From Anthoceros angustus (lineage: Eukaryota; Plantae; Anthocerotophyta), in assembly GCA_010909165.1 (NCBI GenBank), contig VJWM01000135.1, positions 62,001 through 126,000 on the forward strand: a stretch of 64,000 bases of DNA, written 5' to 3'. Shown piece after piece: positions 1 through 64,000 of this stretch. Made by a program: the position numbers and the translations under genes. How positions within the stretch are numbered: the stretch's first letter is position 1; each line of letters starts with the position of its first letter. The notes beneath the pieces were generated by a model. That model had not been told where the DNA came from. It did not search any database and worked only from the letters and a program-made list of their open reading frames with translations.

Positions 1-12720: not shown

Positions 12721-12961
12721 CAGACAGACAGATAACACAGGGTGCCAATTGTTACTAAGTGGCCTGTGGGAGACTAACATGTGTGTCCAATCACTCACTA
12801 ACGAACTATGGGTTTTTGAGATGTCCCCAACCGATGAAACGGTTTTCGGTTGAGGCTTCGTTATCCTGGCCATATCCAACCAGAGATCTATGGAGGCGTG
12901 AGCTTGGTTGGAGTTGCGTCGTGCCAATTCATGCTTTCCATCCTGTGCCTTCTGTCGCAGG

Positions 12962-14263
12962 ATGGCACCACCAGCAGCAGCAGGAGATGTTGATGTCGAG
13001 CAGCAGCGGGAGAAAGAGGAGGAAGAAGGGGAGGAATTTCTGACAGATGATGATCTGGTGTGCAAAATTCTATGCTGTCTGCCGGTGCCAAGCTTGGTCC
13101 GAGCTCGGAGCGTGTGCAAGAAATGGAACAGGCTGGTGACAGGGAAGGGGTTCCCGGGGCAAGGCGAGGCGGCGCAGGCGAAGGCGCAGAGGTGGCCATG
13201 GTGCCTGGTGTGCTGTCCCGTAGCGATGCACAAGGAGGCGATGCAGCACCGGGTGGTGGAGTGCTGGGCATTCGACCCACAGGCGAGGCGGTGGTACACG
13301 ATGTCGTTCCCGGAGCTGCGGCCTGAGGCGGATGTGACCATCCTGAGGTCGGCAGCGGGAACGTCGGGGCTGGTGGTGATGCGGGGGCTGGCCGGGGCCG
13401 CGCCCTGCTACTGGGTGGGCAACCCGGTGACCAACAAGTGGCAGAGGGTGGCGCTGAGCGCAGGCGCGCTCCCGCACGGTGGCGGGCACGACGACAAGAT
13501 CCTGCACCAGCTGCTGGTGGATGAGGCCACGCAGTCGTACAAGCTGGTGCGCATCTGCCAGGGCGCATCCTGCTTCCACTGGGCGGCCGAGGTGTACCAC
13601 TCGGGCACGCGGGATTGGCGGAAGGGGGCAACCATGGCGGACGACGACCTGATGCTGCTCCCCAGCTCCAGCACCGCCTCCGCGGGAGTCATCTACTGCC
13701 TGGGCCTGGACTGCAGCCCCGGCGGGTTCGCCAACAAGCGGGTGGTAGTGCTGGCGTATCATGTGGAGCAGGACAGCTTCGCCATCGCCGTGCCCTCGTC
13801 CGCGGTCCTGCCCTGCCTCTCGCTGCTGCAGCTCAACTGGTTCACGCTCCAGGTGGTGGTGATGCCGGGGAAAACCCGGGGGCAGGCGTCGGTGATCGAG
13901 CTTGTGGGCAGGACGGATCTGCCCAAGGCTCCCGACGAGCCCATGCCCATCACGGAGCGCATCTTCATCGTAGGGTATGACCAGGAGCGGGGGATCTGGG
14001 TGGGCAAGGCCGACATGAAGGTGAGCGACTGCTTCGCCCAGGAATACTGCGGGTACCTCAACTGCTCGGGAGGGGGACATCTGCTCTACCTTACCAGCTC
14101 TTCCAGCCCCTTCAATGGCGTCGTCATGTACGATCGCTCCAAGCAAGACGGCTGGAGCAGCTTGCCTGACCATATCCAGAAGACGGAGGATGTTCTGCAC
14201 AGCTTGCTCGGTACCAGTGCTTCCATGGGCAGTTTTGTGCCCCGCCTGGATGTAACACCGTGA
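12962..14263 (+). CDS. Intronless F-box protein (F-box plus FBA/kelch-like C-terminus)
   Basis: LTDDDLVCKILCCLPVPSLVRARSVCKKWNRLV F-box motif, YWVGNPVTNKWQ and AEVYHSGTRDWR. GC-rich 433-codon ORF from ATG 12962. Confidence 0.9.
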   Translation: MAPPAAAGDVDVEQQREKEEEEGEEFLTDDDLVCKILCCLPVPSLVRARSVCKKWNRLVTGKGFPGQGEAAQAKAQRWPWCLVCCPVAMHKEAMQHRVVECWAFDPQARRWYTMSFPELRPEADVTILRSAAGTSGLVVMRGLAGAAPCYWVGNPVTNKWQRVALSAGALPHGGGHDDKILHQLLVDEATQSYKLVRICQGASCFHWAAEVYHSGTRDWRKGATMADDDLMLLPSSSTASAGVIYCLGLDCSPGGFANKRVVVLAYHVEQDSFAIAVPSSAVLPCLSLLQLNWFTLQVVVMPGKTRGQASVIELVGRTDLPKAPDEPMPITERIFIVGYDQERGIWVGKADMKVSDCFAQEYCGYLNCSGGGHLLYLTSSSSPFNGVVMYDRSKQDGWSSLPDHIQKTEDVLHSLLGTSASMGSFVPRLDVTP

Positions 14264-14407
14264 GAAGCAAGGGAACCAGCCCCGCCTGGATGTAACACCG
14301 TGAGAACCAAAGGAACCAGCCCCGCCTGGATGTAACACCGTGAGAACCAAAGGAACCAGCCCCGCCTGGATGTAACACAGTGAGAACCAAAGGAACCAGC
14401 CCCGCCT
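14239..14407 (+). repeat. 40-bp tandem repeat (about 4.2 copies) spanning the F-box stop codon
   Basis: Unit GCCCCGCCTGGATGTAACACCGTGAGAACCAAAGGAACCA, near-identical four times plus a partial copy. Confidence 0.95.
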
Positions 14408-14811
14408 ATGAGAACCAATGTAACATTGAGAATCAAACGATGTTTTATTGATTTTATTGTTGTCACAGCTGCAAAGCGGCTGGGTGACGAACCCACGACA
14501 CCAACGGCATGCATCGTTGAGTGTCCAGCAAAACCCCTACATGACCCTTCACAGTGAGAATCCTCTGCTACCTAAACTCCCCCTGATCGTGCAGAACATA
14601 TATTACACCCGCACTCGCAAATTCATTTTGATGCGTCTTGACGGGGGAGGTCTTCACCTAAAATGCCGCAGTGACGCAGAAATTGCGGCCAATGGTGGAC
14701 AGGCCCACTTCTGCATGCACTCACTAATAACTACCTCAACACGGTCCCTTGGGTGCAAGAGCATGCCAGCACGACAGCCGATCTTCTTGGCCGACAGAAC
14801 TGGAGCACACA

Positions 14812-17371
14812 CTAAGCCAATAGGCTGAGTGCATAAGCCATGGGCTTCACGTCTGGGTGAGGCTGCAAACACCAACGGGAAGACGAGACCCTGTTAGTTA
14901 CAGTGAGATGACTAACTAAGACACACAAGAAACAGGAAAGCTGAATCCGTAGTGAGAAAACATGCCACTGCAGAGAAACACGTGTAGTGGGGCTTCAAAT
15001 CCGGTGCAACGAATCTTATAAAAGCACCTTTGTTTCCCATCTGCAGATGCGACAAAACAGGTTAGAACTCGAGGCAATCTGGCCGCTGGACACTCCAAGA
15101 GTTCACCCACCACCAGTAAAATGTGATTTACACCAACCTGGTCACAATAATTGGGTGCAGAGAACACCGTGATTACTTTCCCACCATGATCTTCAGCATA
15201 CCCATTCTCCTGTACCTCATGAGACCTTACCAAAAGCTCTGAAAAGTGAAACCTGAGTCAGCGAGGAAGGTTCCTTATCCATTTAAAGCGTTTACCAGCA
15301 AGCTGAACCTTCCACGCACCTAAGTTGTTGTCTTTCAAGAAGTTGTGACTGACATCTGAGCCAAATGCAACTCCAACACCACGCTTGCTTGCAATGCGCC
15401 CCACACCCGGATGAGGATCGCTCCAAAGAAGCTCACACATGAGACCTGCAACGAAAATTGCCAAAAACGAGTCAGACCCAGAAGCATCCCGGTGGAAGAG
15501 GAAATCATCTGCAAAAATCGATTTCCACCTCACCACGAAAGTGTCAGAATGAAACACAGCACAATAGAGACAAACCTTCATCAGGTGGCTCCCTGAACCG
15601 GTCAATACTTCTGATGTCTGACAGTTTCACACCATCAGTGCTGAAGAGCCCACCATGCATCACAAGAACCTTGTTGTTTAAAAGGTTGGCTAGCGGCAAG
15701 CAGCAGAAAGTTTCGGCGAACAAGTTTGCCAGTGAAGCATTGTATTTGGCCTTGACTTCACCATCGAACCCATAAATCTTATTCATGCTTTTGCTCTCAT
15801 GGTTTCCTCTCGACAGATACAGTCCTGCACAAAATGTGAGCCAAGCTTAGAACTCAACCTTAATCAAAACAACCACTGCTAAGCCAACCTGTTAACCAGC
15901 GACACTCAAGTCCGGTAACTTCAAAACATGCAAAACACTGGACAAAGTGTGCTCGAAGTACAATGGCACCTGAAGGGTAGAGACATTTGAAGGCAAACAG
16001 AGTGAATATACACTCCACAGAGAATGATCCTCGGTCTACAAAATCTCCGTTGAAAAGATATGGGTTCTCCATGGATGGCAGGCCATTCAGCTCGAAGATG
16101 TTAAGTAAGTCATAGTACTGCAAAAGAGGTTTGTTAAGAATATGCAAGAGTCAAACAACATATCTGTGTGCAAAAAAGCCAAAAGACTTGACAAACATGT
16201 CACAGACCCTCACCTGACCATGAATGTCCCCGCAAACAGTGAAATGTTGATTGTCTGGAATGGTTATGTCCACCAGAGTTGGTTGTGCCCGCAGCAAAGC
16301 CCTAGTCTGCAACAAAATCTGGAAAGCATAACTGCCAACAGAATGAACAGGCGTTAGTAAGGTATTTATTCCATGCTGCAATGCTAACTGACCGTGTAAA
16401 AGGCATTATGGCCATTACCGCCGATGGATCTTTTGCCGGACTTTGAATTGGGCCATCATCTGTTTCACAAACTCCAATGTTACCTGGTCACCCTCTAATC
16501 TAGGCCCACTGTAACCTTCTTTAACTTCTGCAAAAGCAAAAAGAAATGGAAAGAATAAGAAGTAAAGACAGCATGCACAGCCAACGCGTATCACAAGAAC
16601 GATGGCGTACACAAGGCGAAAAAGATGAGGATCTGTTATCCACCTATGGAGCGATAAAAATTATCATCGATAGTTTCTTCCTCATGGTCATCACTTGCGA
16701 TTGCTTTCTCAAATTTGATCTTTCGAATTTGCCTTTCACACTCTTTCAACTTCTTTTCTGCATCCGGATCTTTTGGGAAGATCTTACACACCTGTTCCCC
16801 CCGCAACAGCCAATCGATCAACTGATAGTGGGTTCCATACCTCTTTAAGCACAAGGCAGTATTAGGATCTGCCACCCACCTGCCTAATGTCTTTGAGGGC
16901 ATCCTCAAACTTGCTCATAGACAGATATGCTGCCCCTCTCCTATAATATCCCTGGACAAGAAACAATCGTATGTCACAGGAAGGCTGCATGCAACCTTCT
17001 GCTCGAGCTGACAGCAGCATCTCGATCAAATACCTCACCTTAAAATACTTGGGGTCGATCTCAATAGACCTGGTGGCATCCGCAATAGCACTTCCATATT
17101 CCTCCACTTTAGTATGAGCAAACGCTCTATTCGACCAATACACCGCATTTTCCGGATTCAGCTTTATGGCCTCCGTGTACAACTCTATCGCCTTCTGGTA
17201 GTGATGCGCTGCGACAACCAAATCGACAAGTTGGGTCAGGACCCACCAAATTCACACCGGCATGCACCGCACCCGCAAGAATCCTCCTTGCTCACCTTGA
17301 AACGCAGCATTCGCAGAAATCTTCCACGCTTCCGCGGCGTCCGCATTTGTCCTACCGTTCGCGGCTGCCAT
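14812..17371 (-). CDS. PP5: Serine/threonine protein phosphatase 5 (TPR + PPP domain)
   Basis: TPR region ([45 protein letters not shown]) and PPP motifs GDIHGQ, GDFVDRG, RGNHE, HGGLFS, LLWSDP, RSHE, SAPNYCD. C-terminus [11 protein letters not shown]. Confidence 0.96.
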
Positions 17372-18016
17372 GGCTCCTAACTCTACTCCAACTCACCTAC
17401 TCCGACTGATTCTCATGAGCTCCACCCCACCAGCACCAACCTCCCGCCCACAAGATGTCCCACAGCTCCAGTCCACTCTCATCTCCACTCGGACGCCCGC
17501 CCTTCCCGCTCCTGCGGATCCTACCAAAGCGCAGCCCTAATCCGAATCGAAAGACACCAGCACAAGCCTCTACCCATTCCCGCCACCAGACCTCCTCCGG
17601 GACATCAACCGCCCACCAAGCCTTGGCCTCCACAGTCCTGCAAATCAGCGCAATCCGCTCCAATCCTCCGCGCCCCGCTGCCGCAAAATCTCGAATTCCG
17701 TGCGCCAATTTCAAATGTCAACCGGACGGCCAGACGGCCTGGCGCCGGGATGCTGTGGCGGCGACAGGACGGGATCGGCCGTGCTCGCTCCTAGCGCCCA
17801 CGAAGAGTGCTCTGTACATGTGTCATCGCCCATTGGTTACTTTCTTTCTTTAACCCTAGTTGGAATCTACCTGCAGTAAACGATACAAACTGCATCTGAC
17901 CGGACATTCTGGAGACTCGTGCACTCTGGGAAGTCGTATGACTTTGGGAACTGTGTGTATATCCATTACTGTATTGTCTCCTTCGAGTTCACGATACGCT
18001 GATGCACTAGGCAGCC

Positions 18017-19884
18017 ATGATTCCCCGCATCCAGCCTGAGCTCGTGGTATCTCATCAATTCAGTGAGGTCTGTCTTGCTTGCTCCTCTTTGCAATCTCTA
18101 TCTTTTGTTGCTCTTATTGGGTTGGATGCTGACGGTGGTACTGTTGTGCATCAGGATGAGTTCGACTACACGGAAAGGTTTGGGCCATCTGTCTGTAGGG
18201 TTTTGTTGCTGTGAGGAAGGCCTCTTCACTTTGCTAATTGCAGCTTGTCTTGCATTTTGGTGGCAGGGATGTGGCGCTGTACGCGCTCGGGGTTGGAACA
18301 CCAGGGGAGGACCAGCTAGATCCTTTGGAGCTTCTCTATGTGTATCATCCGGATGGGCAGGGTTCCATTAAGGTTGGAGTGAATTGAAATTCTCCCCTAG
18401 ATGTGATTGGTAGGAGCGACGATGCAATGGCAATTGAACTCGCCGCTGTTTGCAGGTGTTGCCTACATTTGCTGTGATATTTCCAGCCAGGATGGTTGAC
18501 GTTCTTAAATCGGTTCCCGGCTTGCAGTAAGTATGTCTCTAATGGCGGATGCTTTTGGTAGTTTTTTGGGGGACCTTGGTAGTTTGTATGTGATTTCTGC
18601 CAGCTCTGGGGAGGCTTAGGTGTGCAGTTTTATGAGACAGTTCGTCACTTTTGCAGCTTCGATCCAGCTTTGTTGTTGCATGGGGAGCAGTATCTGGAAA
18701 TCTACAAGCCGCTTCCTACACAAGCAAAGGTAGTAATGCTCCATGTTAACAGCCGTATCCACTTCTTTTCTCGGACCATGCTGTAACTCCACCTTGATTC
18801 AGATCCAAAACAGGATGCGGATTGCTGGACTGCACGACAAAGGTATTTGTTGGAACTGTAGTTACACACGTATTTCTCAGCAATTGTGTGTTTATCAATC
18901 CACAGTGAATAAGGATGATTGTGGGAGTTGGTGTCTTTGTAGGGAAAGCCGCCATCATCGATCTGGAGTGCTCGAGTCGTAACCTTGATACTGGGGAGAT
19001 ACTCTGTTTGAACAGGTGGTGTTTGATACCCGAACTCAAAGCTGCCCATCGAGTGGAGACACCTTCCTGCCTTGTTAACTTACAGTGGATATGCAATTGT
19101 GATTGGTCCTAGATTTACTTGTTTTCTACGAGGAGCAGGTGGCTTCTCAGCTTCTCCAGCTGTGCCATTCTCCTTTTCATCTCGCACCCCTTCAAGAATA
19201 AATGCAGCGGCATCTGACAGCAAGGGAATTCCCAGTTTTGATGGTCCTCCGGATGCTACTTTTGAGCAACGTATACATCCCAGTCAGGTGTGATCTTGGT
19301 CCAGGTTGGGTATGGACAGTTCGGTCAGCATCTTTACGTTGGGAGCTCATGTGGCAAAGCTTGGTTCAGGCACTGTTATATCGTCTATCCGGTGACTACA
19401 ATCCTTTGCATGCTGACCCGATCTTGGCTGCAAAAGCAGGGTAGGCATTCTGCTTTCTTCTGTCAACTGTCGGGTCCCTGAAGTTGAGATTGGCTTGTTC
19501 TGATTACACAGTTGTGTGAACTCTTCTCAGCTTCAAACAACCAATCTTACATGGTCTTTGTTCCCTCGGGTTCGCTACCCGAGCTGTGATACGCTCCTTC
19601 TGTGGTGGAGAGCCATCTCGCATAAGGGCTGTCCAAGGACGGTTTCTGCACCATGTGTACCCCGGTGAGACGATCGTCACGGAGATGTGGAGGGATGTTG
19701 CAAATTCCAGGTGTGCCTTCATTTTGTGCATGCAAGCGGTGTCTGCAACGAAACTTACAACCATGAGCCTTAGTGCTGACGAAGTGATATTTGCAGAGTC
19801 GTTTTTAGGAGCAAAGTGAGGGAACGAGGGCAAGTTGTCCTCTCTGGAATAGCCACTCTGCAGCTGGTAGTATCTAACCTTTGA
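18017..19884 (+). CDS. ECH2: Enoyl-CoA hydratase 2, peroxisomal (MaoC-type)
   Basis: DVALYALGVG, VLPTFAVI, LLHGEQYLEIYKPLP, GKAAIID, FLRGAGGFS, YRLSGDYNPLHADP..AG, PILHGLCSLGFA, VYPGETIVTEMW. The last exon reads RVVFRSKVRERGQVVLSG..SNL*. Confidence 0.93.
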
Positions 19885-21225
19885 GGTAACGTTCTGTGTA
19901 CATCTCTAGGGTTGTGTCTTCTCGACGTTGCAGTTTGGGGTCATGGTGGATCAGCTTAGGAAGCTCAGAAATCGGGCACTGGAACATCAACAGCTTCATC
20001 TCCTTATCACCGAAGGCCAGACGTTATGACGGGCCACGGTATAAACAGCCGAGCTAGTTGCTCTGGCATCACTCGGTCCGTGAGACTTTCAAGATGGCTT
20101 TAGCTGGGGCATTATTGGTGTGGCTTGCCGCAATGTTTGCGACACTCCTCATGACCACCATTTTCTCCAATGTCTTTTTTCCTCCCGGTACTGAAGCTCT
20201 CCAAGTCGGGATCAAATTGGGCGTTGCAACGGCAACGATGGCGGGCCTCCTCGTGCACCTTTTCGGCGGGTTCTCTGACGGCTAGAGGCGATAGCAGGAG
20301 GATTGAGGATGCTACATTCCACCTCACTAAAAGCTTACTAGGTAGTATTGATTTAGTCCAGCAACCGCACGAAATAGATGACAAGCTCTTTCTCGATGTC
20401 GCATACCTATTCGTTTTGAGCACCCGCCCTGGAGGGATGACTGGCTGTTTTCTTCATATTGTCTTTATAACAAACTTCTCAATATTTTATTTATAAATAA
20501 GTATGGACTCTATTTTTTGGTTCGATTTGTTTGTATGAAATAGTGGTTTCTATTTTTAAACTAGAAAAGATAGATAAAATCTGGGAGAGCAAAGTACAAG
20601 GTTAGAAAAACATGAAAATACATCAATCCTAACCCCTTTCACTTTAAATTGTTTCTACTTTTAAATTCTTTTCGTCTTCTTTCTTTCGAAGAAGAAATTA
20701 TTGTCTTTAATATTGGTGGTTAACGAATCAAGAAAAAATTATATTTTTATTTTCAGGACTGAAACTCAATACTCAACTTCAAATCCAGCCAATCTCACTC
20801 GCAAAGCACAATCTTGCCCGCCCACACACATTGCTCCACTTAGAACATTGAAGTCTATAAAGCTGCAAGCTCGCTGTTCGAACCACAAGGGGACCCAATC
20901 AAGTGAGTTTAACCATGAGTCAAATGTGGCAATCTCGTATTGGACAAAAGGGTATGTTTAGGCATACATACCCTTCTATCCCGTATGACCACGATGTTTC
21001 ATATCTCGTATTGCAAAACCTACTTACTTATTATAAATAAAAATTTATAGTTTATAGATCTTATATGATACATACATGGATGAATTTCCATTTTAAGATA
21101 CATACATATGAATATCATATGAATTTTTGCATCCCACTTATTTAGAATTAGGTCCGGTACCCTAGTTTTTCCTCATTGCATGATCTAATAATAATCTTTC
21201 CTAACTCCGTAAAAACTTTTAAAGT

Positions 21226-21362
21226 CAAAAAGACAATATGAAACAACTCTTACTTCTAATGATAGAAAAGATAACATAAGTAAATCAGACAATATGAGAC
21301 AACTCTTACTTCTAAAATAAAAAAGACAACATACGTAAAAAAGACAACATGAGATAACTCTT
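21226..21362. repeat. Short AT-rich degenerate tandem repeat inside an AT-rich island
   Basis: AGACAATATGA(A/G)ACAACTCTTACTTCTAA occurs twice, with related AAAGACAACAT units between and after. Confidence 0.7.
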
Positions 21363-21904
21363 GACGATCAAAAGAAATGGAGAAGGATAAAATAAAATAA
21401 AATAAGCATAAGTAACTACATTGCATGAAAGGGTTCTCATTGTATTAATTTTTATTGTTTGTTGTACAAAAAGGTTCTAATTGTCTAACATTACTATCCA
21501 AGCTTTGTTATTACCATACCCCGAGGGGTGATTCGGTATTAATTAATTAAACTTGGTAAAATTTGAAAATCTAGAAATTATTATACTTAAAATGCTGAAT
21601 ATGTAAAAATTTATGAGTTTAAGATGCCGAAAGCAAGGAAACTAGAATTTGTGTGAAAAATTAGGGCCTGCTTAGGAGAGGTCTATACATATCCATTAGT
21701 TCTATGTAAATACCTATGTAATTAATGTTTAAATTTGATAAAATTATTTTTCATAAATGTTGAAATTTTGAAAAATATAAATATTTATGTTGAATTTTAT
21801 TTCTTTCAAAAAATAATTATTTCGGCATTATCCTGTTGAACCACCCCTCGAGGTAAGGTATACCAAGGTGCCACATTCCACCTCCTGTACCACATTGACA
21901 GCTT

Positions 21905-22265
21905 AATTCCTTGAGTGGAACCAGCAAATTCATGAATCAGCACCTGGCCACAAGTCAGGGCTTGAGTGGAACCGGCAAACATGAATCAGCACCTGGCCAC
22001 AAGACAGGGTGCTAATTCCTTGAGTGGAACCAGCAAATTCATGAATCAGCACCTGGCCACAAAAAAGGGTGTTAACCGGGTACATACTTCACATCAGCTG
22101 GCCAGAAAGCTTCAAAGATCACATAGTGTGTTAACCAGGTGCTTCACACCAGCTGGCCACAAAGCCTCAAAAGGACACTCATGGGGTTAACTGAGTACTT
22201 CACACCAGCAGGCCACAAAGCCTCGGAAGGACACACAGTGTGTTAACTGGGTGCTTCGCATCAGC
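21905..22265. repeat. Two adjacent imperfect tandem arrays downstream of the TKPR1 gene
   Basis: TTGAGTGGAACCAGCAAA..CATGAATCAGCACCTGGCCACAA three times, then TGTTAAC..G..CTTCACACCAGC.GGCCACAAAGCCTC four times (unit about 50 bp). Confidence 0.8.
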
Positions 22266-22489
22266 AAGCCAAGGATACCTATGTCCACACTCATATAAGT
22301 TAGAAAATTATCAAAAAGAGCACAAAGCAGGCAAGCTTTATTGCTCGACACACGCTCACATATTTGATGGCATGAAAGGGCCCCTCACACTGGAGCATCA
22401 TTCAGTCCTTCCGCAGAATTTAGGTCCAATCTCGCCAAGTAAGCGCTCAATCAAGTGAGTCTGCAAGTGCTCCATTCCAATTGCAGATT

Positions 22490-23949
22490 TCAAGGTTCAA
22501 CATCGAAGAGGCCCTTATCGCGAAAGCTGCAGATCATATCGTCGAACATCCAACCGAGGTCCTTGAATCGGAGCCCGAGTATGCGGATCTTGCCACAGTT
22601 GAAGGTGTAATAGGGAGTTGGAGTGGATTTGGGGAACCTGCAGGCAGGGCAACCGCCGTTGTGAGCTCTCGAATGTTAGGGTGATGCTGTGCCAAGACGT
22701 TACAATACTAGGTGGCGAAGAAGGACTAACTCCGTCGGTACTCTGAGTGAGGGATATCGGGTTACGAGAAATTTCCCCAGCTCGTGATTTTCCAGCTCTT
22801 GGTAGGAGCAGATGTAGCGGCCTTCAGCTTGGGGATGCTCGTACACCAGGATGTGTGCTGTGGCAACGTCGTCCAGGTGAACGTACCCTATTCTACCGAA
22901 CAAGGCGAATTTACTGGTCTCGCCTGCGTGGAAATGTTGGAAGGAAGGTTAGCCGAGGTTTGTTGGAGCAAAAGATGCGAGGGAATGAAAAATTGTACCT
23001 TTTAGAAGGTTCAGTGTGTCCGCGGCAGTACTGGAGAGCTCCTTAGGAAGCAGCGGGCCGACGATGAAGCTTGGGATGACCACCACTAGGTTAAGCCCGT
23101 GTTGAGACGCAAATTCCCAAGCTGCTTGTTCAGACAAAGTCTTGGCCAGGCCGTACCACAGCTGCGGGATCATAAGATTGTTGTCAGATGGAGGGAAGGA
23201 GGATGGCAGGGAAGGTGCTGCCAGACCGGGTTAAACTACCTTGTATTTCTTGCAGAACTCGGGGGAGCTCCAGCTTGATTCGTCGAGGGGGACCGATTTG
23301 TCGGCGTCGTTCAACCTCACGGCGGATGAAGAGGAAGTGAAGACAATCCGCTTGATGGAATCAGTGCGGGTGCAGGATCTGAGGAAGTTCATGGTGCCGT
23401 TCACTGTCGGATCCGCCAGCTCGGTCTGTGACGGCCAGAGCGTCAAAATGTTGAGACGAAGCTCGACAGGACTTCATTCATGATCATGGAATGTGGAAGA
23501 AATTCTGGATGGAAGATCGAGACCTTTCACCGCACCTCGGGATCCGTGCGAACATGGAGTACGGGAGCAGCGGTATGGAAGACCCCTTCACAGCCGTGCA
23601 CGGCTGCATCAAAACTTCCTTCTACAAGAAGATCCGCACCTACCAGTTCCAATCGTTCTGCTGCGCCTGGAAGGTTGCGAAGGTGAGCAGTCTTGTCCGC
23701 GTTCTCTGTAAACATGACAGGAGCTTGACGTGAGTGCCAATTTCGTCACCCCAAGCAATTGAGAGCACAGATAGACTCATTAGGTTCTCTGGGCCCTGAT
23801 GCAGGATATCTACCAGGATCGCGGACGGTAGCCCGGACATAATATCCCTTCTTAAGGAGTCGCTTCACAAGCCATGAGGCTACGAAACCAGCAGCTCCTG
23901 TCACACAGACTTTGCCTCTCGGTGACGCCACCTCGCCACCCACATCCAT
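22490..23949 (-). CDS. TKPR1: Tetraketide alpha-pyrone reductase 1-like (DFR/CCR-like NADPH reductase, sporopollenin pathway)
   Basis: [57 protein letters not shown] (YxxxK), [32 protein letters not shown] and [12 protein letters not shown]. Closer to TKPR1 than TKPR2 by eye. Confidence 0.8.
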
Positions 23950-25291
23950 CTAGCTTCAGAGCCTGGAAGTTGGAGCGTCCCCGAGTTTCATACAATGCTG
24001 GCCAGCTTCAGGGTATGCAAGCCTCATGCGTGGGGCTTTTTCCAATCTGCGTGCGGAGGGGAATTTCTCGTACCAAGCTTACCTACTGCAGGCTTGGATT
24101 CCTGTCCTCTGCTCAAGCTGGATTACTGGAGCCGTTCAAGTCTCTTGCCTGTCTGAACAGAAAAATTTCTCTGCTTTGAATGCGGGCACAAAAGCTGTCC
24201 TTGAACAGGTCTCCATCCTAGTCTATTCAGACAGGACGTTCACGGCAGTGACGCAAAGCCTGAATTATGCTCCAAATGCTGCTCAGGTCTGGGCATCTTT
24301 CTCAAACCGCCCTGACTACTACGTAACCTCGGCTACAGCTTACCTCTGGTATGCTGGCGGGTGGGTTCATGAGGATCGAGAAGTCGCAGCCAGCGATCAC
24401 CGGAACATCAAGCGCTCGAGCCTTTCACTTCAGCCTACTGGAAGGCCAAACATCAATTGGCCGTACTTTTTTCGCTTTACAAGTAGCAGAATATAAGGAG
24501 CGGAGCCTAGCGTTACATGGATGGACTTTCACACTGTGAGGGATGGAGCCTCCTCTTTATGGAACGATGTGGTTAGTGGCGACCCTGGGCGCTTTCGTGG
24601 TGGCCTTCGTTGCACTCATTTTTCGCTTAGTTGTTTGCCCTAGGAGAAACCGTACTCCCACTCAGCACCCCGATGGGCAGCTAGGTTAAGAAAGGCGAAA
24701 TCTAATTATTACTTGTGCCTCTGTGGTTAATTTGATTTTCTTTTTTGAGAATCCAAGGCCTTATATAGATAAACGAGTTACAAAGCACGCCTGGATCATG
24801 AAAAATCTAGACACTAGAGAAAGATGGTGTAGACACCTCCCAGCTGAGGACAATGAGCCTAACCTAATTGCACTTTTTGCTAGAGGACTTCCACCCTCGG
24901 AATACTTAGTAAGCACCATCTCATCCACCTACTCCTCCATACAAAGAAAGTAGAATAGAAATATGTTGGAGACCCACTTCTCTCCAATGATGACTTAAGT
25001 ACAATGATTTTATTCATCTTCTTTTATTTAGTAATTAATTCTTATTATTTAATTCATTTATAAAATATAAATACAAATCTAGATAAATCATTTTAATTAA
25101 TTTGAAATCTTTTAATACATATTTGAATTAGACTACACCCTTCCATTTATCCCACAGCTTTATATTACAATTAAAAAGAAGAAGCAGATGAGAAAATCTT
25201 CTACTCTTAACAAGTATGGAAACATCAGCACATGTAAAATTTCAAAATATGTATGTAGTTTCATCATTCTTCTTGAAAATTCAAAACTTAC

Positions 25292-25702
25292 ATGCCGTCA
25301 CCAAGAGCAAGAAAGAAAAAAATAAAGATCTATATGGTTGCAAACAAACGAAATGGGAGAATGTATATTGGCCGATCCACAGACCCCACTAGAAGATTTT
25401 ATGAACACATTCGTACTCCTCCTACAAGAATGCTTAAAGATGTTTTAAAAGCTAAGCATCCTTTCAAACAATTTATGTTAGTTGTTCTTGAAGAATGCAC
25501 AAGTATCCTTGCTAGGTCTATTGAAAGAGAATATATAAGTATATTTGGTCGTAAAAGATCTCAAAGTTATAATAGTTATAGTGTGCCTTTTTTCTATAAA
25601 AGAAAGCCGAGAGAATCTCCTAGTGGTACTAAGAAATCTCAAAGCTACTTGAACACTTACAGGGTCTCGCCCTCAAGCCAAAGAAAGTTAAGGAAAAAAT
25701 AG
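25292..25702 (+). CDS. Stand-alone GIY-YIG endonuclease ORF
   Basis: IYMVANKRNGRMYIGRSTDPTRRFYEH (IY-x10-YIG, Arg, His), IEREYI (metal-binding Glu) and YN. Intronless, AT-rich, with a basic tail. Confidence 0.8.
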   Translation: MPSPRARKKKIKIYMVANKRNGRMYIGRSTDPTRRFYEHIRTPPTRMLKDVLKAKHPFKQFMLVVLEECTSILARSIEREYISIFGRKRSQSYNSYSVPFFYKRKPRESPSGTKKSQSYLNTYRVSPSSQRKLRKK

Positions 25703-27641
25703 TTGTTCTCATCAAGAGACATAAATACTAAAGTATTTCAATGAAGATTAAAACCATATGGTAGAGGTCATTATTGGCATTGTTGGTCACATGCACAACT
25801 GTGTGGTTGACATAAATACACATAAGAAATGTGCTCATCCTTTGGTAAATTGATAACTTACAATCATTGCAGGAACATTTGAGGATAAACAACGTGTTAG
25901 TGGACATATCTTAGTAAAATAGATACCAGATGATACCATTTAAATTTCCGTGAGATTACCTCACTAAAAGCTAAATACATTTACCTATATAAGTATAAGA
26001 CGAAACCAGAAGGAGTAGGTACCTAATATAATAATTTATAATTTATCTTTCTCAATAGTTATATCCTATACTTAATATTGATTATTGTAATTAGGCATAT
26101 ATTTATTTTTGAATTTTATATTATCTACCTAATTGGACAACATGTATAAGAAAAATTCGAGACATGTGGCTCTTTTGCGAGTTACAAATTGTTACAAAAA
26201 CGTGGGATTAAAATTATACTAATTAATTACTTGTATGATTAAAATTAAATTAAATATTAAATATTAAAATGTTTCATTTATGGCTCAAGTTGAACGATGC
26301 TTCCAGAGAGTCTGTAAAACAGACACGATCACTGTTGAGACAATCATTCTTGGTTTAAGCACCCCGTCCCAGCAGTCACCCGCCCTAAGGGCGCTTAACT
26401 CTAGAGTTGGTAAAAGGGTTTCACTTGAAAAAAGAATTAATATCGCTTGGACAAGAAAATGAATGTTGGCACGTTGCGAGAGGCCACGTCATCGGTGGTA
26501 AGGAAACGGTGGTGGACGGAAAAACGTCTCCCATGTGAGGCCATTCGCGGCGATGAGCCCTAATCTGTACCGCAGGGTTCCCCATATGACCTGAGCAGTT
26601 CTCCACATGACCCCGAGCTTTAGCTACGGCACTCACTGCGAGAGACGCTCTGTCTGCAACTCTATCTATCCCCCGGGATGACGACAGAATTCTTGTGTTC
26701 ATGCAACAACGCCACCCGTCCACCAAGGTGGGCATCTGCAACACTTCGAAAAGCTGAAATTGATGCCTCCAACTGTTTCACAAGCAACAAGCTGAAAAGC
26801 CGAAATTGACTCCCTCAACTGTTTCACAAGCATAGAAATGAATAAGGCGGTACAAAACGGGCTGTGAATAAGCTGGCCATTTGATTTGGCCCTTCATGCT
26901 GTGGTTCTAGTATCTCCTGACCTCGAGTGTGAAATCTGGATCAGCCCAGCCCCGCCCTTTATCCGAAGGCTTGGTAGCAGGAGCATTTGGACTAGATAGT
27001 AATGCTTTGAAAGGTATGAACAGCCGTGCCTTGTTTCTTGACTCAACACCCCAGCACCCCAGCACTCCGCTACGAGGCAGGGTGCTTCAGATGGTTCTCT
27101 CTGTGTAGACAGATGGTCATTGTGGGATGATGATGCGGAAGGATCATGCCAAAAGCTTAGACGTGTAAGCCATTGGGCGCCGGCTCATGGTCGTTTCACT
27201 GCAGGATGCTTGACACACCACAAGTGCCCCAAAAGCAGGTGAAGAAACTACGGGACTTGAGCATACCTTCCAAGCCGGACAAAATTGAGAAACCCTAACT
27301 AAGATACCGACATGAAGAGAGGCCCGCCGGGCAAGTTCTTGCAACTATCGACTAGTTTGTCTGCATCAATCGGACTAGACCAGGTCGCCAAACTTCTCAG
27401 TCGAACGAAGACAATTTAAGGCTCAATCCTCTGCTCGGCCACCATTGGTGCTTCTCGGATTTGTAATGCCACACGTCGCTCATGTGCTGCCTATGCTTGA
27501 GCAACCTACTCATCCTTCACCCTCCGTCATCCTCTGCTTGGCTGGCTTGCTTCGCATCGGCTGATTTTCATTCGCTTCAGCTTCAAGGTCAATCCATTGC
27601 TTCAATGAGATATATGGCATTTCACTTCTGTTCAGCTGCCT

Positions 27642-27839
27642 TTGCAAGTCAAAACTGAGAACAGGCCTGTCGACCAATACGAGCATTCCGGGCACTCCTA
27701 TTGGAAATTGGCATGGCGGGGCGTGCGCACCTCTCCGGGTTCCCTATGGTACAGCTACGTCTTCTACGCAGCAGCCACCTCTACAAGTTTGTGGTACGTG
27801 ACAGCGGGCAGGAATGACTCTTGTTTTAAAATTGTCTAG
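27642..27839 (+). pseudogene. Truncated paralog of the membrane-protein gene at 34.2-35.1 kb
   Basis: KTENRPVDQYEHSGHSYWKLAWRGVRTSPGSLWYSYVFYAAATSTSLWYVTAGR matches the 34.3-34.5 kb ORF, then breaks off. Confidence 0.7.
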
Positions 27840-29673
27840 TGTCAGCCCCATGTGAGCCGTGAACTAAAGAATTCGTGATGAAGTAATCGCTCCCGTACCT
27901 CGAAAAGCCCGCAAACGTTTCTAGATTGGCACTCGTTTAGAAGAGAAATCCACCCACGTCCTCCCTTTTCCACTCTTTGTGGAGATAGCTTTCCAAACAC
28001 ATCATCAGTGCTTCGTTTATGGACAATATGACAAGCAGTGCACGCTAAACCTAAGTTTCAAAACAGTAAGATCAAGAGTTGCAATTTGAACAGCGTCAGA
28101 ATTGCAGGAGTAGCCTTGGACCGTAGCCTGCAAACTTGGCTATAATTGCATCTGCATATTGTCATGAGACGCCCGGTTTCTGACACACCTCTGCTTTGAT
28201 ACCTTTGTCACTGATGAAACCCACAAGGTAATGCATAAGATCAGGCCATTCCACTGGCCAATCATGGACTGCAATGGCGGGAATCGCCATGCCAACTGCC
28301 GTCGTATTTCCCCAATTGGATCTTCTAAAGCTGGTGGCAGAAGACTACGAATGGCTGGCTGCAACACCAGATCTTTTTCATGGGTACTGAGCTATCGGCT
28401 GGAAAACGATGAGTGTACCATATCCTCAGCTGACGCTACAAGTGGCACATAGTTGGTATCATGTTCCTTGCGAACGCTGGAGCTTGACGAATTGAGACAA
28501 AGCTAAGCTACTCCGCGAAGTCAAGAATGAGAGAGTCATTAAAATGATAGCCAAAATATCACGATTTCCTGTGCTGGATGTTACAATCTAACGACAGTGA
28601 GAAGCCTTTAAGAGCCTTTGTTGTATCTGTGAAGGAGATGGTCCAGAAGATGACACATGGCTGCTTTGCTGCTTGCATCAGAGTGAACATATCCACTCCG
28701 TGCCTGCTGTCTCATGTGCATCCAGAGAGAACGTGTCCGATTACAACAGCAGATCCAATTAAAAGTGCAGCGAGAAAATAAGAACACGGGAAGCCGAAAG
28801 AATCCTTCCTGCTCTGACTCCGGGATTTGATTCCCTCGAAATGTAGAGATTTTGGATATATGGTCCTCAGCCGTTGAACCCTGTCTTCGGATCATAGGAC
28901 TTTAAGCAAAAAAAACAGCTCGGCCACATGTACATCTCTCAGTCCAAGCAACAACTCAATCCAGCACCTCACCTGAGCCTTGGACACGGTCCGGGACGCA
29001 GGGATCGTGGAGTGGCTAATATTTTTGTATAATTATTGGACATCGTCTCAAATAAGGACAGGTTTCTTCTAGACTTGCCAACTCATTTGGAATGACTTGT
29101 AGGTATATCGTATTTTAAAACGAAATCAAAATCGTAATGCTCTTGAAATTGTTCCTCAAAGTGGGAGTATATATATGCATATATATAATAAAAATAAAAT
29201 TTAAAACATCCTACGATCCATCACAAGTGTTGCATCGGATAGCTAATGCTCCTGCAATTTGTGTTGCATCGGATAGCTAATGCTCCTGCAATTTGTGCTA
29301 CACGTCAAGTGGCTTTCTTTCGTGGAGATGAATTGGTAGTGTTTGGCCCTTGTTCACGCAATTTCATTGACACTGTTGATTGATTGATTGAAGATTATTT
29401 ATCTTATTTAAATTTTACCTTTATATTAGTCCAGATTATTTTACCATAATATATGTAGTTATCATATTTCAGTCCCATGACGAAAATCCGTCCTTAGTGG
29501 ATTTAAATAAAATCTTCTTCTTCTTCTAATGGAAGACACAATTCAAAGTTGCTCCTAAAAGTGGCAGTACATATTTGCATATATACAATAATTTTTTTTA
29601 AAAGCATTCTAAGACCATCACACGTGTTGTAGATGAATAGCTATTGGAAGACACCAATTGAAGTGCTGTAAAA

Positions 29674-31671
29674 TCATGTAAATGGAGGCTGGTCCTCAAA
29701 GAGCCACTTTAAGGAGTTGGGATGATTAAAATCTGATAAGTCATCGTCATCTATTGAGGGCTCGCGCTCCGCAGGCTCCGCAGGGTTATCGTTAGGTTGG
29801 GGATCTGGCTGTGGCTGGCTAGACTGCTGTTGCTGTTCTTCCTGTATCGGATTCTTCTGCTCTTCCTGGCGGTCGTTCATGAATTTCACATGCTTGAGAC
29901 TAGGCTGATATTGCAGCTGACCTTGCGAACCACGCTTGACACTTGTCTGCACCTGTTCTTGCTGGTTTGCATGAAGCTGCTGCTGGTTCATGTGAAGCGA
30001 ATTCCGCTGTTGTTGCTGGCTCAGGCCAAGCGTATTCTGCGTGTCCAGCTGGTTTGGATGAAGCTGCTGTCCCTGCTGTTGGTGCTGGTCCAAAAGATTC
30101 ATCTGCTGCTGTTGGTGCTGGCCATGGTTCAAGGGGAGCTGGTTCCGCGGTGCATGCTGGTTCGGATGAATCCGAAGCTGCTGTTCCTGCTTTATCTGCT
30201 GCCGTTGGTGCTGGCCATGGTTCAAGCGGAGCTGGTTCCACTGTGCATGCTGGTTCGGATGAAACTGCTGCTGCTGTTGGTGGTGGCCGTTGAGAAGATT
30301 CGCATAACGACTTTGCTGTCCCTGCTGGCTCGCGATCAGATGCAGCAGCTGCTGCTGCTGTTTGTAGCCGTTCACATGGAACTGGCCGCTTTGCTGTTCT
30401 GGCCCGGGCCCGTTCCGATTCACATTCCGGATCTGCTGCTGTTTCCGAGGACCCTGCTGGTGCTGCATTTCACGAGACAACAGTAAATTACGCGGGGGTA
30501 CCGCCTCATTCTCCCACCGATAACTCTGCGGCTTCTGCTGTTGTTGCATGCCCGGAAAAAACTGCTGCTGCTGCATGTGCCACGGTTTGTTCAAGACAAG
30601 ATCCTGCGCATCCATCCTCGGATAATCCTGGTGCATGCCGGATGCCAATGTGGAATCCGCACCAATCGACGCCAGCACTGCAGTTACTTGACCCCTACCC
30701 GTGTCCAAGGCCGCCTGCAAATACTGCTGCCCCATCCTGGCCTCGAACGGCATCTGCCCCAGGCATGCACCACCACTAGTACTCGCAAGGCTCGCCTGCC
30801 CCTCACGGCTAATCTGCTCCAGCCTTGCGGACACCATGTCGCGCTTCTGCAATAACTCCTCCATGATACACCGCAGCTGCTCAACGTTGTAGTGCCTCAG
30901 CACCTCGTACCCCCGCCTCTCCGCGCGCAATCTCATACTCGCGTTCGCTTGCCGCAACTGTTGCATGTTCCGCAATTGCATGCAACGTGCAACAGCGTCA
31001 GAACAACGAAAACGATTTCCCACCCCGGGCCGCATGCATCAACCGCCGGATCGCACCTCTTGTTGCTCGCTGGCTTTCTTCCTGATGAGCCTTTGCAGCA
31101 TAGACATGTTGTCTTCCCTCTTCTTCTCCCGCTCCTCCTTGGGTGTGGCTTTGTAGCGCCTGAGGACATGGATCTCGCTGGGCCTCCCCCAGAACAGATT
31201 GTTTTTCTCATTGTTTTTCTGCTTGTGGGTACCGGTGCGCGTGTCGTAGCAGATGTAACATACGTCCACATCGCACAGCACCGCCAGCTCCTCCGCCTTC
31301 TTCCTCAGCCCGGGGTTGCGCTTCCCGAACGTGGTCTGCCGCTTCCTGTCGTTCAGGATGGGACAGATCGAGAACTTGGCCGGGCCTGGCTTCCCAATCT
31401 CCCCGGGCCCGACACCACCTCTAGCTCCTCTTAGACTTCTACCTTCTCCTCTCGTGCCAGCAGCAGCAGCAACACCAGCAGCAACGCCAGCAGCAATGGT
31501 AGCAAAATCGCCAGCAGCATGGGTAGCATGGCCAGCGCCAGCACCACCAATTGCAGCGGCACCCGCGCCCGCCCCCCGGCCACTGCCTCCCCTGTACCCC
31601 CGGCCTCGCGCGGGCGGCAATTTCTCCATGTTTGCTCGAAAGCCAACCTCACGATGACGAGGCCATGCCAC
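29674..31671 (-). CDS. Divergent MADS-box transcription factor (type I-like) with Gly/Ala-rich N-terminus and long Gln-rich C-terminus
   Basis: MADS domain GPAKFSICPILNDRKRQTTFGKRNPGLRKKAEELAVLCDVDVCYI. One phase-0 GT-AG intron (31056-30958) joins ORFs 31039-31671 and 29674-31035 in frame (..SEQQE|LRQANA..), giving about 620-630 aa. Confidence 0.85.
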
Positions 31672-34228
31672 TTATAGCATAACACAGAAACTATACCAGG
31701 ACGGCAGACGAAGCGCGCATGAAGGCGAGCTTGAGGCTCAATTTAATCTGCTCGCGACCCAAGGAGGCAAGCCAGATGGCGGGGAAATGCAGTCTCTTTA
31801 TGTCAAATCACACCGTTGCGATCCGTCGGTTCGGCCTCCCGGCGCTGAGCTAGCCTTTTCGAGTGGTCCAGATCCCGGGTCCCGGCGGGAGCAGCTGCCG
31901 CCGTGCCTTAAGCTTTGGTGCGAGCTCGCAGTGGCAGCAAATTTTGAATCCCTCTACAAATTCCGATCCCACAGCTTGGGCAATTCCTTCCCTGAAGTTT
32001 TTTCTCACGACCCGCCGTTGAGGGCACATACGCGATCGGCATTCATTCAGGGGCCGCTCGTCTGGTGCTCTCTCTGCTGCATGTGTTGCCGGCCTCGGAG
32101 GATGCCTGGGCGGCACCCGCAGCATCCCGCCTACCTCTACTGATCACCGCGGAGGAATGATATTCCTGCTCTTTCACCCGGGTTGTCACCTCCGGATCGT
32201 GGCCGCGGCCGCGGCCAACAGATTGAAGGTGGTTTGTGATCACCGTGTTGGTCCCTTGGCTTTGGTGCTGGATTTCGGAGCTAGGTTTCTCACCTTACTT
32301 TCACCTTAGTTGCACAGGTGGAGGAAGAACTGCTGCTCACAGAGTCTTATGGAGATCAGTTTCTGGAGCAGAATAGGGCATTGGAGAGGAAGCTGATTGA
32401 GGTCTCAAAGGATCGGCAGGATTGGCAGCGCGTGGAAGAGACCTTGTACCTGGTTGTGGTGGAGAGGAAGAAATGTTATGACAAGCTCAAACTTCTCATC
32501 GTCATCGTCCGTGTAAGCTAGCTCTGTGACCTATTCCTGTTTGCTTGCCTGCGATCTGCGAGCTTCGGGCTCGGGGCTCCTGCTCATGGATTAGATTGCC
32601 TTCAGGAGGAGGAGCTGGTGGCGGAGAATCTCTAGCTGGATGAGGCCACGAAGCAGCAGCAGCTCAAGGCTGAGGCGCAGAGGGATGAGGCTCACCGCCA
32701 CAAGGAGAGTAGGGACGGTGAGGGACAGGACCCGAGCCCCTTGAGCAGTCTGTCCGCCACTTTGGATGAAACCCTAGTGTTGCAGGGAAGGGGTAAAGCC
32801 ATGGCCTCCAGCTGTTCAGTGCAGCTCTAGCCTTGCTGGTGTCACTCATAGTATGGGAAGTTCAGGATCCGTGTTTGGCTCTGGTGGTTGCCCTCTTCTC
32901 CGTGGTGGCCGTGTCATTGGCGAAATTCATTCAATTCCTCACCAAGCTGGAAGCTAAACATGGATTTGATGCAATTGCTCTCATGAGATTCAACTGCTTC
33001 ATTCTGGGGACTTTGGCTTGTCCCGCTTTCCCCTAACGGCCGCTGGTTACCTGCTTCGTCTGTGTGCTCAAGGTGTTTGCGGGATGGTTTGCTACAAGCT
33101 GATTGCTACAGCCTCAGCTGAGTGCCTCACTGGAACCCCAGCTGGCTGCCTGCCAGTGCAGGCAGTTTAGCGACCCATGTTACCAGAGACCATCTTCCTT
33201 GCACATGTGCATTTGAAGCTGTGGCTGATGGATCTGTCACAGCAGTGGCTGAGCTGCGGTCTCATACATGTCAAATTCCTCTCCGTCAAGGTAGTACCTA
33301 TCCCTGTCCTCTCCGTCAAGGTAGTACCTATCCCTGTCCTGTTCAGCAGTGGATGTAATTCTTCACATAAACATATATATGCTATGTTGTGGGTGTATAA
33401 TAGATAAATACCTATGTGCCTAGGCCGGATGCGAGTGCCAGAAATGCCTCGGCTGGCTGGCCGGACAAAACTAAAGAAACTCTAACTAGGCCACGGACAC
33501 GGAGAGTAGCCGCGGGGACGTGTTCCTTCAACGAAAATCCACCACGTGTGTCTGCATCGATCCGACAAGCTTCGACAAAGTTGTATGATCGGTCATGAAC
33601 GATGTTGTCTGCACCTCGCCCCCCTCCCCTTACTGCTAACCGGCTACCATTTTAGCTTCTTGGGGTTGTGATGCCACACCTCGCTAACATGCCACTGCTG
33701 CCTATGCTTTTAAGAGCAACTGGCTCATCCTTCACCTTCTGCCTGGCTGATTGTTTAGCATCGGACGAGTTCTTTTCGCTTCAGCTTCAACTTCATTCAA
33801 TTCAGTGGTTGAAAGAGTCTGAGTTGTTGCTTCATCCTCTGCCTGGCTGCTTGCTTGCCATCGGCTGAGATTTTCTTTCCTCACCTTCAAGTTCAAGTCA
33901 CTGATTGAACGAGATTTGGAGCGTTTTGTTTCTTTGCATCTTTGCAGCTGCCTTTGCGATTGCGGCTTGCTTCGCCTGGTAGTTGCCCTAATCTTGCTAT
34001 GTCGCTGTGTTCGTTATTGAGGAGGTTTTGCACATACAGCTCGGTAAAAGGGTGCCGCTTGGCTCCCTGAAATCTGACAGTGTGCCAATGCAACCAGTTG
34101 TTCCCACCCCCAGACGCCCCAGTGTGCAACCTCAGACGCCTTGGTGTGCAATGTGTCCCCCGGGCCCAAACAACTATTAGGTGCAATGCAAAGTCCGCTT
34201 GGCCGTGCTCTAACATCCTCACTGCTCC

Positions 34229-35136
34229 ATGGCCACTAGTTCTACCACGGCTGGGATGCAGGTGCTTCGTCAAAATGGATCAAGTCCAGCTCAGCCCCTG
34301 CTGCTGCTGCTGCTGCTGGCGACGTTGAATATCACTGCAGCCAAGACCGAGAACAGGCCTATCCAGCAATACGAGCATTCCGGGTACTCCTATTGGAAAT
34401 TCATGTGGCGAGGCGTGCGCACCTCTCCGGGTTCCCTGTGGTACCGCTACGTTTTTTATGCATTTGCCACCTGTGCAAGTTTGTTGTACGTGACAGCGGG
34501 CCGGATGCTCATCGGAGGGCCTTGGCGCCTCACCTTGGAGGCTGCAGATTTGTACATCAATAACCTCATGATCGGGATGCTGTTTTACGTGAGCTTGGAT
34601 GCAACCCAGTTGTCGGACTTGGTGGAGGCCTACCTGGTGGCCTTGTGCTCCATTCAGCTGGTTCTGGACACCCAACGCCGTGTCAACTCCACCAGTTGGC
34701 TAAGAAACTTGTTTGGGATGGTGAGCTTGCTGTTTGCCGTTATGGCATCACTTTGGTCGACTCCTACCGCCCCCTCAACGTGCATTACGACGTCTATTCC
34801 TCGGTCGTCTTGCTCTTGTTGTCTCTACAAATTGGGGCGTCCGCCGATCAATACTTTGACGAAGATGATGATGATGATGATAAAGTAATCCGCTGTTTTC
34901 TGAGCATCATGCCTAACGTACTCAGCGTATGCCATTTCGTTTTTCTAGGTGTGCCCTTCCTGTTGGCGCCGTGGGCGCCTCATCGAACTCCCCTAGCGCT
35001 TTGGGCGCCTGATCCGACTCCCAAAGAGCCTCGCGCGCCGGAGCAGGCTCCCCAACTGTTAGCAGGATCCATTTTGTTAGTGTCCTTCATTACAACAATT
35101 GTGCTTGGCAATTGGCCTATGCAAGTAAGGGGCTAA
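34229..35136 (+). CDS. Uncharacterised multi-pass membrane protein with signal-peptide-like segment; one frameshift near 34750
   Basis: PLLLLLLLATLNITAA followed by several hydrophobic helices. The frame switches from ORF 34229-34888 to ORF 34645-35136 (..SVVLLLLSLQIG..DEDDDDDD..HFVFLGVPFLL..LLAGSILLVSFITTIVLG). Confidence 0.5.
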
Positions 35137-36649
35137 ATGAAAGCATAGGTATAAGTGTTGATGACATTTGGCATCTTGCAGAACTCTTGAATGGCTGTAC
35201 ATTGCATTGCTTGCATGGCCATATGCATTGCCCTATCCATGGCCATCGCACAACACCAAGCTTCCATTGCCATCTCCATTGCCCTATTCATGGCCGTTGT
35301 ACAACACCAATAACATTGCATTGCTTCATCTCCATTTTCTTATCCATGGCCGTTGCGCAACACCTATAACCTCGGGCACTCATCAAGACTCCCAGAGAAC
35401 CTAGGCGAATTTATATTCTGATAATGAATGCATAGTAAGCACTCATAATAGAATGTATGCCTAGACTGCATATACTTAGATCAGAATTTGCCCATGTAGG
35501 CTAGGCATATGAGTATGCCTAGCCAGGTCCTTAGCTTCCCTAGCTTCTTTGTGGCTAATTACTTCAAATCTCTCAATTTCCTTGCCTACTTTTGTTGCAC
35601 GATCTTATCGCAAATTATTAGGTACATACATTTAACATAACTGAACAAATTATTTTATATTTAACTATTATCGAATGATATTTAAAGATTAATGGATCTA
35701 GTAGAGGACAACAACGGGGCATCACGATCAAAAGAGATAGCTAAGTTCCCTACCTAAAGTTATCTAGTATGCTAACAAAGTCATATGCAGGAAGAATAAA
35801 GTGCCTGCATACAAGAGAGGAAAACAAGATACGTCACCTACAGTCATTGCTATGCGAAGGATGTTGTCAACGACTTGCCGAATCATTAACAAGCCATGGT
35901 TAATTAACCTAAAACAACTAAACAGCTCATAAGACTACATGAAAAGAGGTCCCAAAGCTCTAATCTCATTAAAATGGACTGTAACACACAAAGTTAATAT
36001 CAAAGGTGAAAGGAGCATTCGAAAAATAAAGTTCAATGCAACAAAACATGAGAATTGCTACAGGAACGGAAAAGGAGACTTTGTGTAAGTAAAAGAGATG
36101 AGAAATCATATCTTCCCCGTATCGAGGGGGAACAACCTTAAGAGGGCACAAACCAAGGGGACTAGCAGCGCTGGAATTACCAGATAAAGTTCAATGCAAC
36201 AAGGCATGAGAATTGCTACTAGAACTACTAAAATTTTTAAAATTTTTAACTCTAAACAGCGGATTGTCTCAAACAGGAGGCTCATTGGTTAGCGTTTGGA
36301 TGAACATAACTTTTTCACATGTTATTAAAATTCAAGTATAAATATTTTCAAATGTTCACTTCAATTGTTCAAATGGATAGAGATAAGGTTGGAGAACCTT
36401 GGACATAAAGTTTCTTCATACACGTTTATGCTTGGGAGTGAGTCTCGGTGGTGCACTAGTGCAACATGAAAGCCGGTGCACTCTTTGACCCAAGTTTCAA
36501 AACGGTAAAATCAAGTGTTGCAATTTGAAAAGATTGAGAATTGCAGAAGTACGTGGAGGCTTTATGAAAAGAACGAGATGAGAAATCCCATCTACCCCGA
36601 GGTGAAAAGGGACAACCCACGACGGGGCACCAGGCCAGGAGGGCGTGCC

Positions 36650-37700
36650 CCCATACTAATCTACCCTATAACCCCCAACCGCCCCCAAGATATCGCCATC
36701 TGAGATAGGGAAGGGCCTACTTACCACTGGTGCCGCCAATGCCGCATCTCCAACACTTGTGATCGTCTTAAAGATGGCGCTGGCCAACGTACTTTGCAGG
36801 GCAATGGAAACATGTTGCTTGAAATATGCCACAACACTGGAAAGGGGGAGGCCAACCCCGCCCCTGTCGTTGTAGTAGGCCTTATGCACTCCTTGATGAA
36901 ATGAGAAAAAAACCTTACCCAAGGCTCCATGGGTTTGATAGGGGATGAAAATGTGACCTTGCTGCATGGGTCTGCACTTGTAAATTTTCTTAGTTGCGCT
37001 CCCTTCTGCCGCTCAACCTAGAGGGTTGATGATGACATAGTCGCTAATAGAATCTCTGGTTGGGTCAGTAACAACCATGTTCGCAACCAAGGCCTCGTCC
37101 TTCCGCATCAAGAAAAGGTCATTTCTGATAGAGACGCCATTGAGCATAGTATACTGCCGCTCCTTGAAAAGGAAGAAATCGTTCTCCTTGGCTATTGAGA
37201 ACATGATGTCTCGAGGCGTGGTGTGTAGCAATACGCTGTCCATCCATTGGGCAACGTGCTAAGTGGGCCCCAGGGTCGTCTATGGAGACCCTACAACAGT
37301 AGACCGGAAGAGAACATATTAGTGGTTGGACTAGATTCAGGCAAAACCTTACCACAATAGAAAAAGAAGCTAGCAAGGGTGGGCCGGAATGACCTCTGGC
37401 CATTCCAACTGCACCCACCTGGATGCAAGGGTGGGCCAGAAGCCATGATCAGCACCCTTCCTTGAGCAAGAGCGAAGGTCAATGAGTTCTAACGGGATGA
37501 GCAATAGATAATCCAGAAGAAGACCCTGCAACACCTGGCCATAATGCTTCTCGCCACGCCATAATGCTTCTCGTGGCGAGAAGCCTGCAACCCCCAAGCC
37601 CCCATAAGCACCCTTTGACCATAGCCTGCATATGGGCGTGTGCGTGTGACGCCTAGTTTTGACACACCTATGGTCTGATCACCTGTGGCCCTGATAAAAG
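36650..37700 (-). mobile_element. 5'-truncated non-LTR retrotransposon remnant (CRE/R2-like, zinc knuckle plus restriction-like endonuclease)
   Basis: CCRVSIDDPGAHLARCPMDGQRIATHH (CCHC knuckle plus RxxxH), VANMVVTDPT (DVTV.DP-like), HIFIPYQTHGALG (FxPF.xETxGxLG-like) and VSIALQSTLASAI. Fragments lie in shifting frames; boundaries are approximate. Confidence 0.65.
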
Positions 37701-38317
37701 CCAAGCTTGCGTAAGGTAATGCATCAGATCAGGCCATTCCTCTGGCCATTCCAACTACTGCCATATTTCTGGTTGCAGACGTTCGACCACGAATGGCTGC
37801 CGGCCTGCAAAACCAGATTTGTCATGGCCGTCGACCTGTTTGTTACGATGCTCTGTCGACGTTGACTGGCGGTCTTGACGAATTGAGCAACTTCTCCAAG
37901 TCAAGTATAAGAAAGTCATCAAAATGATAGCCAAAGTATCACAATTTCCTGTGCTGCGTCAAGGATGTTGCAATCTAGCGACAGTGAACACAGATTCTAC
38001 TCAAAGAGCCTGTGCTGATTCAAGAAGGAGATGGTCCAGAATCCAAGATCGCATCCTACGCCCGGCTGCATTTGCTTCTGACCTCATCGTAATGACGGTG
38101 CAACCTAAAGTGGAGCGCAATGAACACGAAGAGGATTGATTCGATTAGGCGGTGAGCCTGTGCTAAACAAAACTGCCTGCGATTATGTGCTGGGCACGTT
38201 AGTGCTATGCAAATCATCGTGAGGTAAATACGATAAGTGCTATCTACTGCGCCTAAACAATTATTTATAGATCCCGAAACGTGCCCTAAGACACGCCATC
38301 GGTATGATCGCACGAGG

Positions 38318-38994
38318 TGTAAACCAATGCTGATTAATTAGGCTAGCTAATTAATTAACCTAGGTAATCAGGCCGATTATTAAATAACCAAATCAATTAG
38401 CGGGCATGAAACGTATGGGTTCGTTTAGGGCTCGAGCGAGGCGTGAAGGGCAAACGTATGATGCGGATGATGACGAACGTGAGTGATCGGGCAGCTCGGG
38501 CATTATTACGCAAGATGGTCGTGAGGTTGCGGCGTGGGCGCATGGCGACGGTGTGGAGTGAGACCGCGGCAACGGCCAGAGCAAGTGCGTACGTAAAATG
38601 CAGTGCGGGCTTAGCGGTAGTTGTCGAAGTTCTCAAGTAGCCTGCTTGCGGCTTGGACCTTCCGTGTGGCCGCTGGGGACATAAGATATCTTTGTGTGAT
38701 TTCTCGAATCGGAGCAAGTCGTGAGCGTCATGTCGTGTGTGTGGTCCGAGTGTGTCGTGTTGATCTTTGGTGAGGACTTACGCAACTCACCGAATCTGGT
38801 TTGTTAGGCGGTGTGCTGAAGATCTGCTGGTGTTTCGAGTTGGTCGATCCGCTGGCCGCGCCGTAGGTGTTGTGAAACCGAGATTGCGTCACGGTGGTTC
38901 ACTTTGTGATTTTACCCAAACCGGTTTTGAGTGAACAAGACACATTAGCGCTCCTTGCGGTAGACGATGTTTCTTCGTATGGTTTTACTCGACA
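38318..38994 (+). repeat. 5' LTR of the DNMT-Gypsy element
   Basis: Begins TGT(A/C)AA at the homology boundary with the other copies. The tentative end is CTCGACA (near-inverted TGTCAAG). Homologous to 46363-46920, 47709-48368, 60666-61336 and 61490-62152. Confidence 0.75.
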
Positions 38995-39612
38995 ACCGCT
39001 TTCTCGAAACTTGCCGCCATCGGCTTGGTGTCTTTGGTTGTTGTGTGCACAAAGACCTACCTGTCCCGATTCATGGGCATCATGGTGTGGACTTAACGTG
39101 CTACAGTTTTGTGAGCTAAGGGAGTGACAGGATACTCACCTGGCTGAGTGTCTGGTGGAGGGTGGTACACCTATCTCTGAGCTTCCTGTTGGTGTTCTAG
39201 CAAGGAGTCAGGGTCAAGTCAGCAGGCACAAATTTTTGTGTAATACTCTCACCTTTCCTAACCTCCTGTTAATTACCGACTTTGTTACTTTTGCATGGGC
39301 TATATATGTCATCTGATGGGAGCGATGAGGAGCCAGCCTATCATTTGAGAAGCGAGGCACTACAGCGACCTTGGGTCTCACAATGGAGAGCACGCGTCAG
39401 CAATTTGTGAGGCTTGGTTCATCCGAGTTAGGGGCGGTTGAGGAGCCTGATGCATCATCCTCTACCTCCGGCCGAGTACCACGGGCAGTCTTGGGGTAGT
39501 GTCCGGTCCTGTTGAAGCAGTAGGAGTGAGTTGGTCACCTCTATCGACCATTGTTCAGATCGTGAGTGGAGCTACCAGTTCTGAGGAGGAGGAGTCTGGG
39601 AAGTCTGATACC

Positions 39613-40740
39613 ATGGAAGGATCTGGAGCAGCTGTTCACAAGTCCGAGAAGTTTTCTGGTAGACCAGGGACGCAGACTCTTAGGGACTTCAAACTGTTTT
39701 ATGGCTTCTTAACTAGTCGCGTCAGGTTTAAGCATGGAGCCGCCTACACTCATCGGTACATGTTTGAACAGCTGCCTGGGTATCTAGCGGATGAGGCCCT
39801 GGATCTGTTTGAGATTCATGCACCAGAAATGTTGGCAGTAGTGGAGAAGCCTAACCCTGCCTACGCAGCGGCTGCAAGTGGCATACAACAGTTTGATGGC
39901 CACTGCGGTAACCGCTCATCAAGCAGGGATTGCAGCTGGCACAATTGCAGCGTCCGTCCCACCACCTACAGTGGTGAACATGACTCCACAGGAGATGGCT
40001 ATCGCTACAGCTGGCGTTCCAGATATGTTAGATGTGCCCAATCATGACAACCCTGTAGAAGACTTCTTTGCAATTTTGGATAAGGCCTTTCCAACCAAGA
40101 CCCCTGAGAAAATTGCCGAGCTTGCAGCCTTTGCGCGCAAGAAGGGTGAAACAGTACAGATGGCCTTTAGGCGATTACAGAAATTGAGGGATGGCACGGG
40201 TATGTTGGTGACGGGAGGCCTGAAGTTCTTGGGCGCCTTGGCCCCATGTTTCATTATCGACTCTTTACTACGTTGGTTGACAAGTATGGGGACAACTACA
40301 CACTGGATCAGGTCTATCGGGAAGCGGAGAAGAAGGAGTTGGCCTTCTCGATGCTTCCCAAGCATACCAAGGCTTTCCACCATTACCAAAGAATGTTTTC
40401 GTGAAGGGTAGTTCAAGAATAACGCAGAGTGTCACAACAAGGGCAAGGAGTCCAAGCCCGACCAAGTGAGGGCAAGCGCATCACCACACTTTGTAACAGT
40501 GTGGCGGTCTTTGAACACCTTTTGCACATGCGGAAGAGTCGACTCCTGCTGCGCTCATTGCAGAAACCAGTCACGTGGGCGGTTTGTTTTTCAAAGTATC
40601 CGGGCGGCGACCTTGGAAAACAGGATAGACTCTAGTGCCGCCACTAAGCCTACCATTACTATTGGGCCCAGCAGCAGCATGTCGGCGGGCGGCTCGGGAG
40701 GAAATCACATCAGGAAGAGCCAAGTCAAGCGACAAGGCTA
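39613..40740 (+). CDS. gag of the DNMT-Gypsy element (frameshifted)
   Basis: MEGSGAAVHKSEKFSGRPGTQTLRDF..YLADEALDLFE, FFAILDKAFPTKTPEKIAELAAFARKKGET..AFRRL and a CAHCRKPxHVxxVC-like CCHC knuckle near 40550-40600. Confidence 0.75.
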
Positions 40741-41439
40741 AGGCTGCTGCTCAAATGAGCGCCAGAGCTGACTGCCCAGCTACCAAGCACTTTGGCGGCA
40801 AGCTTGAATGCTGCTAAGCCTGCCAATGCTATGGAACTCGTAACTGCCGGGACATCAGACGATCTTGGTGAAGATTATGGGCCAGTCATGGAGGCTTATG
40901 CAACACACAAGGAGCAGTCCAAGGCTGAACCATTGCATGGAAAAGGTCTAAGGCAGGTTGATTCGTCCAGAGCTGATGTACAGTTACCACAAACCTGGCT
41001 GGGTCACCTCTTAGGAGGCAAGTCACCGTCGGCAGGAGCTAGGCAATGCCTGTCTTTCCAAAGAACTTCCATCGAGTCCGGCATACCGGTGAGAGGGTCG
41101 ATCATCTACCTAAAGGGGATCAAGAGGAGCAAAGGATCGACCGGGTTCCTAGCCGATCACAAGCTAGACACACACAAGTCTCAGCAGTGCTCGATTCGAC
41201 CATGGTGTTATGGCGCAGGAGTTGTTGAAGAGGGTGTACACGCACCTTGCTCAAGGATGTAGGAATTGAAGAGGCTAACTTGGACACCATCTGCAGTCTC
41301 CACGGTGAGAATCTTTTGTTATGATTGCAGACCATCATGGTCGATGGATTCACTTGTTTCCGCAAGGCTGCAAAGTGACAATTGGCTTGGGAAAGTCGTG
41401 GTCTACCAATCGTCTGACCCACAAATCGCGCAAGGCCAC

Positions 41440-41760
41440 TAGTAGCGTGCTTGTGGACAATCGGGCTAGCCATGTCTTTGGTAAATGGATTTGCACCAAT
41501 GTGTTGTTGGACAGGAGCACACGGTGATCATAGGGAAGGTTGCTGGCTGCTGCGGCTAGAAGGGAGTGCGTTGAAGCCTTCCCCATGGAACATGCGCTTG
41601 AGGCGATTGAGCTGTGAAAGCAGTCCAACAGTCAAGATCACTTTGAAGCCCAACACGGCCAGATGAGGTGAGCTTGGCGGTCGTTGTCTAGTCACGGTGC
41701 CACCAATTATGACATCCTGTTGGGGCGAAATTTCTTCCTCGAGTCTCAATTGACAAGCTG
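41440..41760 (+). CDS. Retroviral-type aspartic protease domain (frameshifted)
   Basis: SVLVD-x-GASHVF at about 41445-41475 and NYDILLGRNFL at about 41705-41740. Confidence 0.7.
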
Positions 41761-42159
41761 GGCGAGCAGGCCTTTTTAGGCAGTTAGCGGCGAAGCGGTG
41801 CCTACCTACCTTGGATTTGCATGGTGCCTGAGGCTACACTGGTGGAAAGACAGCTGTATGGTGCAGATCCACCTTGGGGATGGGCCGTTCCCCTATTACC
41901 ACCAGTTATCGCTCAAGCATGGTTAGGAGTGTGGAGAGGATGAGGACATCCTCTCACATGCTCATGAGGGAGATGTGTTGGGAACACATGTCCTCTCGTG
42001 TCTCGATATCCGACCATTCGAGCCTCCCATAGCGGCCAAAGGCAAAGAAGTAAGCTCAGCGATTGCTCGTGTTATGCAAGTGCTGCAGAAAGCCTTCACA
42101 GACCCAGCCACAGGGGAGGGAGCACATGTTTCTCCCATTCAACAGTCTGTGATTACTTG

Positions 42160-43100
42160 GCTACCTTCATCACGAGGTATCACCTTGGTGGAGCTGTTTG
42201 GGGGCCTATGTACTGGTCTTGAGGCAGTGCTGAGGTGTGGCATCACAGTCTTCAGGTACATCTACTGTGATGTTTGTCCAGCTGTTAGGCATATTGCACA
42301 TCGGGCCAGGTCTGCAGTGATTTCAGCAATTTTCAGGCGGGCGTGGAGCATGTTTGACACTCTCCACAGGAACATTGATTACATCCAAGCACACGTTCAA
42401 GCCCTTGGGCATGTGGATTTCTTGATTGCGAGATGGAGTGCAAGGCCTATCCCAAGCCGGAAAGGAGCGGTTGCAAGATAACCGTTCGAGGCTTATTTAG
42501 GGATCGTGCAAGTACTTCACGCTGGGATCAACATCCTCAAGTGGCTTATCTCTGGAGAACACACCAGCCCAATTGGATGCTCGGCCACAATTGCGCGAGA
42601 CATGGGTACATGATCCGGACATCATTGGACCTCCTTCACCATGGATGCAGCTCGGTGGGCAGCTATGCTCAGACTCAGGAATTATTGGACCAATTTGGTC
42701 CCCTTACCTATCCTGCACTTGGCTTTCTGACAGCAATGACCAGGAGCCTGCCTCCTCTGAGGATGTCACGGATGACAATCATACTCCCAAGCCTGTTGCG
42801 GCCAGGCGAGCCCTTGGTTTCCTACCAACACACCTGGCCAGCCAAGGAGAACTCTGCCCACAGTGGTCAGCTATCCTGGCTCCTATGCTTATAGGAATAA
42901 CGGTCTGGTATGCTTTTTAATGAAGATACCAAGGTGTGGGAGGAACCTAGTGGAGGAGAGGGAACGGGTGATGGGTCTCCACACCCACAAAGACGCCGCA
43001 CCCAAGGCTTCCAGGCTCGAGGTTTGCGGCACTTGGCCGTGCCATGGATGTCGATTCGACCGGCCGGGTCACCTTTGCTTGGCTTTTCAGATGCTCACCG
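42160..43100 (+). CDS. DNMT3-like DNA cytosine-5 methyltransferase domain inside pol (copy 1, frameshifted)
   Basis: Motifs I-II ITLVELFGGLCTGLEAVLRCGITVFRYIYCDVC. Motif IV GHVDFLIA..WEC (about 42410-42445). Motif VI AYL-ENT (about 42545-42563). Motif VIII GSYA(H)R..YWTNL. Motif IX EERERVMG. Motif X LGRAMDV (about 43031-43052). Confidence 0.88.
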
Positions 43101-43299
43101 GACCTCGGTAGGACCCTTCTGTTCATACCGATTACTTTTCTTGTCATCCCGATCTTTGTTCACTTGCCATTCCACGGCTTTGCTCGGTCCTATCACCGAC
43201 GCAATGGGGTGGAGCACATGTTTCCCAAACTGTTGTTTACGTGGATCTAGGACCGGGGATCAACGGTGCCAAGGCTTCACCTACTATGGAAACTTTTGG

Positions 43300-44590
43300 T
43301 TGGACCATGGGTCCTCAGCTGGATTCAGGGCAGAGGCAGCGTATACGGGCTTTGCTTTTACAATACTCAGATTGTTTTGCTTTCAGCATGAAGGATTTGA
43401 AGAGGTGCAATGTCATGACCTTCAGGATTAAGCTCAACACCACTGAGCCTATCTACAGGCGCAGATACAGGTTGAGCCACTGAATGGGAAACTGTGGACG
43501 CTCGCTGCCAGGAGTTGTATAAGGCTGGGCTAATTAGGCCCTCTAGTTACGATTCTGCAGCCACTTCTTCCACCTAAGAAGGACAATGGCTTTGGGCGAA
43601 AACGAATGTGTGGGGACTATCGTCCCATCAATGCGGCATACGGATAGGTATCCTATGCCTCACTGGAGGAGTGTTTCAGCAGCGATGACGGGTCTAAGAT
43701 TCTTTTTTCTGGACTGCAGCGGGGCTTCAAGTGCAAAAGCGGCGAGAAGGAGGACATTCCCAAAACCAGGCGTTCATGGAGCCCACCATGGGAGTGGCTG
43801 GTCATGCCTTTTGGGTTCAAGAATGCACCGTGACTTTCCAAAGAGTCATGGACAAAATCTTGGCAGGCGCCTCATCTTTTGTGTTACATAGATGATGTAT
43901 TGGTCCATAGTGTGGACTTTGACACTCATCCGATGCATCCGGAGGATTTGTTCGAGGTCGCAAAGGCCCTAACATGTCATCGATAAGTGTGAATTTGCCA
44001 TGGACACAGTTGCATATCTTGGGCATCGGATTCTGCCAGATGGCATAACACCACATGCTGCTAAGGTGCAGGCCATCCAACAGATCCAAGCTCCAGCTAA
44101 TGTGCCTGCTCTTAGGGCTTTTTTAGGGCTGTGCAATTACTATAGGGTCTATGTTCAGGCCTTTAGCAGCATTGCTAAGCCCTTGAATGATCTGTTGCGT
44201 AAGGAGACAACCTGGGATTGGACAGAAAGTTGTCAAGCTGCGTTTGAGGGCTTGAAGAGCAAGCTGAGGCAAATGCCGATCATGGCGCTGATTTTCCAAG
44301 CCTTTTGTCCTCCATACATGGAGCATTTTGGGGGGCTAGCACAAGTGGATCTTGAAGGTCGAGAGGGTCATTGCCTATGCTTCAAGAAGCAACAACAGGC
44401 GGAAGCAAATTACTCCAGCTATGAAGGGAGTTGCTTGCGTGTGGGCTATCGCCATTTTCGCCTTATTCAGGGCGAATGTTCTTTTAGACCATCGCCCTTG
44501 AAATGGCGATGTCTAATACGGCTTAGTGGGAAACTCGCAAGGTGGGCAATGATTCTTGAGGACTATGAGTTTGAGGTGGTCCATCGGCTG
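43300..44590 (+). CDS. Reverse transcriptase and RNase H of the DNMT-Gypsy element (frameshifted)
   Basis: CGDYRPIN..TDRYPMP, WEWLVMPFGFKNAP, CYIDDVLVHS (about 43884), VAYLGHRI, LRAFLGLCNYYRVYV, WTESCQAAFEGLK, AEANYSSYEG and GKLARWAMILEDYEFEVVHR. Confidence 0.92.
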
Positions 44591-44879
44591 GAACCAAGCA
44601 CGCATCGTGATATCGCCACGCAACCCAGAGTAGCGAGGACAATCGGCTCGCCAGGGGCGGTGACATGGAGGAAACTCCTAATCTGCGGCTTTGGTGACCA
44701 TGCTGCGTGGTGCAGTGCATGCTACGTAGTTTCAACACAAGGATGTGTGGAGTGATGAAGCCACATTGCGGTATGTGAAGAGGCAAATGGATGCTAGCTT
44801 GGATGCACATCAAGAGAAGGTGCTGAGAGAGGCCTATTATGAGTGGAGGGATGGGTACCGCCGAGGAGGCCAACGGGCT

Positions 44880-45900
44880 GAAGCGTTTGGTGCCTCCACC
44901 ACAGGATCGCAGGGGCTTATCCATAGGGTGCATGAAGATCTAGGCCATTTTGGTGTGAAGCGCACCTCTGATTCCTCCATCCACATTTCCACCGGCATGG
45001 CATGTTCACTCGGTGCGAGGAGGTGGCTGTGTGTGCTCAATGACAGGTCAAGGCTTCTTTTAGCAACCCTCATTCGTAGGCTGCAGTGGTGCCCCATCAT
45101 GGGACTCTTCTTTAGGTGGTCCTGTGACTTGGCTGGAGAATTTCCACGCACACCACGTGGCAATGTTTACATCATGGTCATGATTGAACATTTTGCGAAG
45201 TGGGTGGGCCAGTAGCACTTCCGGACAAGACATCCACGAAGCCACTCAAAGCATTTTGCACAATGTGCTTAGCAGATTTGGGAGCGGCGAGTGTCTCACA
45301 GACAGGAGTCTGAATTGAGGTGAGTTTCGTGATCTGGATGGTGCACTTATTGACCGCGCTGGCCGTGATCACCCACAAGCGACGGGTTGGGCGAGAGGAT
45401 GGTGCACCATCAAGCAGGCGTTGAGAAAGCTATGCCTCACCAAGCCCAAGACAGTTGGGACTTGGCTTTGCCATACATTGCTATGGGCTACAGGATGAGC
45501 AAGCATGCATCGGCCAACTTTTCACCTTACTTCCTTTTGTTTGGAAGAGGCCGGTACCCACATGGCCATTGCCTTGAGGATGCAAGAAGTGTTGAGTTTG
45601 GATGACCCGAGTAGCATGGGCCAAGGCTATTGGGGAACGTGCCTTATTAGGCAATTGATGCCAATGGCTATGGCCAATCTCAAGATAGCTCGGCATCGTG
45701 ATACACTCGGTATGCTCATACCGAGTGGGAGTTTCCACCCTAAGGTCGGAAATTTCAGCGGGGGACTATGTCTATCTACGGCAAACACAGGATACTTTGG
45801 AGCCTAGCACCCAGACATGTGTTACGTGTGCGAGAGGTGCGAGAAATGGAGTGTTGTCTGGAGGGGTCGATGGGCGGGTTACAGCGGACCACATGAAGAA
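44880..45900 (+). CDS. Integrase of the DNMT-Gypsy element (frameshifted)
   Basis: HEDLGHFGVKRT (HHCC zinc finger), FFRWSCDLAGEFPRTPRGNVYIMVMIEHFAKWV, HPQAxGLAERM-like, WDLALPYIAMGYR..SPYFLLFGR and GDYVYLR. Confidence 0.88.
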
Positions 45901-45959
45901 TTGTGCCCCATGCCATCTCGCCCAACTTGGACCCCACGCTGGTCACAAGAAATTGGGTC

Positions 45960-46110
45960 CCTCCGGTTGACTATCCATGTCGGTGTGCGGAGAATTGATG
46001 ATCCAGCACTCATGTTGTTGTTGTGTGATGGTCGCAATGGCGGCTACCACCTATTTTGTCTTGACCACCACCGATCGAGGTGCCGAGAATTCGTGGTATT
46101 GCCCCTTTGC
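45960..46110 (+). CDS. PHD finger at the C-terminus of pol
   Basis: DYPCRxC..DDPALMLLCDGCNGGYHLFCL..VP..SWYCPFC (C4-H-C3). Repeated at about 47333-47460 and 60282-60413. Confidence 0.85.
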
Positions 46111-46362
46111 GAGCTAGGGACACGATGACGATCGGTGACTCCTTGGATTTTCCTTTGGCATCCGACAGAGCTTGCTGCAGCTTTGGTGGCTTGTAGCACC
46201 ACAGGGGATGAGGATTTACCGAGATTCCGTTCATCCTGCTCATTTTCTCACGATCCGTTCATAGCGACCTACTCGGAGGTGTGAGGTTAGGACTTTCGTT
46301 CGCGTACAATTTTGGTTGCCTAATGTCAAGGGCACTTTTGGCTAACATCTTGTTTCGGCCGG

Positions 46363-46920
46363 TGTCAAGCCATGCTGATTAATTAGGCTAGCTAATTAAT
46401 TAACCTAGGTAATCAGGCCGATTATTAAATAACCGATCCGAATTAGGCATGAAAGCGTATGGGTTCGTTTAGGGCTCGGGAGGCGAGGCGTGAAGGGCAA
46501 AGCGTATGATGCGGATGATGACGTGGTGGTGGGCAGCTCGGGCATTATTACGCAAGATGGTCGTGAGGTTGCGGCGTGGGCGCATGGCGCCGACGGTGTG
46601 GAGTGAGACCGCGGGCAGCGGCCGAGGAGCAAGTGCGGCAGATAAGTACCAGTGCGGGCTTAGCGAGTAGTTGTCGAAGTTCTCAAGTAGCGACTGTTGC
46701 GGCGACTTGGACCGTGTGGCCGGCTAGGGGACATAAGATATCTTTGTGTGATTTCTCGATGTCAGACAAGTCGTGAGCGTCATGTCGTGTGTGTGGTGGT
46801 GTGTCGTGTTGATCTTTGGTGAGGACTTCGCAACTCACCGAATCTGGTTTGTTAGGCGGTGTGCACAAGATCTGCTGGTGTTTCGAGTTGGTCGATCTGG
46901 CTGCGCGTGGTGTTTGGAAG
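46363..46920 (+). repeat. 3' LTR of the DNMT-Gypsy element (truncated by a jump back into integrase sequence)
   Basis: TGTCAAGCCATGCTGATTAATTAGGCTAGC... is homologous to the 5' LTR. Confidence 0.8.
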
Positions 46921-46924
46921 AGCC

Positions 46925-48490
46925 CGGTACCACTGGCCATTGCTCGCCGAGATGCAAGAAGTGTTGAGTTTGGATGACCCAGCCGCATGGGCCAAGGCTA
47001 TTGAGCGTGCGACCTTATTAGTGATGCCAATGGCTATGGCCAATCTCAAGATAGCTCGGCATCGTGATACACTCGGTATGCTCATACCGAGTGGGAGTTT
47101 CCACCCTAAGGTCGGAAATTTCAGCGAGGGACTATGTCTATCTATGCAAAACAGGATACTTTGGAGCCTAGCACCCAGACATGTGTTACGTGTGCGAGAG
47201 GTGCGAGAAATGGAGTGTTGTCTGGAGGGTCCGATGGGCGGGTTACAGCGGACCACATGAAGAATTGTGCCCCATGCCATCTCGCCCAACTTGGACCCCA
47301 CGCTGGTCACGAAATTGGGTCCCTCCGGTTGACTATCCATGTCGGTGTGCGGAGAATTGATGATCCAGCACTCATGTTGTTGTGTGATGGCTGCAATGGC
47401 GGCTACCACCTATTTTGTCTTGACCAGGTGCCGAGAGAATTCGTGGTATTGCCCCTTTGCGAGCTAGGGACACGATGACGATCGGTGACTCCTTGGATTT
47501 TCCTTTGGCATCAGCCAGGCTTCTGCTCGGTTTGGTGGCTTGTAGCACCACAGGGGATGAGGATTTACCGATTCCGTTCATCCTGCTCATTTTCTCACGA
47601 TCACGTTCATAGCGACCTACTCGAGAGTGTGAGGTTAGGACTTTCGTTCGCGTACAATTTTGGTTGCCTAATGTCAAGGGCACTTTTGGCTAACTTGTTT
47701 GACCACGGTGTCAAGCCATGCTGATTAATTAGGCTAGCTAATTAATTAACCTAGGTAATCACGATTATTAAATAACCGATCCGAATTAGCGGGCATGAAA
47801 GCGTATGGGTTCGTTTAGGGCTCGAGGCGGGCGTGAAGGGCAAAGCGTATGATGCGGATGATGACGTGGTGGTGGGCAGCTCGGGCATTATTACGCAAGA
47901 TGGGCTGTGAGGTTGCGGCGTGGCGCATGGCGGCGGGGTGTGGAGTGAGACCGCGGGCAGCGGCCGAGGAGCAAGTGCGGCCTGAGATAAGTACAGCGGG
48001 GCTTAGCGAGTAGTTGTCGAAGTTCTCAAGTAGCGACTTCTGCAGCACTTGACCTTCCGTGTAGCCGGCTAGGGGACATAAGATATCTTTGTGTGATTTC
48101 TCGATGTCAGACAAGTCGTGAGCGTCATGTCGTGTGTGTCCGAGTGTGTCGTGTTGATCTTTGGTGAGGACTTACTCACAGAATCTGGTTTGTTAGGCGG
48201 TGTGCAAGATCTGCTGTGTTCGAGTTGGGTGATCGGGCTTGCGTGGGTGTTGTGAGGAGATTGCGTCACGGTGGTTCACGATCGCGATTTTACCCAAACC
48301 GGTTTTGAGTGAACAAGACATTAATTAGCGCTCCTTGCGGTAGCGACGATGTTTCTTCGTATGGTTTTGATGAGGATTTACGATTCGTTCATCCTGCTCA
48401 TTTTCTCACGATCCGTTCATAGCGACCTACTCGAGAGTGTGAGGTTAGGACTTTCGTTCGCGTACAATTTTGGTTGCCTAATGTCAAGGG
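46925..48490 (+). mobile_element. Partial tandem re-copy of integrase C-terminus, PHD, 3' region and LTR
   Basis: Near-identical to 45570-46920 plus a fuller LTR (47709-48368). Confidence 0.8.
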
Positions 48491-51400
48491 CACTTTTGGC
48501 TGCTTGTTTGACGCGACACCACAACCTCCCCTCGGCGCAAGGCTGGGTTGCGTCGAGTGAATCATAGCGATTCCCTATGTCGGTGATCAATGTGATGGCT
48601 TCATCGGTTTGCCTTGTACGTCGTTGATGCCATTGGTGACAGAGTGACGCGATTGGCATGAGTTGAAGTATCCAGATGCAGAAGATTGAAGAAAAGCTCT
48701 TTCCTGTGAAATGATGACGGTGTTGCGCTCTGAACTGCTGGTTGAGCTGCAAATCCAGCTGTACGAGTCCTACTTGTTCTCAGTGGCCTTTTCCTGAGAA
48801 GATTCGCTCCTCCTCCATGATAAGCTTCTCGTGCTATCAAACCTATTGTCATTACGTGTCGCTCGTGTGTGGTGTCTTGGAAAGCCCCTTTGTGAGCAAG
48901 TCTGCATGTTCTCTCACATAACAGAGGGCGACTTGCTTCTTTACTCACCACCCGGATGAAGTGGTCTTATTTCAACGTGCTTCGTCCTTGCATGCAACAA
49001 CGGATTGGTCATTGCTATTCTTGTTGGTTGTCGCGCCAGCTCGGTTGGTAATCGCCCCTGGTTGACATCTTGCAGGCGGCGTATCCACGAATCTCCTTAG
49101 CCGCCGGTGAGGTTGCGGCATACTCCACTCGGTGGATGAAAGGCATCATTGGCATCTTCTTGCAAGCCCGAAACAAGTGAACCATTGAGCATAGCACAAT
49201 ATCTCTGCCCGACTTTCGCGTCGGGATCACGCCTCTGCGGCAGGTACCCGGTGCGCTGCTTACATGCGGTGCGGGAAGTCCTGAGATCGGTACCTTTTAG
49301 GTATCTAGCGGATGAGGCCTCGGATCCGCTTGAGATTCATGCACCAATGTTGGCGAGTAGAGAAGCCTAACCACCTTTCTGCAGCGGCTGCAAGTGGCAT
49401 ACAGTTTGATGGCCGCTGCGGTAGCCTCATCAGCGATTGCGGTGGCACGCTGCGTCAGTCCACCACATGGTGAACATGACTCCACGGAGATGGCTATCGC
49501 TACGGTGGCGTTCGGATATGTTAGATGTGCCCAATCATGACAACCTCAGAAGACTTCTTGCAATTTTGGATAAGGCCTTCCCAACCAAGACCCACGAGAA
49601 AATTGCCGAGCTTGCCTTTGCGCAAGAAGGGTGAAAGCAGTCTGATGGCCTTTAGGCGATTACAGTGAGGGATGGCACGGGTATGTTGGTGACGGGAGGC
49701 ACGAAGTTCTTGGCCTTGAAGGCCCGACCCCATGTTTCATTATCACTCTTTACTACGTTGGTTGACAAGTATGGGGACAACTACACACCTGGATCAGTCT
49801 GGAAGCGGAGAAGAAGGAGTTGGCCTTCTCGGGTATGCTTCCCATACCAAGGCTTTCCACCATTACCAAATGTTTTCGTGGAAGGGTAGTTCGTTCAGCA
49901 GTCATCAACAAGGGCAAGGAGTCCAAGCCAAGGGCAGCGCCACCACCACACTTTGTAACAGTGTGGCGGTTGAACACCTTTTGCCATGCAGATCGCGACT
50001 CCTTACACTGCGCTCATTGCAGAAACCAGTCACGTGGGCGGTTTGTTTTTCAAGTATCCGGAGCGGCGACCGATTCGAGGAGGAAGAGTCAGGAAGTCGA
50101 TACCATGGAAGGATCCGAGCATTGCTCACAAGTCCGAGAAGTTTTCGGTACGGGGCCAGACTCTTAGGGACTTCAAAGCTGTTTGCTTCTTAACTAGTCG
50201 CGTGTTTAAGCATGGAGCCGCCTACACTCAGCAGTACATGTTTGAGCAGTGCAGGTATCTAAGGATGCGCTTAACGCATGTCCGATTAGGCCTTGCCGAT
50301 TAGAGAGATATCTAGATGCAATGTTGTGACTGGGATATGCTCCGGGCGTGTCCGGTTAAAATCTGAAGACTACCATGACTTCACTATAGGGTACTAATTT
50401 CATTTCTTCTATTTCTTACGGTGTTTCGGACTATCTAGTGCAGGACACTTTTTCACTGCAGACAATTGGGCGTCTTGTGTCAGCTTCTTTCGAGTTGAAC
50501 TGTCTAGGGCGATCTACGTAGTCTTTGGTGGATGAAGAAAGTACATGGGGTTTTCTCAAAATGGACACCTAGAGCGTGCTTAAGGGTCCTATGTCTACGA
50601 TTTTGTACTCTTTGGCTAACAAGTCCTTGACATGTTGGATGATTTGAGCGGCTACCAAAGATGAAGTTATCCGTCGAGAGAGGTCATGATGACGAAATGC
50701 TCTTTACGCCTAAGGAGATAAGCCTGGGATCTGCGCTAAAGGTGAGAATCCGAGACTTCTTCAAGTATAAGTCTACGGTTTGCCCATACCGGCAGATTGT
50801 TTCAATCGTAAAGTGATTTAATAAGCTTACAGACCTTTTGTTGTCCTTGATATAGCCGAGGGTGGAGCATATAAATGTCTTCACTCAACGTCAGTATAAG
50901 AAAGCGCTTACGCCAACTTGATGGATGTCCAGACGGTGATGGGGCCGGTGCTTAAGTATCCTTATAGATGTTGATTTCCTGTGAGTAGCCGATTTTCTTC
51001 GTAGTCAAAACCGGAACTTGGTCAAGCCTCTGGCGACTAGTCAGCCTTGTATCTTGCGGTACCATCCGGATTCAACTTCCTCACAGTGCACTTACAAGAT
51101 ATTGGTTTGTGGCACGGAGGTCAAGATCCACGTTTTGTTGGCGAGTAGAGAAGCCTAACCACCTTTCTGCAGCGGCTGCAAGTGGCATACAGTTTGATGG
51201 CCGCTGCGGTAGCCTCATCAGCGATTGCGGTGGCACGCTGCGTCAGTCCACCACATGGTGAACATGACTCCACGGAGATGGCTATCGCTACGGTGGCGTT
51301 CGGATATGTTAGATGTGCCCAATCATGACAACCTCAGAAGACTTCTTGCAATTTTGGATAAGGCCTTCCCAACCAAGACCCACGAGAAAATTGCCGAGCT

Positions 51401-54400
51401 TGCCTTTGCGCAAGAAGGTGAAAGCAGTCTGATGGCCTTTAGGCGATTACAGTGAGGGATGGCACGGGTATGTTGGTGACGGGAGGCACGAAGTTCTTGG
51501 CCTTGAAGGCCCGACCCCATGTTTCATTATCACTCTTTACTACGTTGGTTGACAAGTATGGGGACAACTACACACCTGGATCAGTCTGGAAGCGGAGAAG
51601 AAGGAGTTGGCCTTCTCGGGTATGCTTCCCATACCAAGGCTTTCCACCATTACCAAATGTTTTCGTGGAAGGGTAGTTCGTTCAGCAGTCATCAACAAGG
51701 GCAAGGAGTCCAAGCCAAGGGCAGCGCCACCACCACACTTTGTAACAGTGTGGCGGTTGAACACCTTTTGCCATGCAGATCGCGACTCCTTACACTGCGC
51801 TCATTGCAGAAACCAGTCACGTGGGCGGTTTGTTTTTCAAGTATCCGGAGCGGCGACCTTGGAAAAGCGAGGATAGACTCTAGTGCCGCCACTAAGCCTA
51901 CCATTACTATTGGGCTGAACCGGCAGCACGGTGCCTCGGCGGGAGGCGACTGGAAATCACGAGGAGCCAAGTCAAGCGCGAAGCTAAGGCTGCTGCTCAA
52001 ATGATCGCCACAGGCGACCATGGTGACTACCAGTCAGCACTTTTGGCGGCAAGCTTGAATCTTGCTAAGCACCGCCAATGCTATGGAACTTGTAGCCGGA
52101 CATCGACGATCTTGGTGAAGATTATGGGCGATCATGGAGGCTTATGCAACACACAAGGAGCGGTCAAGGCTGAACCATTGAGCATAGCACAATATCTCTG
52201 CCCGACTTTCGCGTCGGGATCACGCCTCTGCGGCAGGTACCCGGTGCGCTGCTTACATGCGGTGCGGGAAGTCCTGAGATCGGTACCTTTTAGGTATCTA
52301 AGGATGCGCTTAACGCATGTCCGATTAGGCCTTGCCGATTAGAGAGATATCTAGATGCAATGTTGTGACTGGGATATGCTCCGGGCGTGTCCGGTTAAAA
52401 TCTGAAGACTACCATGACTTCACTATAGGGTACTAATTTCATTTCTTCTATTTCTTACGGTGTTTCGGACTATCTAGTGCAGGACACTTTTTCACTGCAG
52501 ACAATTGGGCGTCTTGTGTCAGCTTCTTTCGAGTTGAACTGTCTAGGGCGATCTACGTAGTCTTTGGTGGATGAAGAAAGTACATGGGGTTTTCTCAAAA
52601 TGGACACCTAGAGCGTGCTTAAGGGTCCTATGTCTACGATTTTGTACTCTTTGGCTAACAAGTCCTTGACATGTTGGATGATTTGAGCGGCTACCAAAGA
52701 TGAAGTTATCCGTCGAGAGAGGTCATGATGACGAAATGCTCTTTACGCCTAAGGAGATAAGCCTGGGATCTGCGCTAAAGGTGAGAATCGTTGGTGATGA
52801 TTGCATGACCATCATGGTCGATGGATTCACTTGTTTCGCAAGGCATGCCGACAATTGGCTTGGAAAGTCGTGGTCTACCAATCTGACCCACAAATCGCGC
52901 AAGGCCACGCGATAAATAACGTGCTTCGTCCTTGCATGCAACAACGGATTGGTCATTGCTATTCTTGTTGGTTGTCGCGCCAGCTCGGTTGGTAATCGCC
53001 CCTGGTTGACATCTTGCAGGCGGCGTATCCACGAATCTCCTTAGCCGCCGGTGAGGTTGCGGCATACTCCACTCGGTGGATGAAAGGCATCATTGGCATC
53101 TTCTTGCAAGCCCGAAACAAGTGAACCATTGAGCATAGCACAATATCTCTGCCCGACTTTCGCGTCGGGATCACGCCTCTGCGGCAGGTACCCGGTGCGC
53201 TGCTTACATGCGGTGCGGGAAGTCCTGAGATCGGTACCTTTTAGGTATCTAAGGATGCGCTTAACGCATGTCCGATTAGGCCTTGCCGATTAGAGAGATA
53301 TCTAGATGCAATGTTGTGACTGGGATATGCTCCGGGCGTGTCCGGTTAAAATCTGAAGACTACCATGACTTCACTATAGGGTACTAATTTCATTTCTTCT
53401 ATTTCTTACGGTGTTTCGGACTATCTAGTGCAGGACACTTTTTCACTGCAGACAATTGGGCGTCTTGTGTCAGCTTCTTTCGAGTTGAACTGTCTAGGGC
53501 GATCTACGTAGTCTTTGGTGGATGAAGAAAGTACATGGGGTTTTCTCAAAATGGACACCTAGAGCGTGCTTAAGGGTCCTATGTCTACGATTTTGTACTC
53601 TTTGGCTAACAAGTCCTTGACATGTTGGATGATTTGAGCGGCTACCAAAGATGAAGTTATCCGTCGAGAGAGGTCATGATGACGAAATGCTCTTTACGCC
53701 TAAGGAGATAAGCCTGGGATCTGCGCTAAAGGTGAGAATCCGAGACTTCTTCAAGTATAAGTCTACGGTTTGCCCATACCGGCAGATTGTTTCAATCGTA
53801 AAGTGATTTAATAAGCTTACAGACCTTTTGTTGTCCTTGATATAGCCGAGGGTGGAGCATATAAATGTCTTCACTCAACGTCAGTATAAGAAAGCGCTTA
53901 CGCCAACTTGATGGATGTCCAGACGGTGATGGGGCCGGTGCTTAAGTATCCTTATAGATGTTGATTTCCTGTGAGTAGCCGATTTTCTTCGTAGTCAAAA
54001 CCGGAACTTGGTCAAGCCTCTGGCGACTAGTCAGCCTTGTATCTTGCGGTACCATCCGGATTCAACTTCCTCACAGTGCACTTACAAGATATTGGTTTGT
54101 GGCACGGAGGTCAAGATCCACGTTTTGTTGGCGATCAATGAGTCATATTCAGATTTTCTTTGCGGTGTCCATTCGGGGTCCTGAATGCTTCCTCAATTGT
54201 GGAACATCCGCATTTCGATGGTGACATCGCTTTATGTAAAGCCACGTTGATATGATGAGTGTTCTTTGGTCTTTGTGCATGTCCTCCGGAGTTGGGGTTA
54301 GAGTAGCGGAGGCTCTACCGATTGAGTCTCGAGGCGTGATAGGCATCCTTCCTTTGGATCGAGGAGGACGGCGATGTGGTGGCCGTCTAAGTGGAGGCTC

Positions 54401-57400
54401 GTGACTCAAGGTAAGGGGTTCTGCAGGATGTTGGTCGGGTTAAATATCGTAAAGAGGTTAGCGATTCGTTGTGGTGGTTGACCTATGTTTGGTGGTGAAT
54501 GGAGTACAGGTTGAGTACAGGTTATCTTGAGTGGGGTTGTGGTTGTGGTTGGTAGGATTGCAGCCGACCTTGCTTGTACATCGTCAACTACAAGCTCATA
54601 ATCAGTGGGTTATATGTCTCCCCTCAAGGTCGAGAGGGAAGAAGGTGAATGGCCGGAAATGCTAGGAGGGGAAGAGGTGTAGAGGTGCACGGATTGCAGA
54701 TAAGTATTGAGCGAGGGTTGCTTCATGGAAATGTACCTGGAGAGAGCTACACGGTAGAAGGGTCAAGCAACTGTAAGGGTAGGAATAGCCTATGAAGAGC
54801 AACTTCTTACTTTTGTGGTCCCATTTCTTGCTTGGTCATCGGGGATATGGGCAAATCTTTGGGCTGCGAATATTGAGATGAGAGATCACGGGGCTTCTCC
54901 GGCGCTCATACGGTGTGATGTTGGGAAGCTCCTTCGTCGGTCTGTTCTTAAGATAATTAGCGTGGACGCTTTGCCCGATATCCTTGTGTGAGGCTGGCCG
55001 GCAGGCGAGGCAGAGATCTCCAGCGGTGGCGGTTGAGCCTTTACGCAGGTTACAGCTGGTGTCACGGGAGGCATGGTGGGGTTGCCATGCCCCTGGATGC
55101 GTGAACTCACAGAAAGAATGGCGAGGTACTCGCCAGCATTGTCGGTGAGTGCGACTTGAAGTCCCGTGTGCCGTACGCTAATGCTGAACTCTTGAAAACC
55201 GGAGAGGCCTGGTCCTTGTGCTTGAGAAAGTATATGTGGCAATAGCTCCACTCATCGGAAAAGTCAAAAATAGGAATGGCCACCAAAGAAGATGTGCTCA
55301 TATGGGCGGATATACGAATGGATGACTTGAGGCGTTTGCCCTTGTAGGTAAGGGTCATTGAAGGCAATTGATTTAGCTTGTATATTAGGACTTCACGGTA
55401 TAGATCATTTTAACATTGGGTCTCTTACATGGTTTGGGTTGGACGGTGATAACGAATGCTCATATACCGCTCAGCGTGCGAGGAGGAGTCGAGACTTGGA
55501 TAAGGACTTAAGACACGATTTTGGGCATCTACCATCGTGAGTAGTGAATATTTAAAAGATATAGGTCGTTGTATGGAAGGCCATGTCGAGAGTTGTTGGA
55601 GGGATCATTAAGCTTGTGAAAAGTCCAACCGTCAAGATCCACGTTTTGTTGGCGATCAATGAGTCATATTGATTTTCTGCGGGTCCATTCGGGGTCCCGA
55701 ATGCTTCCTCAATTGTGGAACATCCCATTTCGATGGTGACATCGCTTTATGCCACGCGTTGATATGATGAGTGTTACTGCGATGTACATTGCATGTCCTC
55801 TCGGTCTCGATATCCAGCCATTCCGAGCCTCCCATAGCTGCCAGGGGCACATGCGGCAAGCTCAAGAAAGCGATTGCTCGTGTTATGCAAGTCTGCGGAA
55901 AACCTTCACAGACCCGCCACGGGGAGGGAGCACATGTTTCCCCATTCAGCGATGCAGTGATTACTTGGCTACCTTCATCACGAGGTATTACCTTGGTGGA
56001 GCCGTTTGGGGCCTATGTCTTGGTCTTGAGGCGATCTTGAGGTGTGGCATCACGGTCTTGAGTACATCTTGTGATGTTTGTCCACCGTTAGGCATATTGC
56101 ACATCGGTGCACTGCTGCGGTGATTTCCCCAATTTTCCAGCGGGCGGTAGAGCATGTTTGACACTCTCCACGTAATATTCAAGACATCCAAGCACACGTT
56201 CAAGCCCTTGGGCATGTGGATTTGCTGATTGCAGGATGGGAGTGCCAAGGCCTATCCCAAGCTGGGAAAGGAGCAGGTTGCAAGATAACCGTTCAGGCTT
56301 ATTTAGGGATCTGGTGCAAGTACTTCACTGGCTACAGGATCAACATCCTCAAGTGGCTTATCTGCTGGAGAACACACCAACCCAATTGGATGCTCGGCCA
56401 CAAGCTGCAAGACATGGGCGATCCGACATCATTGGACCTCCCTTCACCATGGATGCTCGGTGGGCAGCTATGCTCACAGACTCTTATTGGACCAATTTGG
56501 TCCCCTTATCTATCCACACTTGGCTTTACAGGGAGCCCACCCGTCTCCTAGGATGTCACGGATGACAATCATACTCCCAAGCACTGCGGTAAGGAGGCGA
56601 GCCCCTTGGTTTCCTACCAACACACCGGCCGCCAAGGAGAACTACGCCCAGTCGGCTATCACGGCTCCTATGCTTATAGGAATAACGGTCTGGTATGCTT
56701 TTAATGAAGATACCAAGGTGTGGGAGGAACCTACATGGAGGAGAGGGAACGGGTGATGGGTCTCCACACCCACAAAGACGGCCGCACCCAAGGCTTCAGG
56801 CTCGGAGGTTGCGGCACTTGGCCGTGCCATGGATGTCGGTGCTCGACGGGGTCGACCTTTGCTTGGCTTTTCAGATGCTCACGGACCTCGGCGCAGGACC
56901 CTTCTTTTGTTCATACCCGGTACTTTTCTTGTCATCATCTTTGTTCACTTGCCATTTCAGCTTTAGCTCTTGGTCCCATCACCGATAGAATGGGGTGGAG
57001 CACATGTTTCCCAAAACTGTTGTTTACCTTGATGGATCTAGGACCGGGATCAACTACAAGACTTCACCTACCATGGAAACTTTTGGTTGGACCATGGGTC
57101 CTCAGTGGATTAGGCGGTGATATCAGGCTTTGCTTTTACAATACTCAGTTGTTTTGCTTTCGGCATGAAGGATTTGAAGAGGTGCAATGTCATGACCTTG
57201 ATTAAGGACATGCTTGTGCTTGAAACATGTCTTTGAAAGTCCTCCGGATGGCGTTGGAAGTGGCTTGGCCACTTGTGTGTATCATCATACTCTTGTCAAT
57301 GGCGAAATCAAAATGCTACAGACGCTTATCCTTCTTAATCCAAGCTGCAACCTAGTCAATTGCAGGAGGATTAGGCTGTAGTGGAAGGTTGGCGGCAGTT

Positions 57401-60400
57401 CCATCGACTATCCCCATGGTCGTGCTCTTCCGGCAGCGCGATGATGCATTGTCGGCCAAATCTCGTAATTGTAGCGATTAGTGCGGCAGATGCATCGAGG
57501 ATCCGATAGATGAAGCTGGGCCTTCGGCGCCGGGGAGTTGTATAAGGTGGGCTAATTAGGCCCTCTAGTTACGATTCTGCAGCCACTTCTTCCACCTAAG
57601 AAGGACGATGGCTTTTAATTTGGCGAATGTGTGGGGACTATCGTCCCATCAATGCAACAGCTACGGATAGGTATCCTATGCCTACACGGAGGAGTTGTTT
57701 AACTGACATTAGGCGTCTAAGTTCTTTTCTACGGACTGCGGCGGGGCTTCAATCAAAGTGCCGATGGCGGAGGACATTCCCAAGGCAGTTTTATGGACCA
57801 TGGGAGTGGCTGGTCATGCCTTTTGGGTTCAAGAATGCACCGTGACTTTCCAAAGAGTCATGGACAAGAATCTGGCGGGCGCCTCATCTTTTGTGTTACA
57901 TAGATGATGTATTGGTCCATAGTGTGGACTTTGACACTCATCCGATGCATCCGGAGGATTTGTTCGAGCAAAGGCCCGTAACATGTCATCCACCCAAGTG
58001 TGAATTTGCCATGGACACGATTGCATATCTTGGGCATCGGATTCGCGGATGGCATAACACCACATCTTTGCTAAGGTGCGGGCCATCCAATGATCCAAGC
58101 CCCAACTAATGTGCTCTTAGGGCTTTTTAGGGTTGTGCAATTACTATAGGGTCTATGTTCGTGCCTTTAGCATTGCTAAGCCCTTGAATGATCTGCGCAA
58201 GGAGACAACTGGGATTGGACGAGAAGTTGTCAATGGCGGAAATCAAAATGCTACGGGCACGCTTATCCTTCTTAATCCAAGCACCAACCTAGTCATTGGA
58301 GGATTAGGCTGTAGTGGAAGGTTGGCGGCAGTTCCATCGACTATCCCCATGAGGTCGTGCTCTTCCGGTGTGATGATGCTTGTCGGCCAATCTCGTAATT
58401 GTTGGCGATTGTAGTGCGGCGATGCATCGAGGATCCGATAGATAGGCAATTCATGGTAGAGAACACAATGTAGTGTATATCGGTGAGCGAGTAAAGGAGG
58501 AGAATAAGCGCGATTCGTGACGCTTCGCCCAAATGTCGGTTCAGTTTTCGTGCTTAAAAAGCGAAACGTGCCCTAAGGGCTTGAAGAGCAAGTGATGCAA
58601 ATGCCGATCATGGCGCTGATTTTCCAAGCCTTTTGTCCTCCATACATGGAGCATTTTGGGGCTGGGGCACACAAGTGGATCTTGAAGGTCGAGAGGGTCA
58701 TTGCCTATGCTTCAAGAAGCAACAACAGGCGGAAGCAAATTACTCCAGCTATGAAGGGAGTTGCTTGCGTGTGGGCTATCGCCATTTTCGCCCTTATCAT
58801 GTGAATGTTCCTGTAATGTGAGACCATCAGCCCTTGAAATGGCGATGTCTATCTAACTTAGTGGGAAACTCGCAAGGTGGGCAATGATTCTTGAGGACTA
58901 TGAGTTTGAGGTGGTCCATCGGCCGGAACCAAGCACCGAGAATCACGTCTGCATCACGCAACCACAGACGGAGTGGCGAGGACAATCACGGCTCGCCAGG
59001 GCGGTGACATGGAGGAAACTCCTAATCTGCAGCTTTGGTGACCATGCTGCGTGGTGCAGTGCATGCTACGTAGTTTCAACACAAGGATGTGTGGAGTGAT
59101 GAAGCCACATTGCGGTATGTGAAGAGGCAAATGGATGCTAGCTTGGATGCACATCAAGAGAAGGTGCTGAGAGCACTTATGAGTGGAGGGATGGGTACTG
59201 CGAGGAGGTGGCCAGTGAGCGTTTGGTGCCTCCACCACGAGGATCGTCTGAGGCTTATCCATAGGGTGCATGAAGATCTAGGCCATTTTGGTGTGAAGCG
59301 CACCTCGATGCACTCCATCCACATTTCCTGGCATGGCATGTTCACTCGGTGCGAGGAGGTGGCTGTGTGTGCTCAATGTGTGGTCAAGGCTTCTTTAGCA
59401 ACCCTCATTCGTGCAGCCGTTGCCCATCATGGGACTCTTCTTTAGGTGGTCCTGACTTGGTGGAGAATTTCCACGCACACCACGTGGCAATGTTTACATC
59501 ATGGTCATGATTGAACATTTTGCGAAGTGGGTGGAACCGGTAGCACTTCCGGACAAGACATCACGAAGCCAAAACATTTTTTGTGCTTAGATTTGGGGCG
59601 ATCTTGAGTGTCTCCAGACCGTGAGTCGAGGTGAGTTTCGGGATCTCTTGGATGGTGCACTTATTGACCGCGCTGGCCGTGATCACCCACAAGCGACGGG
59701 TTGGGCGAGAGGATGGTGCGAGACCATCAAGCAGGCGTTGAGAAAGCTATGCCTCACCAAGCCCAAGGCAGTTGGGACTTGGCTTTGCCATACATTGCTA
59801 TGGGCTACAGGATGAGCAAGCATGCATCGGCCAACTTTTCACCTTACTTCCTTTTGTTTGGAAGAGCGGTACCACACTGCCATTGCTCGATGCAAGAAGT
59901 GTTGAGTTTGGATGACCCGGCCGCATGGGCCAAGGCTATTGGGGAACGTGCCTTATTAGGCGGTGATGCCAATGGCTATGGCCAATCTCAAGATAGCTCG
60001 ACGCATCGTGATACACTCGGTATGCTCATACCGAGTGGGAGTTTCCACCCTAAGGTCGAAATTTCAGCGGGACTATGTCTATCTACAGTGGCAAACCACA
60101 GGATACTTTGGAGCCTAGCACCAGACATGTGTTACGTGTGCGAGAGGTGCGAGAAATGGAGTGTTGTCTGGAGGGGTCGATGGGCGGTTACAGCGGACCA
60201 CATGAAGAATTGTGCCCCATGCCATCTCGCCCAACTTGGACCCCACGCTGGTCACAAGAAATTGGGTCCCTCCGGTTGACTATCCATGTCGGTGTGCGGA
60301 GAATTGATGATCCGGCACTCATGTTGTTGTGTGATGGCTGCAATGGCGGCTACCACCTATTTTGTCTTGACCACCGATCGAGGTGCCGAGAATTCGTGGT

Positions 60401-60660
60401 ATTGCCCCTTTGCCGAGCTAGGGACACGATGTGATCGGTGACTCCTTGGATTTTCCTTTGGCATCCGACAGAGCTTGCTGCAGCTTTGGTGGCTTGTAGC
60501 ACCACCGGGGGATGAGGATTTACGATTCCGTTCATCCTGCTCATTTTCTCGATCACGTTCATAGCGACCTACTCGAGAGTGTGAGGTTAGGACTTTCGTT
60601 CGCGTACAATTTTGGTTGCCTAATGTCAAGGGCACTTTTGGCTAACATCTTGTTTATTAC
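48490..60660. mobile_element. Mosaic of DNMT-Gypsy fragments (+) and Copia family-2 fragments (-)
   Basis: Gypsy gag (49.3-50.2 and 51.1-52.2 kb), protease-adjacent (52.8 kb), DNMT (55.8-56.9 kb), RT (57.0-58.2 kb) and RH-IN-PHD (58.6-60.4 kb). These alternate with Copia RH/RT (48.5-49.3, 50.25-51.1, 52.2-54.1 kb), integrase (54.6-55.4 kb; FSDEWSYCHIYFLKHKDQ, LRTDR) and gag start (57.2-57.5, 58.2-58.5 kb; HDLMGIVDGT). Confidence 0.85.
55960..56900 (+). CDS. DNMT3-like methyltransferase domain, copy 2 (frameshifted)
   Basis: DLLIAGWECQGLSQAGKGAG (GWEC at 56234-56245), LQDNRSGLFRDLVQVLHWLQDQHPQVAYLLENTP, GSYAHR, SYWTNLVP, EERERVMG and LGRAMDV. Confidence 0.88.
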
Positions 60661-60665
60661 GGCTG

Positions 60666-62152
60666 TGTCAAGCCATGCTGATTAATTAGGCTAGCTAATT
60701 AATTAACCTAGGTAATCAGGCCGATTATTAAATAACGATCCGAATTAGGCGGGCATGAAGCGTATGGGTTCGTTTAGGGCTCGAGGCGGGCGTGAAGGGC
60801 AAACGTATGATGCCGGATGATGACGAACGTGAGTGATCGGGCAGCTCGGGCATTATTACGCAAGATGGTCGTGAGGTTGCGGCGTGGGCGCATGGCGCCG
60901 ACGGTGTGGAGTGAGACCGCGGGCAGCCGGGGAGCAAGTGCGAGATAAGTACAGTTGCGGGGCTTAGCGAGTAGTTGTCGAAGTTCTCAAAGTACGCATG
61001 TGGCAACAGACCTTCCGTGTGGCCGGCTAGGGGACATAAGATATCTTTGTGTGATTTCGATGTCAGACAAGTCGTGAGCGTCATGTCGTGTGTGTGTGGT
61101 CCGAGTGTGTCGTGTTGATCTTTGGTGAGGACTTCGCAACTCAAGAATCTGGTTTGTTAGGCGGTGTGCAAGATCTGCTGGTGTTTCGAGTTGGTGATCT
61201 GGTGCTGCGCGTGGGTGTTGTGAAACCGAGATTGCGTCACGGTGGTTCAGCTCGCGATTTTACCCAAACCGGTTTTGAGTGAACAAGACACATTAGCGCC
61301 TTGCTTGCGGTAGACGATGTTTCTTCGTATGGTTTTGATGAGGATTTACGATTCCGTTCATCCTGCTCATTTTCTCACAACACGCTCATAGCGACCTACT
61401 CGAGAGTGTGAGGTTAGGACTTTCGTTCGCGTACAATTTTGGTTGCCTAATGTCAAGGGCACTTTTGGCTGCTGTTTGACCTGACAGTTTGTCAAGCCAT
61501 GCTGATTAATTAGGCTAGCTAATTAATTAACTAGGTAATCAGGTTATTATTAAATAAAATTAGCGGGCATGAAGCGTATGGGTTCGTTTAGGGCTCGGAG
61601 GCGAGGCGTGAAGGGCAAGCGTGATGATCTTGGATGATAATGAGCGTGGTGGTGCAGCTCGGGCATTATTACGCAAGATGGTCGTGAGGTTGCGGCGTGG
61701 GCAGCATGGCGGACGGTGGAGTGAGACCGCGCGGCCGAGGCAAGTGCGGCCTGAGATAAGTACCAGGGCGGGGCTTAGCGAGTAGTTGTCGAAGTTCTCA
61801 ATGGCCTTGCTCTGTGTGACTTGGACCTTCGTGGCCGGCTAGGGGACATAAGATATCTTTGTGTGATTTCGATGTCAGACAAGTCGTGAGCGTCATGTCG
61901 TGTGTGGTCCGAGTGTGTCGTGTTGATCTTTGGTGAGGACTTACCGCAACTCACCGAATCTGGTTTGTTAGGGCGGTGTGCAAGATCTGCTGGTGTTTCG
62001 AGTTGGGCGATCCTGGTGAGGTTTGCGTGGGTGTTAATGAAACCGAGATTGCGTCACGGTGGTTCAGCTCGCGATTTTACCCAAACACGGTTTTGAGTGA
62101 ACAAGACACATTAGCGCTCCTTGCGGTAGACGATGTTTCTTCGTATGGTTTT
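60666..62152 (+). repeat. Two tandem LTR copies of the DNMT-Gypsy family separated by the element's 3' subterminal segment (about 155 bp)
   Basis: LTRs at 60666-61336 and 61490-62152. The junction TATGGTTTT|GATGAGGATTT recurs at 48368, 61336 and 62152. Confidence 0.8.
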
Positions 62153-62299
62153 GATGAGGATTTACCAGATTCCGCTCATCCTCGCTCATTTTCTCACGAT
62201 CCGTTCATAGCGACCTACTCGAGAGTGTGAGGTTAGGACTTTCGTTCGCGTACAATTTTGGTTGCCTAATGTCAAGGGCACTTTTGGCTGCTTCTTGTT

Positions 62300-64000
62300 C
62301 GACGACACCACAACACTCCCCTCACGCGGCTTCGAGAGTGAATCATGACGAAGATAGCTTCGATTCCCTATGTCAGCTGATCAATGTGATGGCTTCATCG
62401 GTTTGCCTTGTACGTCGTTGATGCCATTGGTGACAGAGTGACGCGATTGGCATGAGTTGAAGTATCCAGATGCAGAAGATTGAAGAAAAGCTCTTTCCTG
62501 TGAAATGATGACGGTGTTGCGCTCTGAACTGCTGGTTGAGCTGCAAATCCAGCTGTACGAGTCCTACTTGTTCTCAGTGGCCTTTTCCTGAGAAGATTCG
62601 CTCCTCCTCCATGATAAGCTTCTCGTGCTATCAAACCTATTGCTGTTACGTGTCGCTCGTGTGGTGTCTTGGAAAGCCCCTTTGTGAGCAAGTCTGCTGT
62701 GTTCTCTTCTGTCGCAACATAACTGAGGGCGACTTGCTTCTTGCTCACCACCTGCCGGATGAAGTGGTGCTGTATTTCAACGTGCTTCGTCCTTGCATGC
62801 AACACTGGATTCAGGGTCATTGCTATTCTTTGGCGGTTATGCGCGAGCTCGATTGGTACGATCACGCCCTCGTTGACATCTTGCGAGGCGGCGTATCCAC
62901 AGAATCTCCTTAGCCGCCAGTGAGGTTGCGGCATACTCCGCCTCGGTGGATGAAAGGCATACTGTTGGCATCTTCTTGCAAGCCCAGGAAACAAGTGAAC
63001 CATTGAGCATAGCACAATATGCTGCTGTCGACTTTCTGGCGTCAGGATCACCGGCCCAGTCTGCGTCGCGGTAAGTACCGGTGCACTCGTCGCATGCAGG
63101 CGGAAGTCCTAGAGATCTGGTACCTTTTAGGTATCTAAGGATGCGCTTAACGCATGTCCAGTGGGCCTTGCCAGGATTAGAGAGATATCTAGATGCAATG
63201 TTGACAGCCTGGGATATATCTGGACGTGTCCAGATTGCTAAATACAGAAGACTACCAACAGCTTCACTATAGGGTACTAATTTCATTTCTTCTATTTCTT
63301 CTGGTGTTTCAGGACTATCTAGTGCAGACACTTTTTCACTGCAGCACAATTGGGCGTCTTGGCAAGTCAGCTTCTTTCAAAGTTGAACACTCACGATCTA
63401 GTAATGCTGCTGGTGGATGAAGAAAGAGTATTCTGTGGGGTTTCTCTCAAACTGGACACCTAGAGCGTACTTAAGGGGTCCTATGTCTACGATTTTGTAC
63501 TCTTTGGCTAACAAGTCCTTGACATGTTGGATGATTTCAGGACAGCTACCAAAGATGAAGTTATCGTCGACGTAGAGGGTCATGATGACGAAATGCTCTT
63601 TCTGCCTAAGGAGATAAACGCTGGGATCTGCAGCTAAAGGTGAGAATCCAGACTTCTTCAAGTATAAGTCTACGGTTTCGTTCCATACCTGGGCAGATTG
63701 TTTCAATCCGTAAAGTGATTTAATAAGCTTACAGACCTTTTTGTTGTCCTTGATATAGCCAGGAGGCTGGAGCATATAAATGTCTTCACTCAACGTACCG
63801 TATAAGAAAGCAGTTTTTACGTCAACTTGATGGATGTCCAGACGGTGATGGGCTGCCAGTGCCAGAAGTATCCTTATAGATGTTGATTTCACAACAGGGC
63901 TGTAAAGCCGATTTTCTTCGTAGTCAAAACCGGGAACTTGGCTGAAGCCTCTGGCGACTAGCCTGGCCTTGTATCTTGCGACTGTACCATCTGGATTCAA
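62300..64000 (-). mobile_element. Ty1/Copia family 2, 3' part (RT, RNase H, PPT); comparatively intact; continues beyond the window
   Basis: RYKARLVARGFSQ, QVDVKTAFLYG, SLYGLKQS, LYVDD, PYSEAVGSLLYLAIWTRPDISQAV, DADWAGD, LSSTEAEY, ARTKHVEIQHHFIR and ADLLTKGL. PPT GAGGGGAG is followed by TGTTG at 62315. Confidence 0.93.

What the first reader, a model, noticed from the sequence alone, without database searches (positions are those of the whole stretch)
38318..46920. Ty3/Gypsy retrotransposon encoding its own DNMT3-like DNA methyltransferase in an apparent land plant
Seen: between protease and RT is a full, non-permuted set of C5-MTase motifs. These are I-II (ELFGGLCTGL..GITVFRYIYCDVC), IV (DLLIAGWECQGLSQAG), VI (YLLENT), VIII (DAA..GSYAHR..YWTNL), IX (EERERVMG) and X (LGRAMDV), recoverable from two copies (42.2-43.1 and 56.0-56.9 kb). 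Known: the segments resemble DNMT3 (SLFDGIATGL..GIQVDRYIASEVC; AAHRARYFWGNL; LGRSWSV), not the circularly permuted plant DRM. DNMT-carrying retrotransposons have been reported from Symbiodinium dinoflagellates and the charophyte Klebsormidium (de Mendoza et al. 2018, as I recall); I know of no established embryophyte case. Inference: the element may methylate its own cDNA or insertion site, for mimicry or self-regulation, and may be a streptophyte lineage that survived onto land.
Basis: partly seen in the sequence, partly recalled or inferred. Interest (0 to 1): 0.93.

Follow-up and report, generated by a model that had tools for sequence, protein, structure and literature searches.

The report
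Decayed jumping gene carrying DNA methyltransferase
The window holds two broken copies of a Ty3/Gypsy retrotransposon that carries its own DNMT3-like DNA methyltransferase, a kind described in the alga Klebsormidium, which I also found unremarked in public liverwort and moss genomes.

Summary
Motifs I, IV, VI, VIII, IX and X of a C5 cytosine methyltransferase lie in normal order on the + strand at 42128-43088 and 55792-56850. They sit between protease and reverse transcriptase of a Ty3/Gypsy element that ends in an integrase-PHD finger.

A family HMM hits only these two places in the window (best pieces E 2e-19 and 3.6e-12). Both copies are broken: at least 8 and 7 frame changes inside the domain, one pair of them shared.

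The domain is DNMT3-like, not DRM-like. The family profile hits DNMT3A at 5e-19, against 8e-10 for tobacco DRM. A confident model of a liverwort relative matches only DNMT3A/B/C structures.

The element has split direct repeats (A-coding-B-A-B), as described for KnitGypsy-Dnmt3 of Klebsormidium. I therefore rate it a new member of a known kind.

The claim of no embryophyte case does not hold for the data. The same gag-PR-DNMT-RT-RH-INT-PHD family is annotated as hypothetical proteins in Marchantia, Calypogeia and Sphagnum, including one near-intact Marchantia copy. I found no paper that says so.

Scan notes list at least 8 more such pieces in this genome (unchecked). Function is untested. No sequencing run was listed.

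The parts
38318..39030 (+). Direct repeat A1 at the 5' end of copy 1. It starts TGT, as the Marchantia A repeat starts TGTCA. Its last ~43 nt are shared with the start of B.
   Evidence: Self-BLAST and alignment of five A copies
39600..40540 (+). gag-like region of copy 1 (broken frames)
   Evidence: Collinear with the ORFs upstream of the DNMT in L001 at 38-59% amino-acid identity. No Pfam hit.
41300..41730 (+). Protease region, approximate. An active-site-like string, VLVDNRASHVF, lies at 41447-41479.
   Evidence: String search; weak match to L001 at 41550-41660; position relative to PR in P0158 and the Marchantia ORF1. Weakest part of the annotation.
42128..43088 (+). DNMT3-like C5-MTase domain of copy 1, motifs I to X in normal order, at least 8 frame changes
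43289..43970 (+). Reverse transcriptase of copy 1
   Evidence: tblastn of Marchantia ORF2 and of database polyproteins; weak RVT_1 hit
43985..44590 (+). RNase H of copy 1
   Evidence: tblastn at 43% identity to Marchantia ORF2; RT_RNaseH_2 at E 0.0011
44740..45765 (+). Integrase of copy 1 (zinc-binding and core regions)
   Evidence: tblastn; Integrase_H2C2 at E 0.049
45930..46110 (+). PHD finger after the integrase (core CDGRNGGYHLFCLD at 46024-46065)
   Evidence: The duplicate at 47383-47424 scores 22.7 bits for PF00628 (cut-off 24). The Marchantia homologue scores 41.7 bits.
46207..46354 (+). Direct repeat B1
   Evidence: Six B copies
46361..46914 (+). Direct repeat A2, truncated by the internal duplication
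46911..48251 (+). Tandem duplicate of 45538-46914 (integrase end, PHD, B at 47556-47703, then A3). A3 itself spans 47707-48368, so it runs about 117 nt beyond the duplicated stretch.
   Evidence: 91% identity
48369..48512 (+). Last B of copy 1, followed by the shared 'XY' repeat
49300..55790 (+). Rearranged 5' half of copy 2: gag and PR fragments interleaved with XY fragments and 100%-identical local duplications
55792..56850 (+). DNMT3-like domain of copy 2, at least 7 frame changes. Motif IV is intact, as GWEC.
57517..60505 (+). RT, RNase H, integrase and PHD of copy 2 (PHD core at 60330-60365)
60511..62299 (+). 3' repeats of copy 2: B 60511-60654, A 60665-61336, B 61337-61478, A 61490-62152, B 62153-62299

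Best explanation
The stretch holds two old, decayed copies of one Ty3/Gypsy-type retrotransposon. They are probably duplicates of one already damaged insertion. The family carries a DNMT3-derived C5 cytosine methyltransferase domain.

The element reads A - gag - protease - DNMT - RT - RNase H - integrase - PHD finger - B - A - B. That is Gypsy-type proteins framed by split direct repeats.

It belongs to a streptophyte lineage, which I call type B (DNMT ahead of RT). This lineage also lives in Closterium, Marchantia, Calypogeia and Sphagnum. It is of the kind published as KnitGypsy-Dnmt3.

What is shown:
- the domain's identity, position and order;
- the repeat layout;
- the family's spread;
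- conservation of the catalytic motifs across the family.

What is inferred:
- In intact relatives the methyltransferase is made as part of a gag-PR-DNMT protein. In Marchantia and one metagenome element this sits upstream of a conserved in-frame stop codon.
- After protease cleavage it methylates the element's own cDNA or new insertion, as de Mendoza et al. 2018 proposed.
- The PHD finger steers integration by reading a histone tail, as chromodomains do in chromoviruses.

The two copies in this window are, as assembled, unable to make any of these proteins.
For: - Motifs and family HMM hits occur only at the two loci and are collinear I to X.
- Domain order was read from tblastn.
- A phmmer search of 1.84 billion proteins gave 253 hits. 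These include polyproteins that pass the Pfam PF00145 cut-off.
- The same gag-PR-DNMT-RT order is seen in L001/L005 (run of a related species), L003, P0158, P0176, and Marchantia P0170, P0173 and P0186.
- Careful tree: type A versus type B split at 100/96. The window groups with P0001 at 100/88.
- The profile scores DNMT3A at 5e-19, against DRM at 8e-10 and HhaI at 6e-8.
- An AlphaFold model of the Marchantia domain has pLDDT 92.5. Its top 50 PDB matches are all DNMT3A/B/C, with target-normalised TM up to 0.84.
- Split repeats occur in the window. In Marchantia L007, A1/A2 are 99% and B1/B2 100% identical. This matches the legend of Fig. 4c of PMC5890265.
- Marchantia L007 has two long stop-free stretches. 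One carries PF00145. The other carries RVT_1, RNase H, rve and PHD.
Against: - Neither window copy has an open frame.
- The window's own pieces reach only sub-threshold Pfam and PDB scores (15.8 bits; E 0.13).
- Motif IV reads EC where the family majority, like other C5-MTases, has PC, and motif VI reads ENT instead of ENV. Catalysis in this sub-lineage is therefore unproven.
- I could not fetch K. nitens sequences, so membership in the KnitGypsy-Dnmt3 clade rests on architecture, not on a joint tree.
- KnitGypsy-Dnmt3 itself showed no activity in the yeast assay, which the authors call inconclusive.
- No methylation or expression data could be obtained.
Confidence: 0.8

Rival explanations
1. 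The frame breaks are assembly errors. On this reading the copies are really intact and perhaps active.
For: - The copies differ by 2.2-4.1 indel events per 100 sites and the transition share is only about 0.5. This is unlike ordinary decay.
- Differences cluster in short scrambled patches.
- Earlier agents reported assembly-type frame breaks elsewhere in this genome.
- 100%-identical local duplications nearby suggest assembler trouble.
Against: - Exons of the LCAT-like host gene in the same window align to a related species without a single indel. The assembly is therefore not generally noisy here.
- One pair of compensating frame changes at motif VIII is shared by both copies.
- The A repeats of one element differ by 8-12%.
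- L001, from a short-read assembly of the related species, is also frame-broken.
Confidence: 0.15
2. The DNMT segment is a host DNMT3 fragment or a nested foreign insertion that merely lies inside the element. It would not be part of the element's polyprotein.
For: The window copies are too broken to show one continuous PR-DNMT-RT frame.
Against: - The same position recurs in diverged elements of several taxa.
- It is in frame with gag-PR in a 1362-aa stop-free stretch of Marchantia L007, and with RT in P0176.
- The DNMT tree mirrors the element architecture.
Confidence: 0.03
3. The contig is algal or other contamination, not the plant's own DNA.
For: Most close relatives come from metagenomes.
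Against: - The same contig carries a streptophyte-type F-box gene and an LCAT-like gene.
- Positions 10965-19697 are collinear with a contig of a related species. That species' run also holds related DNMT-Gypsy pieces.
- The family sits in chromosome-scale Marchantia and Sphagnum assemblies.
Confidence: 0.03
4. In the window's sub-lineage the domain no longer methylates DNA. Motif IV Pro-Cys has become Glu-Cys and motif VI ENV has become ENT. The domain would be kept for a non-catalytic role, such as DNA or chromatin binding or partnering with host DNMT3 as DNMT3L does.
For: - GWEC and ENT are not errors. P0002, P0003 and many long type A polyproteins share them (P0007, P0019, Monoraphidium P0205).
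- L003 has even lost the cysteine (AY).
Against: - The nucleophile Cys, the ENx Glu, the motif VIII arginines and motifs I, IX and X are all kept.
- The variant persists in 2000-aa open polyproteins, which argues for selection but does not say for what.
Confidence: 0.2

Closest known systems
KnitGypsy-Dnmt3 of Klebsormidium nitens (de Mendoza et al. 2018, PMC5890265)
   Same: - A Gypsy-type polyprotein with a non-rearranged DNMT3-related domain inside the coding region.
- Repeats laid out A-coding-B-A-B like a DIRS element.
- A streptophyte host.
- Key motifs conserved.
   Different: - The host here is reported as a land plant.
- The window copies are decayed and carry EC/ENT variants.
Unpublished 'hypothetical protein' elements of Marchantia polymorpha (e.g. 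Mp_4g09160 at AP019869.1:10223128-10246964), Calypogeia fissa and Sphagnum fallax
   Same: - Identical order: gag-PR-DNMT-RT-RH-INT-PHD.
- The same A/B split repeats; in Marchantia A starts TGTCA, in the window A1 starts TGT.
- The same DNMT clade.
   Different: - Only about 30% identity to the broken window domain.
- They form a different sub-clade from the window, which groups with P0001-P0003.
- They have canonical PC/ENV motifs.
- The Marchantia copy is near-intact, with 99-100% identical repeats.
Type A metagenomic and chlorophyte Gypsy elements (RT-RH-DNMT-INT-PHD; e.g. P0007, Monoraphidium P0205)
   Same: - A homologous DNMT domain.
- The same integrase-PHD tail.
- The EC/ENT motif variants.
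   Different: The DNMT sits after RNase H rather than before RT. They form a separate DNMT clade (100/96).
Cellular DNMT3A/3B/3C and plant DNMT3
   Same: - Best sequence matches (5e-19) and best structural matches (target-normalised TM 0.8).
- Motif order I to X.
- Motif VIII of the AHRxR..W.NL type.
   Different: There are no PWWP or ADD domains. The domain is embedded in a retrotransposon polyprotein. Identity is about 20%.
Plant DRM methyltransferases
   Same: A distant DNMT3 relative.
   Different: DRM is circularly permuted; this domain is not. The profile matches DRM far more weakly, and only over motifs I-IV.
SymbioDIRS-Dnmt3, SymbioLINE-Dnmt and EpiLTRs (PMC5890265; bioRxiv 10.64898/2026.05.21.726589)
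   Same: Retrotransposons that captured a cytosine methyltransferase.
   Different: They use different element classes (DIRS, LINE, chromovirus with DAM). Their DNMT origin differs (DNMT4-like in EpiLTRs). They use tyrosine recombinase or chromodomain instead of DDE integrase plus PHD.

Membership tests
Gypsy-DNMT3 retrotransposons (KnitGypsy-Dnmt3 kind) | Ty3/Gypsy protein order RT - RNase H - integrase | tested here: met
   tblastn places RT at 43.3-43.97 kb, RH at 43.98-44.6 kb and INT at 44.7-45.8 kb.
Gypsy-DNMT3 retrotransposons (KnitGypsy-Dnmt3 kind) | Non-rearranged DNMT3-related C5-MTase domain inside the element's coding region | tested here: met
   Family HMM hits are collinear I to X at 42128-43088 and 55792-56850. 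In the window the domain is frame-broken. It is continuous with gag-PR or RT in relatives.
Gypsy-DNMT3 retrotransposons (KnitGypsy-Dnmt3 kind) | Split direct repeats A - coding - B - A - B | tested here: met
   The window has A x5 and B x6, in the order A...B-A-B(-A-B). The same layout is seen cleanly in Marchantia L007.
Gypsy-DNMT3 retrotransposons (KnitGypsy-Dnmt3 kind) | Groups with K. nitens elements in DNMT and RT trees | not testable with these tools
   No search returned a K. nitens sequence by name.
Gypsy-DNMT3 retrotransposons (KnitGypsy-Dnmt3 kind) | Key catalytic residues conserved and domain under purifying selection | tested here: inconclusive
   Cys, Glu (ENx), the motif VIII arginines and motifs I, IX and X are present. 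However, PC is EC, ENV is ENT, and the frames are broken. Across the family, 41 columns are invariant in 15 type B sequences.
DNMT3 family of C5-MTases | Closest sequence and fold relatives are DNMT3A/B/C | tested here: met
   The family profile scores 5e-19 against DNMT3A; the next families score 8e-10 or weaker. The fold search returns only DNMT3 chains in its top 50. The window piece alone scores E 0.13, with DNMT3A on top.
DNMT3 family of C5-MTases | Falls inside the DNMT3 clade in a tree with DNMT1, DNMT2, DNMT5, DRM and bacterial references | not tested
   No reference sequences could be obtained.
DNMT3 family of C5-MTases | Reader domains of cellular DNMT3 (PWWP, ADD, or the plant DUF) | tested here: not met
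   Pfam finds none in intact relatives. The only reader-like domain is the PHD finger after the integrase.
DRM (domains rearranged methyltransferase) | Circular permutation: motifs VI-X before I-V | tested here: not met
   HMM positions run from 1 to 317 along the + strand in both copies.
Chromoviruses (Gypsy with a chromodomain after the integrase) | Chromodomain at the integrase C-terminus | tested here: not met
   A PHD finger sits there instead.

The most novel reading that the evidence does not exclude
This DNMT-carrying Gypsy lineage may not be just a relic. It may have crossed from streptophyte algae into land plants and still be mobile in bryophytes. A Marchantia copy has 99-100% identical repeats and only one in-frame stop.

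On this reading, the methyltransferase is made in excess as the tail of a gag-PR-DNMT protein, ahead of a read-through stop. It methylates the element's own new DNA. This would make a long-standing idea directly testable in a genetically tractable model plant.
Probability: 0.3. Interest if true: 0.75.

Novelty: new member of a known kind. Interest (0 to 1): 0.45.

Why it matters
Retrotransposons that carry the host's own silencing enzyme are rare. Why they do so is unsolved, and the published streptophyte case comes from a single alga.

The same family sits in bryophyte genomes, including the model liverwort Marchantia. This extends the phenomenon to land plants and to organisms where knock-outs and methylomes are routine. 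It also gives a natural series of variants (PC versus EC, DNMT before RT versus after RNase H) for asking what the enzyme does for the element.

The two copies in this window add little themselves. They are decayed, and probably duplicates of one insertion.

Tried and rejected
- **Pfam on single stop-free pieces of copy 1.** No PF00145 hit, because the pieces are too short. I replaced this with a family HMM.
- **The look-up of sequencing runs on 41000-46900.** None was listed. No reads could be laid, so neither expression nor assembly accuracy could be checked directly.
- **Host identity.** The F-box protein found only one relative, from a related species' run.
- **Klebsormidium sequences.** None was returned by name. 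The paper's text and supplements do not give the KnitGypsy domain order.
- **Marchantia L006.** It proved a decayed copy without repeats. L007 was used instead.
- **Target-site duplication.** None was convincing, in Marchantia or in the window.
- **Conserved stop between DNMT and RT.** It cannot be read in the window because the frames are broken.
- **CpG depletion.** The element (0.72-0.82) does not differ from the host background (0.61-0.70).
- **Chance motifs, a nested host fragment and contamination.** I considered and rejected these (see rivals).
- **Read-throughs.** X-joined read-throughs of each copy were used only inside scripts for alignment and trees.
Full report
**1. What is in the sequence**

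Mapping the strings back to coordinates gives at least 8 frame changes within the domain of copy 1 (42179-43088). Copy 2 (55984-56843) has at least 7.

One pair of compensating changes around motif VIII is found at the same place in both copies. The string FTMDA(A) is followed by SVGSYA(H) in another frame, then the reading returns to ..YWTNL. This pair was therefore already present in their common ancestor. Most of the other breaks differ between the copies.

**2. Is it more than chance?**

A phmmer search used the longest stop-free piece (41927-42478, motif I up to motif IV) against 1.84 billion representative proteins. It gave 253 hits at E up to 0.001, the best at 6.5e-22.

Many hits are polyproteins of 1500-2100 aa. 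In these, Pfam finds RVT_1, RNase H, integrase and PHD, and PF00145 above its curated cut-off.

From 44 full-length domains I built an HMM and searched all 2062 stop-free pieces of the window on both strands. Only the two reported regions scored, and in profile order:
- Copy 1: 2e-19 (profile positions 1-49), 2.3e-5 (171-198) and 7.7e-13 (230-303).
- Copy 2: 0.007, 4e-7 and 3.6e-12.

Pfam itself reaches only 15.8 bits (cut-off 22) on the motif IV piece of copy 2. It finds nothing on the copy 1 pieces. The window's own sequence thus passes a family test but not the generic Pfam threshold. That is what one expects from a domain cut into pieces of 20-80 residues.

**3. Anatomy of the element**

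tblastn of database polyproteins and of the two Marchantia reading frames gives this order on the + strand:

| Part | Position |
|---|---|
| gag | about 39.6-40.5 kb |
| protease | about 41.3-41.7 kb (weak evidence) |
| DNMT | 42128-43088 |
| RT | 43289-43970 |
| RNase H | 43985-44590 |
| integrase | 44740-45765 |
| PHD finger | about 45.93-46.11 kb |

RT before integrase is the Ty3/Gypsy order.

The repeats are not plain LTRs:
- A block A of about 670-710 nt occurs at 38318, 46361 (truncated), 47707, 60665 and 61490.
- A block B of about 145 nt occurs at 46207, 47556, 48369, 60511, 61337 and 62153.
- Copy 1 therefore reads A - coding - B - A(truncated) - [duplicate of 45538-46914] - B - A - B.
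- Copy 2 ends B - A - B - A - B.

**4. The two copies are not independent**

They are collinear at a spacing of 13.8-14.3 kb. After the last B, both run into the same further repeat (48512-49314 and 50253-51144, against 62300-64000). Together with the shared frame changes, this points to a duplication of one already damaged insertion.

The 5' half of copy 2 (49.3-55.8 kb) is a patchwork of gag and protease fragments, pieces of that other repeat, and 100%-identical local duplications.

**5. Decay or assembly error?**

The copies differ by 5-12% substitutions and 2.2-4.1 indel events per 100 sites, with a transition share near 0.5. That indel load is high for ordinary decay, and earlier agents reported assembly-type breaks elsewhere in this genome.

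Against this, the LCAT-like host gene in this very window (11839-12689) aligns to a related species' contig with no indel outside its intron. Its differences are mostly at third codon positions. A related element from that species' short-read assembly is also frame-broken.

I read the copies as truly decayed and give 0.15 to the alternative. No sequencing run was listed for this stretch, so reads could not settle it.

**6. What kind of methyltransferase?**

The motif order is I to X, so it is not the permuted DRM type.

A single intact relative (P0012) hits DNMT3B at 1.5e-11 and M.HhaI at 0.03. A profile of 15 type B domains gives these scores:

| Target | E-value |
|---|---|
| DNMT3A | 5e-19 |
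| DNMT3C | 2e-18 |
| DNMT3B | 1e-16 |
| tobacco DRM | 8e-10 |
| HaeIII | 3e-8 |
| HhaI | 6e-8 |
| Arabidopsis DRM2 | 4e-6 |
| DNMT2 | 6e-5 |

An AlphaFold model of the domain of a Marchantia element has mean pLDDT 92.5 and pTM 0.92. Its first 50 Foldseek matches are all DNMT3A, 3B or 3C. The best has E 2.7e-19, and target-normalised TM reaches 0.84.

The window's own 184-aa piece puts DNMT3A first, but only at E 0.13.

I did not make a tree with reference DNMT families, because none could be obtained.

**7. The family and where it lives**

Two architectures exist among relatives:
- Type A: RT-RH-DNMT-INT-PHD. This covers most metagenome polyproteins, Monoraphidium and Cymbomonas.
- Type B: gag-PR-DNMT-RT-RH-INT-PHD, as in the window.

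Type B occurs in:
- two contigs of run SRR33208241 (L001, L005);
- a JGI metagenome contig (L003);
- P0158 (PR then DNMT) and P0176 (DNMT then RT);
- Closterium NIES-54;
- land plants: 17 differently named Marchantia polymorpha records from three assemblies, Calypogeia fissa, Sphagnum fallax and S. jensenii.

A careful IQ-TREE analysis used 64 domains, with the window copies read through with X at each break. It splits type A from type B at 100/96. It joins the window to P0001 (100/88), then to P0002 and P0003 (99/87). It makes this group sister to the rest of type B, which holds Closterium, liverworts and moss (97/82).

Run SRR33208241 comes from a relative of the window's organism. Its contig L008 is collinear with window 10965-19697 at 77-83% identity. 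The element family is thus resident in this plant lineage, and contamination is unlikely. The host genes are of streptophyte type. I could not name the species.

**8. A clean land-plant example**

Marchantia polymorpha Tak-1 chromosome 4 (AP019869.1:10223128-10246964, locus L007) holds an element with this layout:
- A1 at 6826-7122 and A2 at 17248-17545, 99% identical.
- B1 at 17134-17246 and B2 at 17545-17657, 100% identical.
- A purine run just before B1.
- Two long stop-free stretches in the same frame.

The first stretch (1362 aa) carries a CCHC knuckle, a DSG protease site and PF00145 (35.5 bits). The second (1045 aa) carries RVT_1, RNase H, integrase and PHD (41.7 bits).

The single TAG that separates them lies at the same place in a second, diverged Marchantia copy (L006) and in the metagenome element L003. 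It is absent in P0176.

This suggests that in part of the family the methyltransferase belongs to the abundant upstream product, and that RT-INT is made by read-through. That is an inference from three sequences.

**9. Motif variants**

The window has GWEC for the usual GWPC in motif IV, and ENT for ENV in motif VI. P0002, P0003 and many long type A polyproteins share these variants, so they are real and old.

Marchantia, Calypogeia and most type B sequences have PC and ENV. L003 has lost the cysteine.

Whether EC/ENT enzymes are active is unknown. I give 0.2 to a non-catalytic role in this sub-lineage.

**10. How it most likely works**

Shown:
- A DNMT3-derived domain has been kept, with 41 invariant columns among 15 type B sequences.
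- It has held one fixed place in a Gypsy-type polyprotein across algae and bryophytes.

Inferred:
- The enzyme is released by the element's protease and methylates the element's cDNA or new insertion. This is the proposal of de Mendoza et al., who showed de novo CG methylation for dinoflagellate DIRS enzymes but obtained an inconclusive result for KnitGypsy.
- The PHD finger guides integration by reading histone H3.

I put about 0.4 on the self-methylation part. In this window nothing can be expressed as assembled.

**11. Novelty**

I found only two sources that mention streptophyte Gypsy-DNMT3: the 2018 paper, and passing mentions in a 2025 paper and a 2026 preprint. I found no paper that reports it in a land plant or names the Marchantia genes. 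The library lacks most subscription journals.

The finding is therefore a new member of a known kind. Its wider value lies in the bryophyte distribution, not in these two relics.

The scan's own notes list at least eight further first-reader sightings of the same kind of element on other pieces of this genome, all unchecked.

Noticed in passing
L007:13835-13837; L006 about 12378; L003 about 11340: An in-frame TAG lies at the same spot between the DNMT and RT in two diverged Marchantia copies and one metagenome element, each time followed by a Gln codon. P0176 lacks it. This suggests that gag-PR-DNMT is the main product and that RT-INT is made by stop read-through.
   Followed up: partly
window 10965-19697 versus L008 (Logan SRR33208241 contig 9159): The host genes (LCAT-like, F-box, metallophosphatase and others) are collinear with a contig of a related species at 77-83% nucleotide identity. 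The LCAT-like exons show no indels, so the assembly is clean there.
   Followed up: partly
window 49348-54134: Blocks that are 99.9-100% identical (50253-51144 = 53243-54134; 52171-52789 = 53122-53740; 49348-50071 = 51136-51858) lie in a region where other repeats differ by about 10%. This is either a very recent rearrangement or an assembly artefact.
   Followed up: no
window 48512-49314, 50253-51144, 52918-54134, 62300-64000: An unclassified repeat of at least 1.7 kb ('XY') follows the last B of both element copies and is interleaved with gag fragments of copy 2.
   Followed up: no
window 45538-46914 and 46911-48251: A 1.37-kb tandem duplication covers the integrase end, PHD finger, B and A within copy 1. 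Copy 2 instead has an extra A-B unit (60511-61478 versus 61337-62297).
   Followed up: partly
P0160 (NCBI record): A member of this eukaryotic retrotransposon DNMT clade is deposited as 'MAG TPA: DNA cytosine methyltransferase [Candidatus Obscuribacterales bacterium]'. This is probably a mis-binned eukaryotic contig.
   Followed up: no
window 5305-5376 (-): tRNA-Met (CAT), 54.9 bits in Rfam. It is the only RNA family hit in the window.
   Followed up: no
window 29674-31035 (-): An open reading frame of 453 aa has no Pfam match.
   Followed up: no
L007:6826 and window 38318, 46363, 47709: The A repeat starts TGTCA in Marchantia and in window A2-A5 (A1 starts TGTAA) and ends in a T-run (..TTTTA in Marchantia, ..GGTTTT in the window). 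This hints at conserved termini across very distant hosts.
   Followed up: no
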